Part shown: in pieces, positions 1-64,000 of the stretch
Numbering within the stretch: position 1 is the stretch's first letter
How the letters are laid out: each line of letters opens with the position of its first letter
Assembly: GCA_963666485.2 (NCBI GenBank)
Contig: CAXXUO010000002.1
Location: 448,001 to 512,000 of the forward strand
DNA from: Syntrophorhabdaceae bacterium
Lineage (GTDB): Bacteria; Desulfobacterota; Syntrophorhabdia; Syntrophorhabdales; Syntrophorhabdaceae
Direction: 5' to 3'
DNA: 64,000 nucleotides
The notes under the pieces: generated by a model
What the model was told of the DNA's origin: nothing
Seen by the model: the letters and a program-made list of their open reading frames with translations, nothing else
Databases searched by the model: none
Position numbers and translations under genes: made by a program

Positions 1-386
1 AGGAATCCCTTGATGTGGCCACCTTGTGTGCACCGGTAACAGGCGAAAATGAATACACCGACCCCAATACCGTGAAGGTCGTACTCGATAAGAGGGGCTT
101 TGCCCTGTATTTTTCACGGTCCCCTATCCCGTATCTGAGGGACGGCAATTTTAAGCTCATGCTTTATAAACATATCGGGATCTACGGGTTTGCAGGGCAA
201 TTCCTGAAACGATTCGTGTCACTGAAGAAAAGCCGGCTCGAGGAAGCGGAATCACTTGAGCAGTTGCGCATCCTCGAAAACGGGTACAGGATCAGGGTCC
301 TTACCACGCACTATGATGGTTTCGGGATAGATACGATGGAGGACCTTGAGCGGGCCCGGCTTGCCCTCGACCTCAAGGTTGTGTAA
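1..386 (+). CDS. kdsB: 3-deoxy-manno-octulosonate cytidylyltransferase (5' truncated by window edge)
   Basis: Motifs DPNTVKVV, ALYFSRSPIP, HIGIY, LEEAESLEQLRILENG. Confidence 0.93.
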   Translation, partial: ESLDVATLCAPVTGENEYTDPNTVKVVLDKRGFALYFSRSPIPYLRDGNFKLMLYKHIGIYGFAGQFLKRFVSLKKSRLEEAESLEQLRILENGYRIRVLTTHYDGFGIDTMEDLERARLALDLKVV

Positions 387-391
387 AGCTT

Positions 392-2494
392 TTACAGTGT
401 CAAGAATTCAGTGATAGAAGATATGTCCTCAGATTGACCCTCTGGTTTGCTATCCCCAGTTTTCTCCTGATGTTGTCCCGGTGGGAATGTATGGGGGGCG
501 CTGGGCGCAACACCCATAAGGTCCGCGATCTCTTTTGTCGATTTACCATCACGTATATATGATGCCACCTGGATCTCCTTGGGTGTAAAATCGAAGCGGT
601 CTATTCTGTTCAGGAATGGCGACATTATCTGGCTCAGGTTTATCAGGGCGATGTCGAGGCTGGCCATCGCCTGTTCATCGGTATGGCGCTTTTTGACATG
701 TTCAATATGGGGCAGGACCAAACGCTTTATATTGGAGACGAATGTATTCTCGAGTTCATGGCGGCTCTCTTCGATCTGCCTCAACAGGACCCTCAGGGCC
801 GTGTTTGTCTCTTCGAGAACCTTCGATTTGTTCAATAAGGCCCGGTCGTTCTCCTGGAGCATATCGAGGAATTTCTTTCTTTCGGTAATATCGCTGCCGC
901 TGCCCCGGTAGCCCCGTAAATTGCCGTCCGCGCTAAAAAAAGGTTGTCCGCTGATCTCGACGTAGACCGTATGGCCATCCTTATGGATACACCTCCTTTC
1001 GATCAGCGTGAATGACTCTTTCTTCTCCATCCTCTCCTTCAATTGAGAGAGTATTCGTTCTATCTCATCAGGATGCATGATATCGAGGGGGCTCCTGCCG
1101 AGCAATTCCTCGGGAGCATATCCCAGTACGTCATGCACCCGGTGACTTATGAAGGTAAGGATGTTATCGGCGTCTACTTCCCATATCCATTCTTTTACCG
1201 AACTAATGAGGGCGAGGTATTGTTCCTCCTTTTCTCTTCGCCTGGCCATCTCCCGTCGAAGTTCTTCCGTGCGTTCTTCCACAAGTTTTTCAAGGTGGTC
1301 GCGATGGGACTTGAGTTCTTCCTCCATTTTTTTACGATCGGCTATGTCCTGCACGACGGCGACTATATAATCTATCTCTTTATCCTGGCACCGCACACAA
1401 CCCACGGTAACGTGCGCCCACAGTATACTCCCATCCTTGCGGATAAACCGCTTATCCATCGAATAGCTGCTGATATCGCCGGCAAGAAGATGTTTGAATT
1501 GTTCGAGGTTGGCCGCGATATCATCGGGATGGGTCATCTCAAGCCATGTCATGCGCAACAATTCTTCGTGGGAATACCCCAACATGCTGCACATGTAATC
1601 GTTGACCTCGATCCAGGTTTTATCCGGGGATGATACGGCGCGGCCCTGGGGGGGAAGCTCAAAATAACTGCGAAAACGGGCCTCACTTTTCAGAAGGCGA
1701 TCTTCCGCTGCCTTCTTACCCGTTATGTCGCGAACGCTTGTACGGTATCCCAGGTTTTCGCCCCGATCGTCGAACATGGGCTGGTACGATACCGTTTCCC
1801 ACTTGAGGCTCCCATCCTTACACTGCATCCTGAACTCTACATCACCGGGCGTTTCCCCTCGTAATGCGGCGGCCCGCGCACGCTCTATCTTCGGCCTGTC
1901 GGCCTCGTCGATAAGGCATAAAGGCGCATCGGGTAACGCCATGTATTCTTCCCTCGTATACCCCGTCAGTCTGAACACGGCAGCATTCGTCCATAGTGTC
2001 TTCTTGTCCGGGCCTACCCAGTTTTCCCAGTTATACGCGTACTCGGAGATAGAGCGGAATTTTTCCTCGTTCCGTTTTAGCATCAACATGGCCTGGCATT
2101 TTTCCGTAACGTCCTCGATAATTCCGTCAAAGATGACGGATGACTCGGTTTTGACCGGCTCCGAGCGTACCCCGAACCAGATTACCTCTCCGCCGGGCTT
2201 TCTCAATTTTCCCTCGTATCGCCATTCTTCGATTTTGCGGATGGCCCTGTTGACCGAGGAATAAAACCCGCGACGGTATTCAGGCAAAAGAAGGTCGTGG
2301 AAGCGCTCAATATATCCATCAATATCAGGTTTGAGGCCCAGGATCTCTTCTGATCGTCTGCTTACATAGATAAGGCCCGGTTTGCCGTCATGTACGGAAA
2401 ACCTGAAAACCACTGCCGGGATGCCCAACACGACATCATGTAACAGGTCTTTTGTGCACATAGACCGAAACCCCCGGGGATTTGGGAAAAGCAT
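392..2494 (-). CDS. Multi-PAS sensor with C-terminal LuxR-type HTH; HTH frameshifted at the G6 run at 493-498
   Basis: Four PAS/PAC repeats then FTPKEIQVASYIRDGKSTKEIADLMG; the conserved HTH tail (IHSHRDNIRRKLGI...NLRTYLLS) continues in another frame to a stop at 400-402. Confidence 0.85.
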   Translation of the reverse strand: MLFPNPRGFRSMCTKDLLHDVVLGIPAVVFRFSVHDGKPGLIYVSRRSEEILGLKPDIDGYIERFHDLLLPEYRRGFYSSVNRAIRKIEEWRYEGKLRKPGGEVIWFGVRSEPVKTESSVIFDGIIEDVTEKCQAMLMLKRNEEKFRSISEYAYNWENWVGPDKKTLWTNAAVFRLTGYTREEYMALPDAPLCLIDEADRPKIERARAAALRGETPGDVEFRMQCKDGSLKWETVSYQPMFDDRGENLGYRTSVRDITGKKAAEDRLLKSEARFRSYFELPPQGRAVSSPDKTWIEVNDYMCSMLGYSHEELLRMTWLEMTHPDDIAANLEQFKHLLAGDISSYSMDKRFIRKDGSILWAHVTVGCVRCQDKEIDYIVAVVQDIADRKKMEEELKSHRDHLEKLVEERTEELRREMARRREKEEQYLALISSVKEWIWEVDADNILTFISHRVHDVLGYAPEELLGRSPLDIMHPDEIERILSQLKERMEKKESFTLIERRCIHKDGHTVYVEISGQPFFSADGNLRGYRGSGSDITERKKFLDMLQENDRALLNKSKVLEETNTALRVLLRQIEESRHELENTFVSNIKRLVLPHIEHVKKRHTDEQAMASLDIALINLSQIMSPFLNRIDRFDFTPKEIQVASYIRDGKSTKEIADLMGVAPSAPHTFPPGQHQEKTGDSKPEGQSEDISSITEFLTL

Positions 2495-2874
2495 TATAGG
2501 GATGCCCGATAACTACCTTACCATAATATTCCCACATTAAATTGCGGAATTAATGCTGTGTTATTATGGTAACTTTTACCACAATATTCGGAGATTTGAA
2601 CATATTGAAGGATATGTGTATGCATCAGGTGGGGTGCAGGAAAAGTAAATCCGGGGTTTATGCTCCTGCACCCCGGGGAAGAGATGAGACATTTATCAAT
2701 ACAGACTGCTCCCGATATTATCACCGAAATGCCGGGAATGCACTACGGAAACATTAGGGTTTTAATGCGGTTTCCATTACCACATCGGACAGTTTTGCAT
2801 TATCGAGATCGAATGACAGCGTCACGGCCGCTCCACCCCGATCACGGCATATACACAGGTGCTCTACGGGCAAC

Positions 2875-2907
2875 AAAAAAACGGCGCATTTTTGCGCCGT
2901 CTTTTTT
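2875..2907. terminator. Intrinsic terminator (bidirectional)
   Basis: A7-CGGCGCA-TTTT-TGCGCCG-TCTTTTTT hairpin just after the stop of 2922..3203. Confidence 0.8.
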
Positions 2908-2921
2908 CATTCAGATTGAGC

Positions 2922-3203
2922 CTATTTCTTCATCTGCTCGCGCTGCTGCTTGGCCTCCGCCTTAAACTTCTCCTGACAGGCCTTCAGCTCACCCGGGTTT
3001 TTGGCCGCCTGCACGCAGGTCTTCTCTTCCTGGTTGCGCGCTATGCGGGCATCGATACGGGCAAGCACGTTCGCCTTGTGTTTTTCAAAATCCTGCCCCT
3101 GCGCCTTGGCCGGCGGCGGCGTCGGTTCCGCCGCGATCGAGGCTGCAGCGAATACACCGGCAAGGAACATTACCAAAATGATCCTCACGAGAATGTGTTT
3201 CAT
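2922..3203 (-). CDS. Small exported alpha-helical hypothetical protein
   Basis: Signal peptide (MKHILVRIILVMFLAGVFAAASIAA), RBS GAAGGGGG, Cys pair, terminator downstream. Confidence 0.75.
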   Translation of the reverse strand: MKHILVRIILVMFLAGVFAAASIAAEPTPPPAKAQGQDFEKHKANVLARIDARIARNQEEKTCVQAAKNPGELKACQEKFKAEAKQQREQMKK

Positions 3204-3367
3204 TAAAACCCCCTTCTGCTATGATTTTTGTTGACTCTGTTTGGACGACTTCTCTCGAAGCCTCAGGAGCACCCCTATTGTCACTGGCAGCACACGCCCC
3301 GGTACCCTGATCTGACCCCGGAGATAACCACAACTACCCCTATGGTAATATAAATGAAGACTAAGAT

Positions 3368-3455
3368 TGGTGCCGGAGGCGGGGCTTGAACCCGCATGAC
3401 CGCGAGGGTCACCGGATTTTGAGTCCGGCGCGTCTGCCAGTTCCACCACTCCGGC
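3368..3455 (-). tRNA. tRNA-Leu(CAA)
   Basis: GCCGGAGTGGTGGAACTGGCAGACG...CCGGA-CTCAAAA-TCCGG, long variable arm, GGTTCAAG T-loop, encoded CCA. Confidence 0.96.
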
Positions 3456-3542
3456 GCGCGTAATATTAAAGGCTTTCTTGCCCTGCTTTGTCAACCCTTT
3501 CGTGCCGTGAAAATGATTAATTTACGATGCCGCGGCACCAAT

Positions 3543-3573
3543 AAAAAAGGGCCCCGAAAGGGGCCCCTTCTTT
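3543..3573. terminator. Intrinsic terminator after the porin gene
   Basis: AAAAAA-GGGCCCC-GAAA-GGGGCCC-CTTCTTT. Confidence 0.8.
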
Positions 3574-3589
3574 CCGTAAGGAATTGATC

Positions 3590-4897
3590 TTAGAAGAAAT
3601 ACCAGGCTGCGAACCTGTAAACGTCGCCGGTGCCTACGCGGTCATCGGTCACGCTAGGTGTAGATGCCAGGTTGTAGCCGGTGACCAGATGGGTCCACTG
3701 GAGCCCGAACCTGATCGCCTGGTTGGCGTCCCACAGCAGGTTGACTGAGTAGGTCTGGTTCATGTTGATGTTGTTGGGGAAAGCCATACGCTGATATTCG
3801 CTGGCGTTGTATTTCAGGTAGCCGTAAGCAAGGTTTGCCCAGAGCTTATCGGTGAACCAGAAGGACAACTGGGTGAAGAGGCCCCAGGCGGTCGGTGCCG
3901 CGGCGTCTCCATTCTCCATTCTCCAGTAGGAGCCTACGCTCGGGGTCGCTACCGGTGTCGGGACGTTGTTCCAGTTGTTGCCTGCGAAGTTCTGGCCGTA
4001 GAAGAAGTTACCGTTGAGAAGCATTGCGAACTGCTTGTTGCCCTGTTTTTCAGGGATGATCGGTACGCTGTACCTGAAAGCAAGCATCCAGGCGTTGACG
4101 GTATCATCGTAATACCCACCCGCACTCGATACGCCCGGGGCGGCATAGGTGGGAAGTCCGGCCACAGTCTGACCCGTGATCTTCTTTTCCTTGCCAAAGT
4201 AACCGCCAAAACCAAACTTCAGGTTGTTCGGGCCGATCTTGCCGCAGCGGTCGGTCCAGTACGCGAGCTCGGCCATGAAGCCCGGCCAGTTGCTCCTGGC
4301 ATAATCATCGGCCTGACGCGTAGGATTGGCACCTGACCACTCTGTGGCAGACTGGATACCGATCATGGCGTTAAACTCTTTCGTGAAGAAATACCTGAAG
4401 GCCATCTGAGGCATCCTGAGGCCTTTGAGGTAGGTCGACTCATCGTTGAAGCCGATCTCTGCGATATAGTAGGGCATACCCCACTGCTGCCAGTTCTGGC
4501 CCATCATCAATTCCGCTGAATCCCAGTTCAACGACATGAATGCATGCCTTAACTGGAAGCCGCCGTAGGAGTTTCCGGTCGATACGCCGCGGAAGTCACC
4601 TTCGACAAATGCGCTTGTCTTTGCTCCCCAGAGATCCGGGCCCTTGATGAGGAAATTAAGGCGGGTCTCACCAGCGGTCTGGAAGGTATTGCTGTAATCG
4701 TCAGCAAGCCAGCTGGTTCCTGAGGACGGTCTGCTGGCATAGTACATGTCAGCATTTGCATTCTGGGTGGTATAGCCCAGATCGTACTTCACAAAGCCGC
4801 CAAATGTTACATCATATCTGCTTGATACGCTGCCCGCATTGCTCAATGCCGGGATGACAAGGAACACAGCAAGCAAAACCAATACTAACTTCTTCAT
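3590..4897 (-). CDS. Outer-membrane porin, DcaP-like
   Basis: Signal peptide after RBS AAGGAGG; FGGFVKYD, TRLNF, FVEGDF, LRHAF, GQNW motifs; aromatic C-terminus AWYFF. An alternative GTG start at 4948 also has an SD. Confidence 0.8.
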   Translation of the reverse strand: MKKLVLVLLAVFLVIPALSNAGSVSSRYDVTFGGFVKYDLGYTTQNANADMYYASRPSSGTSWLADDYSNTFQTAGETRLNFLIKGPDLWGAKTSAFVEGDFRGVSTGNSYGGFQLRHAFMSLNWDSAELMMGQNWQQWGMPYYIAEIGFNDESTYLKGLRMPQMAFRYFFTKEFNAMIGIQSATEWSGANPTRQADDYARSNWPGFMAELAYWTDRCGKIGPNNLKFGFGGYFGKEKKITGQTVAGLPTYAAPGVSSAGGYYDDTVNAWMLAFRYSVPIIPEKQGNKQFAMLLNGNFFYGQNFAGNNWNNVPTPVATPSVGSYWRMENGDAAAPTAWGLFTQLSFWFTDKLWANLAYGYLKYNASEYQRMAFPNNINMNQTYSVNLLWDANQAIRFGLQWTHLVTGYNLASTPSVTDDRVGTGDVYRFAAWYFF

Positions 4898-5286
4898 TCT
4901 TGCCTCCTTAGTAATATTTTTTGCATCTTTGAACATACTTGTCGTCACTCCACCTCCCTCTATTAACTTTTTTTAATTTTATATCAACCGGCCGGAAAAC
5001 TGTCAAGGGAAAAATTAATTATTTTTAATAAAAAATCCCCTTTATTTCTTCCGGCCCGACGCTCCAAGGACGACCTTCCCTTATCTTCCCGGGCCCACGC
5101 GTCACGAGATAACTGGTCATAGCGTCCCTATGTCTAATATAACACGTCCCGGCGGCGGTTTAATCGTCCGTTTGTGCTATACTTAATTGGATCAACTTTA
5201 AGGAGGGACTATGGAGCCGCAAGGACCCGGGCTGCAGAATCTTTGTCAGAAGCATGGAAGGACCATTAACAGGTGAAATACTGGCA

Positions 5287-5694
5287 ATGATAGCTTTCAG
5301 GGTCCTCGATCATGATGCCGATATCCGGATAGAGGTCTCCGGGACATCCCGGCAGGAACTCTTTGAAAATGCCGCGAAGGGTATGTTTTCGCTTCTGACA
5401 GACCCCTCTTTCGTCCAGCCCGTGATCGAGAAGGATATCATCGTCAAAGGCAACGGCGAACTGCTCGTCAATTTCCTCAATGAACTTCTTTATGTCTGGG
5501 ACGTCGAGCGGTTCATACCGGCCGAGGTCTCCGTGGATTTCACACCGGATGGAGCACATGCCGTTTTGAAAGGGGAAAACTTCGACGAGCAAAGGCATGC
5601 CATTCAGCTGGAGATGAAAGCTGTGACGTACCACAATTTTATGATGACCGAACAAAATGACCTCTACCGGGCAACCTTCGTTATCGATGTGTGA
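5287..5694 (+). CDS. Archease (RtcB activator)
   Basis: N-terminal [19 protein letters not shown]-terminal EMKAVTYH...FVIDV; directly upstream of rtcB. Confidence 0.92.
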
Positions 5695-5716
5695 TCCCGG
5701 TGATCATGGTGCGATT

Positions 5717-7165
5717 ATGAGCGAGATCGAAAAGCTTGAAAAGATTGACGACAACCGCTTTCTGATACGTAAGAGCGGGGCAATGCGCGTCGACGGGGTA
5801 ATTTATCTCGATGAAGGACTCCTTCAGGGCCTTGGCAACGACGAGAGCTTAAAGCAGGTGGAAAACGTCGCTACGCTTCCGGGCATTGTGAGGGCCTCGC
5901 TTGCCATGCCCGATATTCACTGGGGATACGGTTTTCCCATAGGGGGGGTCGCCGCCTTCGATAAGGACACCGGTATCATATCGCCCGGCGGCGTCGGCTA
6001 CGATATCAATTGAGGTGTGCGCCTTTTGCGCTCCGTGTTGAGCGTACAGGACGTCCGAAACAAGGTCCAGGATATCGTGGAAGGCTTTTTCCGCAACATT
6101 CCGAGCGGACTCGGGTCACGGCGGAAGGATGTCCGGCTTACATACAGCGAATTAAAAGCGGTGCTGAAAAAAGGTGCGCGCTGGGCGGTCTCCAACGGGT
6201 TCGGCACATCGTCGGATATCGAGCACATCGAGGACGGAGGATGTCTCGAAGATGCTGATCCTGACATGGTCTCCGATAAAGCGTACGACCGGGGCAAGGA
6301 CCAGCTGGGAACGGTCGGAAGCGGCAACCATTTTGTGGAGGTCGGGTACGTTGCGGAGATATTCGATCCCGGGATCGCATCGGACTTCGGGCTTTTTCCG
6401 GGGCAGGCCACGGTAATGATACACACGGGCTCGCGGGGGCTCGGATACCAGGTTTGCGATGAATCGATCCGGCACATGCTTTCTGCAGCCGCAAAATACG
6501 GGATCGACCTTGTTGACAGGCAATTATGCTGTGCGCCGCTTGGATCGCCGGAAGGCAGCCGTTATTTCTCGGCAATGGCGGCAGCCGCCAATTATGCCTT
6601 TGCGAATCGCCAGATGATAACGCATTGGGTACGCGAGACGTTCGAACAGGTATTTCGGGCGAGCGAGGCATCGCTCGGGCTGTCCCTTGTCTACGATGTG
6701 TGCCACAACATTGCCAAAAAAGAGAAGCACGTCGTTGAAGGTAAAGAAGTCAACCTCTGCGTGCATCGAAAGGGGGCCACACGCGCCTTCCCTCCCGGCC
6801 ACAGGCTTGTGCCGGAAAAGTACCGCAAAGCCGGGCAGCCCGTCCTCGTCCCCGGGGATATGGGGCGCGCCTCGTACGTTCTTGCCGGGACGCACCAGGC
6901 AATGGAGGAAACGTTCGGCAGCACGTGTCACGGGGCAGGAAGGGTAATGAGCAGGAACCAGGCGTTAAAGGCAGCTCGTGGACGATCGATCGCCGGAGAG
7001 ATGGAAAAGCGCGGCGTATACGTGCGGTCAGCCAGCAAAGCGACCCTCGCCGAGGAGATGCCAGAGGCATACAAGGATGTTTCGAAGGTGGTTGAGGTCG
7101 TTCATCGTGCCGGCATATCAAAACTCGTGGCGAAGATAGTGCCTCTTGGGGCCATAAAGGGCTAA
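5717..7165 (+). CDS. rtcB: RtcB RNA ligase (482 aa) with in-frame UGA at 6011-6013, predicted selenocysteine U99
   Basis: ORFs 5657..6013 and 6017..7165 share a frame; [29 protein letters not shown] (family DINCGVR), [40 protein letters not shown]. Confidence 0.92.
6019..6054 (+). promoter_or_regulatory. Bacterial SECIS-like hairpin in rtcB
   Basis: Stem TGCGCTC(6027-6033)/GAGCGTA(6040-6046), loop CGTGTT with G at position 2, lower CCT/AGG pairing; loop starts 20 nt after the UGA. Confidence 0.7.
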
Positions 7166-7170
7166 AAGAT

Positions 7171-7285
7171 GGTTCAAGGTAAAAGGTTCAAGGTTCAAGG
7201 TAAAAGACCCCCCCCTATAAGACGGTTAATAATCAGGTTCCTGAAGTCCGCTTTTTCTTTGAACTTTGAACATTGAACATTGAAC
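7171..7285. repeat. Inverted pair of heptamer tandem repeats (GGTTCAA-type ... TTGAACW-type)
   Basis: ggttcaaggtaaaaggttcaaggttcaagg at 7171-7200; ttgaactttgaacattgaacattgaac at 7259-7285. Confidence 0.8.
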
Positions 7286-7739
7286 TCTTTTCTATAATAA
7301 TGGTAATAAATTGAGCATGGCTGAAGAAAACGTAAAGGCAAAGGGGACGTCCTTAAGAAAGTAAGTAAAGGCAAAGGGGACGTCCTTAAGAAAGTAAGTA
7401 ACTTAAAATCACCCGGTCCAGAGATAAGAACGACAGGGCGGTCCGTTTAGTTGTTTGAGGAGTTTCTTACTTTCTTAAGGACGTCCCCCAAATTTTTCCG
7501 GAAGGTTTGACAATGAATGAGTGGCAGTTGATATCCCTCCGCGATTGGAGTGTCTTGCACTGAAACAATCTTAACCGGAAGACTGTGACTCTTCATTTAT
7601 GAGTCTGTAGTTGTCAACGCTTTACCTGACCAGTGCAAATCAGGTTTCTGAAGTCCGCTTTTTCTTTGAACTTTGAACATTGAACATTGAACTCTTTTCT
7701 ATAATAATGGTAATAAATTGAGCATGGCTGAAGAAAACG
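7231..7739 (+). repeat. 102-bp direct repeat (7231-7332 and 7638-7739) covering the cobO promoter and first 5 codons
   Basis: aatcaggtt[c/t]ctgaagtcc...tataat...atggctgaagaaaacg occurs twice, with 1 mismatch seen. Confidence 0.92.
7376..7488. mobile_element. MITE/REP-like 113-bp element with perfect 23-bp terminal inverted repeats; left end tandemly duplicated (33 bp)
   Basis: GGGGACGTCCTTAAGAAAGTAAG at 7343-7365 and 7376-7398, reverse complement at 7466-7488; no coding capacity. Confidence 0.65.
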
Positions 7740-8242
7740 GGCTTGTTATCGTCTTCACGGGGTCCGGGAAGGGAAAGACGAGTGCGGCGCTCGGGATTGC
7801 GCTGCGGGCGTCGGGACGCGGACTGAGGACGGTCATCGTTCAATTTCTGAAAAGTGCCGAAATGTCCGGGGAACAGCTCATCGGGAATCCGTTAATAGAG
7901 GTCCACGCCTTTGGGACGGGGTTCTTTAAACGGGGCGACGATCCGCAACCCCACATTGATACTGCAGCCCAAGGATGGAAGGTTGCCGAAGATATGATAC
8001 TGTCCGGTGGCCCGGACATTCTTGTCCTCGATGAGGTATCACATGCCGTCAATTTCGGTTTTTTACCTCTGGAGGCTGTATCGGGAGCAATACGGAGGAA
8101 AAAACCCGGTCTTCACGTCATCTTAACCGGAAGGGACATGCCGCAGGACCTTGTTGAAATTGCCGGCATCGCCACCGAAATGAAGGAAATTCGCCACATT
8201 TACACGTCAGGCCAACCGGCGGTAAAAGGGATAGACTATTAG
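7724..8242 (+). CDS. cobO: Cob(I)yrinic acid a,c-diamide adenosyltransferase (CobO/BtuR)
   Basis: GLVIVFTGSGKGKTSAALG, VQFLK, LVLDEV, ILTGR, terminal KGIDY. Confidence 0.92.
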   Translation: MAEENGLVIVFTGSGKGKTSAALGIALRASGRGLRTVIVQFLKSAEMSGEQLIGNPLIEVHAFGTGFFKRGDDPQPHIDTAAQGWKVAEDMILSGGPDILVLDEVSHAVNFGFLPLEAVSGAIRRKKPGLHVILTGRDMPQDLVEIAGIATEMKEIRHIYTSGQPAVKGIDY

Positions 8243-8332
8243 ATCGTAAGTCGTAAAGAGTTAAAGCAAAATCCAATTTATTTATGGATTTTTTTACACC
8301 TTACGGCTGACGACTTACGACTTGCGTTTCCC

Positions 8333-9202
8333 TCACCTTCTCGCCCAATAAACACTCGCAAAAATAATCACCCCGCCAATAAGCTGATAGATATTGAGGG
8401 TTTCCCCTGAAACGAAATACGCCGTTGCGGCGGCAGTGGCCGGGACGCAATACTGGTATATCATTGTCCTCGTCAGGCCAATTCTTGCCACGGCACGATA
8501 CCAGAGGAAGAAGGCAATAACGATCGAAAACACTATAGAAAAGACGATCACCATCCACCCTGTCAGCGAAAGGCGTGCCATCTCGCCCGGGTCAAAAAAG
8601 GCCGGGACAAAGAAGCCCAGGAGGATCGCCCCGGCAAGCATGCTGTATGCCGTTACCTTCAACGGAGAATGCTTTTCGAGGAGCGGTTTGGATAATATCG
8701 TATAGAGCGCCCAGGATAAGCTGGCGAAAAGGGCAAGCACAATTCCCCGGGTATCCGAAGCAATGAGGACCCTGAAATCGCCTCGTGTCATGAGAATGAA
8801 TACCCCGAAAAAACCGGCAATAATGGCCATCAGCCTCTTCTTCGCAAATCTCTCGTATCCCAGGAGGGCGCTCAGGAAGCCGCCGTAGATCGGCGACATA
8901 TTTATGAGGATGCCGACATTGACGGCCGATGTATATTTTAAGGCATACGTGAAAAGCAGCTGATACACGGTTATCCCGATGGCCCCGAGCAGTGCGAGCC
9001 GCCACACGTCCCGGTACGCCACCTTTACATCTTCAATAAAAAGGAGTAAAAGAAATAAAAGAACACTTCCCGTAATGAACCGGACCAGTATGACGTTGAC
9101 CGGTGAAAGACTGACGAGAAGGTACTTCACCGCCACGATGTTAGCGCCCCAGATGAGCGAGACGAAAAGAAGTGAGAAATCGGACAGGCGATCGCGTTCC
9201 AC
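8333..9202 (-). CDS. EamA/DMT family transporter
   Basis: About 10 TM segments, LIWG, RF, duplicated EamA halves. Confidence 0.88.
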   Translation of the reverse strand: MERDRLSDFSLLFVSLIWGANIVAVKYLLVSLSPVNVILVRFITGSVLLFLLLLFIEDVKVAYRDVWRLALLGAIGITVYQLLFTYALKYTSAVNVGILINMSPIYGGFLSALLGYERFAKKRLMAIIAGFFGVFILMTRGDFRVLIASDTRGIVLALFASLSWALYTILSKPLLEKHSPLKVTAYSMLAGAILLGFFVPAFFDPGEMARLSLTGWMVIVFSIVFSIVIAFFLWYRAVARIGLTRTMIYQYCVPATAAATAYFVSGETLNIYQLIGGVIIFASVYWARR

Positions 9203-9264
9203 GCACTATTCTTAAATGCCGCATTCCGCTTTGTCAATTTTTATTGGCGGAAGATTAAATCTTA

Positions 9265-10002
9265 ATGACGGAGAGACCGATGGACCCCAGAGAAAAAATG
9301 ATCTTTGCCCTCGATGTCGATCATTTCGAAGAAGCGCAGCAGCTTGTCATGCAGTTCAAGGACCATGTAGGGATGTTCAAGGTTGGCAAGCAACTGTTCA
9401 CCCAGTGCGGTCCCAAGATAATCGATTATATCAAACTGAAGAATTCAAAGGTTTTTCTCGATCTGAAATACCACGACATACCCAACACCGTGGCAAAGGC
9501 ATCCGTCGAGGCAGCCAGGCTCGGCGTCGATATATTGAACGTTCATGCCTCCGGCGGGTTCGCCATGATGTCTGAAGCGAAACGGGCGCTTGTTGAGACC
9601 GGGAAGAACCCGGACATTCAGCGCCCGAAAATAATAGGGGTCACCGTCCTGACGAGCCTTGACGATAACGAACTGAAGAGGATCGGTTTCGATATCCCCG
9701 TGATCGAACTGACCCGCAAACTGGCACTGCTTGCCAAAGAGGCCGGTCTTGACGGAGTGGTCGCAGGAGGAAGCGAGATCGAGATGATCCGGGAGATCTG
9801 CGGGAAAGACTTTATCATTATTACTCCGGGCGTCCGGCTCGAAGACAAAAAGGACGATCAGAAGCGGACGATCACACCGTACGAAGCCATAAGAAAGGGG
9901 GCCACGTACATCGTTATCGGACGGGCGGTGCGCGACGCGGACGATCCGAAAGCGCTCCTGAAAAAAGTGACCGGTGATATACGGAATGCCCTTTCTCTTT
10001 AA
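9265..10002 (+). CDS. pyrF: Orotidine-5'-phosphate decarboxylase
   Basis: ALDV, FKVG, FLDLKYHDIPNTV, VTVLTS, TPGVR, DDQKR. Confidence 0.96.
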   Translation: MTERPMDPREKMIFALDVDHFEEAQQLVMQFKDHVGMFKVGKQLFTQCGPKIIDYIKLKNSKVFLDLKYHDIPNTVAKASVEAARLGVDILNVHASGGFAMMSEAKRALVETGKNPDIQRPKIIGVTVLTSLDDNELKRIGFDIPVIELTRKLALLAKEAGLDGVVAGGSEIEMIREICGKDFIIITPGVRLEDKKDDQKRTITPYEAIRKGATYIVIGRAVRDADDPKALLKKVTGDIRNALSL

Positions 10003-10705
10003 TCACAACGCGATCAGAGACGTCATAGCAACCCACCCCCAAAAGGCACGAAGGCTCCTTATCAGGCAGGGACACGAAAAGAACTCCCAGGACCTTATCG
10101 ATGAGGCCCGCAGACAGGGGGTTCAATTCCGCATAGTGCCCGGGGACGCCTTTACCAAGAAATGCGGCACGTCCCGGTCCCACATGTGCCTGGAATGTGA
10201 CGATTTCCAATACGCGGACCAGGACGGTCTCCTGAAAAGGCTCCATTCGATGGATTCCCCGTTCATAAGTGCGTTTGACGGGGTGAAGGACCCTCAAAAC
10301 CTCGGCAATATCGTCAGGACATCCGTATGCCTTGGGGTCGACGCCATCGTTATCCCCAAGGACCGTTCGTGCACGGTGAACGAGACGGTCACCAATGTTT
10401 CACGGGGCGCCGTTGAATTTGCCAAGGTAGTCAGGGTGACCAACCTTGCCCGTTACCTCGATTCTTTGAAAAAGATCGGGATATTCTGCTATGGACTCGA
10501 CGAACACGCCCGCACCGTACTCTGGGAGATCGATCTCAAAGGGCCGGTCTGCCTCGTCATGGGCGGTGAGGAAGGCTTGCGTCGCCTCACGAGGGAAACA
10601 TGCGATGATGTTGTCAGGATACCCACAAATCCCTCCTTTTCATCCCTCAATGTTGCCACGGCATACGCCATTGCAGCCTACGAAGTGATGAAGCGCAGAA
10701 AGTGA
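9986..10705 (+). CDS. rlmB: 23S rRNA (Gm2251) methyltransferase, TrmH/SpoU family
   Basis: DGVKDPQNLGNIVRT, VMGGEEGL, IP...SLNVATA SPOUT motifs. Confidence 0.88.
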   Translation: MPFLFNHNAIRDVIATHPQKARRLLIRQGHEKNSQDLIDEARRQGVQFRIVPGDAFTKKCGTSRSHMCLECDDFQYADQDGLLKRLHSMDSPFISAFDGVKDPQNLGNIVRTSVCLGVDAIVIPKDRSCTVNETVTNVSRGAVEFAKVVRVTNLARYLDSLKKIGIFCYGLDEHARTVLWEIDLKGPVCLVMGGEEGLRRLTRETCDDVVRIPTNPSFSSLNVATAYAIAAYEVMKRRK

Positions 10706-10747
10706 CGGCCGGGTATAAATCCGGCCCCGCGTTCTTATATTATCCTT

Positions 10748-12088
10748 ATGCATTATAAGAATATTTTCCATGACAGGGAAATAAGGCGGTTCATTTCGGA
10801 AAGCTGGTCGGTCAGCGCACCGATGACCCTGATCATGATCTTTGAATTCTTTATCGGCATAACGGACATTTACATTGCGGGAAAGATCAGCAAAGAGGTT
10901 CAGGCCACATACGGCTTCGTTATTCAGCTCTATTTCATCTTCATCATAATAGCCAACGCACTGACGACCGGTACAGTGTCGGTGATATCACGGCTTTTCA
11001 GCTCCGGGGACGCGAAAGAACTTGGGAGGGCGACCTTTTCGATACTCATGGTCGCGGCATGCGCGGGGCTCTTGTTCGGCATATCAGGGATCATATTCAC
11101 GCCGCACCTGATAAAAATAGTGAGGATACCCGAGGAGCTCAAACCCGTCGGTATCCCGCTTGCGCAGATATATGCGACAGGATTGATATTTCATTATCTC
11201 CTGATAAATACGAACGGCATCCTGCGTTCCTGTAAAAAGATCCGGTCATCGCTCGGGACGATGGCCATCGTCTGCGTCGCGAACATAGCGCTTAATTTCG
11301 CCATTGTCTTCCACACGTCGATAGGGTACAAAGGTATCGCGCTGTCTACCGCCTTGAGTTCGGTCCTCGGCTGCCTCATCAACCTTTATCATGTCCGCCC
11401 GTTCGTGCAGCGAATGTACGCAAAATTTTCAGCATTTCACGTAAAAAATATCATGCACATCAGCTGGCCCTTCGGTTTGAGCCAGGCACTCTGGCAATTA
11501 CATTCAATGGTGCTGTACCTTATCCTGAGTTCCCTGCCGCAAAAAAGCATCGAGGTCCTGGCTGCTTTCTCAGCAGGAATGCGGATAGAATCGGCAGCAT
11601 TCCTGCCGGCCATAGCATTTCACATGGCCAATGCGGTGATAACCGGCAACCTGATCGGGGAAAAAAGAGACCATGATGCCTTCAGGGCCGGCATCATTAC
11701 CGCCCTGATGGGACTTGGCATTGTCATTGCGATCGCTGTGATCGTCGTTATCGCCGCCCCGTTCATCGCGGGGGTGCTTTCCAAGAATCCGGTTGTGGTG
11801 CGGGAAACCATGACGTATCTCTACATCAATATGGTCGGGGAACCGTTCATGGCCATCTGGATCATTCTGGCGGGCGCCCTGAGCGGTGCCGGGGATACGA
11901 GGAGCATCATGTTCATACTGGTCCTGTGCACGTGGCTCATACGGATCCCGCTGTGCTACATCCTGGTGGTCATCCTCAAATTCGATGCATTTGCGGTGTG
12001 GTGGGCAATGGACCTTTCGCAGTTCGCGGCTTCTATATTAATGGTCAGGAAATATGTAAGCAGAAATTGGCTTCCCGGCGGCGCTTAA
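10748..12088 (+). CDS. MATE family efflux transporter
   Basis: About 12 TM segments, two MATE repeats, GAGDT motif. Confidence 0.88.
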   Translation: MHYKNIFHDREIRRFISESWSVSAPMTLIMIFEFFIGITDIYIAGKISKEVQATYGFVIQLYFIFIIIANALTTGTVSVISRLFSSGDAKELGRATFSILMVAACAGLLFGISGIIFTPHLIKIVRIPEELKPVGIPLAQIYATGLIFHYLLINTNGILRSCKKIRSSLGTMAIVCVANIALNFAIVFHTSIGYKGIALSTALSSVLGCLINLYHVRPFVQRMYAKFSAFHVKNIMHISWPFGLSQALWQLHSMVLYLILSSLPQKSIEVLAAFSAGMRIESAAFLPAIAFHMANAVITGNLIGEKRDHDAFRAGIITALMGLGIVIAIAVIVVIAAPFIAGVLSKNPVVVRETMTYLYINMVGEPFMAIWIILAGALSGAGDTRSIMFILVLCTWLIRIPLCYILVVILKFDAFAVWWAMDLSQFAASILMVRKYVSRNWLPGGA

Positions 12089-12099
12089 GACGATACCGG

Positions 12100-12672
12100 T
12101 TAGAAATTCGTCTTGAACCTGAAACGCCATCCGTCATCCCGTGATTCGGTGTTCCTGTTGTCCTTGTTCTCGACGACCACCCCTCTTCCGAGGAGCATCT
12201 CGCTCGATTCGGACACTTTTACACCGACACCATAATCGGCCCTGGTCTCCCTCACGGGCGCGGGGGCAACCCCCTTCCTGCTTTCCACGTTCTCCAGGCG
12301 TTCAACGGCGAGATGGGGACCGGAACCTGCCGGCGCGGATTCTTTAACAGGTTTTTCCATTTCGTCGACAACTTCCAACACGTACACGGTGCCTTTATCC
12401 TTGGTCGTCACCGGCTTCATGCGGACCTGGCTGGCTTTGTCGGGTTTCGCATCGCGCGTCACCACGCGATAGCCTGTACCGTCATATTCGAGAAAACCAT
12501 GGGGATTTTTGACGACTGTCTTTGACGTGCCGGAAGGTCCTTTGTCGGGCACGGTCTCTACGGTTATGCTTTTGTTCGCTTCCGGTTCGGCGGCCGTCGA
12601 CGGGCCGGGTCCGAAGAATAACGCAACGGTAAAAACGAAAAGATAGAAGAGGACCTTTTTCCAAGTGTCCAT
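12100..12672 (-). CDS. Exported hypothetical protein
   Basis: Signal peptide MDTWKKVLFYLFVFTVALFF; C-terminal amphipathic strand WRFRFKTNF. Confidence 0.65.
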   Translation of the reverse strand: MDTWKKVLFYLFVFTVALFFGPGPSTAAEPEANKSITVETVPDKGPSGTSKTVVKNPHGFLEYDGTGYRVVTRDAKPDKASQVRMKPVTTKDKGTVYVLEVVDEMEKPVKESAPAGSGPHLAVERLENVESRKGVAPAPVRETRADYGVGVKVSESSEMLLGRGVVVENKDNRNTESRDDGWRFRFKTNF

Positions 12673-12730
12673 GCTATGAGTATAATGACAAGTTGAAAAA
12701 AATGCCAACTTTTTGTATGCTTAACCTTCC

Positions 12731-14188
12731 ATGATAGACATAGTTTTTTACAGTACGAACAATCCGGGTGAACGTGTCGATTTCCAGACGGCGCTCCTTG
12801 CCGGAATGGCCTCGCGGTACGGCCTCTACATGATCGATCGCAAGGACATCCCGGTTATGTCCCGGGATGAGATAGATGCCCTCAAGGGAAAGCCCTACGC
12901 CGGGATCGCCTATGCGGTCCTCGAGCCTTTCCTCGGAGGCGAGATCCCGCCCGTCACGCTGAAGGGTATCCTGGATGATGCTTACGATGCCGAAAAGATA
13001 CCGACCCTCGTGCAGCATGTGACGGGAAAAACATATATAATGTGGCTCACCCGGGGGCCGACATATTCCTTCAAGGATTATGCGGCACGATTTTTCGGCA
13101 GGGTCCTGAATTATTTCCTGGGAGAAAGGGGATTGCGCAGGGTCGTGATCGTCGCCACAAGCGGCGATACCGGGGGGGCCGTGGCTGACGCCCTTCTCGG
13201 CCTCGATAATATCGATAATATCGTCTTCTATCCGAAGGGTTCCATCAGTGAAGGTCAAAGACGTCAAATGACAACGCTGGGGAAAAATGTCCACGCCTTC
13301 GAGGTGAACGGCGATTTTGACGTATGCCAGGCGCTCGCGAAGAACATCCTTGGCGACAGGGAATTCGCGATAAAGCTTTTTAACGATCCCGAACGGTTCA
13401 CGTCGGCAAATTCCATCAGTGTCGGCAGACTGCTTCCCCAGGCCGTTTATCCTTTCTACGCATATTCGCAGATCGAAACAGACGGCCAACCGTTCATAGC
13501 GAGCATTCCATCGGGAAATTTCGGAAACATGATGGGTACCGTCATAGCACGCCAGATGGGCCTTCCCGTCGAAAAGATCATATGCGGGGTCAACGAGAAC
13601 AGGGAGTTCCCCGAATTTCTCTCGTGCGGGACATACACGGTACGGCCTTCCATAAAGTCGCCTTCGTCCGCGATGATCGTTTCCCATCCGAGCAATCTTG
13701 CGCGCCTGATAGATTTCTACGGGGGCCATATTTTCGATGAACGGGACGACACCACCGGAAATGTCGTCAGACCGGGCGTGATCGACCGCATGCCCGACAT
13801 CGATGCGATGCGGCAGGACATCTGTTCACTCGGAATATCCAACGAAAAGCATTTCGCAACGATGAAGGCAGTGTACGATCGGTACGGCATCATTCTCGAT
13901 CCCCACGGGGCCGTAGGCTGGGCAACCCTGGAACAATACCTCGAAGGGAAACATGACAGGCCGGCCGTCGTTTACGAAACGGCAGACCCGGGGAAGTTCC
14001 CGGATGACGTCAACACTGCCATACATATCACCCCGGAATTACCCCCCGGCATGAAGAAGCAGGCCGGTCTCCCGGAGAGGATATACAGCATACAGGCACC
14101 ACCCGGGCATACAGCGGGAGGGCTTACCCTGTCCGCGGACCAGATAAGGGAAGCCAGGGAGAAGATCCAGGAGATATATTCCCGGTAG
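12731..14188 (+). CDS. thrC: Threonine synthase
   Basis: GPTYSFKD (PLP lysine), ATSGDTG, SANSIS, PSGNFGN, DPHGA, TADPGKF. Confidence 0.95.
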   Translation: MIDIVFYSTNNPGERVDFQTALLAGMASRYGLYMIDRKDIPVMSRDEIDALKGKPYAGIAYAVLEPFLGGEIPPVTLKGILDDAYDAEKIPTLVQHVTGKTYIMWLTRGPTYSFKDYAARFFGRVLNYFLGERGLRRVVIVATSGDTGGAVADALLGLDNIDNIVFYPKGSISEGQRRQMTTLGKNVHAFEVNGDFDVCQALAKNILGDREFAIKLFNDPERFTSANSISVGRLLPQAVYPFYAYSQIETDGQPFIASIPSGNFGNMMGTVIARQMGLPVEKIICGVNENREFPEFLSCGTYTVRPSIKSPSSAMIVSHPSNLARLIDFYGGHIFDERDDTTGNVVRPGVIDRMPDIDAMRQDICSLGISNEKHFATMKAVYDRYGIILDPHGAVGWATLEQYLEGKHDRPAVVYETADPGKFPDDVNTAIHITPELPPGMKKQAGLPERIYSIQAPPGHTAGGLTLSADQIREAREKIQEIYSR

Positions 14189-14249
14189 GTCCCGGAGCGG
14201 AAGGTCTCAGTTGAACACAGGTTTTTTTACCCTGACAGACAACCGGAAA

Positions 14250-14645
14250 GTGCGACCCTATGCGGCGCTGATATTCGTGCTGTTGTATATGGCGACAGCG
14301 GGGTGCTTCTTTCCCGGGGCGATCGAGGACCTGGACGTGAAGCAGGTGGAATCGATCCTGAAGAGTGAAAAAAAAACCGTCATTATCGATAACCGGACCG
14401 AGATAGAATTTTCTTCCGGTCACATTCCCGGCTCTTTTAACATCCCCCTGCAGAATATCCCCGTCATAACGTCATTTTTGCCTTCCGACAAGGGCACGCC
14501 CTTGATATTTTACTGCGGGGGCTATAGCTGATCCCCGAGCCTCAAGGCCGCGGTCGCGGCAAAACAGGCAGGCTACACCAACGTGAGAACATTCCTCGCC
14601 GGGTACCCGGCCTGGATCAAAAAGGGTAATCCCATCGAGAAGTAA
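14250..14645 (+). CDS. Rhodanese-domain lipoprotein with in-frame UGA at 14529-14531 (predicted Sec)
   Basis: Lipobox TAG-C, IIDNR, GHIPGS, FYCGGYS-UGA-SPSLKAAVAAKQAGYTNVRTFLAGYPAWIKKGNPIEK-TAA completes the rhodanese fold; start uncertain (TTG 14211 or GTG 14250). Confidence 0.88.
14539..14569 (+). promoter_or_regulatory. Bacterial SECIS-like hairpin in the rhodanese gene
   Basis: GCCGC(14547-14551)-GGTC-GCGGC(14556-14560), lower GCCT/AGGC stem; loop starts 20 nt after the UGA. Confidence 0.75.
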
Positions 14646-14706
14646 AAGCCCCGAAACGCTCGGTCTTTAACGTGGAACGTGGAACGTGGAACCTTTGTTG
14701 CTCCGG

Positions 14707-14758
14707 TTGACACATTGACATTCCTGTCCTAGAATAAATGAAAATAATTTTCATTTAT
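14707..14758 (+). promoter_or_regulatory. Sigma70 promoter with overlapping Zur/Fur-family operator
   Basis: TTGACA(14707)-17 bp-TAGAAT(14730); palindrome ATAAATGAAAAT-A-ATTTTCATTTAT at 14734-14758. Confidence 0.85.
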
Positions 14759-15197
14759 GAACATGGACAATCACACCCGGATACTTAAGCAACTCGACCT
14801 CAAGGCAACGCCGAAAAGGCTTGCCATACTCGATATTCTCTCCGGTGAACAGATCTATCTGAGCCCCGAAGAGGTATGGATGAGACTTAAAAAGCGTTTC
14901 TCGGCTATCGGCCTTCCCACCGTTTACCGGAATCTCGAAGAAATGGCCAATGGCGGGATCATATTCAAGGTTATCCATCCCGACCGCAAGCTTTATTATT
15001 TTTACTGCAGCAACAGCGCGCATCACCACCATTTTGTCTGCACGGCGTGCAGGAAGGTTGATGATCTCTCGAGCTGCGGATTCGAGGAAATAGAGAAAGA
15101 GGTATCGGAGTGCCTGAACGGGACTGTTTCGTCGCACATCATGCAGGTGTTCGGAACATGCAGCCAGTGTTCTCCTGGAAAGAAGGCGGTCCAATGA
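14757..15197 (+). CDS. zur: Fur-family regulator, probably Zur
   Basis: TPKRLAIL, TVYRNL, HHHHFVCTAC, CSQC; heads the znuACB operon. Confidence 0.85.
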   Translation: MNMDNHTRILKQLDLKATPKRLAILDILSGEQIYLSPEEVWMRLKKRFSAIGLPTVYRNLEEMANGGIIFKVIHPDRKLYYFYCSNSAHHHHFVCTACRKVDDLSSCGFEEIEKEVSECLNGTVSSHIMQVFGTCSQCSPGKKAVQ

Positions 15198-16141
15198 GGT
15201 ACGTCCGGTATTCTTGTATGGTTTTCCTGATCATGCTCATCCTCATCGGCCTCTTTTCGTGCGGGCAGGAACGGCCCCCGGGGGGGAAAGGGATTATCGT
15301 TGTTACAACTCTCTTCCCGATCTATGATTTTACCCGGTCAATCGCTGATAAGAAAGTGGACGTCATCCTCCTGCTCCCGCCCGGGGTCGAAGCACACGCA
15401 TTCGAGCCAAAACCGGCGGATATCATCAAGGTCGACAGGGCCGATCTCTTTATTTATACCGGGAAATATATGGAACCATGGGCGCAGGATATTCTGAAAT
15501 CGACGACCAGCAAGAAGCTTTCCGTGGTTGACGCAAGTACCGGTATCAAGCTTGCAGCGCTTGGACCGGATTACCACGATGAAGGACCCGGGGACGGACA
15601 TGGCCACACGTCATACGATCCCCACATCTGGCTGGATTTCGGGAATGCGGCGAAAATGGTGGATACGATCAGGGACGGGCTGTGCCAGGCCGATCCGGCC
15701 AATTGTGCTCTTTACCGGACAAATGCCGGGAATTACAAAGAAAAGCTTTCCGACCTCGACAAAAGGTACAGCTACTCACTTGCGCGTTGCAAGAAACGGA
15801 CGTTGATCCATGGCGGCCATTTCGCCTTTGGTTACCTTGCCCGGCGATATGGTCTCGAGTATGTCAGCGCGTACGAAGGCTCCCCCAATTCCGAGCCGAC
15901 CGCGCGAAAGATGATCACCCTCCAGAAAATGATCAAGGAAAAGGATATCCATTACATCTTCTATGAGGAGCTTCTCAACCCGAAGGTGTCAGAGGTCATA
16001 GCCAGGGAAACCGGGGCCAAACTCCTCAAACTCAACGGGGCGCACAACATTACCCGGGATGAATTCAACAAAGGGGTCACCTTCCTCTCTCTCATGGACG
16101 ATAACCTCGCGAACCTCACAATAGGTCTTGAATGCAGATAA
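15194..16141 (+). CDS. znuA: Zinc ABC transporter substrate-binding lipoprotein
   Basis: Lipobox LFSC, HAFEP, His-rich loop, DPHIWLD, HFAFGY. Confidence 0.9.
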   Translation: MRYVRYSCMVFLIMLILIGLFSCGQERPPGGKGIIVVTTLFPIYDFTRSIADKKVDVILLLPPGVEAHAFEPKPADIIKVDRADLFIYTGKYMEPWAQDILKSTTSKKLSVVDASTGIKLAALGPDYHDEGPGDGHGHTSYDPHIWLDFGNAAKMVDTIRDGLCQADPANCALYRTNAGNYKEKLSDLDKRYSYSLARCKKRTLIHGGHFAFGYLARRYGLEYVSAYEGSPNSEPTARKMITLQKMIKEKDIHYIFYEELLNPKVSEVIARETGAKLLKLNGAHNITRDEFNKGVTFLSLMDDNLANLTIGLECR

Positions 16142-16929
16142 AGGATGCGGTAACGACCAAAGGGTTATGTTTCGGCTTTAACGGGATAGAGATCCTGAAA
16201 GACATCACTTTTACCCTGGAACGGGGTGCATTTCTCGGGATCGTGGGCCCGAACGGTTCCGGCAAGACAACCCTGATCAAGCTCCTGCTTGGCCTCATAC
16301 CGCCCACGCGGGGAAGCGTCGCCTTGTTTGGCCAGGATATAGGGGCTTTTCATGCCTGGTCGAAGATCGGGTACCTGCCGCAAAAAATAACGGGTTTCAA
16401 CCCCCATTTCCCTGCTACGGTCGCAGAGGTCGTGGCCCTGGGGCTGCTCGCCGGCAAGTCCTTCCCGCGCAGGAAAGCGCGGGCTGATCAAAGATCGGTA
16501 GAAGACGTTCTGGAACTCATGGACATAAAAACCATCAGGAACAAGCTCATCGGGGAACTCTCCGGCGGCCAGCAGCAGCGGGTCCTGATCGCAAAGGCGC
16601 TCGTCGCGTCCCCCGAATTGCTCATCCTGGACGAACCAACGACGGCCCTCGATCCCGAAAGCCGGGAGAGGTTCTTTGCAACCCTGAAGGATGTTAACGG
16701 GCGCAAAGACACGACCATCATTATGATAACCCATGACGTCGGGACGATAGGCCGGCATGCATCGCTGATGCTGTATCTCGACAAAACCGTTGTTTTTTAC
16801 GGCGGGTTCGACGATTTCTGCATGTCCCCTGAAATGACCGATTATTTTGGAGAACATTCCCAACACCTTATCTGCCACAGGCACGAGGATGTAATAACAC
16901 GTATTAAGGACCTTCACGATGCTCCCTGA
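16132..16929 (+). CDS. znuC: Zinc ABC transporter ATPase
   Basis: GPNGSGKTT, LSGGQQQR, LILDEPT. Confidence 0.9.
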   Translation: MQIKDAVTTKGLCFGFNGIEILKDITFTLERGAFLGIVGPNGSGKTTLIKLLLGLIPPTRGSVALFGQDIGAFHAWSKIGYLPQKITGFNPHFPATVAEVVALGLLAGKSFPRRKARADQRSVEDVLELMDIKTIRNKLIGELSGGQQQRVLIAKALVASPELLILDEPTTALDPESRERFFATLKDVNGRKDTTIIMITHDVGTIGRHASLMLYLDKTVVFYGGFDDFCMSPEMTDYFGEHSQHLICHRHEDVITRIKDLHDAP

Positions 16930-17032
16930 TATACCGCACAAAAAATATGCATATCAGGCTGCTTCGTAGGACATTGTGTGCACAAGATGAAAGAAGAAAT
17001 GACACTGAATAACACGAGGAAGGGGAAGAACC

Positions 17033-17863
17033 GTGGAGATGCTTGAGTTCTTCCAGCACGGTTTCATCCAGCGGGCACTTCTGGCCGGATGCTTTATAGC
17101 GGCTTTGTGCTCAACCCTCGGGACTTTCTTGGTGCTTCGCAGACTGTCGCTGATCGGGGACGGCCTCGCACATGTCACGTTCGGCGGGGTCGCGGCCGGC
17201 CTGCTGTTTCAAACCTACCCGTTCTATGTCGCAATCCCTGTCGTCATGGCGAGCGCGCTCGGCATCCTGAAGCTGATCGACAAGGCCCGGCTTTACGGCG
17301 ATGCGGCGATCGGCATCATCTCTTCGCTCGGCATAGCCGGCGGCGTGCTGATAGCAAGCATGGCCGGCGGCTTCAACGTGGACCTTTTCAGCTACCTGTT
17401 CGGCAATATCCTCGCAATAAGCACGGCCGAGGTGTGGACTTCGATCATCCTCTGTCTCTGCCTTATTGTGGCGATCACCCTCTTCTACCATGAACTGGTC
17501 GCCATCTCCTTTGACGAAGAATCCGCACGCGCATCGGGTATCAGAACGGCGCACATCAACAGGGTCCTGGTCCTGCTGACCGCCCTGACCGTGGTCCTTG
17601 CGATGAAAGTTGTCGGCATAATGCTCGTGTCCTCCCTGCTCATACTGCCATCCGTCACGGCGCTGCAATTCTCCCGGGGATTCAGGGCGACTATCGTGAT
17701 CTCGTGCCTGACGGGGATAATGTCAGTGATATCAGGCATTATCATATCCTTTATGCTCGATATCCCTTCCGGGGCCACGATAGTCCTCCTCAATTTCCTA
17801 GTCTTCATTGTCTCGTTCGCTTCGGTCCGTATCTTCCGGAAAAAACCTGTCCAAATGGCATGA
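17033..17863 (+). CDS. znuB: Zinc ABC transporter permease
   Basis: GDGLAH, YLFGNIL, SFDEESAR, VVGIMLV. Confidence 0.9.
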   Translation: MEMLEFFQHGFIQRALLAGCFIAALCSTLGTFLVLRRLSLIGDGLAHVTFGGVAAGLLFQTYPFYVAIPVVMASALGILKLIDKARLYGDAAIGIISSLGIAGGVLIASMAGGFNVDLFSYLFGNILAISTAEVWTSIILCLCLIVAITLFYHELVAISFDEESARASGIRTAHINRVLVLLTALTVVLAMKVVGIMLVSSLLILPSVTALQFSRGFRATIVISCLTGIMSVISGIIISFMLDIPSGATIVLLNFLVFIVSFASVRIFRKKPVQMA

Positions 17864-17951
17864 CAGGACGTGATACCGGGGCTTCAATTCCGGTCGCTTA
17901 CAATCTCAACTTTTCGCCGGAAAATCTTGAAAAAAAAGATGCTTCCCGCCG

Positions 17952-17980
17952 TTGACAACGTAAAACTGCATCCTTATATT
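17952..17980 (+). promoter_or_regulatory. Sigma70-type promoter for dnaK
   Basis: TTGACA-17 bp-TATATT, RBS AGGAGG downstream. Confidence 0.65.
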
Positions 17981-18014
17981 ACGCTAGACGCGAAAAAATC
18001 AGGAGGACACCAAA

Positions 18015-19940
18015 ATGGCGAGAAAAGTGATAGGAATAGACCTGGGCACCACAAATTCAGTGGTTGCCGTTATGGAGGGAGGCGAACCCAAGGTCATTAT
18101 AAATGAAGAGGGCAGCCGGCTTACGCCGAGTGTCGTGGCATTCACAAAGGAAGGCGAAGTACTGGTTGGCCAGACAGCCAAACGACAGGCGATAACAAAC
18201 CCTGAGAACACGATATTTTCAATCAAACGGTTCGTCGGAAGACGTTTCAGTGAAGTGCAGGAAGAGATTAAGACAGTGCCATACAAAGTAGTCGGGGACC
18301 AGGAAGGCAATGTCCGCGTAGATGTCCGGGGCAAACAGTACACCCCCCAGGAAATTTCAGCATTCGTACTCCAGAAATTGAGAAAGTCCGCGGAGGCATA
18401 CCTCGGCCAGCAGATCGATGATGCTGTCATTACCGTTCCAGCATACTTCAATGACTCGCAGAGACAGGCAACGAAGGATGCGGGCAGGATCGCGGGCCTG
18501 AACGTGCTCAGGATCATCAACGAGCCGACAGCATCGGCCCTTGCGTACGGGCTCGACAAGAAGAAGGATGAAACCATAGCCGTATACGATTTCGGCGGCG
18601 GGACATTCGATATTTCTATTCTCGAGGTCGGCGACAATGTCGTCGAGGTCAAATCGACGAACGGCGACACCCACCTTGGTGGTGATGACATAGACCAGAG
18701 GGTAATAGACTGGATCGTTTCCGAGTTCCGCAAGGACCAGGGGATCGATCTTTCCAAGGACAGGATGGCGCTGCAGAGGCTCAAAGAAGCGGCTGAGCGT
18801 GCAAAGATCGAGCTCTCGACAACGATCGAGACAGAGATCAACCTGCCCTTTATAACGGCGGATGCCTCGGGCCCGAAACACCTCAACCTGAAGTTAAGAA
18901 GGGCCGAGCTCGAACAGCTGGCAGACGATCTCTTTCAGAGGAGCGTTGAACCATGCAGGCGTGCCCTCAATGACGCCAAGATCCCGACAAACAAGATCGA
19001 CGAAGTGGTCCTCGTCGGCGGGTCCACAAGGATCCCGAAGGTCCAGGACATCGTGAAGGAGTTCTTTGGCAAGGAACCACATCGCGGCGTGAACCCGGAC
19101 GAGGTCGTTGCACTTGGTGCGGCCGTCCAGGCAGGTGTCCTTGCGGGCGAGGTGAAGGACGTCCTTCTTCTCGACGTCACCCCTCTTTCACTTGGCATCG
19201 AGACCTTAGGCGGCGTGCTGACCCGGATCATCGAACGGAATACAACGATCCCGACGAAGAAGAGCCAGGTTTTCACAACGGCGGAAGACTCACAGACCAG
19301 CGTCGAGATCCACGTGCTCCAGGGAGAGCGGGAAATGGCGCGGGACAACCGGACCTTAGGGCGGTTCCACCTTATCGGCCTGCCCCCGGCACCGCGCGGC
19401 ATACCGCAGATCGAGGTCACGTTCGACATCGACGCCAACGGGATACTTCACGTATCCGCGAAGGACACGGCAACCGGCAAGGAGCAGAGCATCCGTATAA
19501 CCGCCTCCACGGGCCTGTCCGAAGAGGACATCCAGAAAATGGTGCGCGATTCCGATGCCCACGCCGAGGAAGACCGGAAGAGAAAACAGGAGGTCGAGCA
19601 GCGCAACCAGCTCGACAACATAATTTATACAACCGAGAAAACGCTCAACGAGAACAAGGACAAACTGTCCGCTGAAGATATACGGACGGTCGAAGATCTT
19701 CTGAGCCCCGCAAAAGACGCGCTGAAGAGCGGCGATGCCGACCGGATCAAGAGGGCGGCCGACGATCTGACGAAAGCGTCACATCACCTTGCGGAAACCC
19801 TCTACAAGAAAACGTCCCAGGCTTCACAGGGAGCCCCCGGGCAGGACGGCGGACAACAGTACCAGCAGGCGCAGCAGCCCGGCGGCGGCAAGCGTGATGA
19901 TGACGTCGTTGACGCGGAATTCGAGGATGTGAAGAGATAG
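18015..19940 (+). CDS. dnaK: Chaperone DnaK
   Basis: [26 protein letters not shown]-terminal VVDAEFED. Confidence 0.98.
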
Positions 19941-19957
19941 ACCAGGGGGAATTATTA

Positions 19958-22309
19958 ATGGTAATCGGCTTAAAGAACGACAAAAGCATAAAAGACAGGA
20001 TGTTCATACCCGCGGAATTGCCTGTGCTTCCGCTCAGAGGGACCGTGGCTTATCCTGATCTCGTCATGCCCCTTATCGTGGGGCGTGAAAAATCAATACG
20101 TCTTGTCGACGAAGCGATGAGCAAAGACAAGATGATAGCGATCATTACGCAAAAAAATCCCGACATCGAGGAACCCGATGCGGAAGACCTTTACACGGTG
20201 GGGACCGTCGCGACGATCATGAAGATGGTCAAAATGGTCGACGGCAGCCAGAGGGTCGTTATCCAGGGCCTGTGCCGGTGCAAGGTGATCGAGTTCACCG
20301 AATCGGAACCAAACATAAAGGCGAGCATTCTTCCGGTATTCGAGGATTATCAGAAAGATATTGAAATTGATGCAATGTACATCAATTTGAAGAACCTGTA
20401 CCGCAAGGCCATCGAGATGGCGCCTTACCTTTCATCGGAGCTGGCACAGATCGCATCCAAGGTCGAAAACCCGGGCAACCTGGCCGACCTTATCGCATCG
20501 ACGATCAACATATCGGTCATAGAAAAACAGGAGATACTGGAAAAGATCGATCTGAAGGAAAGACTGAAGAAGGCAACCATCTACCTCAACAGGGAAGTTG
20601 AGACGCTCGAACTCTCGAGTAAGATCCAGAGCCATGTCAAAGAGGGTATCGACAAGACCCAGCGCGAATACTACCTGAGGGAGCAGCTCAAGGCGATCCA
20701 GAAGGAACTTGGAGAAAGCGACGACAAGATAAACGAGATAGATGAGCTCAAGAAGAAAATAAAAGAAGCCAAAATGCCCGACGACGTCCGCAAGGTAGCG
20801 GACAAGGAACTGGACAGGCTTTCCAAGATGAGCAGCATGTCCGCGGAATACACCGTTGCCCGGACCTACCTCGACTGGCTGACAGAGCTCCCCTGGTCAA
20901 AGGCCACGGAAGACAACCTTGACATTGACGGGGCATCGACGATCCTCGACGAGGACCACTACGATCTCGAAAAGGTCAAAAAGAGGATACTTGAATACCT
21001 TGCCGTGCGGAAGCTGAAGGCCGATATGAAAGGTCCCATACTCTGTTTCGTCGGGCCTCCGGGCGTCGGGAAGACGTCCCTCGGCAAATCGATCGCCCGT
21101 GCCCTCGGCAGGAAGTTCATGAGGATATCCTTAGGCGGCATACGGGACGAGGCCGAGATACGCGGCCACAGGCGGACATATGTCGGCGCACTGCCCGGCC
21201 GCATCGTCCAGGGGATCAAGAAGGCAGGGTCGAACAACCCGATCTTCATGCTGGACGAGGTCGACAAGATAGGCATGGATTTCCGGGGAGACCCGTCAAG
21301 TGCCCTTCTCGAGGTGCTCGACCCGGAACAGAATTTTTCATTCAGTGACCATTACCTCGAGGTCCCGTTCGACCTCTCGAAGGTCATGTTCATAGCGACA
21401 GCAAATATGCTCGATCCCATACCGCCGGCGTTGAAGGACAGGATGGAGGTCCTGGAACTTCCCGGCTATACCGAGGAAGAAAAATTGATGATCGCGCGCC
21501 AGTTCCTTATCCCGAAAGAACGCTCCGAACACGGCCTCCTGGAGGACCACATCGAGTTTGAGGACGAGGCGCTAAAGGTCGTCATCCGGTCCCATACCCG
21601 GGAATCGGGCGTCCGCAACCTTGAAAGGGAGATTGCCGCCATATGCAGGGCAGTGGCCAAGGACGTCGCACAGGGCAAGACCGGGAAGCAGGTAATAACG
21701 GCCGACAGTATCCATACATTTCTCGGCCCGGTGAAATTCTTCTCCGAGGTCGCCGAGCGGACGAAATATTCCGGCGTAGCCACGGGCCTTGCATGGACCC
21801 CGACAGGCGGGGATATCCTTTTTATAGAGTCTACAAAAATGCGCGGTAAAGGCGGCCTGTCCCTCACAGGACAACTGGGCGACGTCATGAAAGAGTCGGC
21901 CCAGGCGGCGTTGAGCTATATCAGGAGCAAGTACGGCGATTACAAGATCCCGGAGGATTTTTTCGAGAAGAATGACCTGCACGTCCATGTCCCCCAGGGA
22001 GCCATCCCGAAGGATGGACCATCAGCCGGGATAACAATGTTGGTCTCTCTCGTGTCCCTGCTGACCGATAAACCGGTCCGCAATGATGTCGCAATGACCG
22101 GCGAGATCACGCTGCGCGGACTTGTTCTGCCCGTGGGCGGGATAAAGCAGAAGGTCCTCGCCGCACGGCGGGCCGGGATCAAGAACATCGTCCTTCCGAA
22201 GCTTAACGAAAAAGATCTGGAAGAGGTCCCGGAAAGCATAAAAAAAGGCATGGATTTCAAGTTCATCGAAAGGATGGACGAGGCGATAGAGATTTGTATA
22301 GCGAAATGA
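19958..22309 (+). CDS. lon: ATP-dependent Lon protease
   Basis: LON N-domain [30 protein letters not shown]. Confidence 0.98.
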
Positions 22310-22661
22310 ACGGCTAACGGCTAACGGCTAACGGCTAACGGCTAACGGCTAACGGCTAACGGCTAACGGCTAACGGCTAACGGCTAACGGCTAACGGCTA
22401 ACGGCTAACGGCTAACGGCTAACGGCTAACGGCTAACGGCTAACGGCTAACGGCTAACGGCTAACGGCTAACGGCTAACGGCTAACGGCTAACGGCTAAC
22501 GGCTAACGGCTAACGGCTAACGGCTAACGGCTAACGGCTAACGGCTAACGGCTAACGGCTAACGGCTAACGGCTAACGGCTAACGGCTAACGGCTAACGG
22601 CTAACGGCTAACGGCTAACGGCTAACGGCTAACGGCTAACGGCTAACGGCTAACGGCTAAC
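22309..22661. repeat. Perfect tandem array of 50 x AACGGCT
   Basis: 22309-22658 is 350 bp in constant phase, then a partial AAC; inverted copies CCGTTAGCCGTTAGCCGT at about 22777-22794. Confidence 0.97.
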
Positions 22662-22682
22662 AAAGAATAGCGAAGATAAAAG

Positions 22683-22712
22683 AAAAGGCAAGCGGAAATG
22701 CTTGCCTTTTTA
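22683..22712. terminator. Bidirectional terminator between lon and the acetolactate decarboxylase gene
   Basis: AAAAGGCAAGC-GGAAAT-GCTTGCCTTTTT. Confidence 0.85.
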
Positions 22713-22798
22713 ATTTTTGTTTGGGTTTTTAATTGAATTTATTTACTCTTTTATCGCCCCAGAACTTTATTCTTTTCCGTTAGCCGTTAGCCGTCCCC

Positions 22799-23584
22799 CT
22801 ATTTTTCCACCGCCTTCAACTGCACACTCCTGTCCTTCTCCAGATCAACCTTATCGAAATCGTAGTCATCAGGCAAGATGAGGAAGAGTTCCCGTGTGTC
22901 GTCAAATTCTGCGGTGACATCACTGGCGACAAAATCGAGGATGTGACCACCGGCTTTTTTGTCGGCTGTAATAAAGTGAAGGTGATATCCGGTGATGCTT
23001 ATACCCTTGAAATAGTGGGGGGACCAGAAACCTACCACGGTTCCCGTGACATTCTTGAACTCAAATACCGGCTGGGTCCTGGCTATTTCGTCGAGCGGCC
23101 GGTACGGCTTCGTCTGGGAAGGCACGCTCCGGGTCTTTACGGACCGAAAAGTCCCTGTCATTTTTACCGCGTAAAAGATATTCCTCGACGGGAACCCTTT
23201 TTCCGTGCTGTCAGAAAATTGCTGAAAGGTCGAACCTTCCTTGAGCTTTAAGGTCCTGTCTGCCGTGAAAAAGGTAACGGACGCGAAAGGTGTTTTCGTG
23301 CTGAGATCCGGCTTCGCAACCGATCCATTTGCGGATACCTGGTAAAAAACACCGTCGAGCAGGATCAACTCCCCATCGAGCCTGTCGAGAGTGCCTGTGC
23401 CGAAATCACCATTTTTGCGTAATTCGCCGAGTGTGGTGATGCCATCGTATAGACCCGCCATCAGGGCATCGATCGTTGAGATCTGGGTGATCGTTTCGTC
23501 TGATGCGAAACAAATAGATACAGACAAAAGCACAAGGAATGCTGCAATGAACGGTCTAACCCTGGAAAACGCCATATCATTCAC
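22799..23584 (-). CDS. budA: Alpha-acetolactate decarboxylase, with signal peptide
   Basis: QISTIDALMAGLYDG, GDFGTGT, LDGE, TRSVP, GYHLHF, GGH. Confidence 0.92.
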   Translation of the reverse strand: MNDMAFSRVRPFIAAFLVLLSVSICFASDETITQISTIDALMAGLYDGITTLGELRKNGDFGTGTLDRLDGELILLDGVFYQVSANGSVAKPDLSTKTPFASVTFFTADRTLKLKEGSTFQQFSDSTEKGFPSRNIFYAVKMTGTFRSVKTRSVPSQTKPYRPLDEIARTQPVFEFKNVTGTVVGFWSPHYFKGISITGYHLHFITADKKAGGHILDFVASDVTAEFDDTRELFLILPDDYDFDKVDLEKDRSVQLKAVEK

Positions 23585-23592
23585 CTCTTTGT

Positions 23593-23928
23593 TCAGGGTG
23601 CCAGCAGCACCTGTTCGCCGAACTCTTTCTTCAACTCGGCGGAAAGACCATCGGCCTTATCCTTGGATTCGAACTCGACCATGAGCTCCCCGCCCTGCCC
23701 TACCACGATGCGGCCGTACTTTTTGACGACACGGGCCACGTCTTCAGGCTCCACGGTCCACCAGCCCCGGGTGCGCTTGAGCAACTCTTCCCCTTTGAGT
23801 TTCTGGGGAGTCACGAGGTCAATGGAACGAAACCAGGCACTCCAGCCTATCTGGGCCGGTTCCTTCATAACAGGGGTCACCGGGTCATGGTAGATCCTGC
23901 AGCGCCCGAAAAGCCGAAGGCGGATCAT
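23593..23928 (-). CDS. Hypothetical protein
   Basis: ATGA-coupled to the upstream ORF; plausible composition. Confidence 0.65.
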   Translation of the reverse strand: MIRLRLFGRCRIYHDPVTPVMKEPAQIGWSAWFRSIDLVTPQKLKGEELLKRTRGWWTVEPEDVARVVKKYGRIVVGQGGELMVEFESKDKADGLSAELKKEFGEQVLLAP

Positions 23929-24263
23929 GCGAGAACCTCGTCAACCAGTTTCCCGATATCGTTTTTTCCTGCCAGAAGATCCTCGGGCACCGTAAAGCCG
24001 GATTGTGCCAGGGCCCGTCCGAGACATACCAGGTAAATGTCCGCAGCAATGTCATCGGCGGCGGCATTCGTGCGTTCAAGGATAGCGATCCACGATCTTT
24101 CGAATAATCTCAGGGCATGCTCCCGTACGCGCCGGAGCCGCTCATCGGCCGGCGATATGTTCGCCGATCCAAGAAATTCATTCTGGGCCTCTTCGAGCGA
24201 CGCAAATATCCCGCGCATGTACCGGACCTGCGGATCACGGCCAAACGTGTCGACATCTGTCAT
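23925..24263 (-). CDS. Hypothetical protein
   Basis: RBS AGGA, operon-like arrangement with the next two genes. Confidence 0.65.
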   Translation of the reverse strand: MTDVDTFGRDPQVRYMRGIFASLEEAQNEFLGSANISPADERLRRVREHALRLFERSWIAILERTNAAADDIAADIYLVCLGRALAQSGFTVPEDLLAGKNDIGKLVDEVLA

Positions 24264-24379
24264 GCTCGTCCTGCCATAGACGAGATACGATTACACATGG
24301 TTTATACAATAATAAAATGCCCGGACCGTGTCAATTTTTTCTCTTTACAAGAGCACCCGGCTGGTCCCATACTTTTTCT

Positions 24380-24961
24380 ATGAAAAGAGTATTGCCTGTT
24401 ATATTAGGAGTATCGATCTTATTTTTCTTTTTCGGGACTTTCTGCGGCTTAAGCGCAGAGACGAGATCTACCGACATGTTCCTTCTTTCGTTCGGAAAGG
24501 GGAAGGTCGAGGTCCGGCTTTATTCGGACTATTTCTGCAGCGCATGCAAGGCAGTCGAGCCGAACATTGAATACCTCCTTGCAGACCTCGTTAAACGCAA
24601 TGTGATAACGATCACATTTATCGATACCCCGCTGCATAAGGAATCTGCCCTGTATGACCGCTATTTTCTGTATATCTTGAACGCAAGGAAAGAGATCAGC
24701 CATGCCCTCAAAGCGCGCTCGGTGCTCTTTGAAGCCGCACAACAGAATATCACAGACAAGGAGAAACTCGAGGCCCGCCTGGCTTCAAAAGGAATACGAT
24801 TTAAAGCCTTCGATGCCCGGCCTGTATTTACGACTCTTCAACAATACCTGACGGCTGACCGGATACGCGCCACTCCAACATGCGTCGTGATAAGCGGCGA
24901 TAAGAAGGATTTCTACCAGGGAGGGCCTAACATCACCCGGGCCCTGGAAAGCCTGAAGTAA
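24380..24961 (+). CDS. Exported thioredoxin/DsbA-fold protein
   Basis: Signal peptide, YSDYFCSAC (CxxC), cis-Pro motif RATPT. Confidence 0.8.
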   Translation: MKRVLPVILGVSILFFFFGTFCGLSAETRSTDMFLLSFGKGKVEVRLYSDYFCSACKAVEPNIEYLLADLVKRNVITITFIDTPLHKESALYDRYFLYILNARKEISHALKARSVLFEAAQQNITDKEKLEARLASKGIRFKAFDARPVFTTLQQYLTADRIRATPTCVVISGDKKDFYQGGPNITRALESLK

Positions 24962-24978
24962 GGCACAAGGAGTGAATT

Positions 24979-25389
24979 TTGGAAAATTCCGATACTATCG
25001 AGAAAGAGCTTCTTGCCGGTGTGCATACGATCGCGATCGTCGGGTTGTCGCCCGACCAGGAAAAAGCGAGCAATATTGTGGCAAATTACCTGATAGCGAA
25101 CGATTACGAGGTCATCCCCGTGAATCCCGGCCATGAGCAGATACTTGGCCGGAGGTCATATCCCTCCTTGAGTGACATACCGCACAAAGTGGACATCGTC
25201 GATATCTTTATGAGGTCCGAAAAGGTCCTGCCCGTTGTAATAGAGGCGGTCAAGATCAAGCCGAAGGCCATCTGGCTTCAACTCGGAATTATCGACAATG
25301 AAGCGAGGGACCTCGCTGAATCGAATAATATTCTTTTTTATATGGACCTGTGCATCAAGCAGGAGCATGCGCGGTTATTCAAGGCCTGA
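24979..25389 (+). CDS. CoA-binding protein (YccU-like)
   Basis: IAIVGLS, PVNP, VDIVDIF, WLQLG, MDLC. Confidence 0.9.
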   Translation: MENSDTIEKELLAGVHTIAIVGLSPDQEKASNIVANYLIANDYEVIPVNPGHEQILGRRSYPSLSDIPHKVDIVDIFMRSEKVLPVVIEAVKIKPKAIWLQLGIIDNEARDLAESNNILFYMDLCIKQEHARLFKA

Positions 25390-25858
25390 AGCCGCGTATT
25401 GAAGGGTTGGGGCAAGGGTTTGGGTACCCCTGCCCCTGGCTGGGTACTGCAGGGTGAGCCCTTTCACAGGAAGGGTCCTGGATCAGGCCGGGACTCATCA
25501 TGTGATCCTCGGGACTCTCATATACATAAATCCTCTTATGCGTACCTATCACATGCAGGAATTCTTGCTTCTCGCTCTGAAGCGTGAGGGAGGAACGGCC
25601 ACTGTTATTCATCACGGCAAACTGCAGAATAAATGTGCGCTGCGCATCTCGTGTACCTACATCAATGTCCAGCACAATATCTTCTCGTAATGAAGGGACA
25701 CGTCGAACGTAGCGCGCCGCCGACTGACCTGCGTTTATGATCGCGTATAAGAACGTGTAATCTCGTGAAAGAGAAGCCGTACGAAAATGATCGTAGAGCT
25801 CATAATTGGACAGGTACGAAAAACCTGATATGATTACCGCCTCTGCCGTTTGCATCAT
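25379..25858 (-). CDS. Hypothetical protein (uncertain)
   Basis: Longest ORF in the gap; no recognisable motif. Confidence 0.35.
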   Translation of the reverse strand: MMQTAEAVIISGFSYLSNYELYDHFRTASLSRDYTFLYAIINAGQSAARYVRRVPSLREDIVLDIDVGTRDAQRTFILQFAVMNNSGRSSLTLQSEKQEFLHVIGTHKRIYVYESPEDHMMSPGLIQDPSCERAHPAVPSQGQGYPNPCPNPSIRGFRP

Positions 25859-25945
25859 CGATAGAGCTTAACATCCGGGCGGGGATGGGACTATATTTCA
25901 TTTATTCAGGCAATGTGCTGGTAAGAATCTGGTGTATCAGGACCG

Positions 25946-28786
25946 TCAATCTTCTTTCCATACGCCGGTCCAATCGGAAGGCGGAGGGTTCTTGATAAAG
26001 GTATTGCATCGTTCCCAGAAGATGCGGCACACCTGATCTCTATCCAGTTGTGTGCAGAAGATGTCTCGTGCCCCGAGGAAGTCCCGTTTCCGGTAAAGAT
26101 CGAAACCCTGGTCGAAGATCTGTTCATGTTCGGCCAGACGATAATTTTTCTCGCCTAACACTTCGTATATTTTGACGGGTTTCATCTTTCCCTTGAAAAT
26201 AACGACATCAAGGAGCCGGGTTGTGAAGGAATCACCAATTTCTTCCTTCGTGGATTCGCTGATGAGGATCTTTGTACCGTACTGTTTATTCCTTTTTTCA
26301 AGATATGCCGAAATATTCACGTCGTCGCCAATCACGGTGTAATCCATACGCTGCTCAGAACCTATATTTCCGGAAAGGACCTCGCCCGTCGATATCCCGA
26401 TCCCGATCCTCACCCGTTCCTTCCCCTGAGCTGATCGCCAGCTGTTAAATTTATCAAGTACCGCATGCATATCAAGCGCACTCTTGACAGCCCTTGCAGC
26501 ATCATCATCCCGTTCGTACGGGACACCAAACACCGCCATTATGGCGTCCCCGATATATTTATCAAGGACAGCATCATATTTGAAAAGGATCTCCGACAGG
26601 AGGCTGAAACACTCGTTGATAAAATCCACGGTCTGGACAGCCGTTAATTTTTCGGTCAATGCCGTGAATCCGCGTATATCCGAAAAGAGAACGGTTACCT
26701 TGTTTCGTGTACCGCCAAGCTTTTGCCGGTCCTGATCATTGAGGACCTTATCGACAACCGCCTTTGACATGTACCGTGTCAGGGTGCTCTTAAGCCGTCT
26801 TTCTTCCGTGATGTTCTCAACAACAAGCACGGTCCCGTCATATTCATTTGCTTCATTGAAAAGAGGGACCCCGTTGACGTTGACTATATGCTGCTTTCCG
26901 TTGGGGATCACAAGCGGCATATTAAATTCGACAAAAGATAATTTTGATCCCGCAACGCCCCGTATCGCATCGGCGAAAGACTTGTTCGCCCCTCCGAGCA
27001 AGTCGAAAAAGTCCGTACCCTTCAATGTTCCTTCATTCAGCTGAAAAAGCGAGTAGAATGCGCGGTTCGCCGTTACCAGCCGGAAATCTGCGTCAAGACT
27101 GACCAACGAGTTCGATATGCTCTGCTGAACATTATCGAGATAGTTTCGCATCGTGACGACCTGGTCGAAAAGCGTCGCATTCTCCAGGGCCATCGAAATC
27201 TGCGATGACAAAGCCTGGAGCAATTCCTGGTCATCATCGGTAAACTCACCGCCGCGCTTGTTCATCACCTGTGTCACACCGACTATCTCTGCAAACCTGT
27301 TCAAGACGGGAACGCACAGCATGTTGCGCGTGCTGAAACCCGTCTGCTGGTCGAAAGCCGGGTTGAAGTGCGGGTCTTCGTAGACATTGTTGATCTTACG
27401 CCCTTTGCCGGTTGTCACGACATCACCCGCGATCCCCATCGATACGGGGAAACGGATCTCCGATATTTCCAGGTCCTGTGCCGCTTTCGACCAGAGCTCG
27501 TTTGTTGCTTTGTTCAGGAGAAACAAAGATGCTCGTTCTGAATTCAATATCTGGGATATCTTGCTCACCAGGTTCGGGATGAGGGTTTTAAGGTCCATGG
27601 TCTGGGCAGCGACATTGGAAATATCGAGCAATATGCTGACCTTTTCATAATTGGACATGACCTTTTTCGACAGGTAGAAATTGTCGAGAGAGATCGCGAT
27701 CTGCTGAGACAGGATGCGAAAGACCTTTTCGTCCTGTTCGGAGAACTGGGCTATTTTTTTGTTTATTATCTGAACAACGCCGAGAAGTTCCCCTTCAAGA
27801 TTTATAACCGGGCCGCACAGGATGGACCTGGTACGGTAGCCCGTTCTCTTGTCGACCTCCGGATTGAACCTGTCATCGCTGTATGCGTCTTCGATGTTTA
27901 ATATTGTCTTGTTCTGGGCCACCCATCCGGCTATTCCCTTGTCGATCGGTATCCTGATCTCGCGCGTCTCCGACCCTTCGGCGACACGTGACCAGAGCTG
28001 TCCTGCAGCCTTGTCCACAAGGAACAGGCTCGCCCTCTCGGCCTCCATGATCTTGCTGGCCATTGTTACATTCTTTACGAGAAGTTCCTCAATGGTAATC
28101 CGCAGATCGAAAAGCTCCGACAAATTGAGGAAGCTCTGGTAGCTTTTCAGTGCTCTTTCCGCTTCGCGCGATTTATTTAATATCTCTCCGACGTGCAGAT
28201 TGCTGCGCTGCAGGTGCTCCAGGAAATTTACGGCAAGTATCGGGATCTTTTTGAAGGCTTTTTTCAGATCGCTGTATTTTATTTGCAGAAGATGCATCCT
28301 GGTGACCGACCTGACGGAGGAAGATCGTTTCCCGTCAAAAAAATAATCGATCTCCCCGATAATGTCTCCCGGCTCTATCGCACCGAGGTCCATCCTGCCG
28401 GCAACATCATCCGTCCAGTACGCCCGGGCGGTACCGTCCAACAATATGTAAAGGTGATCACCCGACCCGTCCTGCGAGACAAATTCCACGTCTTCGCGGA
28501 TAAAAACTGCTTCTATCATCGAGGAAAGGACCTTCAGGCCCCGGACAGGGATCGAAGCGAAAACGGGTAGAAGCTTCATGATATCGACCTTCTGTCGATC
28601 GAGGGCCCCCTGAAGGTCCTCGGCCGAAACCTTTCCGGTCTCGATCAATATCTCACCGGACAATTTGAAGATATCGCGGTCCCGGAGGGCTTTCTGCAAT
28701 TCCAGGACTTCTTCGATGTTCTTTTTTTTGAGAGACAGATACCCGCCGATCTTCCTGCGGTCAGTTGAACGAGGCTTTCCTGGCAT
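25946..28786 (-). CDS. Class III adenylate cyclase with MshEN-like, cNMP-binding, tandem GAF and PAS domains
   Basis: KIG..L...LELQ / LSGEILIETG...ALDRQ; GDIIGEI..RSSSV; two GAFs (D.RFN..VD..TGY.TR); LFSDIRGFT, DKYIGDAIM, DYTVIGDDVN. Confidence 0.9.
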   Translation of the reverse strand: MPGKPRSTDRRKIGGYLSLKKKNIEEVLELQKALRDRDIFKLSGEILIETGKVSAEDLQGALDRQKVDIMKLLPVFASIPVRGLKVLSSMIEAVFIREDVEFVSQDGSGDHLYILLDGTARAYWTDDVAGRMDLGAIEPGDIIGEIDYFFDGKRSSSVRSVTRMHLLQIKYSDLKKAFKKIPILAVNFLEHLQRSNLHVGEILNKSREAERALKSYQSFLNLSELFDLRITIEELLVKNVTMASKIMEAERASLFLVDKAAGQLWSRVAEGSETREIRIPIDKGIAGWVAQNKTILNIEDAYSDDRFNPEVDKRTGYRTRSILCGPVINLEGELLGVVQIINKKIAQFSEQDEKVFRILSQQIAISLDNFYLSKKVMSNYEKVSILLDISNVAAQTMDLKTLIPNLVSKISQILNSERASLFLLNKATNELWSKAAQDLEISEIRFPVSMGIAGDVVTTGKGRKINNVYEDPHFNPAFDQQTGFSTRNMLCVPVLNRFAEIVGVTQVMNKRGGEFTDDDQELLQALSSQISMALENATLFDQVVTMRNYLDNVQQSISNSLVSLDADFRLVTANRAFYSLFQLNEGTLKGTDFFDLLGGANKSFADAIRGVAGSKLSFVEFNMPLVIPNGKQHIVNVNGVPLFNEANEYDGTVLVVENITEERRLKSTLTRYMSKAVVDKVLNDQDRQKLGGTRNKVTVLFSDIRGFTALTEKLTAVQTVDFINECFSLLSEILFKYDAVLDKYIGDAIMAVFGVPYERDDDAARAVKSALDMHAVLDKFNSWRSAQGKERVRIGIGISTGEVLSGNIGSEQRMDYTVIGDDVNISAYLEKRNKQYGTKILISESTKEEIGDSFTTRLLDVVIFKGKMKPVKIYEVLGEKNYRLAEHEQIFDQGFDLYRKRDFLGARDIFCTQLDRDQVCRIFWERCNTFIKNPPPSDWTGVWKED

Positions 28787-28909
28787 TACGATTTCTCCTG
28801 GATGAAAAGTCTTCTTGCCCGTACAGCTTGTCAGGATTTGATAGATACTAATAAAAATTTACATTTTAATCAATTTATTTCACATCTTATCGTATAGAAG
28901 GAGGAAATC

Positions 28910-29344
28910 TCATCTGGCAAGCTTTTTCTTGGTTTCTTCCACCTCGATGTCGGCTTCTTTCGACCGTTCGATCACGGACAGGACCCCTACCCATGTCTTC
29001 GACTGCGCAACGAGCGTGCTCTCGGGATATTCCCTGATGATCCTCTGGAACATGGCCCTTGATCTCCGGTAATCTTTCCGCGGGTTCTTCTGAGTGGCAT
29101 AGATAAGCCCCATATTGAACAGGGCCTGATCGGCCGGGGCCTTGTGATCGGAACGAACAAGAATGCTCTGGTTTAATTTAAGGCTGTTCTCGAATTCCCC
29201 CCGCGCATAGAGATTGGCGGCACTTTGAAGATCGGCCGAGAATGTGTCGGTTTTGACGGTTGCACATCCCAGGAACCCGGAAACGATCAATGCCGCAAGA
29301 ATACAGTGAATGTGCTTCCTTTTCCCGGTTCGCTTTCGACCCAA
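28910..29344 (-). CDS. TPR lipoprotein (QseG/YfhG-like partner of the kinase)
   Basis: Lipobox FLGC, ALFNMGLIY, IIREYPES; overlaps the 3' end of the kinase gene. Confidence 0.75.
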   Translation of the reverse strand: MGRKRTGKRKHIHCILAALIVSGFLGCATVKTDTFSADLQSAANLYARGEFENSLKLNQSILVRSDHKAPADQALFNMGLIYATQKNPRKDYRRSRAMFQRIIREYPESTLVAQSKTWVGVLSVIERSKEADIEVEETKKKLAR

Positions 29345-30741
29345 ATCCTGCCTCCATGTATATCGACGATATGCTTCGCAAGGGCAAGGCCAAGGCCCGT
29401 GCCCTTAGTCCCGGCCCGTGCGGCCGCGTCGCCCTGCCGGTATTTATCGAATATTGCCGCCCGGTCCTCCGGGGATATCCCCGGTCCGGCATCGGTCACG
29501 GCAAATTCAAGCCCCCCGTGTGCAGACCTCAAGGACACGGCGACCCTTGAGCCGTCCGGTGAATATTTTACAGCATTTCCCAAAATATTCCGAATTACCT
29601 GGAGCATCTTTTCGGGATCGATCCTGACGGGCGGTATATCACCGGAATAATCGAATTGAAAAAAAATATCCCGGGATGCATAGAGCGGTTCGATCTCCGC
29701 GACGGCCTTTTTCAATAAGGGCTTTATATCGTGCAACGCCATATCGAAATCCCCGACGCCAGCCTCTATTTTGGACAGATCGAGAAGCGTATTGACCTGT
29801 TGAATAAGCCGGTTGCATTCCTCGGCCATGATGGCCAATATTTTTTGTATATCGTCCGCCGAGCGGTCCGGATGCTTCTGCAGGAGCGTTATCCCTGCCT
29901 TCATAGATGCAAGCGGGGTACGCAGTTCGTGGGTCATAAGGGCGAAAAAATCGGATTTGATCTTCTCTGTCTCAGCCAATTGCTCACTCATTACATTCAG
30001 GGCGTGTGCCAGTTCCCCGATCTCGGGTGGAGATGATATCGCGAGCGGGTCTTCGAATTTCCCCCGTGCTATCTGCCGCGTCTTCCTCTTGATGATCGAC
30101 AAAGGCTTCGTGATGCTCCGCGTAACGCTCCAGGCAATAAGGACACCAAGAAGCAGGGAACACAGGGCCATGGTCATTGCGGTCCTGAGCGCCCGCTTCC
30201 CTGATCTGCCCAATGTCTCGATCCCTGCCTTGGTGCTGGCGGCCGTGGCGAGCTCCAGTGCTTTTATCTCTTTTATGATCGCATCAATATTTGACCCTTT
30301 CTCCGCCTTATACGTGCCGGCCCGGTAGGGTTTGCCCGAACTGATATATCTTTCTTCCTCCTTTACCAGCGCTGTATAGCGGGTATGGATATTATCTATA
30401 CCTTCCAGTAGTTCCCTGCTGCCCAGAGAATCAGAGACCGCCCGGGCCTCTGCAAGAGAACTGGCAAAGTCTTTCCCGGCATGCACGAAATGATCATACA
30501 GCGCCCTCTCCTTCGAAATGATATATTTCTTTTCGAATGTTATCTCGGAAAGCAATGCATCGCTCAGCCGGTCCTTGCACGCGAGCATCTTGTCCCCCGC
30601 TTCAAGCATGCGAATACCGGCCCTGTTGAAATGGTCTAATTTTACAATGGAATAAAAGGTTACCGATGTCGTTACGATAAAGAGTGCACTGAACCCGACG
30701 ATCAATCGGCCTGGTACGTTCAATTTAGCAAAACTGCCCAT
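29287..30741 (-). CDS. HAMP-domain sensor histidine kinase (GlrK/QseE-like)
   Basis: 2 TM, HAMP, THELRTPL H-box, NAVKYS, DAGPGI, GTGLGL. Confidence 0.92.
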   Translation of the reverse strand: MGSFAKLNVPGRLIVGFSALFIVTTSVTFYSIVKLDHFNRAGIRMLEAGDKMLACKDRLSDALLSEITFEKKYIISKERALYDHFVHAGKDFASSLAEARAVSDSLGSRELLEGIDNIHTRYTALVKEEERYISSGKPYRAGTYKAEKGSNIDAIIKEIKALELATAASTKAGIETLGRSGKRALRTAMTMALCSLLLGVLIAWSVTRSITKPLSIIKRKTRQIARGKFEDPLAISSPPEIGELAHALNVMSEQLAETEKIKSDFFALMTHELRTPLASMKAGITLLQKHPDRSADDIQKILAIMAEECNRLIQQVNTLLDLSKIEAGVGDFDMALHDIKPLLKKAVAEIEPLYASRDIFFQFDYSGDIPPVRIDPEKMLQVIRNILGNAVKYSPDGSRVAVSLRSAHGGLEFAVTDAGPGISPEDRAAIFDKYRQGDAAARAGTKGTGLGLALAKHIVDIHGGRIWVESEPGKGSTFTVFLRH

Positions 30742-30802
30742 TTATACTGCTCTTTACTGCAAAACAAAGATATAATGACCCCCCCGGGGGGGGCAGGGTG
30801 GA

Positions 30803-31312
30803 TCATTTAAACTTCGATATCCGGTAGTCCGTATAATCCTGTTCAGTTTTCCAAACATCCGCAACATTCTTCGGCACATTGCCTTTATAATGTTTTTCAA
30901 GGTCGGCCCACAATTTATCTGCATCTTTCTGAAGGCTCTTTATTTTTTCTTCCAGCATATTCTTCCTGCCTTGGGCCGACTGTTCCTGCTCTTTTTTTTC
31001 ACGGTTCACTTTCTCTTCATTGAGGACGTCGCGAAAGTCAATTCCTCTCGTACTTCTGTCAGGGTTTTCAATCCTGTAGATTTCCTGGTGCGCGGCAACC
31101 ATCTCGGAATTTATACTCCGGAATTTCTTGAGAGACTGGGTCGTTACGTCATCAAGCGCACTTGCCGATTTTTTTGCGGCCACATTCCCGTCGGTGGCGG
31201 GAGCTCCTTTCACATCCGCGGATTTCCCCGTATCGGCGTCCCACGGAAATACACAGGGCGTATATCCTATCACCAGACCAAAGATCAACAGAGTGGACCA
31301 TGCAATCTTCAT
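30803..31312 (-). CDS. Exported coiled-coil hypothetical protein
   Basis: RBS GGGAG, signal peptide MKIAWSTLLIFGLVIG. Confidence 0.65.
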   Translation of the reverse strand: MKIAWSTLLIFGLVIGYTPCVFPWDADTGKSADVKGAPATDGNVAAKKSASALDDVTTQSLKKFRSINSEMVAAHQEIYRIENPDRSTRGIDFRDVLNEEKVNREKKEQEQSAQGRKNMLEEKIKSLQKDADKLWADLEKHYKGNVPKNVADVWKTEQDYTDYRISKFK

Positions 31313-31394
31313 TCTTTTCTCCCGGAGATTAAAAATAACCACGTCAATCGTCAGTATTAGACATATCACTCCACGGAAGATTTGTAAATCCAAT

Positions 31395-32321
31395 TTATTT
31401 GATCGACTGAAGATAGATCCGGAGATTCACTTTCTTATGCTTTATCTTAAGCTTTGCGCGTATGTTGTTGCGATAACTGTTGACAGCACTTGATGCCACG
31501 CCCAGCATATCGGCGATCTCTTTCGTGTTTTTGCCGTCTTTTATGAGGCTCACAACCTCCACCTCGCGGGGGGTAAGATTGAACTGGCCGACATTCTTTA
31601 TCAGGGGAGACATGATGTCATTGGTATTGTTCTCAATCATTTCAAGGAAATAATATATCTCCGGGTCGGGACGGCTCTTTTTCATCTTTTCGATATACGG
31701 AAAGATCCGGCTTTTAAGATTTGCAATGAATACCTGCTCGAGGGCCTTCTTTTCCTCTTCCACTTTTCTTAGCAGTACCCTAAGGGCTATGTTGGCCTCT
31801 TCAAGGGCGGAGGTCTTCTGATCGAGTTCACGGGTACGGTCCCGGACCAGTTCTTCGAGGCCGTTATGATGTTTCTTTAATTCCTGTTCACTTCTCAGCA
31901 ATCTCTCGGTTAATTTTTCACGACGGGAAATGTCGAGGACATAACCAAGGTAGTGGCTTGTATTGCCCCCTTCATCCCGCATAATGGTTGTCCTGTCCTC
32001 GAGCCACACCGGGGAACCGTCTTTCCGGACGATCCTGTATGGTTTGTGGATAAACCTGTATGCACCCTTTTTGGTTGCGGTTGCGACTTCCCGCTCGACA
32101 CGACGCCTGTCCTCCGGGTGAAGGATATCCGCGTAAAGAACGGCGCCCGATAAGAAATCTTCCGGTGAAAATCCAAAGACTTCCTCTACGTTTGGCGAGA
32201 CATATTCAACAGGCCAGCCCGGTCCGTTGAACCATTTAAAAACAACGACCGGGCCCGAAAGAAAGATATGCCATATTTTCTGTTCGAAATTTTCAGTCTT
32301 TACACGGGCGGAACGCCTCAT
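31395..32321 (-). CDS. PAS + LuxR-HTH transcriptional regulator
   Basis: PAS/PAC, LEEANIALRVLL coil, LTPREVEV...KNTKEIA...RNNIRAKL. Confidence 0.9.
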   Translation of the reverse strand: MRRSARVKTENFEQKIWHIFLSGPVVVFKWFNGPGWPVEYVSPNVEEVFGFSPEDFLSGAVLYADILHPEDRRRVEREVATATKKGAYRFIHKPYRIVRKDGSPVWLEDRTTIMRDEGGNTSHYLGYVLDISRREKLTERLLRSEQELKKHHNGLEELVRDRTRELDQKTSALEEANIALRVLLRKVEEEKKALEQVFIANLKSRIFPYIEKMKKSRPDPEIYYFLEMIENNTNDIMSPLIKNVGQFNLTPREVEVVSLIKDGKNTKEIADMLGVASSAVNSYRNNIRAKLKIKHKKVNLRIYLQSIK

Positions 32322-32430
32322 GATCTCCCCCTGACGGACACCTAATAAAACATTATCTGAATAGTACAGGATTATGCAACCAAAATAAGATTCGGGATAT
32401 CGATGCCGGCATGGTCGATATAGAATTTAA

Positions 32431-32507
<77 letters not shown>

Positions 32508-32624
32508 TTGAGAAGGGTTACATTATACCATAGAAAGCAACCAGGCCAAGAATTTTTGCGAAAAAACCGTGCACGCCGCGCTTCCTTTTGGGCCCTGCAC
32601 GTGATATCCTTGAAAAACCACATC

Positions 32625-34589
32625 ATGAAAATAAAACGACGGCATGGCACGTATTTTATCGGAATCGGCGTCACCATTATATTCATCGTGCTTGCCCTTA
32701 TAAGATTCCTGCCATTTGAGCGCCTCGAATTGCTTCTTTACGATGTGCGCTACCAGCTTCGGGGTAAATCCCCGGCGCCCGCAGAAATTGTCATTGTCGG
32801 GATCGATGACCGGAGCCTGCAAGCTATAGGAAGATGGCCCTGGGACCGGGACAAGATGGCCGATCTCGTAACCCGGGTAAATTCGCTGGGGGCGCGGGTC
32901 ATCATGCTCGATCTCATTTTCAGCGAACCATCCCCCCATGATGCCAACCTGGCAAAGGCCGTTAAACAGAAAGGAAACGTCGTCCTGCCTTTCGTTTTCG
33001 ATTTCGAGGGAAATCCGTCTTCGCGCATGGACGATGCCTTTCTCGACAATGCCTTCCTTGTGGTCAAGAATGAGAACCTTTTCAACATACACAGGCCTAT
33101 AAAAGCCAAAGGCGTCCTTCTGCCGATTCCCGCATTTGGGCAAGGCGCCGGGGCAATGGGATACATCAATATGCTCCCCGATGCGGATGGGAAGCTTCGG
33201 TGGGAACCTCTCGCCATAGAATACGAAGGCCAGCTTTATCCCTCCATGGATCTGCAGGTCGCCCGGATGTATAAAGGGATCTCCCCGGCAGAAATGAGCA
33301 TTAACGCCACCGATTCGGTCACTTTAGGAAAGTCCGTTCTGAAGACCGACCCGTTCGGAAAGATGCTTATTCCCTATTACGGTCCTCACGATACATTTCC
33401 CATCATCTCCGCCCTCGACATATTTGAAGGAAAAGTCGATCCCGGATCGATCCGTGACAAGATCGTACTCATCGGCCCGACGGCGGTCGGGATACACGAC
33501 AAGATCGTGAGCCCCTCTTCGGCCCTCATGTACGGCGTGGAAAAACATGCACACATGATCGGCGCTATCCTGCACGGGCAAAATATCCGGTTCGTCGGCC
33601 GGCTGATGAATATCATGGTCATCCTTCTTGTCGGAATTATCTTCACGTTGTTCATGGTTAACCTGCGGGCCGTCACGGGCGCCGCCATGGCGGCTGTCTT
33701 CATAATCGTTCTTTTTACCACCGGGTATATCCTGTTCTTCATATCGCGGCTCTGGATAGATATCAGCTATGCGGGCAATGCGGTCATTCTCATATATTTC
33801 GTGGCGACTGCCTACCGGTACGCAACGGAAGAGCGCTACGCCCGGCAGATACGGAGCATGTTCTCGAGTTATGTCACGGAAAAGATAGTCAACGAACTCA
33901 TCAAGAACCCGGACCTCGCCAAGCTCGGTGGTGAAAAACGGGAAGTGACGGTGCTCTTTTCCGACGTCAAGGGGTTTACAAACTTCTCGGAGCATCATTC
34001 CCCGGAACAGGTCGTCGCCATCCTCAATGAATACCTGACGGAAATGACGAACATCATCATCCGCTGGGACGGCACGCTCGATAAATTCGTCGGGGACATG
34101 ATCGTTGCCTTCTGGGGCGCACCCCTTAACCAGCCTGACCATGCCGAACTGGCTATAAAATGTACCTTGCATATGAAACAGCGGCTTGCCCAATTGCGGG
34201 AGAACTGGATGAAGCAGGGGCGAGTCCCTCTCGATGCAGGCTTCGGGATCAATACCGGCGAGGTACTCGTGGGAAACATCGGTGCCGAAGGAAAAAAAAT
34301 GGACTACACTGTCATCGGGGACAACGTGAACCTCGGTTCACGCGTGGAAGGATTGACCCGTAAATACGGCTGCGACCTGATTATCACGGAGGGTACGCTC
34401 AACAAGATCCGGACGCAGCTCGAAGAAAACAAATTTGGCCACATGCTTGTGCGCGGCCTCGATATTGTCGCGGTGAAGGGGAAAGCGGAACCGGTCCGCA
34501 TCTACGAGGTGTCCTCCCTGGACGAGGGGAGCAGCTGCCAGATAATAGAATGTGAAGAGAAAGAGGCCACAGTCTTTAAAGAAAAATAG
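32625..34589 (+). CDS. CHASE2-domain adenylate/guanylate cyclase
   Basis: IVIVGIDD..L..IGRWPWDR, DADG, KIVLIG, GVEKHA, 3 TM, FSDVKGFT, DKFVGD, GDNVNLGSRVE. Confidence 0.93.
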   Translation: MKIKRRHGTYFIGIGVTIIFIVLALIRFLPFERLELLLYDVRYQLRGKSPAPAEIVIVGIDDRSLQAIGRWPWDRDKMADLVTRVNSLGARVIMLDLIFSEPSPHDANLAKAVKQKGNVVLPFVFDFEGNPSSRMDDAFLDNAFLVVKNENLFNIHRPIKAKGVLLPIPAFGQGAGAMGYINMLPDADGKLRWEPLAIEYEGQLYPSMDLQVARMYKGISPAEMSINATDSVTLGKSVLKTDPFGKMLIPYYGPHDTFPIISALDIFEGKVDPGSIRDKIVLIGPTAVGIHDKIVSPSSALMYGVEKHAHMIGAILHGQNIRFVGRLMNIMVILLVGIIFTLFMVNLRAVTGAAMAAVFIIVLFTTGYILFFISRLWIDISYAGNAVILIYFVATAYRYATEERYARQIRSMFSSYVTEKIVNELIKNPDLAKLGGEKREVTVLFSDVKGFTNFSEHHSPEQVVAILNEYLTEMTNIIIRWDGTLDKFVGDMIVAFWGAPLNQPDHAELAIKCTLHMKQRLAQLRENWMKQGRVPLDAGFGINTGEVLVGNIGAEGKKMDYTVIGDNVNLGSRVEGLTRKYGCDLIITEGTLNKIRTQLEENKFGHMLVRGLDIVAVKGKAEPVRIYEVSSLDEGSSCQIIECEEKEATVFKEK

Positions 34590-34612
34590 ATCCCCGAAAA
34601 TCTACCTGTATT

Positions 34613-36238
34613 TCAGAACCGGGTCCCGGGTGCATACGCCTTGCCGGACGCTGTGCCATTAAGGGTGGAACCTGATGTGTATGTACCGTTGGCTTTACCG
34701 TCAAAAGCAGTTTGCAGCTGATTATATGGCGGAGACCCCATTTTTCCGGCGGGTACGTTGCCGTTCAACACTGTGCCGGTCCATTGCACACCATTACAAG
34801 AATCGAACCTGAAGGTGGCGGTCGACCCTACAGGAGAAGAAGATGTCATCGCATACGTGCTCCCGGCTGCGGATGACGGGACTATCCCGCCAACCCGCGC
34901 AGTCCAGGAATAAGGGGCCGCGCCGGCACCGGTCCCCCAGAATCTGATCTGACTGAGGGTTAAGCTGTACGGACTCCCCATCCAGTAGATGCTCGATATG
35001 GCGCCTACCTGGATCGTTTGCGTCACGACCGGGTCCTGTGTGAGGGTGCTCGGCACGACGCCTGATGCAGTTCCGTTGATACTCCCTGTTCCTGCGACAA
35101 CACCGCCGAACGTGCCCGAAGCCGTCCCGCTGAATGAAAAAGCCTGTTTGTAACCTCCAACGCCTGTAGGAGCCGAACCGTTGGAAATGGTCGCGTTCCA
35201 TGTACCGCTATATTCACCGGTGTCGGAGCCGCCATTAACATTGACAAAAGCCGACGTGCCGTTTCCGCTCGCAATGAAAGCGAATCCATTACGCGTTCCG
35301 CCGTGGAAATTCCAGTAATTGCCCGTGACGGAATCCGCCTGCCAGATCGTCGGCTGACCGGTCATGCTGGGACCGTAGAATTTGACATTGTTAATGGATA
35401 CTGTGATACCCGTTTCAGAATTCCCGATCCCGCCCGTCATATACGGGACACTCCCCACGAAGACGTTCGGAATCGTCGTCAATATCGTCGGGGGAGGCGT
35501 GGTGGTGAATGTCTCGCTTATGGGATTCGCCATGGCCGTCTGGACCACGATATTGTTCGGCCCTGCGACGCTCGTACCCGGGCCGGTGCCGGGTGCAGGA
35601 CCACCTGACCCTCCGACGTACGATACATTGCCGGGGACGGGGCGCGAGGGCATACCGCCAAAACCGACAACGAAGGAGACGAAACCGGCGCTGACATTCT
35701 GTACGATCCCCGGCTGGTTCGGGTTATAGAAGTAACCACGTCCTGTCGAGAAGAAAAGGCCTGTTATCATCTGGGCAAAGCCCACGGTCATCCCGGAGCC
35801 GCGGATGCCGGCGACGGCATTGGGTGTATGGACCTCGAACTTGTTCCCTTCCGCGAAGGACGATACCTTTTTGACGAATTCCTGGCTCGATACTGCCTCG
35901 ACCTTGCCCCGGTCCATCTTCATGACCTGGTTGCTCCGGGTCCCGTCATCGGAATACTGACTTATCTGGATGCGGGTTGCCGGGTGTATCCTGAGGATGT
36001 TCTTGTTGAAGAACGTTATTTCAGCCCGTGAGTTCGTCTTGGCACGGAAGATGTCCCCGACGTCGACGTTGTCCCCGGGGGACACGTTGCCGACCGTGCT
36101 CTGCCCGGCTTTCAGGACATCGACCCTGCCTTCGAGCTTCGTGATCTTTCCGACGGGGGCGGCATTAACGAGGATAGGCAGGAGGAATAGAAGAAAGGCC
36201 AGAAATAAAATTGCTCTTACATTTAATGTTTGCAACAT
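34613..36238 (-). CDS. FecR-domain exported protein, paralog 1 (two C-terminal beta-rich repeats)
   Basis: Signal peptide, VGKITKLEGRV, FEVHTPNAVAGIRGS, G/P/T linker, two repeats ending GTASG. Confidence 0.88.
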   Translation of the reverse strand: MLQTLNVRAILFLAFLLFLLPILVNAAPVGKITKLEGRVDVLKAGQSTVGNVSPGDNVDVGDIFRAKTNSRAEITFFNKNILRIHPATRIQISQYSDDGTRSNQVMKMDRGKVEAVSSQEFVKKVSSFAEGNKFEVHTPNAVAGIRGSGMTVGFAQMITGLFFSTGRGYFYNPNQPGIVQNVSAGFVSFVVGFGGMPSRPVPGNVSYVGGSGGPAPGTGPGTSVAGPNNIVVQTAMANPISETFTTTPPPTILTTIPNVFVGSVPYMTGGIGNSETGITVSINNVKFYGPSMTGQPTIWQADSVTGNYWNFHGGTRNGFAFIASGNGTSAFVNVNGGSDTGEYSGTWNATISNGSAPTGVGGYKQAFSFSGTASGTFGGVVAGTGSINGTASGVVPSTLTQDPVVTQTIQVGAISSIYWMGSPYSLTLSQIRFWGTGAGAAPYSWTARVGGIVPSSAAGSTYAMTSSSPVGSTATFRFDSCNGVQWTGTVLNGNVPAGKMGSPPYNQLQTAFDGKANGTYTSGSTLNGTASGKAYAPGTRF

Positions 36239-39200
36239 TTTTCAGCCTCCTCATACAGACTTTTCTTCGCCAAAAATACGGCCCATGTCACGAACCAACG
36301 ACTTTATTGTCCTTATATATTTTTATCGTAACACGATTTATCGTTTTTGTTAAGGGTATGCTTTTCCCGAGGCTGTACCCGTACTAATACTGCGGCTGCC
36401 GCTTACCGTATACGTACCCGAGGCCTGTCCGTCGAACCTCGTCGCTGTCTGGTTATAAGGAAGAGCCCCCATTCCGCCGGCGGGCACATATCCATTCGTC
36501 ACTGAATTGGTCCACGATCCGGTGGTGGGTGTTATGGCAGTTGAGGAAGTCATCGTAAGAGTAGCGGTTGTCCTTGGACTCCCGCCTGACACGGGTGCAG
36601 GTACATGGGGACTTCCGGTAGCCCTATCCCCATAAATCAGCGCGGACCATGCATAGGGTAATCCATTCACGCTCGATCCCCAGAATTTTATATCGTACAT
36701 CTTGACATAGTTATAATACGGTGAACCGCCTGTTACACTGATTTGCGATACATAGCCCACCAAGACATTCGGCGTCGCGGGGGGCGGTGTGGTGGTTAAT
36801 GTCTGGTTTATGGGATTTGCTATGGCCGTCTGGACGACGATATTATTCGGCCCGGCTACGGTCATTGTGCCAGTACCGGTGCCGGGTGCAGGGCCTCCTC
36901 CTGGCCCGGCGACATACGACACGTTGCCGGGAACGGGGCGTGATGGCAGTCCGCCTGTACCGATAATAAAGGAGACAAAGCCGGCACTGATATTCTGTAC
37001 GATCCCCGGCTGGTTCGGGTTGTAAAGGTAACCCCGCCCTGTTGAAAAGAAGACGCCTGTCGCCATGTTTGCGAAAGCAACGGTCATGCCGGAACCACGG
37101 ATACCTACCGCTGCATTGGGTGTATGGACCTCGAACTTGTTCCCTTCTGCGAAGGACGATACCTTTTTGACGAATTCCTGGCTCGATACCGCCTCGACCT
37201 TGCCCCGGTCCATCTTCATGACCTGGTCGCTCCGGGTCCCGTCATCGGAATACTGACTTATCTGGATACGGGTTGCCGGGTGTATCCTGAGGATGTTCTT
37301 GTTGAAGAACGTTATTTCAGCCCGTGAGTTCGTCTTGGCACGGAAGATGTCCCCGACGTCGACGTTGTCCCCGGGGGACACGTTGCCGACCGTGCTCTGC
37401 CCGGCTTTCAGGACATCGACCCTGCCTTCGAGCTTCGTGATCTTTCCGACGGGGGCGGCATTAACGAGGATAGGCAGGAGGAATAAAAAAAAGATCAGGA
37501 AGCCAACAAATCTCAAAGTGAACCTTTGCAACATTCTTTCTCCTTATTTTTCCCTGTTCAAAGGACGGTTATTTTTCAGATATTGCCCTGCGGGATGCCT
37601 GTTAGCACATTTTTCTATAAACCGCCGACATGGCTGGACCGCCACAAAAGACTCCCGCGTAGACCTTTTTGCAGCCGCAACGACGAGCAATGTGTGCGAA
37701 GTAGATCGAAGCCGGTTAGTGGGAGCCTCTTTTTCTTAAACTCGTGACCACCGGTTTTTTATAATCAACGACCAGTACCCCCTGAAGCGGTACCCACAAT
37801 TGAGTTGTAACCACCACTCGTCGTATATGTACCCGCCGCCCTTCCATTAAACCTTGTTGCTGCCTGATTATTTGGGGTGGCACCCATTCCACCGGCGGGA
37901 ACTACGCCGTTGTTCACGTACGCCGTCCACGATCCGCCGCTCATCGAATTTAAATTCATCGTCGCGGTCGATGTCGGTGTCCCGCCTGACAGGTTATATG
38001 CTGTCGTGTAGCTTGACGTCGATCTGCTGCCATCCACCTTTCCGGTCCATGCGAAGGGTTGGGCACCGACGCTCGGTCCCCAGAATTTTACCTGGTACAG
38101 GGAGATAAAGTCATAATACGGGGGGCCGGACGAAGCGGACATACTTGCTATGGCGCCCACCTGTACGGCCTGGGTCACTATCGGGTCCTGTGTGAGGGTA
38201 CTCGGCACGACGCCTGATGAGATACCGGACAGCGACCCGGTATTAAGCCAGTTCGCGGCCCATGTCCCCGAGGCGGTCCCGCTGAATGTGAAAGGCTGCC
38301 TGTACTGCCCCACACCCGTCGGCGCGCTGCCGTTGGCGACCGTTGCCGTCCACGTCCCGCTATAATCCGTGTCGCTTCCCGTTGCCCGGACATATGCGGA
38401 CATGCCTCCTCCGGAAACCATAAAACCAAAACCCCCCGGAGTCGGCCCGGGGATATTATAAAATCTTCCCGTGACAGAATCGGCCTGCCATGTTGTCGGC
38501 TGACCGGTCATGCTGGGACCGTAGAATTTGACATTGTTAATGGATATATTCAAGCCGATATCGGCGTTGCCTACACCGCCCGACATATACGGGACACTCC
38601 CCACGAAGACGTTCGGAATCGTCGTCAATATCGTCGGGGGAGGCGTGGTGGTGAATGTCTCGCTTATGGGATTCGCCATGGCCGTCTGGACCACGATATT
38701 GTTCGGCCCTGCGACGCTCGTACCCGGGCCGGTGCCGGGTGCAGGACCACCTGACCCTCCGACGTACGATACATTGCCGGGGACGGGGCGCGAGGGCATA
38801 CCGCCAAAACCGACAACGAAGGAGACGAAACCGGCGCTGACATTCTGTACGATCCCCGGCTGGTTCGGGTTATAGAAGTAACCACGTCCTGTCGAGAAGA
38901 AAAGGCCTGTTATCATCTGGGCAAAGCCCACGGTCATCCCGGAGCCGCGGATGCCGGCGACGGCATTGGGTGTATGGACCTCGAACTTGTTCCCTTCCGC
39001 GAAGGACGATACCTTTTTGACGAATTCCTGGCTCGATACTGCCTCGACCTTGCCCCGGTCCATCTTCATGACCTGGTTGCTCCGGGTCCCGTCATCGGAA
39101 TACTGACTTATCTGGATGCGGGTTGCCGGGTGTATCCTGAGGATGTTCTTGTTGAAGAACGTTATTTCAGCCCGTGAGTTCGTCTTGGCACGGAAGATGT

Positions 39201-39310
39201 CCCCGACGTCGACGTTGTCCCCGGGGGACACGTTGCCGACCGTGCTCTGCCCGGCTTTCAGGACATCGACCCTGCCTTCGAGCTTCGTGATCTTTCCGAC
39301 GGGGGCGGCA
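35438..39310. repeat. 727-bp apparently identical repeat (35438-36164 and 38584-39310), plus a near-identical 373-bp copy (37113-37485 vs 35817-36189)
   Basis: Constant offsets of 3146 and 1296; shadow ORFs in the track are identical at offset 3146. Confidence 0.9.
36350..37534 (-). CDS. FecR-domain exported protein, paralog 2 (one C-terminal repeat)
   Basis: Same FecR N-domain, single C-terminal beta-rich domain. Confidence 0.88.
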   Translation of the reverse strand: MLQRFTLRFVGFLIFFLFLLPILVNAAPVGKITKLEGRVDVLKAGQSTVGNVSPGDNVDVGDIFRAKTNSRAEITFFNKNILRIHPATRIQISQYSDDGTRSDQVMKMDRGKVEAVSSQEFVKKVSSFAEGNKFEVHTPNAAVGIRGSGMTVAFANMATGVFFSTGRGYLYNPNQPGIVQNISAGFVSFIIGTGGLPSRPVPGNVSYVAGPGGGPAPGTGTGTMTVAGPNNIVVQTAIANPINQTLTTTPPPATPNVLVGYVSQISVTGGSPYYNYVKMYDIKFWGSSVNGLPYAWSALIYGDRATGSPHVPAPVSGGSPRTTATLTMTSSTAITPTTGSWTNSVTNGYVPAGGMGALPYNQTATRFDGQASGTYTVSGSRSISTGTASGKAYP

Positions 39311-39381
39311 AAGGCAAGATTTGCGAAAGTAAATAGAATTGCACACACCAGAAAGAGGTACTGCAAAATTATTCTTTTCAT
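37765..39381 (-). CDS. FecR-domain exported protein, paralog 3 (two C-terminal repeats)
   Basis: Same FecR N-domain, different signal peptide and C-terminal repeats. Confidence 0.88.
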   Translation of the reverse strand: MKRIILQYLFLVCAILFTFANLAFAAPVGKITKLEGRVDVLKAGQSTVGNVSPGDNVDVGDIFRAKTNSRAEITFFNKNILRIHPATRIQISQYSDDGTRSNQVMKMDRGKVEAVSSQEFVKKVSSFAEGNKFEVHTPNAVAGIRGSGMTVGFAQMITGLFFSTGRGYFYNPNQPGIVQNVSAGFVSFVVGFGGMPSRPVPGNVSYVGGSGGPAPGTGPGTSVAGPNNIVVQTAMANPISETFTTTPPPTILTTIPNVFVGSVPYMSGGVGNADIGLNISINNVKFYGPSMTGQPTTWQADSVTGRFYNIPGPTPGGFGFMVSGGGMSAYVRATGSDTDYSGTWTATVANGSAPTGVGQYRQPFTFSGTASGTWAANWLNTGSLSGISSGVVPSTLTQDPIVTQAVQVGAIASMSASSGPPYYDFISLYQVKFWGPSVGAQPFAWTGKVDGSRSTSSYTTAYNLSGGTPTSTATMNLNSMSGGSWTAYVNNGVVPAGGMGATPNNQAATRFNGRAAGTYTTSGGYNSIVGTASGGTGR

Positions 39382-39439
39382 CGCATCACCTCAAGACTAT
39401 AAATACGTTATTGCTTCACAAAGCCGCCTGTGCTTCGGT

Positions 39440-41029
39440 TTAAAACCGGTACTCAATACCCAGTCCATAGATTTCACGGGTATAATCGTATAAATCTATG
39501 TTCGATTTATTCCTCCAGTAATTATACTGCAGAACAAGATCGGTATTCTTGTAAATGCCGTAGAGAAGGGCAAAATTGAAGCTGTAAATCTCATCCCGTC
39601 TTGTATCGCCAAAATAGGTATTGTCGTACTTGTAATTTACGAAAGCCGCGTCCAGTGAACCCTGGGCCCTTAACGTGCCTATTATCGGGTATAGCGCATC
39701 GACACCGAACCGGTTTTCAGTATTCACCCAGTTGCGCCCTATCGTATCGTCCTGGGCATACAGGTATCTCAGGGTCACGAATGCTTTGCTGTCTTTGAAG
39801 GTATACGTCCAGCCAAGGCTCCCGGAATAACGGTTCCCGCTTCGGTCCTCACCGTCGGGAGGCTCCGGGTGCAGTTCGGTATCGAAGTATTTCTTACGCA
39901 TGTACCCGACGCTTACCTCGCCGTAACTGTTTGGCGTGGTAATGAACCTGAACGTCGGGGTTACAGATTTTGCTTCAAGATAACGCGTCTGGTTCCACCA
40001 GTTCAACTCCTGGTAAAACATGTTCCCTTTTACACCCTGGAGACTGACATAGGAATATGTAAGCGGTATACTGAATCCGAAGCGGTCCCATGAGTAGCCG
40101 GGAACAACGCTGAAGGTGTTCGTCATGTTGTTATACTCGGTCAAGTTGCCCCGCGACCCGTCGGCCCGGTTATACATCTTGCCGAGATACCGGTCGGTAT
40201 AGAACGAATAATATGCCGAAAGACTGAACGGTGTTTTGTAAGAAAATGGCGCGGTATAACCAATCCTGGCACCGAAATTAAGGGCGCTGTCCGCCTGCCC
40301 CGACATGAGGTCGGTCATGGGGCCGGCCCCTACAATCGGCACGTTCGTATCGTACTTGTATCCCGTACCGACAGCGAACCGCCAGACCTTTTCGCGTTCC
40401 GCCCTGTCGGCGACCTGTTTCTCGTAGTCCCGTGCGTATAATGCCGCGTCCGTCGCGGGATCGAGGTTGATCGTTGCGCGCAGGCGCGACTGGGCTTCCT
40501 TATATTTCCCCTGTTCCGTGTATATGCCGGCGATCTGAAGCTCGGCCTGCTGTGATAATTTAGGGTCAAGTTTTTTGGCCGTCTCAAACGACTGGATCGC
40601 CTCATCGGGCTTTTTTGCCTTGGCAAAAACCATGCCTTTCAGGAAATTGAAGCGGGCCGTATTTATTCCTCCCTTATCACCAACCTCGATCCACTTTTGA
40701 GCCTCTGCCAGGTTGCCCGTATGGTACAGGACATCGACGAGCTCAACGACGGCGTCATCGATGCGTGGAGTTAAGGTCGCGGCATCCCTGAAATAGGGAA
40801 TTGCCTCATTGTATTTTTCCATAACCTTATATGTGAGGCCGATCTGATAGGCTATCCGGGACGATGTCCTGTCCGCTTCTCTCGCTTTAAGGAAATACGC
40901 CAGGGCCTCTTCGTAATTCTCCTGTTGGAGTTCCTTGAGGCCCTCATCAAAGGCAGTCTGGGCGCGCAGGCAAGGAACCAGTGTAAACAGGAGAATAGCG
41001 GCCAGGGAAATCATGGCTATTTTTTTCAT
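39440..41029 (-). CDS. TPR + outer-membrane beta-barrel protein, Slam/DUF560 (T11SS)-like
   Basis: Signal peptide, several TPRs, YKYDTN barrel start, C-terminus NKSNIDLYDYTREIYGLGIEYRF. Confidence 0.8.
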   Translation of the reverse strand: MKKIAMISLAAILLFTLVPCLRAQTAFDEGLKELQQENYEEALAYFLKAREADRTSSRIAYQIGLTYKVMEKYNEAIPYFRDAATLTPRIDDAVVELVDVLYHTGNLAEAQKWIEVGDKGGINTARFNFLKGMVFAKAKKPDEAIQSFETAKKLDPKLSQQAELQIAGIYTEQGKYKEAQSRLRATINLDPATDAALYARDYEKQVADRAEREKVWRFAVGTGYKYDTNVPIVGAGPMTDLMSGQADSALNFGARIGYTAPFSYKTPFSLSAYYSFYTDRYLGKMYNRADGSRGNLTEYNNMTNTFSVVPGYSWDRFGFSIPLTYSYVSLQGVKGNMFYQELNWWNQTRYLEAKSVTPTFRFITTPNSYGEVSVGYMRKKYFDTELHPEPPDGEDRSGNRYSGSLGWTYTFKDSKAFVTLRYLYAQDDTIGRNWVNTENRFGVDALYPIIGTLRAQGSLDAAFVNYKYDNTYFGDTRRDEIYSFNFALLYGIYKNTDLVLQYNYWRNKSNIDLYDYTREIYGLGIEYRF

Positions 41030-41145
41030 GGAACCCCCGTTTAGCCAGTAAATTATTGTTGGTATTAAAAGCTTTTAACAAATCTTTACCTGGTTGGCAA
41101 GGGAAATAGTAGGGAAATCGCTGAAAAAAAACCGCAACGGGAAAT

Positions 41146-41913
41146 TCAGACCGTGAGCGTCTCGTCCTGCTTCAATATTCGTATGTTACCCCTGCCTGAC
41201 CGGGTAAATTCCCGGACGATCTCCCTGCCGAATATCGGCTTGATGTGGGTGACATAAAAAATTCTGTCACTAAGGTCATAGCGATCAATCGTTTCCATGA
41301 GGATCGACGGGGTCATATGCCCTGATATCAACGCGAGGTCTTTCAGGCGGTCCGGGAATGAAACATCCGCGATAATAAAACGAATGTCCTTTTCATCGCG
41401 GGCAAACTCCCAGAACCTCTTCGTCGGCCCCGTATCCGCGGTGAACATGAACCCCTGGCCATCGGGCTGCCGCACCACGTATCCCACCGTGTAGACGGTA
41501 TGGGTCATGAGGATAGGTTTTACTGTGATGCCGTCCAGGTCTGATAACTTTTCGAGGGGTATATCCCGCAGCTTTATTATCGCGTCCATCGCGGAGGGGA
41601 TGACGGTAAAGTCAGGCCATATCAGGTTGTTAAGCAGGTTGTTGGTTATGATATCGAGAACACGGGCGGCACTGACGAGCTCGATGCTGTGCCCTCCCAT
41701 CATGGCAAGTTCATCAACGAGCGGGAAAAGCCCTTTGAGGTGGTCCATGTGGGTATGGGTAACCAGGATGTGCCTTATTTCCAGGAGATCTTTCCGGCGG
41801 ATCGAGTCCGTGGTTGTCCCTGCGTCGATAAGCAGGGACCTGTCAATCAGAAAACAGGTCGTCCTATGTCTGCCGACATAATTGCCGGAACAGCCTAGGA
41901 TTTTTATGTTCAT
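41146..41913 (-). CDS. 3',5'-cyclic nucleotide phosphodiesterase, MBL fold (class II-like)
   Basis: IKILGCSG, LIDAG, THTHMDH, HTV, TADTG, DVSFP, GHMTP, THIKP. Confidence 0.85.
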   Translation of the reverse strand: MNIKILGCSGNYVGRHRTTCFLIDRSLLIDAGTTTDSIRRKDLLEIRHILVTHTHMDHLKGLFPLVDELAMMGGHSIELVSAARVLDIITNNLLNNLIWPDFTVIPSAMDAIIKLRDIPLEKLSDLDGITVKPILMTHTVYTVGYVVRQPDGQGFMFTADTGPTKRFWEFARDEKDIRFIIADVSFPDRLKDLALISGHMTPSILMETIDRYDLSDRIFYVTHIKPIFGREIVREFTRSGRGNIRILKQDETLTV

Positions 41914-42078
41914 TAGCTGATTGTACGTGATGCCCTGCAAACGTGTCAAGACATTGTAATCAATAATGTAAAACCCGCAAGATTGCGAAACGATATATTT
42001 TGGCAACTATCACTTGACGGTGCCAGCCGAAAGCATTATATTACTGAGACTTAGAAACATTTTTGTTGGAGGAACACC

Positions 42079-42399
42079 ATGCCTATCTATGAATACCAGT
42101 GTACGGACTGTGGAAAAACGTTCGAGATCTTCCAGAAGATAAGCGATGAACCACTTACCGAATGCAAGGTATGCAAGGGACGGCTTACAAAGCTTATCTC
42201 GAATTGTGCGTTTCATCTCAAGGGAACCGGTTGGTACGTGACCGACTACAAGAAACCTGTTGATACCGCAGGCAGGAACGGCAGCAGCAAGCCCGTCGAA
42301 AAGACCGAAAGCACCCCTGCTCCGGTACCCGAGGCAAAGACCGAAACAAAGACCGAATCCACCACAGCTACATCGACTGCCGCAGGAGGCGCAGCATGA
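42079..42399 (+). CDS. FmdB-family zinc-ribbon regulatory protein
   Basis: [12 protein letters not shown]...CKVC...[13 protein letters not shown]; promoter TTGACG-17-TATATT at 42014-42042. Confidence 0.92.
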
Positions 42400-42548
42400 C
42401 AAAAGGCGATAAAGTGACATTCCCGTTCGGAAAAAAGACCATGGAAGGTACCGTGGAGCAGGTCAACCAGAAGACCGTCTACCTAAGGGCCGACTTCCCG
42501 AAACAGAAGGGGAAATTGGTTATCAGGAAGATAAAAGACGTCAAGTAA
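42396..42548 (+). CDS. Small 50-aa hypothetical protein (SH3/KOW-like), absent from the ORF track
   Basis: RBS AGGAGG, ATGA overlap; [50 protein letters not shown]. Confidence 0.8.
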
Positions 42549-42553
42549 AAACC

Positions 42554-42669
42554 GGTTCAAGGTTCCAAGTTCAAGGTTCAAGGCAAAAAAATAACCCTCA
42601 TTTCATGTCGCTGTAATGAGGGTTATTTTTTGTTTTTAACTTTGAACCTTGAACTTTGAACCTTGAACC
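42554..42669. terminator. Bidirectional terminator flanked by inverted heptamer arrays
   Basis: (GGTTCAA) x about 4, AAAAAAATAACCCTCATT...AATGAGGGTTATTTTTT, (TTGAACY) x about 5. Confidence 0.85.
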
Positions 42670-42674
42670 ATTTT

Positions 42675-45600
42675 TTAGTAGTAATCTTGGAGCGCCCGCA
42701 CCCTTAGCGTCCCGTTTTTCATCGCTTCGATGGCGTTGACCACTGCCTGCGCGCCTGAGAGTGTCGTGGTGTACGGGATCTTGTGCTGTACGGCACCGGA
42801 GCGGATCGCAACCTCATCGACTTTCGGGTTTCTCCCGCTCGGGGTGTTTATTATATATTGGATCTGGCCGTTCTTGATCATATCGACGATGTGCGGCCTG
42901 CCTTCGGATACCTTGTTCACGAATTTCACGTCTATGCCGTTGTTTACAAGTGCCTTGCCCGTACCTTTCGTGGCACATATACTGAAACCGAGGTCCGACA
43001 GTTTCTTGGCGATGAAGACGATGTTCCGCTTGTCCTTGTTCTTGACGCTCAAGAACACGGTCCCCTCGGACGGGAGGTCCTGACCGGCTGCAAGCTGGGA
43101 TTTCCAGAAGGCCATGCCGAAATTCTCGTCAATCCCCATTACCTCGCCCGTGGATTTCATCTCGGGGCCGAGTATCGTATCGACCCCGCTGAACTTGTTG
43201 AAGGGGAAAACCGATTCTTTCACGGCCATATGTTTCGGGACACGCTCTTTCTCTATTCCGAGGTCCTTCAAGGTCTTGCCAACCATCAATTTGGCGGCCA
43301 CCTTCGCCCACTGGACCCCCGTTGCCTTGCTCACGAACGGAACGGTCCGGCTTGCCCGCGGGTTTACCTCGAGGACGTAGATCATGTCGTCCTTTACCGC
43401 ATACTGGATATTCATCAGGCCGACGACGTTCAAACCCCTGGCGAGGCGATGGGTATAATCGCGGATCCGCTCGAGGACCCTGTCATCGAGGGAATAAGGA
43501 GGGAGCGCCGATGCGCTGTCCCCCGAATGGATGCCGGCCTCTTCTATGTGTTCCATGATCCCGGCGACCACGCACTGGTCCCCGTCAGCCACCGCATCGA
43601 CATCGATCTCGATAGCCTCTTCGAGGAATTTATCGATGAGGATAGGCTTTTCGGGTGACGCCTCCACGGCCCGCTCCATGAAAGACGCAAGGTCTTCGTC
43701 ATTGTACACGATCTCCATCGCCCTCCCGCCAAGCACGTAGGACGGCCTCACGACAACCGGGAAACCGATGGACGCGGCTATCTTCCGGGCTTGTTCAAAA
43801 GACGTCGCGATCCCGTTCTCGGGCTGGCGGAGGTCAAGCTTCTTGAGGAGCCTCTTGAACTTGTCCCTGTCTTCCGCTACGTCGATACTTTCCGGCGTCG
43901 TTCCAATGATCTTGGCCCCGGCTTTTTTCAGAGCTGTCGCCAGGTTGAGCGGTGTCTGCCCGCCGAACTGCACGATAACCCCGTCCGGTTTTTCCGTGTT
44001 CGCTATATCGAGGACATTCTCGAGGGTCAAAGGTTCGAAGTACAGTTTGTCCGACGTGTCGTAATCCGTGCTCACGGTCTCCGGGTTGCTGTTGACCATG
44101 ATGGTCTCGAAACCCAGCTCCTCGAGGGCAAAGGCGGCGTGCACGCAGCAATAATCGAACTCGATACCCTGCCCTATCCTGTTCGGGCCCCCGCCGAGGA
44201 TCATGATCTTTTTCCTGTCGGACACGCGCGATTCATCCTCGATCTCATAGGTCGAATAAAAATAGGGCGTATAGGCCTCAAATTCCGCCGCGCACGTATC
44301 GACAAGCTTGAAAACGCTTGTGAGCCCCATGCGCTTCCTCAGGTCCCTTATCTCCTGCTCGCCGGTCCCCGTTATTTCGGCTATTTGCCTGTCGGAATAA
44401 CCGAGCCGTTTGGCCTTCCTGAGGGTCTCGAATGAAAGAATGTCATCACTGCCGGGCTGTCGGGCGATATTCTTTTCCAATTCTTCCTCAAAGAGAACTA
44501 TCTCTTCGATATTCTTGAGGAACCACCGGTCAATCTTCGTTATCTCGTAAATCTCGTCTATATTCATACCAAGGCGGAACGCGTGCCGCATGTAGAACAT
44601 CCGCTCCGCATTCGGGACGATCAGCTTCTTCCGGACATGATTGAGGTCATCCTTCCCTGCAAGCTTTTCATGGACGAGGCCCGACCTGCCTACCTCGAGC
44701 GAGCGCAAACCTTTCTGGAATGCCTCCTTGAACGTCCTCCCGATAGCCATGGCCTCGCCGACCGATTTCATCGCGACCGTCAGCGTCTCGTCCGCATCCC
44801 TGAATTTTTCAAAGGTGAACCGCGGGATCTTCACAACACAGTAATCTATGGTCGGCTCGAACGAGGCCGGGGTCTGCTTTGTAATGTCGTTCGGTATCTC
44901 GTCGAGCGAGTATCCTACGGCAAGCTTTGCCGCTATCTTGGCGATAGGGAACCCTGTCGCCTTCGATGCGAGGGCGGAGCTTCTCGATACCCTCGGGTTC
45001 ATCTCGATAACGACTATCCTGCCGTTGTCCGGGTCGACCGCGAACTGGATGTTGGAACCGCCCGTCTCGACACCGATCTCGCGGATGATCTTGATAGACG
45101 CATCGCGCATGACCTGGTATTCCTTGTCGGTGAGGGTCTGGGCCGGCGCGACCGTGATGCTGTCGCCGGTGTGGATCCCCATGGGGTCAAGGTTCTCGAT
45201 GGAGCAGATGATGACCACGTTGTCGTTGCGGTCCCGCATGACTTCGAGCTCAAACTCCTTCCATCCGATAACCGATTCCTCGATAAGGATCTCGGTGATA
45301 AGGGAGCTTTCAAGGCCCTTCTGGGCGAGGGATTCGAACTCTTCCATGTTGTAGGCAACCGACGCGCCTGTACCGCCAAGAGTAAAACTGGGACGGATGA
45401 TAAGGGGGAAGCCGATCTCGCGGGAGACTTTACGGGCATCTTCCATCGTATAAGCAAGGCCGCTTCGCGGGACTTCGAGGCCTATTTTTTCGATGGCCTC
45501 CTTGAATTCCTCGCGGTCCTCCGCCTTTTTTATCGCTTTATAATCGGCGCCGATAAGCTCGACACCATATTTTTCCAGAATGCCCCGTTCCGAGAGTATC

Positions 45601-45899
45601 GTCGCGAGATTAAGCCCCGTCTGCCCGCCGAGGGTCGGAAGGATCACGTCCGGTTTCTCCGCCTTTATTATCTCTTCGATAACCTCGGGTATGAGCGGTT
45701 CGACGTACACCCTGTCAGCCATGTCGGGGTCGGTCATGATCGTGGCCGGGTTCGAATTAACGAGAACGACCCGGTACCCCTCTTCACGGATCGCCTTGCA
45801 GGCCTGGCTTCCCGAATAGTCGAATTCGCACGCCTGGCCTATGACGATCGGGCCCGACCCGATGATGAGCACGCTCTTTATGTCTGTTCTTTTAGGCAT
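42675..45899 (-). CDS. carB: Carbamoyl-phosphate synthase large subunit
   Basis: [18 protein letters not shown], two ATP-grasp halves, MGS domain. Confidence 0.98.
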
Positions 45900-46998
45900 T
45901 GCCTGTCCTCTTGAAAGAATCCATCATGGCCCTGAATTTCTCGAACAGGCCATACGCGTCGTGCGGTCCCGGGGATGCCTCGGGATGATACTGCACCGAG
46001 AATATCGGGTGGGTCTCGTGTTCGATGCCTTCGACGGTCCCGTCGTTCAAATTCACGTGGGTGACACGGACAGCCTCACCCCTTATCGAATCCATGTCCA
46101 CGGCGAAACCGTGGTTCTCGGATGTTATGTGTATCCTGCCCGTATTCAGGTCCTTGATCGGCTGGTTTGCCCCGCGATGGCCGAACTTGAGCTTGTAGGT
46201 CTTCCCCCCGTAGGCAAGGCCCAACAGCTGCTGGCCAAGGCATATCCCGAAGATGGGCACCCGTCCGAACAGCCCGCGTATCTCGGGTATCGCGTACCCG
46301 ACCGCCTCAGGGTCGCCCGGGCCGTTCGACAGAAGGACCCCGTCAGGTTTCAGACCAATAATATCCGTAGCCGAGGTACTGGCCGGCACGACGGTGACGC
46401 GGCACCCGATCTGGCGCAGGATCCTCAAGATATTCCGTTTCACACCGAAATCCATGACCACGCAATGGAGGGGCTTCACCTCTTTGCCGCCACCATCGAA
46501 CTCATACACGGACGGGCATGTAACCTCGCTCACGAGGTCCACCCCGACGATGCCGCGTGATCCCTTCGCCTTTTTCACGAGGCTTTCCGGGTCGTGATCG
46601 GCGGTTGATATGATCCCCCGCATCACGCCGCGGACCCTCAAATGCCGGGTAAGGGCCCTCGTGTCGATCTCTTCGACCGCGATGATATTGTGTTTCCTGA
46701 AATAGTCGCCGAGGTCCCCGGCAGCCCTCCAGTTGCTGGTTATCTTCGAAAATTCCCGGGATATAAATCCTTCGACTTTGGGAGCATCGGATTCAACATC
46801 CTCGGCGTTGATGCCGTAATTGCCGATGAGCGGATAGGTCATCGTCACGATCTGGCCCTTGTACGACGGGTCTGTCATGATCTCCTGGTAGCCGGTCATG
46901 CTCGTATTGAAGACGATCTCGCCTTCTTTTTCGCCTTCGAGGCCGAATCCGACCCCTTCGAATATGGTGCCGTCCTCGAGCGCTACAAATGCTTTCAT
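45892..46998 (-). CDS. carA: Carbamoyl-phosphate synthase small subunit
   Basis: [32 protein letters not shown]. Confidence 0.97.
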
Positions 46999-47669
46999 TG
47001 ATGTCCCCTGCACATTTTTACGCACATGCCGCATATATGGTGACCGATGTTCCTTTCCTTCCGGAACCTGTTCAGCATATCGTAGCACCCGTAATGATCG
47101 AATTCACTCCTGTTATCCTTGATCGCACCGGCAGGGCATCCCGCGATGCAGGCGCGGCATTCACCGCAATCTTCGCCAAGCTCGTCGCCGGCCTCGAGGG
47201 GCATGTCGGTTAAAACCGTACTGTAGCGCGCGCCCGAGCCGAAGCGCGGGTTGACGAGAAGATTGTTTCGCCCTATCCAACCGAGCCCTGCCATGACCCC
47301 TATTCTTTTATGGTTGATGTGCCCCCTCTGGTTCTTCCAGTCAACCACCTGGGACGCGGCAAACGGGACTGCCCGGAAACCTTCCCTTTCGATCGCCCGC
47401 CCGAGAAAGTACCCGATCATGTCGAGCCTGTAATTGAGCTGACGGTAATGATGCAGATAAAGCTGGGTAGGACCGTCCTCAAGCGTATCGAGGACCCCTC
47501 CCGACAGGACAAGGCCGAAGGATACCGCGCAGGGCAGATCGTTAACCGTGAGGCTGCCGATACCGGTCACCTCTTCACCGTAGCCGGACATGCCGGCAAT
47601 ACCGAAGAGATCGACATCGAGTTCGTGCAGCCATTTTTCAATCTTTTCGTTATTGCCCACCGACAGCAC
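46995..47669 (-). CDS. QueG-like (epoxyqueuosine reductase family) 2x[4Fe-4S] protein
   Basis: AGLGWIGRNNLL, CGECRACIAGCP, CGMCVKMC. Confidence 0.75.
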   Translation of the reverse strand: MLSVGNNEKIEKWLHELDVDLFGIAGMSGYGEEVTGIGSLTVNDLPCAVSFGLVLSGGVLDTLEDGPTQLYLHHYRQLNYRLDMIGYFLGRAIEREGFRAVPFAASQVVDWKNQRGHINHKRIGVMAGLGWIGRNNLLVNPRFGSGARYSTVLTDMPLEAGDELGEDCGECRACIAGCPAGAIKDNRSEFDHYGCYDMLNRFRKERNIGHHICGMCVKMCRGHQ

Positions 47670-47681
47670 TCCTCATCAGGT

Positions 47682-49544
47682 TTACGTCAATCCCGTTTTC
47701 TTAAAATGGACCATCAGGGCGGTGATCGAAGCGGGAGTCACTCCCGGTATACGGGACGCCTGTCCCAGGGTCAGGGGCTTAACCCGCGAGAAACGTTCGA
47801 CGACTTCCCGGGAAAGGCCTGAAACCTGGCCATAATCAAGCTCACGCGGTATGCGCCGGTCATCGAGCTTTTTCGCCCGGGCTACCATTTCCTGCTGGCG
47901 GTCCGTATAGCCCCGGTATTTTACATCAATTTCGATCTGATACGCCACATCATTGTCAATATCCGCAACCCGCGCATCGATATTTTTCAGCATACCCAGC
48001 GTGACGCCCGGCTTCCTGAGCAGGTCTTCCAGTGTCGCAGGGTTCGTGATCCCCTCGATGCCATGGTCCTGAAGCAGTTGTTTGGTCGCCTTTGTCGGCT
48101 TGAGGCGGATGCCTTTAAGCAGGCCGAATGCCTCGTCTATCTTTTTTTTCTTTTCTCTGACCTTTTTATAGCGCTCTTCTCCGACGATCCCCAGGCTGTG
48201 TCCTTTTTCCGTGAGCCTCAGGTCGGCATTATCTTCCCGCAAAAGGAGCCTGTGCTCCGCCCTCGAGGTAAACATCCTGTACGGTTCATCCACGCCTTTC
48301 GTGACGAGGTCGTCGATCATGACCCCTATATACGCCTCGTTGCGTCCGAGAATGAATTCGCTGTCACCCCGGACCTTCAAGGAAGCGTTGATGCCCGCCA
48401 TCATCCCCTGCGCAGCCGCCTCTTCATAGCCGGTCGTCCCGTTTATCTGTCCTGCCAGGTAGAGATTGGCGACCCGCTTGGTCTCAAGCGTCGGGTATAA
48501 CTGCGTCGGAAACACAAAATCGTATTCAATGCCATAGCCGGGCCGTACGATCTTCGCATTCTCGAGCCCGTCGATGGTCTTGAGCATCGCGGTCTGAATG
48601 TCGAGAGGCAGGCTTGTCGATAGGCCGTTGGGGTAATACTCGATAGTATCGAGGCCTTCCGGCTCGATAAAGATGCGATGCCTCGTCCTTTCGCTGAACC
48701 GTACGATCTTGTCTTCGATCGAGGGGCAATACCGTACGCCCGTTCCTTTGATGACGCCCGTAAAAAGGGGAGAGCGGTCAAACCCGGTCCTGATCACATC
48801 GTGCGTCCCTTCGTTCGTGTAGGCGAGATAACACGGGACCAGCCGGTTCGTTATCCTGTCGGTCATAAAAGAGAAGGGAACCGGGGGGTCATCGCTCACC
48901 TGCGGCGCCATACGGGAAAAATCTATTGTCCGGCCATCGAGCCTCGGGCACGTCCCCGTTTTTAACCTGCCGATTTCAAACCCCATCTCGCGCAGGCTGT
49001 CCGAAAGTCCGTTCGACGGAAGATCACCAAGCCGTCCGCCTTCAAAATGTTCGAGCCCAACATGGATAAGCCCATTGAGAAAGGTCCCGGTCGTGAGAAT
49101 GACGGCCTTTGCCCAAAAATGCTCCCCCATCATGGTCTCGATCCCGGCAACCGCACCGTTCTCGACTATCAGGCGCCGGACGGTCCCCTGCCTGATCGCG
49201 AGGTTTTGCGTCTCTTCGAGCCTGCGTTTCATCCGCCGGGCGTAACGCGCCATATCGGCCTGGACCCGGGTTGCCCGGACCGCGGGGCCTTTTTTCATGT
49301 TCAGCACCTTGAACTGGATCCCGGCGGCATCCGTGTTGAGGGCCATTTCACCGTCAAGGGCGTCTATCTCCCTGACAAGGTGGCCTTTCCCAAGCCCCCC
49401 GACGGCGGGATTGCAGGACATGAACGCAATATGGTCGACATTCATCGTAAGGAGAAGCGGCCGCGCACCCATGCGTGCGGCAGCAAATGCGGCCTCGCAT
49501 CCTGCATGGCCGGCACCTGCTATAATAATGTCAAATTTGTCCAT
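47682..49544 (-). CDS. mnmG: tRNA uridine-5-carboxymethylaminomethyl modification enzyme
   Basis: [45 protein letters not shown]. Confidence 0.97.
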
Positions 49545-49766
49545 TGCGTACGTCCGAAGGCCGTATATTGTAGCAGGATTCACGATGGTTTTCCACCTCT
49601 GACGCAAAATACGTATTCTATTATTAATATTCATGATATCATGGCCAGAGAGCTTCCCGGCAGGCCGCCTTGCATTCGTCCGGCACGGGCCAAAAGGTAC
49701 AATAATGTTGCATTTCCGGTCCCGGTGATTATTTTTTGATAAAGCCTTACCCGAAAGGAGGAAGAA

Positions 49767-50024
49767 ATGGAGGAGAAAAAGATCGGAACTGTCGCAGTAT
49801 ATTTCGCGAAGATCGGCGTTGCCGCGATAAAAGTCACCGATGGGGAATTGAAGATCGGGGACAGGATCAAGATAAAGGGGCATTCCACCGATCTCGAGGA
49901 GACCATCGAGTCCATGCAGGTCGAGCATAAGAATGTAGACAAAGCCACCCCCGGGATGGATGTTGGGCTCAAGGTCAAAGAGAGGGTGCGCGAACACGAT
50001 GTCGTTTACGTAATAACGGAATAA
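49767..50024 (+). CDS. Small EF-Tu domain-2-like beta-barrel protein
   Basis: [45 protein letters not shown]. Confidence 0.8.
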
Positions 50025-50171
50025 AGCAGGCGGTAGACCATAGTCTCCAGGCGATAGGTAATGATTTTCCGTTAGCCTTTCGCCGTTAGCCGTTAGCCAT
50101 ATTCATTACCTGTTGCCTATTCCCTTTTATATGCTATATATATCGTCAGAGACCCTAATAATTAGGGAGGG

Positions 50172-50762
50172 ATGACGATGGATGAAAAAGAGTTGATGTG
50201 GCGTTTCAGGGACGTTTTTGAAACGACGACCCCGATACTCGAAGAGTTGGAAAAAGGTTTTTTTTCTCAGCAGGCACGAAGCATCCAGGAATGCGAGAAA
50301 AAATTCGGAGATCTTCTTATCTCCCGTGTCCCTTACGTCGAGAAGATCATCGGGGAAAAACAGAAGACCGAGGCCGACATGACCTATGTCCGGCTCCTGC
50401 CCGCGCTTCAGACGATCGCACTCGCCATCGAGAACCTGATGTATAAAATGGAATCCAAGATCGTATCCAATATACTCTTCAGCGAAAAGGCCCTTTCGGA
50501 GATCAGGAACCTTTTTCATATCATGAAGGAACAATTCAGGGACACCAGGGATTATGTCATGACCGGGAACCCGGCATTGAAGGACGCGGTCGCAATGCAT
50601 ATGGAGCATATGTTCAGGATGATCGAAGAACATGCGATAGTTCACCAGAACCGGCTTATCACGGGTATATGCATGCCGCAGGCGTCGTATATCTACCTCG
50701 ATATAACCGATTCTTTAAAGAGGATAGCGCGCGGACTGACCGACTTCGTCAGCAAGGTTTGA
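50172..50762 (+). CDS. PhoU-like helical protein
   Basis: RBS GGAGGG; FSEKA..EI, HQNRL..G.C...AS.IYLDI pattern of PhoU/NptA C-terminal domains. Confidence 0.7.
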   Translation: MTMDEKELMWRFRDVFETTTPILEELEKGFFSQQARSIQECEKKFGDLLISRVPYVEKIIGEKQKTEADMTYVRLLPALQTIALAIENLMYKMESKIVSNILFSEKALSEIRNLFHIMKEQFRDTRDYVMTGNPALKDAVAMHMEHMFRMIEEHAIVHQNRLITGICMPQASYIYLDITDSLKRIARGLTDFVSKV

Positions 50763-50765
50763 TCA

Positions 50766-52146
50766 TTGGGCATCTCTCACCGGTCGCTTGCCGCCGCAAT
50801 AGACAACTCTGCCATTCTCCAAAGATTCTCTGATCTTCCTTTCCGGGGCGAGGTATTCCTTGTGGGAGGCGCGATCAGGGAGTTCGCCCTGGGCTTGAGC
50901 CCGAGGGACTACGACCTCGCCCTGTCCGATCCCCAGGACCTGGCCGTTATCGAGCAAACATTCCGGAGGAATGCCTTTTTGCTCGGGAAGAAACCCATCC
51001 AGACGCACAGGATAGCCGCGCCCGATATCATGCTGGACATGACCATACTGGAGAATTCCATCGACAGCGACCTCAAGCGACGGGATTTTACGATGAACGC
51101 GATCGCGTTCGACTTGAGGAAGCACACGGTGATCGACCCGCTCAAAGGACTCGACGATATTGACCGAAAGCTTATCCGCTACCCTGACCGCGCAAGCGTT
51201 GCGAGCGATCCGTTGCGCATGCTCAAGGCAATACGACATTTTGCGGCACTCGACGGATTCACTCTCCACCCCGCATTGCAGGAGGCCATAGCATCATCGA
51301 GGAGCCTCATCCGAACCACGGCCCCCGAAAGGATCAAGTATGAACTCGATCTTATCATGGAGTCGCAGGGGGTTTCGCGGGGCATGAAGATACTCGATAA
51401 AACCGGGCTTTCTTTTTGAGATCGTTCCGGAAATCGTGGCCCTTCACGCCATGGACATTGAAAAACAGTTTTCACTGGAAACATACGGCCATACAGTGGA
51501 CGGGTTTGCCTTCCTTTATTCACGTGGAACGGAGTACGTCGGGGACCCGGCATCACTCAAGGACGTCGGGTACGCCCTTCTCTTTCACGACCTGGGAAAA
51601 GCTCATACATATTCATATGACGAAAAGAAAGGGCTCGTTCATTTCTTCAATCACGAACGGGTCTCCCGCGACATAGCCTCCGCGGTCATGGACCGCCTGA
51701 GGTTCAGCACTCACGAATCCAGGCGGATATGCGCCCTCATCGAGCACCATATGCGGATCTTTTTAATAAGCTCGTCGGATGCCACGGAAAAGGCAGTCCG
51801 CCGGCTGATCTACAAGATGGGGGACCTGACACCGCTCCTCATAGTGCACACCCTCTGCGACATGTACGGAAGCTCCGGCGGCGAGGACAACCCGTCCACC
51901 CTTCAGGTTATCCAGAATTGCAATGCGATCATGTCAGCGTACCACGAATCAAAAAAGAAGCCGCTGCCGCGGCTCGTATCGGGGAACGATCTTCTGAGCA
52001 TGGGTTTCGCCGAGGGCCGCTTCCTCGGTGAATGCCTCGACATGATCCGGGACAGGCAGGTGGCCGGTGAGATCTCAACCCGGGACGAGGCGTTGCAAAT
52101 AGCGGAAAAACTTTTGAGATCCGGCCACAACAACCTGACCGAATAA
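50766..52146 (+). pseudogene. CCA-adding/poly(A) polymerase family nucleotidyltransferase with HD domain, split by a +1 frameshift at about 51408-51419
   Basis: LVGGAIR, DYD, RRDFTMNA, DPLRMLK, ERIKYEL in frame 1; (L)FEIVPEI, GHT, FHDLGK, HM in the +1 frame. Confidence 0.8.
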
Positions 52147-52224
52147 ACGTTCTACGTTCTACGTTGAAAAAAATCGCAATATGTTCTAATCTTTTCCAAG
52201 AACCGAGAACGTAGAACGTCTTTG

Positions 52225-53286
52225 ATGAAACGCTCCGTCACATCCCTTCCCCTCCACACCGGCCGCGCCCCTGCATGGCTTTTCGAAAAGATGAAACGCC
52301 TGTGCGGCGCGTTGACAGAGATCATTATCATGGAGCACGGCTCAAAGGAACTGCTTGCCCGGCTCGCCGATCCTCTATGGTTCCAGGCCCTGGGGTGTGT
52401 TGTCGGCTTCGACTGGCACTCAAGCGGACTTACGACCACCCTGTGCGGTGCGTTAAAAGAGGGCCTCGCCACCCTTGGCGACGACATCCCGCTTGCTGTA
52501 TGCGGCGGGAAGGCAAAACGGGCCATTAAGACGCCGGATGACATCCGGTCGTACGGGGAAAAGTGGGGAATGGATGCATCGGGCATGGTAGAGATGAGCA
52601 GGATCTGCGCGAAAATAGATAATACGGCGATACAGGATGGCTACAACCTGTACCATCACACGTTCGTCTTTACTCCTGACGGCTCATGGGCCATTATCCA
52701 GCAGGGTATGAATGGAGAAAAGAAGGACGCACGCCGTTACCAGTGGCTCTCCCAGGAAAACCTCGACATACTGTCCGACCCGCACACCGGCATTACCTGC
52801 GATCGCACACAGGAGGTGCTCAATTTCGTGAGCGCCGGGAGTGCCGGTTCCCGTGACGCCATCGTTGATTTCAGTACCCGGACACCGGATGCAATGGCCA
52901 AAACCTGGCGCGATATCGCGCTCAGTATGCCGAAGCGTCACTATATAGCGCCGCAGGACGTCAATACAAACCGGCTGATCAAGGCCTTCACGACCATCCA
53001 CGAGGCAAACCCGCAGTCATTTCGTGATGTCATCGACATACGCGGGGTCGGCCCCCGTACCACGGGCGCGCTCGCCCTGATATCTGAACTCGTATACAGC
53101 GCACCGCCGAGCTTCAAAGACCCCGCACGTTTCAGCTTCGCCCACGGCGGAAAGGACGGCTACCCCTTTCCCGTTGACCGCCCCACATATGAAAACTCGA
53201 TAGACTTCCTGAAAACCTGCATTGATAAGGCCAAACTCGGTGACAGGGACAAGATAGAAGCTTTCAGAAGGATGAAAAATCTATGA
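52225..53286 (+). CDS. DUF763 family protein
   Basis: LPLHTGRAPAWL, GFDWHSSG, QDGYNLYHH, FSFAHGGKDG. Confidence 0.88.
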   Translation: MKRSVTSLPLHTGRAPAWLFEKMKRLCGALTEIIIMEHGSKELLARLADPLWFQALGCVVGFDWHSSGLTTTLCGALKEGLATLGDDIPLAVCGGKAKRAIKTPDDIRSYGEKWGMDASGMVEMSRICAKIDNTAIQDGYNLYHHTFVFTPDGSWAIIQQGMNGEKKDARRYQWLSQENLDILSDPHTGITCDRTQEVLNFVSAGSAGSRDAIVDFSTRTPDAMAKTWRDIALSMPKRHYIAPQDVNTNRLIKAFTTIHEANPQSFRDVIDIRGVGPRTTGALALISELVYSAPPSFKDPARFSFAHGGKDGYPFPVDRPTYENSIDFLKTCIDKAKLGDRDKIEAFRRMKNL

Positions 53287-53362
53287 AAGATATTTCAAGG
53301 TTCAACGTGTTTCTCATTCATTTTTTACGTGGAACGTGGAACCTGGAACGTGGAACCATTTT

Positions 53363-54061
53363 TTAGTAATCCGGCTCCCCCGGCTTCGTAATGCGCCTGT
53401 AATCGTTGAGATCCAGCGCATGGTCCGTTCCGGGCTCAATCGTTGCATCTTTCGAATAGCCGTATTTTTCCCAGTAGCCTGTCCCGCCCTGTTCCCGGAG
53501 CTCTAACCTGACGATGCTCTTGACACTCTTGTACCCATACTTCGAAGGCATAAGAAGTCTCAGCGGCCCCCCGTATTCGGGTGGGAGGGGATGGCCGTTC
53601 ATATCGTACGCGAAGAGGACCCGGGGGTTCGCCAGTTCCTCGAGCGAGATATATTCATAATAGTCGTCGGCTGAATAGAAATACAGATGCCGCGCGCCCG
53701 GCCCCGGCTTCACGATGTCGAAGAGGGCCTTCGGCCTGAACCCTCCCCATTTCGCCTTGCTCGACCATGATTCGACGCACTTCATGCGTGACGCCTGGGT
53801 AACGGCCGGTATTTTTCTCAGCGAGGCAAGGCTGAAACTCTGCGGTTTTTCGCATAAACCGGTGACGGAGAGAGACCACTTTGCGGGGTCCACGGGCCGT
53901 ATGGGCTTTATGAAACGGATGTAAAAACCTTCCCTGTCCTCGTTGTCGAGCAGTTTTTGGAGCTCTTTCGGCTCTGCCGAGTGCGGGATCAGAAAAGAGA
54001 CGCTCAGGACACAGATAAATCTCATAACGTCGCGCCTGCTCATGTCTTTGAAAAAGTCCAT
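53363..54061 (-). CDS. Molybdopterin oxidoreductase, MsrP/sulfite-oxidase family, Tat-like signal
   Basis: SRRD, CVESWS, GGPLRL, KYGYKSVK, GYWEKYGY. Confidence 0.88.
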   Translation of the reverse strand: MDFFKDMSRRDVMRFICVLSVSFLIPHSAEPKELQKLLDNEDREGFYIRFIKPIRPVDPAKWSLSVTGLCEKPQSFSLASLRKIPAVTQASRMKCVESWSSKAKWGGFRPKALFDIVKPGPGARHLYFYSADDYYEYISLEELANPRVLFAYDMNGHPLPPEYGGPLRLLMPSKYGYKSVKSIVRLELREQGGTGYWEKYGYSKDATIEPGTDHALDLNDYRRITKPGEPDY

Positions 54062-54183
54062 AATATAAGTATAGTCACAAACTTCAAAAAAAGAATAAAA
54101 TTAACGCATTGCCCTGATTTAAAAAATACCTCAATATATGGTAATCTATGGCGGGTCCTGACAATTTTTTTTAAGGGGTTGGC

Positions 54184-55065
54184 ATGAAAAGAAGAAATTT
54201 CTTAAAACTTGCTCTATCCACGATCATAGCAAGTCAACTTCCGTCTACCGTATTCTCCGAGAGTCCGTCATCCACGGTCGCAGTTTCCGAAGGCACAGAC
54301 TATGCCGCCGTTACGCGCAAGGTCATCGCCGCATTGGGTGGAATGAAGGCGTTCGTCAAGCCGGGAAATACGGTTGTCGTCAAGCCGAATATGGGCTGGG
54401 ACAGAAAGCCTGAATACGCGGCGACAACCCATCCCGCCGTTATAAAAGCGATCGTCGAAGAATGCCTCGCGGCGGGGGCCAAAAAAGTGAAGGTTTTCGA
54501 CAACACCTGCAACGATGCCCGCCGCTGCTACGAGAACTGCGGGATCCCGGGGGCGTTGAAAGGCATGAAGAACGTCGACGTCAGGCTCGTCGAAAACGAC
54601 CGTTTCAAGAAGACCGCCCTGAAAGGAAAATTCCTGAAGGAGTGGGCGCTTTATGATGATTCTCTGACGGCGGACGTCATGATCAACGTACCGATCGCAA
54701 AGCACCACGGCCTGACCGGGTTGACCCTCGGGCTCAAGAACATGATGGGCATCATGGGAGACAGCCGCGGCTATATCCACCGCAGCATCGAAGACGCACT
54801 GTGTGATGTCAACAGCGTTGTCAAAAGCCATCTCGTCATCATCGATGCCACCCGTATCCTTTTGAACCATGGACCGCAAGGGGGCAATCTTAAGGACGTT
54901 AAGGTCCTCAACAAAGTGGTGGCGTCGCGGGACATCGTCGCGGCGGACGCCTATGCGACAACCTTGTTCGGCATGAAACCGGATGAGATCTCGACCACGG
55001 TTGCCGCCTACAAGCGCGGACTCGGTGAGATGAACCTCGGCAAGATAAAAATAATAAAGGCGTAA
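54184..55065 (+). CDS. DUF362 domain protein with Tat signal
   Basis: MKRRNFLK, VVVKPN, INVPIAKHH, LGLKNMMG, D.VAAD. Confidence 0.88.
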   Translation: MKRRNFLKLALSTIIASQLPSTVFSESPSSTVAVSEGTDYAAVTRKVIAALGGMKAFVKPGNTVVVKPNMGWDRKPEYAATTHPAVIKAIVEECLAAGAKKVKVFDNTCNDARRCYENCGIPGALKGMKNVDVRLVENDRFKKTALKGKFLKEWALYDDSLTADVMINVPIAKHHGLTGLTLGLKNMMGIMGDSRGYIHRSIEDALCDVNSVVKSHLVIIDATRILLNHGPQGGNLKDVKVLNKVVASRDIVAADAYATTLFGMKPDEISTTVAAYKRGLGEMNLGKIKIIKA

Positions 55066-55139
55066 GGGGTTCAATGTTCCGGGTTCCGGGTTCAAAGAAT
55101 AAGAACACAAATGCCGGCGTGGAACGTGGAACGTGGAAC

Positions 55140-56663
55140 GTGGAACGGTTCTTTACCCCGTCCCGCATCTCCCAATTATTCTTCCTCGCTCTGTTCCTGG
55201 TCCTCTTCGTCATGACGGACTATCGCGGCCATGATGAAATAAATGTCGGGGTCAACAGCTTCTTCAGAGCGAACCCGCTGGTCATGGTGAGTTATGCGCT
55301 GGCCGTAAAGTCTCTTTCATGGCTTCTTTTCCCTGCCTTGCTCATGGCCGTAGTGACCGTATTCCTGGGACGTTTTTTCTGCGGCTGGATCTGTCCGCTG
55401 GGAACGCTTCTCGACCTCGTTACCGTAAAGATCGCAAAATCGGGACCGGTACAGTTCCTACGGGGAAAACTGAAGCATTACCTCCTCCTGACGCTTCTCG
55501 TCATGGCACTCTTTTCGGTCAATGTGTCAGGCATCTTCGACCCGATCGCCCTTTTGGTCAGGGCTCTGACCTTTTTCTTCTATCCGATTATCGGCCTCGC
55601 AGCACGCTCAGGCTGGTCGGGGCTCTACACGCTTGTTGGCGACAACCGGGACAGCGTATTGTTTCTCCACGATTTCCTGCGTGCCTACATCCTGCCGTTC
55701 CGCGAAACGCTCTATCCTCTTGCCTTCCTGTCCGTCGCCATCATTCTCGTTATCTTCTTTCTCGAGCGGTTCGAGAAAAGGAACTGGTGCAAGAATATCT
55801 GCCCGCTGGGAACGTTGCTCGGATTACTTGGCCATTTTTCGATATTCAGGCGAATGCCGGGCAAACTCTGCAGCGATTGCGGGGATTGCCGGAAACATTG
55901 CCCCACCGCCTTTGACGAGGACGTGCTTCAATCGGGAAACTGCATACGCTGCATGAATTGCCGGACCGCCTGCACTTTCGGGCGGGTCAGTTTCCGCCTG
56001 AGATCGCCCCTGGCTTTACCGGCCGGAGCGCGCAGGAAAGAACCCGTTCTATCCCGGCGCATATTCCTGGGAAGCATAGCATCGGGCATCATACTGGCAA
56101 AGGGATTTTCATTCCGCAGTCCCGAATCCCAGAACCGCCTTTTGCGCCCGCCGGGGGTCACCGACGAAAACGCCTTTCTCGCGAAATGCGTCCGGTGCGG
56201 GGAATGCATGAAGGTGTGCCTGCGTTCGGCCCTCTACCCGGACCTTTCGCTCGGCGGCATCACGGGCATTTTCATGCCGGTCGTCATTCCGCGTCTCGGA
56301 TACTGCGAGTATAATTGCACCCTCTGCGGCCAGGTCTGTCCCACCGGCGCGATCCCCCGTCTCCCGCCGGAGGAAAAGAAAAAGGCGGTAATAGGCAGCG
56401 CCGTTATCGACAAGAACATCTGCCTCCCCTATGCAAAAAAGCTCAGCTGCCTGGTCTGCGAGGAGCACTGCCCGGTGCCGGACAAAGCGATCCGCTTCGA
56501 AAAGATAACGGACATAAATTATGAAGGCAAAAAGGTTGCCCTGAAAAGGCCGTATATTATTGAAGACCTGTGTACCGGCTGCGGAATCTGCGAAAACAAA
56601 TGCCCCCTCGAAGGGCGCTCGGCTATCGAGGTCTTTTCCCGGAAAAACAAGCGGTCGACCTAG
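55140..56663 (+). CDS. Membrane polyferredoxin (NapH/MauN-like fused to NapG/MauM-like)
   Basis: GRFFCGWICPLG, WCKNICPLG, LRPPG, multiple CxxCxxCxxxCP; start uncertain (GTG 55140 or ATG 55074). Confidence 0.88.
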   Translation: MERFFTPSRISQLFFLALFLVLFVMTDYRGHDEINVGVNSFFRANPLVMVSYALAVKSLSWLLFPALLMAVVTVFLGRFFCGWICPLGTLLDLVTVKIAKSGPVQFLRGKLKHYLLLTLLVMALFSVNVSGIFDPIALLVRALTFFFYPIIGLAARSGWSGLYTLVGDNRDSVLFLHDFLRAYILPFRETLYPLAFLSVAIILVIFFLERFEKRNWCKNICPLGTLLGLLGHFSIFRRMPGKLCSDCGDCRKHCPTAFDEDVLQSGNCIRCMNCRTACTFGRVSFRLRSPLALPAGARRKEPVLSRRIFLGSIASGIILAKGFSFRSPESQNRLLRPPGVTDENAFLAKCVRCGECMKVCLRSALYPDLSLGGITGIFMPVVIPRLGYCEYNCTLCGQVCPTGAIPRLPPEEKKKAVIGSAVIDKNICLPYAKKLSCLVCEEHCPVPDKAIRFEKITDINYEGKKVALKRPYIIEDLCTGCGICENKCPLEGRSAIEVFSRKNKRST

Positions 56664-58972
56664 TCGCAGTCCGGCGAAATACGCTGCGGGACCCCGTATA
56701 AAACTCGTTCTATCGCATCGCTCAATTCAGTCATGCCGTACGGTTTTGCGATCACCCCGGCAAAGCCGTACTCACCGAACATTGCCATGACGGGATCATT
56801 GGAATACCCGCTTGATACTATCGCTTTCACGGCAGGTTCGATCTCAAGCAGCCGCAGTATGGTCTCCTTGCCTCCCATACCCCCGGGTATCGTAATGTCA
56901 AGGATGACGATATCGAACGGCCTGCCGGAATTGCGCGCATCGGCATATTTTTCTACTGCCTCGTTGCCGTCCGACGCTGTCTCCACCTCACATCCGAGGC
57001 TTTCGAGCATATCCCGGGTTATCTGAAGAATCATGTCCTCATCATCCATATGAAGGACCTTCGTCCTTACCGCCGGCACATCGTGTTCCCTGGCGGGCCG
57101 GTCCGGTCCCGGCTGTTCCCGCGATGCCTTCAGAAATATAGAGAAGGTTGTCCCGGAACCCGGTTTCGATTCGACGGTAATGTGGCCGTCATGGTTCTTG
57201 ATTATCGAATAGGATGTCGCGAGCCCGAGACCGCTGCCCTTTTGCTTTGTCGTAAAGTAGGGATCAAATATTTTCCCGGTATGTTCCGGGGCTATGCCGG
57301 TCCCGTTGTCCCGCACAGATATCCTGACATAATTGCCGGGGGCAAGGAATATCCCGTGCTCCATTGTCCCGTTCGCGATACTCACATTGCCGGCTTTTAT
57401 CGTGACCACGCCGCCGCCCGGCATCGCCTGCTGGGAGTTCATGACGAGATTGTTGATCACCTGGCCGATCTGCCCTTCATCGATATCGACCATGAAAAGA
57501 TTCGGGGCAAAGGAAAACTGGCATTTCACGCCCGACCCGGTGAGCGCGAACCTTGCCGATTCCCGCAACACCTTTTGAATGCCCATCGTCTTTTTGACCG
57601 GCGCGCCGCCGCGGGAAAACGTCAGGAGCTGGTACGTAAGGTCCTTGGCCCTCATGATCGCCTGCTCGGCGTCCACAAGACGTTTCAACAACTTTTCATC
57701 GCCCGGGTTAACCGTCAGCCGGGCAAGGGAGATATTGCCGAGGATCGCCGCCAGGATATTATTGAAATCGTGGGCAATCCCTCCTGCGAGGATGCCAACC
57801 GATTCAAGCTTGTTCATCTTTTGCAATTCTTCGTCTAATTTCTTTTTTTGCGTGACATCGCGGAAAACAAGGACAACCCCTGTTATCCTCCCCTTCCTGT
57901 CCCGTATGGGCGCCCCGCTGTCTGCAATTATCAGTTCCCGGCCTGTCCTCGATACCAGGACCGTGTGGTCGCTGAATTCGGTCACCTCGCCCAGGCGCAG
58001 GACTTTTTCCACCGGATTCTCACAGGGGATACGGGTCTGTTCATCGACAATACAAAATATCTCTCCCAGGTCTTTACCGATAGCGTCACTCTGGGCCCAT
58101 CCCGTCAATTGCTCGGCGACGGCGTTCATGAGGATTATCTTTCCTGTCCGGTCGGCAGCTATCACGCCGTCCCCGATCGAACGCAGCGTAACGGTAAGAC
58201 GCTCAGTTTCATTGGCAAGCGCCTCCTCGGCTGCCCGGCGAAGCGTGATATCTTCACACGTGACGATGTAATCGCCGTTCTTATGCTTCACCGTAATGAA
58301 ATCTATAAATTTTACCGACCCGTCTTTGCACGTCACAGGGAAGCTCTTCGTCATTTTTTCACCGGCGGGCGTTGCCTCGTCAACTGTCTTCCAGGCCCTG
58401 ACAGCACTATCCCTCAACCGTCGATCGGGATATGCCCTGTTGAGCCAGGCCGCCCGGTCCGGTATATCGGCCAGTGTATATCCAAACATTTCCGTAAATT
58501 TCGGGTTTATATAAAGATACCTGCCCTTCTCATCGTACATCGCCATACCGAACGGGGCATTCTCGATAAGGATCTGGAACCTCTGGCGCTCTGCGCTCAG
58601 TTTTTCTTCAGCCAGTTCTTTTTCGGAGATGTCCCGTACAAGGCAAAATAGAAGGCGTTCTGTATCAAATGAAACCGGGCTGGCGGTGATCTCGACAGGG
58701 AATGTCGTACCGTCCCTCGCCATATGATGCGACCTGAACGTACGCGGTCCAGCCCTGAAAGCCTCTTGAATTACGGGCTTCAATCGGCCTGTTCTGAAAT
58801 CCGGGTCAATGTCCCCCACAGACAGCTCCACGAATTCCTCTTTAGAATATCCGAGCCTTCTGCACGCCGACTCGTTTGCAAAGACGAAATGACCGTCGGC
58901 CTTCACCCAGAACATCGAATCGGAGGCATGCTCCACTGAATAGCGAAAGATCAGCATTTCCCGGTCGGTCAT
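56660..58972 (-). CDS. PAS-domain hybrid sensor histidine kinase/receiver (CckA-like)
   Basis: 3 PAS, AGGIAHDFNN, FDPYFTTK, GLGL, receiver ILD...SSGYS...KP. Confidence 0.93.
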   Translation of the reverse strand: MTDREMLIFRYSVEHASDSMFWVKADGHFVFANESACRRLGYSKEEFVELSVGDIDPDFRTGRLKPVIQEAFRAGPRTFRSHHMARDGTTFPVEITASPVSFDTERLLFCLVRDISEKELAEEKLSAERQRFQILIENAPFGMAMYDEKGRYLYINPKFTEMFGYTLADIPDRAAWLNRAYPDRRLRDSAVRAWKTVDEATPAGEKMTKSFPVTCKDGSVKFIDFITVKHKNGDYIVTCEDITLRRAAEEALANETERLTVTLRSIGDGVIAADRTGKIILMNAVAEQLTGWAQSDAIGKDLGEIFCIVDEQTRIPCENPVEKVLRLGEVTEFSDHTVLVSRTGRELIIADSGAPIRDRKGRITGVVLVFRDVTQKKKLDEELQKMNKLESVGILAGGIAHDFNNILAAILGNISLARLTVNPGDEKLLKRLVDAEQAIMRAKDLTYQLLTFSRGGAPVKKTMGIQKVLRESARFALTGSGVKCQFSFAPNLFMVDIDEGQIGQVINNLVMNSQQAMPGGGVVTIKAGNVSIANGTMEHGIFLAPGNYVRISVRDNGTGIAPEHTGKIFDPYFTTKQKGSGLGLATSYSIIKNHDGHITVESKPGSGTTFSIFLKASREQPGPDRPAREHDVPAVRTKVLHMDDEDMILQITRDMLESLGCEVETASDGNEAVEKYADARNSGRPFDIVILDITIPGGMGGKETILRLLEIEPAVKAIVSSGYSNDPVMAMFGEYGFAGVIAKPYGMTELSDAIERVLYGVPQRISPDCD

Positions 58973-59111
58973 ACTAAATCCTACATTATTACAAGGGGGT
59001 GTTGTAAGAAAAATTTTCAAAAAAGAGTCAACATTTTTGGGCCGTTGGCTGTCTTGATTAAAACGTGCAAATGTTTATAATATACACGACAATTCGTTTG
59101 TCGGGGGTTAT

Positions 59112-59960
59112 ATGAATACATTTAAGACCTTTTTTCTCATGGTTGTCCTGACTGTTATCCTTGTCGGACTCGGCGGAGTTATAGGGGGCAGGTCGGGGGC
59201 GATGATCGCCTTCGCGGTCGCCTTTGTCATGAACTTCGTCAGTTACTGGTTCTGCGACAAGATCGTTTTGAAAATGTACGGGGCACGGGAGGTTACTGAA
59301 AGAGAAGCGCCTCAGTTGTACAACTCGGTCGCGTCCCTCGCCGGACGTGACGGGCTTCCCATGCCGCGGGTGTACATTATCGAGGACGACAGCCCGAATG
59401 CGTTCGCAACAGGAAGGAACCCGGAGCACAGCGTCGTCGCGGTGACGACGGGCATCCTGCGCATACTTACCCGGGAAGAACTCGACGGGGTGCTGGCGCA
59501 CGAACTCTCCCACGTCAAGCACCGTGACATCCTCATACAGAGCGTGGCCGCAACGTTGGCCGGGGCAATAACCATGATAGCCAACTGGGCCCGATTTGCC
59601 GCATTCTTCGGCGGCGGGCGCGATGACGATGAGGGAGGCAATATATTCACGGTAATCATCTTTTCGGTTATCGCGGCATTCGCCGCAATGCTCATCCAGC
59701 TTGCCATATCACGTTCGCGGGAATACCTTGCAGATGACGGAGGGGCACATCTCTGCGGGAATCCCCTGTACCTCGCCGGTGCCCTGCGCAAATTGACGGC
59801 CGGCGTCGCACGTCATCCCATGAACGACGCCAATCCTTCAACCGCTCCGCTTTTTATCGTGAACCCGTTCAATGCCGGCGGTGTGCTGGCGTTGTTCAGC
59901 ACACACCCGCCCATCGAGGAGAGGATCAAAAGGCTGGAGGATATGGCCTATCGACGCTGA
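59112..59960 (+). CDS. htpX: Zinc metalloprotease HtpX
   Basis: [27 protein letters not shown]. Confidence 0.95.
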
Positions 59961-61215
59961 TTTCGGCAATCTCCTGCGGGCTGTTTCTATCCGGATCATC
60001 CGTGACGTTGAATCCGGCCGATTCCTTGACGAATCCATTGACAGCATCTTTTCCCGGTCAGACTTAAGCGGCCCGCAGCGGGCCCTCATCTACGAGATAG
60101 CCTCCGGTGTTGTCCGCTGGCGGGGGTATCTCGACCTCGTTATCGCGCGCTATGCCGCAAAACCGATCCAGAAAGACGTCCGGTACCTCCTCTGGTCCGC
60201 GATCTACCAGGCGGGCTTTATGAAAAAAGCTCACTATCATGTTGTGAAGGAATCCGTCGAGTATGCAAAAAAGGAGCACGGCAAGCCGGTGGCCGGTTTT
60301 GTGAACGCGATGTTGAGAAAATTTGTCAACGACGAGGAGCTGAAGGCTATGCCCGAAGCGGACAAGGTCCGCGCAAGTTTTCCCGGCTGGCTGCGCGAAA
60401 GATGGTCAAGTCGCCTTGGTGGTCGTGAGGCCGACGAGCTTCTTTCTGAATTGATGCGTGAACCGCGGTTTGCCCTCCGGGTGGATACGTCCCGCATCTC
60501 CCGGGAAGAGGCTGCAGAACGGCTTTCCAATGAGGGGGTCGCCACGATTCCCGGGCGTTTTGCGCAATCCGCACTGATAGTCGACCGGATGCTGCCCGTA
60601 TTCGCAACATCCCTCTTCCGCGAAGGGCTCGTGAATGTTCAGGGTGAGGCGTCCCAACTGGCGGGTATCGCGGTTCGGGAGGCGGCCGGGATGCGGGTCC
60701 TCGATGCATGTTCCGGGTCCGGTACCAAGACACGCCAGGTAGCGCAGTTATGTCCCCATTCTTCAGTCTATTCAATGGACATTGATCTGAAACGCTTGAG
60801 GCTATCCGCCCTTGACGGTACCGTTCTCTGCGGGGATTCACTCAATGCCCCTTTCAGAAAAAAGAGCTTCGATACCATCCTTGTCGATGCCCCCTGCTCG
60901 TCCCTGGGCATTATCCGCAAGCACCCGGAGATAAAATGGAGGCGGACGCAGGGAGATATCCGGAAATTCGCGGAACTCCAGCTTGCAATGCTCACATCGC
61001 TCTGGGACCTTTTGCCCGAAGGTGGCAGAATTATCTACAGCGTCTGCTCCTTTGAGCCCGAGGAAACCCTCGATGTCATTCACAACCTTGCAAAAGAAAA
61101 GAAGTTTGCACTTGAAAATCCTCTCCCGTTCCTGTTTAATAAGGATTATTTCATCTCGCAGCCCCACGAGACAGGTATGGACGGTTTCTTTATAGCGCGA
61201 TTAAGAAAGCTATGA
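59872..61215 (+). CDS. rsmB: 16S rRNA m5C967 methyltransferase (NusB + RsmB domains); true start probably near 59940-59975
   Basis: [48 protein letters not shown]. Confidence 0.88.
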
Positions 61216-61901
61216 AGCTCATAAAGATAATACTCTGTATTATAGCGCCCGTTATCGTCTTCGGCCTGTCGACGTACCTGACGATCAGCCTTACCCTGAA
61301 GTTCCAGCAGACAACGATCTGCCCCGATGTACGGGGCAAGACGGTTGAGGACGCCCGGGACATGATGAGGAAAAAGGGGCTCAACCTCGTCGTTCTCAGG
61401 TATGAACGGCGCAATGACGTGCCCTACAATCACATCACCGTTCAGAAACCGGATGCGAACATATCGACCAAGAAAGGGCGCGTCGTCTATGTTATCGTGT
61501 CGGAAGGCCCGGAACTGATGAAGACCCCGGCTTTCGTCGGGCTCACCATCGAGGAGGCCCAGAGAGCTTTCAGCGAAAAACACCTTGTTCTCGACAAAAC
61601 TATTATGGTCCCGGGCTCAAAGGCCGGCAGGGTCATTGCGCAACTTCCGGCGCAGGGAAGCGACATCCTCGAATACGGCAAGGTCACGCTTTTTGTCGGC
61701 ACGGAACCGCGGTCATACTATCTCATGACGGACAAAAGGGTCAATTACAACGAGCTTGCCGACGAACTGGAATCAAAGGGTATCAAATATAAGATAAATT
61801 ACGCGAGAAGCGAAAATTCCGGGACGCGGGGCATAGAGTACTCGATACCGCCCCGGACGCTGTTCGCCTCGACCGAAGAGATCATTATCAACATCTATTG
61901 A
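61212..61901 (+). CDS. PASTA-domain protein
   Basis: N-terminal TM, PDVRGKT..DA, Q.P repeats. Confidence 0.85.
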   Translation: MKLIKIILCIIAPVIVFGLSTYLTISLTLKFQQTTICPDVRGKTVEDARDMMRKKGLNLVVLRYERRNDVPYNHITVQKPDANISTKKGRVVYVIVSEGPELMKTPAFVGLTIEEAQRAFSEKHLVLDKTIMVPGSKAGRVIAQLPAQGSDILEYGKVTLFVGTEPRSYYLMTDKRVNYNELADELESKGIKYKINYARSENSGTRGIEYSIPPRTLFASTEEIIINIY

Positions 61902-61917
61902 CCCGGAGGGAGGCTTT

Positions 61918-62580
61918 ATGAAGGATGTATTGATCGCACCGTCCATATTATCCTGCGATTTCCTGCGCCTCGGACAGGAAATACGGGACGTCGAGGAGGC
62001 CGGGGCGGACTGGATCCATGTCGACGTCATGGATGGCCATTTCGTGCCCAATATTACGATCGGGCCTTTGATGGTAGAAGCCCTCCGCAGGATAAACACC
62101 AAGCCGCTGGATGTCCACCTCATGATCGAAAATCCTGCCGATTACGTCGAGGCATTTGCCAAAGCGGGCTCCGATATCATCACGATCCATGCCGAGGCGG
62201 ACGATCATCTCTACCGGACCCTGGACATGATCAAAGAGTCGGGGGTCAGGGCCGGGATATCGTACAATCCGGCCACCCCCTTGACCGGCCTGAAACACAT
62301 CATCCACATCGTGGACCTGGTGCTTATCATGACGGTCAACCCGGGGTTTGGCGGCCAGAAATACATTCCGGCGATGGCCCCGAAGATCACAGAAGCGCGC
62401 AAGATCATCGACAAGGCGAGCCGTTACATCGATCTCGAGGTCGATGGCGGCATCAAGGCGTCAAATGCGGCGGAGGTCGTTAAAGCAGGGGGAAACGTCC
62501 TTGTCATGGGGACCGAGATATTCCACAGCGAAGACTATCGCAACAAGATCGACGAGGTACGCCTCAGGATCGGTTATTGA
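61918..62580 (+). CDS. rpe: Ribulose-phosphate 3-epimerase
   Basis: IAPSIL, HVDVMDGHFVPN, MTVNPGFGGQ, VDGG. Confidence 0.97.
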   Translation: MKDVLIAPSILSCDFLRLGQEIRDVEEAGADWIHVDVMDGHFVPNITIGPLMVEALRRINTKPLDVHLMIENPADYVEAFAKAGSDIITIHAEADDHLYRTLDMIKESGVRAGISYNPATPLTGLKHIIHIVDLVLIMTVNPGFGGQKYIPAMAPKITEARKIIDKASRYIDLEVDGGIKASNAAEVVKAGGNVLVMGTEIFHSEDYRNKIDEVRLRIGY

Positions 62581-62583
62581 TGT

Positions 62584-63231
62584 ATGGACCTCAGGCGGCA
62601 AAAAACATATAAAAGCGTCTTTGACGCCGCAAAAGATGCACTGATCAAGAGCGCGAATATCCCGGAGAAATTATTCCGCGCGGGCCTGCGTTTCGACGAA
62701 CGCGGAAAAGATATCCGGGTGTTTGTCCCTTTCTTCAATGAAACGATCACCCTTACCCTGCCCTCGGGAACCTTTGCCGGTGAGGCCGGCGCCAATGTCA
62801 CGCTTGTCACCCGCATCATAATCCTTCATTATATCAACAGTGCGTCTGGCATCCCTTTCGCCGGCGAGAAAATAGCGTATGGCGACATACCCGCCTGCAT
62901 GCACTATGATCCCATTTTTGAAAGAAGGGTCCTTAAGCCCCTTGCCAGGGCCTTCGGGTATGATAAATATTCATTTAAGGAGGCGGGCAGCCTCATGGGG
63001 GGGCGTGAGGAAGAGTTCGGAGATGCGTCCTTCACCCTGTTCGCTTTTCCCAAGGTCCCCGTCACATTCGTCCTGTGGGAAGGTGACGAGGAGTTCCCTC
63101 CGCAGGCGAAGGCGCTTTTCGACCCGTCGATCACCGGGTACCTACCCCTTGAGGACATCGTGGTGATCGCGAAACTTGCGGCAGGAAGGGTCCTGAAAAC
63201 GGCAATGAAACAATTTCGTGACGAGGATTGA
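62584..63231 (+). CDS. DUF3786 domain protein
   Basis: IILHY, FPKVP...LWEGDEEFP...LFD.S...YLPLEDI. Confidence 0.82.
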   Translation: MDLRRQKTYKSVFDAAKDALIKSANIPEKLFRAGLRFDERGKDIRVFVPFFNETITLTLPSGTFAGEAGANVTLVTRIIILHYINSASGIPFAGEKIAYGDIPACMHYDPIFERRVLKPLARAFGYDKYSFKEAGSLMGGREEEFGDASFTLFAFPKVPVTFVLWEGDEEFPPQAKALFDPSITGYLPLEDIVVIAKLAAGRVLKTAMKQFRDED

Positions 63232-63233
63232 TA

Positions 63234-64000
63234 ATGATATTTAAACAATTTAATTTTGAGGGATGCCTTGCTTACATCATAGCCGGTGAAAGCGGCGGAA
63301 AGGGAGCGATCATAGATCCCTCCCACGACGAAAAACCTTTTCTCGATTTTATCGCTGCTCATTCGCTGAAGATTGACTACGTGATCGATACCCACACGCA
63401 TGTCGACCATATCTCCCTTGCCCCGAAACTTGCAGACATTCTCGGGGCAAAAACGGTGATGGGGCGTCTGACATCGCTGCAGAGAGAAATAGGATCGGAG
63501 GTCACCGATCTTTTCGGGATCGAGAAGATCCTTGCCGAGAACGCCCGGAACCGGATCGATGTCTACCTGGGAGACGGTGATGAGCTTCATATCGGGGATA
63601 TCACTCTTAAAGCGATCGAGACGAAGGGCCACACGCAGGACCACATATCTATTCTTGCCGGCGACCGTATCTTTTCCGGCGACACGCTGCTGATCGGGCA
63701 GTGCGGAAGGACAGACCTGCCGGGAGGAAGCTCCCAGGACATGTACGACAGCCTTTTCGGGAAATTCATGGCGTTATCCGACGATCTTTTCGTGTATCCC
63801 GCGCACGATTACAAAGGGAATATAAATTCGTCTTTAGGGTTTGAAAAAACGAACAATGTCTGCTTCAAGACAAAAAGGACCCCTGCCGAATTTGAAAAAT
63901 TCCTCAAGGGGCTCTTTCCTCCTCTTAACGCGAGTACGGGTAAACTGCAGTGCGGCCTGTCCATGGAACCGGACCAGCAATCCGGCGACATCGGCCCGCT
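63234..64000 (+). CDS. MBL-fold hydrolase, ETHE1/glyoxalase II-like (3' truncated by window edge)
   Basis: Translated by hand: MIFKQFNFEGCLAYII...IDP...DTHTHVDH...GHT...FSGDTL...GRTD...YPAHDY. Confidence 0.88.
   Translation, partial: MIFKQFNFEGCLAYIIAGESGGKGAIIDPSHDEKPFLDFIAAHSLKIDYVIDTHTHVDHISLAPKLADILGAKTVMGRLTSLQREIGSEVTDLFGIEKILAENARNRIDVYLGDGDELHIGDITLKAIETKGHTQDHISILAGDRIFSGDTLLIGQCGRTDLPGGSSQDMYDSLFGKFMALSDDLFVYPAHDYKGNINSSLGFEKTNNVCFKTKRTPAEFEKFLKGLFPPLNASTGKLQCGLSMEPDQQSGDIGP

Follow-up and report, generated by a model that had tools for sequence, protein, structure and literature searches.

The closest described systems are the cysteine-type RtcB RNA ligases, among them Pyrococcus horikoshii PH1602 (1uc2/4dwq), the Thermus thermophilus enzyme (2epg) and human RTCB (7p3b). 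In the RtcB active site, metal site M1 is formed by His234, His329 and Cys98 and metal site M2 by Cys98, Asp95 and His203, and loss of Cys98 abolishes every ligation step (PMC9745838). The same residue is sensitive to oxidation. It was found as sulfonic acid in one crystal (PMC9745838), and the active-site cysteine of RTCB is susceptible to metal-induced oxidative inactivation, with PYROXD1 serving as its protector (PMC12263435). The gene described here belongs to the same family over its full length and retains the ligands besides residue 98, the His404 site and the pairing of archease with rtcB (PMC9745838, PMC3973293). It differs in that the codon for the metal-bridging cysteine is UGA, followed by a hairpin within the reading frame.

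This arrangement resembles that of bacterial selenoprotein genes with a SECIS element inside the open reading frame that is read by SelB, of which fdhF of E. coli is the prototype. As in those genes, UGA occupies the cysteine position of homologues and is followed at once on its 3' side by a hairpin, whose apical loop has a G-U step about 20 nt past the UGA, and selA, selB, selC and selD are present. The rtcB product differs from the prototype as it is a GTP-dependent nucleic-acid ligase and not an oxidoreductase, and selenocysteine (Sec) would connect the metals of a binuclear Mn-type site in place of ligating Mo/W. In [NiFeSe] hydrogenases Sec also replaces a metal-ligand cysteine, and the advantage there appears to be that the active site is kept from becoming irreversibly over-oxidized (PMC13188914). 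The hydrogenases, however, are redox enzymes with another metal centre, and any purpose shared with RtcB would be no more than an analogy. Table 1 of PMC13188914 also lists a Sec-containing methylated-DNA-protein-cysteine methyltransferase. This is likewise a nucleic-acid repair protein in which the active-site cysteine is Sec in some bacteria, but its fold is unrelated and its Sec acts as an alkyl acceptor rather than as a metal ligand. Finally, the very same residue has been converted to Sec in the engineered U98 variant of P. horikoshii RtcB, made with a UAG/EF-Tu system, and a nearby peptide bond in this protein was cleaved spontaneously (PMC4150793). Sec at the RtcB site is therefore not automatically harmless. 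The engineered protein is artificial and was made without a SECIS, whereas the natural forms described below are conserved under purifying selection.

We analysed a stretch of 64,000 nucleotides, the window, from a Syntrophorhabdaceae bacterium (GCA_963666485.2, contig CAXXUO010000002.1, forward-strand positions 448,001 to 512,000); the features discussed here are collected in the table. The initial annotation had claimed that an in-frame TGA splits rtcB, that it falls at the invariant Cys98 position and that the other RtcB motifs are intact, and all of this was borne out. The TGA is codon 99 counting from the ATG at 5717 and is the sole stop within the 482 codons. The read-through protein matched PF01139 with 587.8 bits (cut-off 27) along model positions 1-426 of 426 and residues 47-482, and its phmmer match to P. 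horikoshii RtcB (1uc2/4dwq) had E = 5e-179. In the phmmer alignment Cys98 corresponds to residue 99 of the window's protein, while D96, N204, H205, H236, H330 and H405 correspond to Asp95, Asn202, His203, His234, His329 and His404; the metal ligands other than residue 98 and the His404 nucleophile are thus all retained. At the nucleotide level the cysteine that characterizes the family at position 98 is absent, the codon being TGA and not TGC or TGT. If this UGA stands for Sec, the chemistry is analogous to that of Cys98 although the residue is not cysteine, and the gene is still classed as an RtcB. A search of the whole genome gave no second RtcB at E ≤ 1e-30.

Features of the archease-rtcB locus (positions are those of the window) and types of hairpin found 3' of the UGA
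Feature	Position	Strand	Evidence, sequence or occurrence
archease gene	5254..5694	+	Pfam PF01951, 122.3 bits, model 1-136 of 136
rtcB CDS	5717..7165	+	482 codons and a terminal stop, with one internal UGA; Pfam PF01139
UGA codon 99, at the metal-bridging Cys98 position	6011..6013	+	alignment to Cys98, recurrence in relatives
SECIS-like hairpin	6027..6046	+	MFE fold; synonymous constraint in Sec forms
hairpin type A			UGCGCUC-CGUGUU-GAGCGY; this window
hairpin type B			GCGCUCA-GGUY-UGAGC(C)GC; other bacterial lineages
hairpin type C			GAAGACC-loop-GGUCUUC; other bacterial lineages
hairpin type D			long CUCAGGAGCAACCUC...GAGGUUGCUCCGAG stem; Nitrospirota

The archease gene lies directly upstream of rtcB, as the initial annotation had also stated, with a gap of 22 nt, and its reading frame terminates at a TGA that serves as an ordinary stop. 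We refer to related loci with TGA at the cysteine column as Sec forms and to those with TGC or TGT as Cys forms. Of the Sec-form loci, 30 of 31 have an archease homologue as the gene immediately before rtcB, as do 18 of 20 Cys-form loci, and the single Sec-form locus without it is interrupted by the end of its contig. Promoter and terminator scans gave nothing informative for an archease-rtcB operon. The suspicion that automated annotation would miss this rtcB was justified by the protein database, in which every match of at least 84% identity was a C-terminal fragment of 362-379 amino acids. Three full-length matches that we inspected were all Cys forms. NCBIfam release 20 holds no model for a Sec-type RtcB, and the top match of the protein there was the model for intein-containing RtcB, under its cut-off. 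A crude scan of the window for further open reading frames joined by TGA returned about 40 mostly noise candidates, and its filter missed rtcB itself.

Recurrence of the TGA was evaluated in relatives at several depths. Among 41 genomes of the same order, 39 gave an RtcB match; 20 matches, in 19 of the 41 genomes, contained exactly one TGA, and a broken copy was present in one genome (G002). In a first set of 29 loci the cysteine column held TGA in 19 and TGC or TGT in 10. With loci from the phylum added, 31 of 51 carried TGA and 20 of 51 carried TGC or TGT. One locus (L039) is outside this count, as its match was split and yielded no motif. The alternation between TGA and cysteine codons that had been suggested as a check thus occurs, and at exactly this column. 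In a phylum sample of 401 genomes, 327 had an RtcB match at E ≤ 1e-40, and among the best 150 matches, with a further 187 matches outside this count, 48 contained exactly one TGA by our count. These 48, from 13 families, all had identities to the query of 62% or more.

Species-representative genomes were also scanned with a degenerate DNA pattern for GYDIN-TGA-G, which gave at least 119 matches. We retrieved 80 of them, and 76 proved to be RtcB with U at the cysteine column. The remaining four, from a Methanomassiliicoccaceae archaeon, a Pelosinus, a Bacteroidales bin and one further locus (L102), were chance matches that are not RtcB. The lineages named in the record titles were Thermodesulfobacteriota/deltaproteobacteria, Acidobacteriota, Nitrospirota, Binatia, Eisenbacteria, Gemmatimonadales and Polyangiaceae.

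The hairpin had been described with a 20-nt spacing and a G at loop position 2, and every detail of it was found in the sequence, the hairpin being part of the MFE fold. The stem is formed by UGCGCUC (6027-6033) and GAGCGUA (6040-6046), 7 bp including one G-U pair, and encloses the loop CGUGUU (6034-6039), with the G at its second position. The hairpin begins 13 nt past the UGA, and 20 bases separate the UGA from the loop. Folded alone, the surrounding 66-nt stretch was not better than chance (z = -0.78), with 44 of 200 shuffles equally or more stable. It is therefore the comparison across genomes, and not the single fold, by which the hairpin counts as more than chance.

For this comparison we measured the fraction of identical codons among pairs with the same amino acid in 8-codon windows along the gene, 486 windows in all. 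In the Sec forms the seven top windows all fall on the hairpin, their first codons being +4 to +10 downstream of the UGA, and their synonymous identities are 0.62-0.74, compared with a median of 0.43 for the gene. In the Cys forms the same window has a synonymous identity of 0.24 and ranks 484 of 486. Single codons follow this pattern, with CGC at codon +6 in 29 of 29 Sec forms versus 4 of 18 Cys forms and AGC at codon +10 in 28 of 29 versus 4 of 18. The mean fold energy of the region +8 to +58 was -14.7 kcal/mol for Sec forms and -9.9 kcal/mol for Cys forms (Mann-Whitney p = 1.2e-4, a value that overstates the difference because the sequences are related). The hairpin, for which conservation in relatives had been proposed as a check, is accordingly retained in the TGA forms and mostly decayed in the Cys forms.

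Four distinct hairpins occupy the same site in different lineages, and types A, B and C share a G-U step in their loops. Compensatory changes were seen at 4 of 12 pairs in the Nitrospirota stem, type D (18 sequences), and at 2 of 11 pairs in type C (7 sequences). For types A and B, RNAalifold on 74 distinct sequences did not recover the stem and gave only a spurious helix of 3 pairs. The stems of types A and B, named by hand, have three core pairs that are nearly invariant (69-74 of 74), and covariation in them was not above that of shuffled alignments, with 88 of 500 and 340 of 500 shuffles reaching the observed score. For the window's own hairpin type, the RNA-level support consequently comes from conservation at synonymous sites and from the contrast with Cys forms rather than from covariation. 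An Rfam scan (positions 5000-7400, E ≤ 1) returned three matches, all weak and irrelevant and none of them on the hairpin. Taken across the lineages, the sequence comparisons indicate that the hairpin is constrained as RNA in the TGA forms, on evidence that is uneven between hairpin types.

The machinery for Sec insertion, another proposed check, was found complete in the genome. A tRNA-Sec, called SeC with anticodon tca by ARAGORN, scored 73.7 bits (cut-off 47), and selA and selB were each present in two copies above cut-off. The selD gene lies 556 bp past the end of the window and has an in-frame TGA of its own, in the motif GGGUASK. A comparable small hairpin, AGGUC-CGGGU-GACCU, can be drawn after the UGA of selD; it was chosen by eye and is not the MFE fold. 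In a crude count of 1252 long frames the stops were TAA in 531, TGA in 490 and TAG in 231; these 490 frames, together with the archease gene, indicate that the organism does not use a code in which TGA is reassigned.

In the phylum, selA was present in 371 of the 401 genomes, in 47 of the 48 genomes with the TGA form and in 39 of the 41 relatives from the same order. Because selA is nearly universal, the co-occurrence of Sec machinery with the TGA form lacks power there. Two genomes with the TGA form and no selA match (G028 and G394) have selB and a Sec-type selD. For TGA-form genomes of other phyla, selA and tRNA-Sec were above cut-off in 4 of 5. The fifth, a Gemmatimonadales bin (G436), gave no match above cut-off for selA, selB, selD or tRNA-Sec, and its TGA-form rtcB is intact, hairpin included. 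The bin may be incomplete, the contig may have been assigned to the wrong bin, or the UGA of this form may not be translated as Sec.

Relaxed selection on the codons downstream of the UGA had been named among the observations that would speak against a Sec-containing ligase; the opposite was seen. Nei-Gojobori estimates on 29 full-length Sec forms gave a median dN/dS of 0.066 downstream of the UGA, with a maximum of 0.188 over 110 unsaturated pairs, and a median of 0.096 upstream over 167 unsaturated pairs. This ratio of about 0.07 is indicative of strong purifying selection. All 31 Sec forms were free of additional in-frame stops.

To follow the history of the codon, we masked the Sec/Cys column and built a maximum-likelihood tree from 47 full-length proteins. 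The tree requires at least 8 changes between Sec and Cys, at least 4 of them forced by well-supported branches. The mean over shuffles was 14.6 changes, and none of 500 shuffles was as low as observed. Two Cys forms look like recent replacements of Sec by Cys. The first (L047) is the sister of a Sec form (L034) and its hairpin is still whole, and the second (L027) is nested within a Sec clade and has kept its hairpin in part. We found no second-site residues that track Sec versus Cys beyond two residues encoded by the hairpin.

The observations at this codon could be explained in other ways, which we weighed against Sec insertion. A sequencing or assembly error at the TGA is practically negligible as an explanation. 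Contigs from two runs of one sample, which is possibly the source of the assembly, showed 0 differences to the window, a contig about 94% identical from a different study has the TGA at 6011-6013 unchanged, and TGA stands at the same column in more than 100 other assemblies. A true TGA could instead mark a pseudogene in which the codon for the catalytic cysteine has mutated to a stop. A single base change turns TGC into TGA, and gene callers do split rtcB, leaving the 362-379 residue fragments that make up its database matches of at least 84% identity. Such a mutation would not, however, be expected to be shared by 31 of 51 related loci and by 76 of 80 pattern matches across phyla with no second stop, nor to leave a dN/dS of 0.066 past the UGA; in addition, the archease gene is retained and this is the genome's only rtcB. 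Decay of the gene is therefore extremely unlikely. Termination at the UGA followed by a restart is highly unlikely as well. It would yield a split RtcB with an N-terminal piece of 98 residues and a C-terminal piece of 382 residues, and it draws on a GAGG and a GTG directly after the TGA (6012-6019) and on the open reading frame from 6017, which stays open to the end of the gene. Only 2 nt separate the GAGG from the GTG, though, and the GTG is not conserved, as codon +2 is GTC in 16, GTG in 5, GTA in 5 and GTT in 3 of the 29 Sec forms. Moreover, the split protein would be without the residue whose loss abolishes all ligation steps (PMC9745838).

There remains the reading in which the UGA is translated without selenium, for instance by a near-cognate tRNA that inserts Cys or Trp, giving an ordinary Cys-RtcB or a mixture in low yield. 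Under selenium shortage, the UGA of some selenoproteins is read as Cys by a near-cognate tRNA, which lends this reading a precedent, and the Gemmatimonadales bin combines a TGA form with no detectable Sec machinery. Plain read-through needs no hairpin, and the RNA-level constraint on the hairpin, which is confined to the TGA forms and lies at the spacing of a bacterial SECIS, therefore speaks against it. Of 8 TGA-form genomes examined for the individual genes, 7 also have Sec machinery: the window's own, the two without a selA match and 4 of the 5 from other phyla. We consider read-through of this kind very unlikely.

Insertion of Sec is the reading best matched by these data, and we place the probability that codon 99 of rtcB encodes selenocysteine at roughly 0.9, a judgement made from sequence comparison. 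The proposal in the initial annotation of a Sec-containing RNA ligase is thereby supported by the recurrence of the TGA, the constraint on the RNA, the presence of Sec machinery and purifying selection. During translation, SelB carrying GTP and Sec-tRNA(Sec) would bind the hairpin and hand over Sec as the UGA enters the ribosomal A site, giving an RtcB of 482 residues. In the folded protein the selenolate of Sec99 would replace the thiolate of Cys98 and bridge both metal ions together with Asp96, His205, His236 and His330. His405 would become guanylylated, and RNA ends with a 3'-phosphate or 2',3'-cyclic phosphate would be joined to 5'-OH ends, on the assumption that the protein has the activity of its family. 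The archease encoded just upstream would be expected to assist ligation, as it does with other RtcBs.

Why Sec should be used at this site, for which the initial annotation offered protection against oxidation or a tie to selenium supply, is a question on which we can be only tentative. By analogy with the need of metazoan RTCB for PYROXD1 and with the [NiFeSe] hydrogenases, Sec99 may make oxidation reversible, and its purpose could possibly be resistance of the metal-binding residue to irreversible oxidation. The Sec form might then be a built-in answer to the oxidation of RtcB, in which the residue is oxidized reversibly and RNA repair and tRNA ligation are kept going under oxidative or metal stress; we put this forward as a conjecture, and somewhat doubtfully.

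Searches of the literature outside subscription journals returned, among the papers listed, no natural Sec-containing RtcB and only the engineered U98 protein. RtcB and PF01139 are absent from the 119 selenoprotein families and subfamilies in Table 1 of a 2026 review (PMC13188914). No RtcB, ligase, splicing or archease entry occurs in the text and one supplement of BSepDB, which comprises 111 families (PMC13326102), or in four supplements of deep-Sep (PMC12013277). From the RtcB side, passages of a 2026 review on the tRNA ligase complex term the residue an 'invariant' cysteine and are silent on selenocysteine and selenium (PMC13247085). The enzyme itself is thus known, and its Sec form is a selenoprotein family missing from current lists.

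The Sec form would add a widespread family to the selenoprotein catalogues, which held 111-119 families in 2026, and would call for a correction of annotation in more than 100 species where rtcB is now split or labelled truncated. The metal-bridging cysteine of RtcB has been regarded as invariant and is a known weak point under oxidation, and a natural Sec form offers a ready-made experiment on the role of this residue in the reversibility of oxidation, the choice of metal and the rate of reaction. It would also give another example of Sec ligating metal where no redox catalysis is involved, here as the bridge in a two-metal site. If the assignment is true, RtcB would be a widespread non-redox selenoenzyme in at least 7 bacterial lineages, with Sec bridging a binuclear metal centre and repeated switching between Sec and Cys. 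In these organisms Sec99 may alter the metals that the enzyme accepts, and the capacity for RNA repair would depend on the supply of selenium.

The window's genome carries selenocysteine (Sec) machinery in more than one copy. Two selA and two selB matches exceeded the cut-off, and on contig C3 one selA adjoins one selB, with the selA of this pair lying within a 795-aa open frame. A two-copy Sec machinery is unusual. The selD gene, which lies shortly beyond the end of the window, contains an in-frame TGA within the motif GGGUASK, so its product is a SelD of the Sec type. Downstream of the selD UGA, the small hairpin AGGUC-CGGGU-GACCU was chosen by eye and is not the MFE fold. Of the tRNA genes in the window, tRNA-Leu(caa) matched the tRNA-Sec model weakly, below the threshold (31.9 bits); it is not a tRNA-Sec.

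Locations of features in the window and elsewhere in its genome
Feature	Location	Strand	Remark
selA/selB matches	G000 (this genome), contig C3:20129-24445; C1:229833-231191 / C4:168611-170485		over cut-off
selD (selenophosphate synthetase), locus L013	G000, contig C2:512556-513467	-	556 bp past window base 64000
tRNA-Leu(caa)	window 3368-3455	-
tRNA-Arg(ccg)	window 32431-32507	-
452-aa ORF	window 3590-4948	-	signal-peptide-like start, C-terminal aromatic residue
GGTTCAAGG-type repeat	window 7165-7200		directly 3' of rtcB stop
inverted copies TTGAACATTGAAC	window 7255-7290		~80 nt beyond GGTTCAAGG-type repeat

Two Cys-form rtcB genes, both with TGC at the Sec column, retain the hairpin, which is whole in L047 (genome G220) and kept in part in L027 (genome G019). 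Both are placed among the Sec forms in the tree, and their hairpins look like fossil SECIS elements from recent Sec-to-Cys changes. In the Gemmatimonadales bin G436, locus L107 is a TGA-form rtcB that is intact and has a hairpin of type C; it lies on a 618-kb contig, approximately 3 kb from one end. A search of this 7.1-Mb bin returned no selA, selB, selD, or tRNA-Sec reaching the cut-off.

The repeat that follows rtcB resembles a REP-like element of the dispersed, intergenic kind. The genome contains 149 occurrences of GGTTCAAGGTTCAAGG, and contig depth peaks at the rtcB-adjacent repeat in all three runs with matching contigs. The 452-aa ORF, which lies a short way upstream of archease and rtcB on the opposite strand, encodes what looks from its sequence like an outer-membrane porin.

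The top NCBIfam match of the read-through RtcB protein is an intein-containing RtcB model, scoring below the cut-off of that model. In Pyrococcus horikoshii RtcB, Cys98 adjoins the intein splice junction, according to passages of PMC4150793, so a single residue position is both intein junction and metal bridge, and in this gene it is also the Sec site.

Follow-up and report, generated by a model that had tools for sequence, protein, structure and literature searches.

Three FecR paralogs, a Slam-like TPR-barrel protein and a CHASE2 cyclase in a Syntrophorhabdus-like anaerobe: a candidate trans-envelope cAMP signalling locus

The host of this locus is an uncultured Syntrophorhabdus-like anaerobe of the former Deltaproteobacteria. 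Within the window (the whole 64,000-nucleotide stretch of DNA that was analysed) the minus strand carries genes for an MBL-fold phosphodiesterase, a TPR-barrel protein, and three FecR paralogs, and this series converges with a plus-strand gene for a CHASE2 cyclase. All six genes claimed in an earlier, sequence-only reading were recovered, with end coordinates exactly as claimed there; the convergent genes are indeed close, the cyclase stop lying 23 nt from the stop of the nearest FecR gene rather than the 24 bp originally given. The features are as follows:

32431-32507, minus strand: tRNA-Arg(ccg)
32625..34589, plus strand: CHASE2 plus class III (adenylate-type) cyclase, 654 aa (Pfam CHASE2 218.7 bits, Guanylate_cyc 79.6 bits)
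34613..36238, minus strand: FecR paralog 1, 541 aa, with signal peptide, FecR head, uncharged Pro/Gly/Thr linker, and two C-terminal modules (PF04773 32.1 bits; translation; paralog and module alignments)
35039-35467 and 34616-35038, minus strand: C-terminal modules of paralog 1 (module alignment)
35519..36148 (approximate), minus strand: putative gene-converted block of about 630 nt, FecR head and linker of paralog 1 (identical to paralog 3)
36350..37534, minus strand: FecR paralog 2, 394 aa, with signal peptide, FecR head, linker, and one C-terminal module (PF04773 32.1 bits; AF2 model; fold searches)
36353-36769, minus strand: C-terminal module of paralog 2
37765..39381, minus strand: FecR paralog 3, 538 aa, with signal peptide, FecR head, linker, and two C-terminal modules (PF04773 31.8 bits; translation; alignment)
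38191-38613 and 37768-38190, minus strand: C-terminal modules of paralog 3
39440..41029, minus strand: Slam/DUF560-like outer-membrane protein, 529 aa, with signal peptide, periplasmic TPR (about 25-212), and 14-strand beta-barrel (216-528) (Pfam, AF2, Atlas, Foldseek)
41146..41913, minus strand: cytoplasmic MBL-fold hydrolase, class II cyclic-nucleotide phosphodiesterase-like, 255 aa (Lactamase_B_2 49.6 bits; PDEase_II 31.5 bits)

The cyclase is predicted from hydropathy to consist of TM1 (residues 9-30), a periplasmic CHASE2 domain (31-325), three further TM segments, and a cytoplasmic catalytic domain. Across 23 homologues there is no variation at D447, K487, D491, T562, N569, or R573, which are presumably catalytic. 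The start was set at 32625 because the tRNA-Arg gene lies upstream; a longer ORF from 32430, which would cover that gene, was rejected. No FecR match was found near the three other CHASE2 genes of the genome. The phosphodiesterase possesses the H-x-H-x-D-H motif and no signal peptide. Its match to PDEase_II (cut-off 23.7) covers profile positions 83-166 of 340 only, while its homologue at locus L059 scores 62.2 bits over positions 82-283; against NF041851 it reaches 36 bits, where the cut-off is 400. A promoter-like site at 41949-41920 matches at 11 of 12 positions, the count of such sites in the region being no higher than in shuffles.

Each of the three FecR paralogs scores about 32 bits against PF04773 (cut-off 24 bits) and carries a signal peptide, which ends in A-x-A with no lipobox, followed by a head, a linker, and C-terminal modules with predicted strands, just as had been proposed. 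The 55-residue linker contains no charged residue. The AF2 model of paralog 2 (mean pLDDT 64) shows a well-predicted head (30-191), a disordered stretch (205-255), and eight strands in residues 257-393. The head fold matches the cell-surface-signalling domain of PupR (6ovm, Z 15.8) and BDI_1681 (Z 13.7), and residues 26-132 superpose on RIN (5ix9; Z 11.2, rmsd 1.7 over 72 of 76 residues, 21% identity), the reported periplasmic plug of the RTX adhesin MpIBP (PMC5550230). The classical partners of FecR are lacking, as had been claimed: a scan of 45 window ORFs (excluding 11 short ones) turned up neither an ECF sigma r2 domain nor a TonB-dependent receptor.

A block of about 630 nt in paralog 1 is nucleotide-identical to approximately 38665-39294 of paralog 3, the direct repeats lying 3146 nt apart, and paralog 2 is also 98-100% identical over the first part of this block. 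Codon-wise comparison reveals 100% identity over aligned codons 31-240, 53% in the signal peptide, and 45-80% in the tails. This pattern points to mosaic evolution of the paralogs, with a gene-converted constant head and diverged tails. Repeat unitigs show about two to three times the depth of unique parts, which is not independent evidence because the single sample behind the sequencing runs may itself be the source of the window.

Pfam families matched by the TPR-barrel protein are several of the TPR type, SlipAM (PF04575; 26.3 bits, cut-off 22), which aligns along positions 1-278 of its 288-position profile, and, in the C-terminal part only, BBP2_2 (34.2 bits); a six-frame search gave 23 bits for PF04575, and TPR_Slam (19.4 bits) falls under its cut-off of 35.2. 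The AF2 model (pLDDT 84.2) comprises 14 strands, and the nearest Atlas clusters are SlipAM (score 0.96, 194 shared features). The best of the Foldseek matches listed are BcsC (E 8.4e-13), OmpG, and PelBC, and no solved Slam chain is on the list. In precomputed domain lists for the barrel family, PF04575 is present in 10 of 51 members and PF24575 (TPR_Slam) in 6 of 51; one of four distant barrels scanned matches SlipAM. Slam likeness of the barrel had been singled out beforehand as a point on which the sequence-only reading could fail. It holds by a small margin, and the barrel is best called Slam-like on a marginal match, several of its relatives having no SlipAM match.

Each FecR tail ends in a module of about 135 aa that is predicted, at low confidence (pLDDT about 45-74), to form an 8-strand barrel. 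It has no match among Pfam families or PDB sequences, and its sequence does not resemble that of TbpBBD or lipoprotein C. A profile of the module matches 571 representative proteins at E <= 1e-3. Among the best 150 of these 571, 147 have the end of the module no more than 10 residues from the C-terminus, 80 have an N-terminal FecR head (79 by an HMM built here and one more by Pfam), and 34 have two or three modules in tandem. The best structural matches of the module model are 8-strand barrels (NspA, Z 5.5; CarO, 5.1; OprH, 4.9; PagL, 4.6; and streptavidin), at Z scores in the range which the tool calls common, the top ones being integral membrane barrels. Charged residues make up 5-7% of the tails versus 20% of the head. 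Type 11 cargo is reportedly defined by a C-terminal 8-strand barrel (PMC12282271), and Slam has been proposed to take unfolded cargo via a C-terminal motif (PMC9090332). The tails resemble such cargo in having a strictly C-terminal module with eight predicted strands.

The gene arrangement is not due to chance. The same arrangement is present in all 11 close relatives with contigs that extend far enough, and also in other families of the phylum. Synteny in the close relatives is little proof, because carB is also conserved beside the cluster there. A FecR protein is found at 33 of 40 barrel loci in the phylum survey (32 by the HMM built here, plus L060 by Pfam) and a CHASE2 cyclase at 16, some as co-directional operons, so that the expected co-conservation across genomes extends well beyond the family; at the other 24 no CHASE2 gene lies within the stretch examined. 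The barrel gene is nearly always followed by one for a Sec-exported FecR-head protein whose linker is uncharged and which, among the longer members, mostly has a C-terminal module of about 135 aa. All 16 barrel-linked FecR proteins scanned with Pfam exceed the PF04773 cut-off, and the barrel and FecR genes are paired at 11/11 close loci that reach far enough.

A second barrel-FecR pair is present in the same genome: a barrel gene (product 42% identical; matching DUF2860 and BBP2_2, not SlipAM), then, after 4 bp, one for a 4061-aa FecR protein, and then a GAF histidine kinase gene, with no cyclase nearby. The head of the giant protein is 47% identical to that of paralog 1, and its last 105 or so residues match the tail module (E 8e-4). 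Giant FecR members (2000-4000 aa) carry Ig-like and propeller repeats, which are typical of surface proteins. At the other extreme are short cyclase-linked FecR proteins with no tail module (L056, 271 aa; L059, 256; L075, 260; L079, 275). Because the pair also occurs without a cyclase, and some cyclase-linked FecR proteins are tail-less, the barrel-FecR pair forms the core, to which the cAMP genes are often, but facultatively, added.

Several known systems resemble parts of this locus. In the NsrA-CyaK/CyaD1/CyaD2-Clr pathway of Sinorhizobium meliloti, a CHASE2 adenylate cyclase needs an outer-membrane protein to answer an outside signal, both NsrA and CyaK being required for perception (PMC7529298, PMC13001267). 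A 1197-aa protein of S. meliloti that combines TPR repeats with a FecR domain at its N-terminus, and whose gene overlaps the start of cyaK, is from its size and position inferred to be NsrA, the barrel of which its authors place at residues 600-1200; its C-terminal 638 residues show no likeness to the barrel family in a single-sequence comparison of low power. In the present locus, by comparison, different genes encode the FecR and TPR-barrel parts, the FecR part is present three times over and bears C-terminal modules, and no Crp-type regulator was found among the 45 window ORFs scanned. A cluster in Campylobacterota, compared by its description (PMC9239204), likewise unites a CHASE2 adenylate cyclase, a cAMP phosphodiesterase, a FecR-domain protein, and a TPR protein. 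The authors suggest a single pathway without giving a mechanism, and the account as consulted describes no Slam-like barrel and mentions no tail modules, giant forms, or paralog arrays.

Type 11 secretion (Slam1/2, NilB, HrpB, TepS; DUF560/PF04575) shares the TPR plus PF04575 barrel and an adjacent, partly variable partner that depends on Sec and has a C-terminal module of eight strands, predicted in the present case (PMC12282271, PMC9090332). The host here is instead Syntrophorhabdus-like; the partner is a non-lipoprotein with a FecR fold as its constant N-terminal head and a tail without TbpBBD or lipoprotein C signatures; and neither metal-uptake genes nor a TonB-dependent receptor were found near the locus. 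The type 11 literature searched mentions neither cyclase nor CHASE2, and FecR only as a classical regulator. FecR/PupR anti-sigma regulators have the same periplasmic fold, which in their case contacts the signalling domain of an outer-membrane barrel protein on the periplasmic side. The present proteins have a cleavable signal peptide only, lacking both a membrane span and a cytoplasmic anti-sigma domain, and the ORFs scanned beside them include neither a TonB-dependent transducer nor an ECF sigma factor. The Burkholderia BiofilmReg operon (response regulator, LysM-FecR protein, CHASE2 histidine kinase) also sets a secreted FecR-domain protein beside a CHASE2 sensor; it differs in its histidine kinase output and the LysM on its FecR protein, and no TPR-barrel appears in the description drawn on (PMC5192318). 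LapA/MpIBP-type RTX adhesins are of the same design, with an export signal at the C-terminal end, a giant stretch of repeats in between, and an N-terminal domain that folds and remains in the periplasm (PMC5550230), but they bear RTX repeats and depend on type 1 secretion via TolC-like pores; the 45 ORFs scanned contain neither RTX repeats nor an ABC exporter or LapG/LapD-like gene. This likeness is one of working principle, not membership.

The gene set is probably a single envelope-spanning sensing device. We tentatively favor a split NsrA-CyaK-like cAMP pathway that has a type 11 (Slam)-like barrel at its center, with the head periplasmic beside CHASE2 and the tails passing via the barrel to the surface. 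Following the published Slam model, the tail would be threaded C-terminus first through the barrel, while the FecR head would fold in the periplasm and be unable to pass. Because the folded head could not follow, the protein would stay threaded, its variable modules outside and its constant head inside, resting against the TPR domain of the barrel and periplasmic CHASE2. Binding or pulling of the surface modules may then alter the contact between head and CHASE2 and with it cAMP synthesis, the cAMP being removed by the cytoplasmic phosphodiesterase. Export is not required for signalling in every case, because four cyclase-linked FecR proteins have no module.

Those same short proteins, found beside both barrel and CHASE2 cyclase, suit a somewhat unlikely alternative in which nothing is exported: the FecR proteins would be soluble periplasmic co-sensors or adaptors of CHASE2 with tails that bind periplasmic ligands, and the TPR-barrel an outer-membrane receptor or entry pore, a role already suggested for NsrA, docking the head via its TPR. 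It agrees with the solved relatives of the head, all of them periplasmic domains, and with S. meliloti, where FecR, TPR and (per the authors) barrel form one polypeptide with only the barrel loops said to be surface-exposed (PMC7529298). However, it offers no reason for the strictly C-terminal position of the module in nearly all of the best 150 relatives, nor for tails so much poorer in charge than the head, and it leaves unexplained both the Slam likeness of the barrel and the Ig-like/propeller giants with the same head and tail beside the same barrel.

A reading that we consider unlikely keeps type 11-like export or anchoring by barrel and FecR protein but dispenses with contact between head and CHASE2, the cyclase and phosphodiesterase controlling expression or answering another periplasmic cue. 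It is favored by the absence of a cyclase beside the pair at 24 of 40 loci, as well as at the second such locus of the present genome, and by the other regulators found beside the pair, namely a VpsT-like regulator with a PilZ protein (L060), a Crp-type regulator (L061), and the GAF histidine kinase after the giant gene. Against this, every cyclase adjoining the pair belongs to the CHASE2 type, and in L069, L078, and L080 it follows the pair co-directionally; in S. meliloti, moreover, cyaK is overlapped by the FecR-TPR gene, and genetics tie NsrA to CyaK (PMC7529298).

That the module is an OmpX/NspA-type 8-strand anchor, inserted by BAM with the TPR-barrel as assembly helper and holding the head under the outer membrane, seems very improbable: NspA, CarO, OprH, and PagL are indeed its top structural matches, but it is less hydrophobic (24-31% versus 37%) and less aromatic (6-12% versus 20%) than the true membrane barrel of the neighbouring TPR-barrel protein, it occurs in tandem copies, and thousands of Ig-like/propeller residues would be placed in the periplasm. 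Lastly, it is extremely unlikely that the TPR-barrel exports exopolysaccharide in the manner of BcsC/PelB/PgaA and has nothing to do with the FecR genes. The BcsC and PelBC matches and the assignment of PgaA homologues to PF04575 (PMC8406197) speak for this, but the barrel is modelled with 14 strands, the 45 ORFs scanned include no genes for glycosyltransferases or polysaccharides, and the conserved partner of the barrel is a FecR gene.

While a four-gene cluster of this kind was already known in Campylobacterota (PMC9239204), the head identity over about 630 nt, the C-terminal module, the second pair with its 4061-aa protein, the phylum counts, and the likeness of the head to PupR and the RTX plug are new here. 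Under the favored split pathway, the three paralogs would represent three alternative surface tails for one transducer, and gene conversion would hold identical that part of each protein which faces the shared partners.

The cluster under study (window 32625-41913) consists of a CHASE2-class III cyclase gene and five minus-strand genes convergent with it, the gap from stop to stop being 23 nt.

Genes of the cluster and the adjoining carB gene (window coordinates)
32625-34589, plus strand: CHASE2-class III cyclase, 654 aa (CHASE2 218.7 bits, Guanylate_cyc 79.6 bits)
34613-36238, minus strand: FecR paralog 1 (PF04773 approximately 32 bits, cut-off 24)
36350-37534, minus strand: FecR paralog 2 (PF04773 approximately 32 bits, cut-off 24)
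37765-39381, minus strand: FecR paralog 3 (PF04773 approximately 32 bits, cut-off 24)
39440-41029, minus strand: TPR and barrel protein, 529 aa (Pfam and AF2 model)
41146-41913, minus strand: MBL-fold hydrolase, 255 aa (partial class II phosphodiesterase match, H-x-H-x-D-H motif)
42675-45899: carB, beyond the phosphodiesterase gene

Between the phosphodiesterase gene and carB there is a Cys/Gly-rich ORF of 136 aa (42010-42420, minus strand), which has no family match in Pfam or NCBIfam and is probably not a gene.

The AF2 model of the TPR-barrel protein, made with 30 family members in the alignment, has a pLDDT of 84.2 and consists of helical repeats up to residue 212 and 14 strands within residues 216-528. 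The Slam barrel likewise has 14 strands. SlipAM (PF04575) matched at 26.3 bits (cut-off 22) over profile positions 1-278 of 288, and at 23 bits in a six-frame search; BBP2_2 was also matched, over the C-terminal third of its profile. In the ESM Atlas the closest clusters to residues 205-529 were those of SlipAM (score 0.96; 194 shared features). Foldseek returned BcsC, OmpG and PelBC, the best barrel-only match being the 14-strand OmpG, and no solved Slam chain was found among the matches listed. TPR_Slam (PF24575) scored 19.4 bits against a cut-off of 35.2, generic TPR families being strong, and across the 51 members of the barrel family PF24575 is listed for six and PF04575 for ten. A SlipAM match was found in one of four distant barrels scanned. 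The barrel family profile, when compared with PDB sequences, gave matches dominated by TPR proteins, and none of 1234 candidates was a longer fused form, which is weak evidence. The SlipAM/DUF560 assignment, judged from these profiles, is marginal. A role as exopolysaccharide porin was rejected because the scanned ORFs of the window include no polysaccharide genes.

All three FecR paralogs possess a signal peptide cut after A-x-A, with no lipobox. This is followed by the head, an N-terminal FecR-fold domain (approximately residues 27-200), a linker of some 55 residues, rich in Pro, Gly and Thr and without a single charged residue, and a tail module of approximately 135-140 residues, present once in paralog 2 and twice in paralogs 1 and 3. 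Over aligned codons 31-240 paralogs 1 and 3 are 100% identical in nucleotide sequence; outside the head their signal peptides are 53% and their tails 45-80% identical. Paralog 2 reaches 98-100% identity over codons 31-120 and falls to about 80% thereafter. At the nucleotide level the three genes are mosaics carrying the signature of gene conversion, with the head held constant and the tails diverging. Contigs of four runs from one sample recovered the three distinct tails without difference and the repeated head at approximately two to three times the depth. These contigs break at the repeated head, placing the gene order beyond their reach, and they are not independent evidence because the runs may be the source of the window itself.

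The AF2 model of paralog 2 (mean pLDDT 64) predicts the head well and residues 205-255 as disordered. Comparison of head and tail with 48,161 chains using VIA-align revealed that the head resembles the cell-surface-signalling domain of PupR (6ovm; Z 15.8), the anti-sigma protein BDI_1681 (4m0h; Z 13.7) and, for residues 26-132, 5ix9 (Z 11.2, rmsd 1.7, 72/76 residues, 21% identity); Foldseek gave the last match a probability of 1.00 and a target TM-score of 0.78. The 5ix9 structure shows RIN, the periplasmic domain at the N-terminus of MpIBP, an ice-binding RTX adhesin of Marinomonas; this domain is proposed to be too large for TolC, so plugging the pore and keeping the adhesin on the cell (PMC5550230). 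The N-terminal plug fold is common to the paralogs and to the LapA/MpIBP retention-module adhesins; the latter have type 1 secretion genes, RTX repeats and LapG/LapD control, whereas the scanned ORFs of the window and those scanned around the 4061-aa FecR-head gene of the same genome showed none of these.

With the FecR/PupR regulators the paralogs share a periplasmic FecR domain. Those regulators have a cytoplasmic anti-sigma domain and a membrane span, whereas here the FecR domain directly follows a cleavable signal peptide. The sequence-only reading had remarked that no ECF sigma factor or TonB-dependent receptor lies nearby, and this is borne out, with no match to either in the 45 window ORFs scanned (11 short ORFs were left out). 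Classical FecIR/TonB cell-surface signalling was rejected, since the paralogs have no anti-sigma domain and the scanned ORFs showed neither sigma factor nor transducer.

The tail module was modeled in paralog 2 (residues 257-393) as eight strands at pLDDT of approximately 45-74. Its best structural matches are the eight-strand barrels NspA (Z 5.5), CarO (5.1), OprH (4.9) and PagL (4.6), with streptavidins and dirigent proteins also among the matches; these Z values lie in the range that the tool calls common, and therefore the model suggests a fold class alone, that of the eight-strand barrel. The alignment of the module (A5, 20 sequences) found nothing credible among PDB sequences or in Pfam, the best E-values being 0.36 and 0.012. 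Against 1.84 billion representatives the same profile retrieved 571 proteins at E <= 1e-3, 524 of them at E <= 1e-10. Among the best 150 of these 571, which range from 141 to 3614 aa, the last module ends no more than 10 residues from the C-terminus in 147 and no more than 20 in 149; two or three copies occur in 34. An N-terminal FecR head was detected in 79 of the 150 by a custom HMM and in one more by Pfam. Of the 70 headless proteins in this set 19 do not begin with M, and the others could be fragments from short contigs or carriers of a different N-terminus.

A second pair is present in the same genome on contig C1 (871781-885578; L050:4781-18578), where an alignment search with the barrel only located a paralogous barrel of 535 aa, 42% identical to that of the window, which matches DUF2860 and BBP2_2 and has no SlipAM match. 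Four bp past its stop begins a gene for a 4061-aa protein, the head of which shows 47% identity to that of paralog 1. Its middle portion carries a Big_13 domain and sixteen lactonase-type propeller stretches with NHL repeats, and at its extreme end residues 3955-4059 match the tail module (E 8e-4). The neighbourhood of this gene lacks CHASE2 genes; a GAF histidine kinase is encoded downstream.

Fourteen close loci, from Syntrophorhabdus or deltaproteobacterial MAGs, have barrels 68-84% identical to that of the window. All 11 which reach far enough contain the barrel together with one or two FecR genes and, convergent with them, the cyclase; the phosphodiesterase was found in 12 of the 14. Synteny among close relatives says little on its own, because carB is conserved there too. 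Across the phylum a barrel match was found in 71 of 401 genomes, and 40 of these loci, 35 of them from other orders, were fetched. A FecR-head gene lies next to or near the barrel in 32 of the 40 as judged by the custom HMM, and in 33 when L060 is added by Pfam; several FecR genes in these loci are truncated by contig ends. The CHASE2 cyclase is found in 16 of the 40, the phosphodiesterase in seven and a detectable tail module in 14. PF04773 scored above its cut-off in 16/16 FecR-head proteins tested using Pfam, and the long FecR-head proteins bear Big_13, Big_3_3, PKD, Y_Y_Y or filamin-type domains. L060 and L061 belong to two other families. In L060 (3336-7951) the barrel is followed by genes for a VpsT-like response regulator and a PilZ protein, behind which a FecR/Ig-like protein is encoded. 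Seven loci have no FecR gene: L054 ends at the barrel, L046 extends only 1.2 kb past it, a ParA-like gene is present in L076 and L081, the neighbours are unrelated in L082 and L083, and in L061 (8381-10582) a Crp-type cyclic-nucleotide regulator directly follows the barrel. A 121-aa ORF between the barrel and FecR genes of another locus (L090:10492-10857, plus strand) matches two pieces of the barrel profile and, from this match, looks like a barrel remnant.

The firm core of the locus is therefore a conserved pair, namely a TPR-barrel of Slam-like type and a secreted partner in which the FecR head is followed by the linker, a variable middle part and the C-terminal module. The cAMP genes often accompany this pair but are a facultative addition.

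As regards these genes, the mechanical cyclase ORF opens at position 32430, where its first 65 codons overlie tRNA-Arg(ccg) (32431-32507) on the opposite strand; the start at 32625 chosen in the sequence-only reading is therefore correct, the codons between 32430 and 32624 being a read-through artefact. Hydropathy indicates a first span, then some 295 periplasmic residues (31-325), three further spans and a cytoplasmic catalytic domain. D447, K487, D491, T562, N569 and R573 are invariant among 23 homologues; we take these to be the residues for metal, substrate and transition state in a class III cyclase of the adenylate type. The protein shows 29.7% identity to annotated CyaK of S. meliloti, with 90% of the query covered. 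The genome contains four CHASE2 genes, and FecR genes are found beside the window copy only. A complex prediction for CHASE2 residues 31-325 (alignment A6) with FecR head residues 27-204 (alignment A3) scored 0.14 against a mark of 0.32, a result which speaks neither for nor against binding.

The MBL-fold hydrolase scored 31.5 bits with PF02112 (cut-off 23.7) over profile positions 83-166 of 340 only, and the H-x-H-x-D-H metal-site motif is visible in its translation; its homologue in L059 reaches 62.2 bits over positions 82-283. The NCBIfam equivalog NF041851 (cyclic nucleotide-degrading phosphodiesterase) was not reached, at 36 bits against a cut-off of 400, and was outscored by RNase Z models (64.6 bits, likewise far under cut-off); the substrate assigned to this protein is therefore drawn from its context. 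No Crp-family receptor (cNMP_binding plus Crp helix-turn-helix) was found in the 45 window ORFs scanned.

Several other signalling genes occur on the far side of the cyclase. Approximately 4 kb away a 946-aa protein (25946-28786, minus strand) carries a second class III cyclase domain together with a PAS domain, two GAF domains and one that binds cyclic nucleotides, and could act as a relay or amplifier of the cAMP signal. Beyond the tRNA a minus-strand group (29287-32321) encodes a PAS-LuxR regulator (31395-32321) and a HAMP histidine kinase (29287-30741), with a 196-aa ORF lacking a family match between them (30803-31393, minus strand). A relative of this ORF is found in L001, also beyond the cyclase.

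A genetically characterized pathway for comparison is that of S. meliloti, in which the outer-membrane protein NsrA, with its barrel assigned to residues 600-1200, and CHASE2 cyclases are both required to perceive a plant signal (PMC7529298, PMC13001267). On the S. meliloti plasmid CP140944.1 (L091:3228-8770) the gene for a 1197-aa FecR protein overlaps the annotated cyaK start by one base. This protein, with its FecR domain at residues 66-160 and TPR repeats near 400-530, is probably NsrA to judge from its size and position; if so, the window holds that pathway in split form. The FecR, TPR and barrel elements that lie here in two genes may correspond to those of the single S. meliloti protein, and the window cyclase has the same fusion of CHASE2 to a class III cyclase with membrane topology. 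Using hhalign, no match (probability 0.2) was obtained between the last 638 residues of the S. meliloti protein and the barrel alignment A4, and with the alignment A2 the TPR part alone was matched. The S. meliloti pathway has Clr, of the Crp family, as its output, whereas no counterpart occurs among the 45 scanned window ORFs.

Related gene sets are on record. In S. meliloti SMc02177 has a FecR domain and SMb20495 TPR repeats (PMC5498481). For Campylobacterota clustered phosphodiesterase, FecR, TPR and CHASE2 cyclase genes have been noted, for which the authors suggested a single pathway (PMC9239204). Burkholderia possesses a response regulator, a LysM-FecR protein and a CHASE2 kinase (PMC5192318). 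Type 11 cargo is defined by a C-terminal eight-strand barrel, and a C-terminal motif of the unfolded cargo is proposed to be recognized (PMC12282271, PMC9090332). The accessible text of two papers on type 11 secretion (PMC12282271, PMC8406197) makes no mention of cyclase, CHASE2 or FecR, and the FecR of a related preprint (10.1101/2023.03.15.532718) appears in its accessible part as a classical regulator. Among the papers searched, none named both CHASE2 and DUF560.

We propose that the C-terminal tail module would serve as an export tag for a type 11-like channel and that the head, whose fold is seen in periplasmic signalling domains and in an adhesin plug, would remain in the periplasm, so that the FecR protein would be left threaded through the barrel. 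The head would contact CHASE2 and set the activity of the cyclase, and the cAMP would be reset by the phosphodiesterase. That the barrel and the FecR protein are functionally paired is very probable. An action of the head on CHASE2 is slightly favoured, the export of the tails is evenly balanced, and the complete scheme is offered tentatively, its chance being somewhat short of even. Four cyclase-linked short FecR proteins (256-275 aa) are without the tail module, so export is not essential to signalling everywhere; they speak for one of the two main rival readings, in which the FecR protein is an adaptor confined to the periplasm. That reading leaves the terminal position of the module unaccounted for, and we consider it unlikely. 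Many pairs have no cyclase, so signalling is not the sole use of barrel and FecR protein, and the other main rival, a pair devoted to export and merely regulated by cAMP, is quite improbable.

An extension of the threaded-sensor scheme is that the type 11-like translocon stalls deliberately on the N-terminal FecR plug, leaving one polypeptide threaded through the outer membrane and physically coupling fast-diverging eight-strand surface modules or giant adhesin-like arrays to a head that gates the CHASE2 cyclase; this we regard as doubtful. Were it true, the locus would encode a tethered sensor of contacts or ligands, and CHASE2 domains would gain the input that has long been missing for them. 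The head-linker-tail design, whose tail module occurs in 571 or more sequence clusters, would then represent a large group of type 11 cargo, so far undescribed, beyond the classical Proteobacteria.

CHASE2 occurs widely among bacteria as a sensor domain. The factors which it recognizes are described as not known (PMC5192318), and for type 11 secretion verified cargo comes, according to the accessible text of PMC12282271, from only one of ten clusters of outer-membrane proteins. The locus joins these two subjects in a testable form: its parts are on separate genes, gene conversion sharply marks the constant and variable parts of the FecR proteins, and the paralogous pair of the same genome, having no cyclase, could be used as a built-in control. 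Should the model fail, the locus would still be a clean example of the phosphodiesterase, FecR, TPR and CHASE2 cyclase clusters that are in print but unexplained. If the threaded-sensor model is true, it would give CHASE2 a defined protein input and widen both the cargo range and the taxonomic range of type 11 secretion, and the principle of the RTX adhesins, a C-terminal export signal combined with an N-terminal periplasmic plug, would have arisen in a second secretion system.
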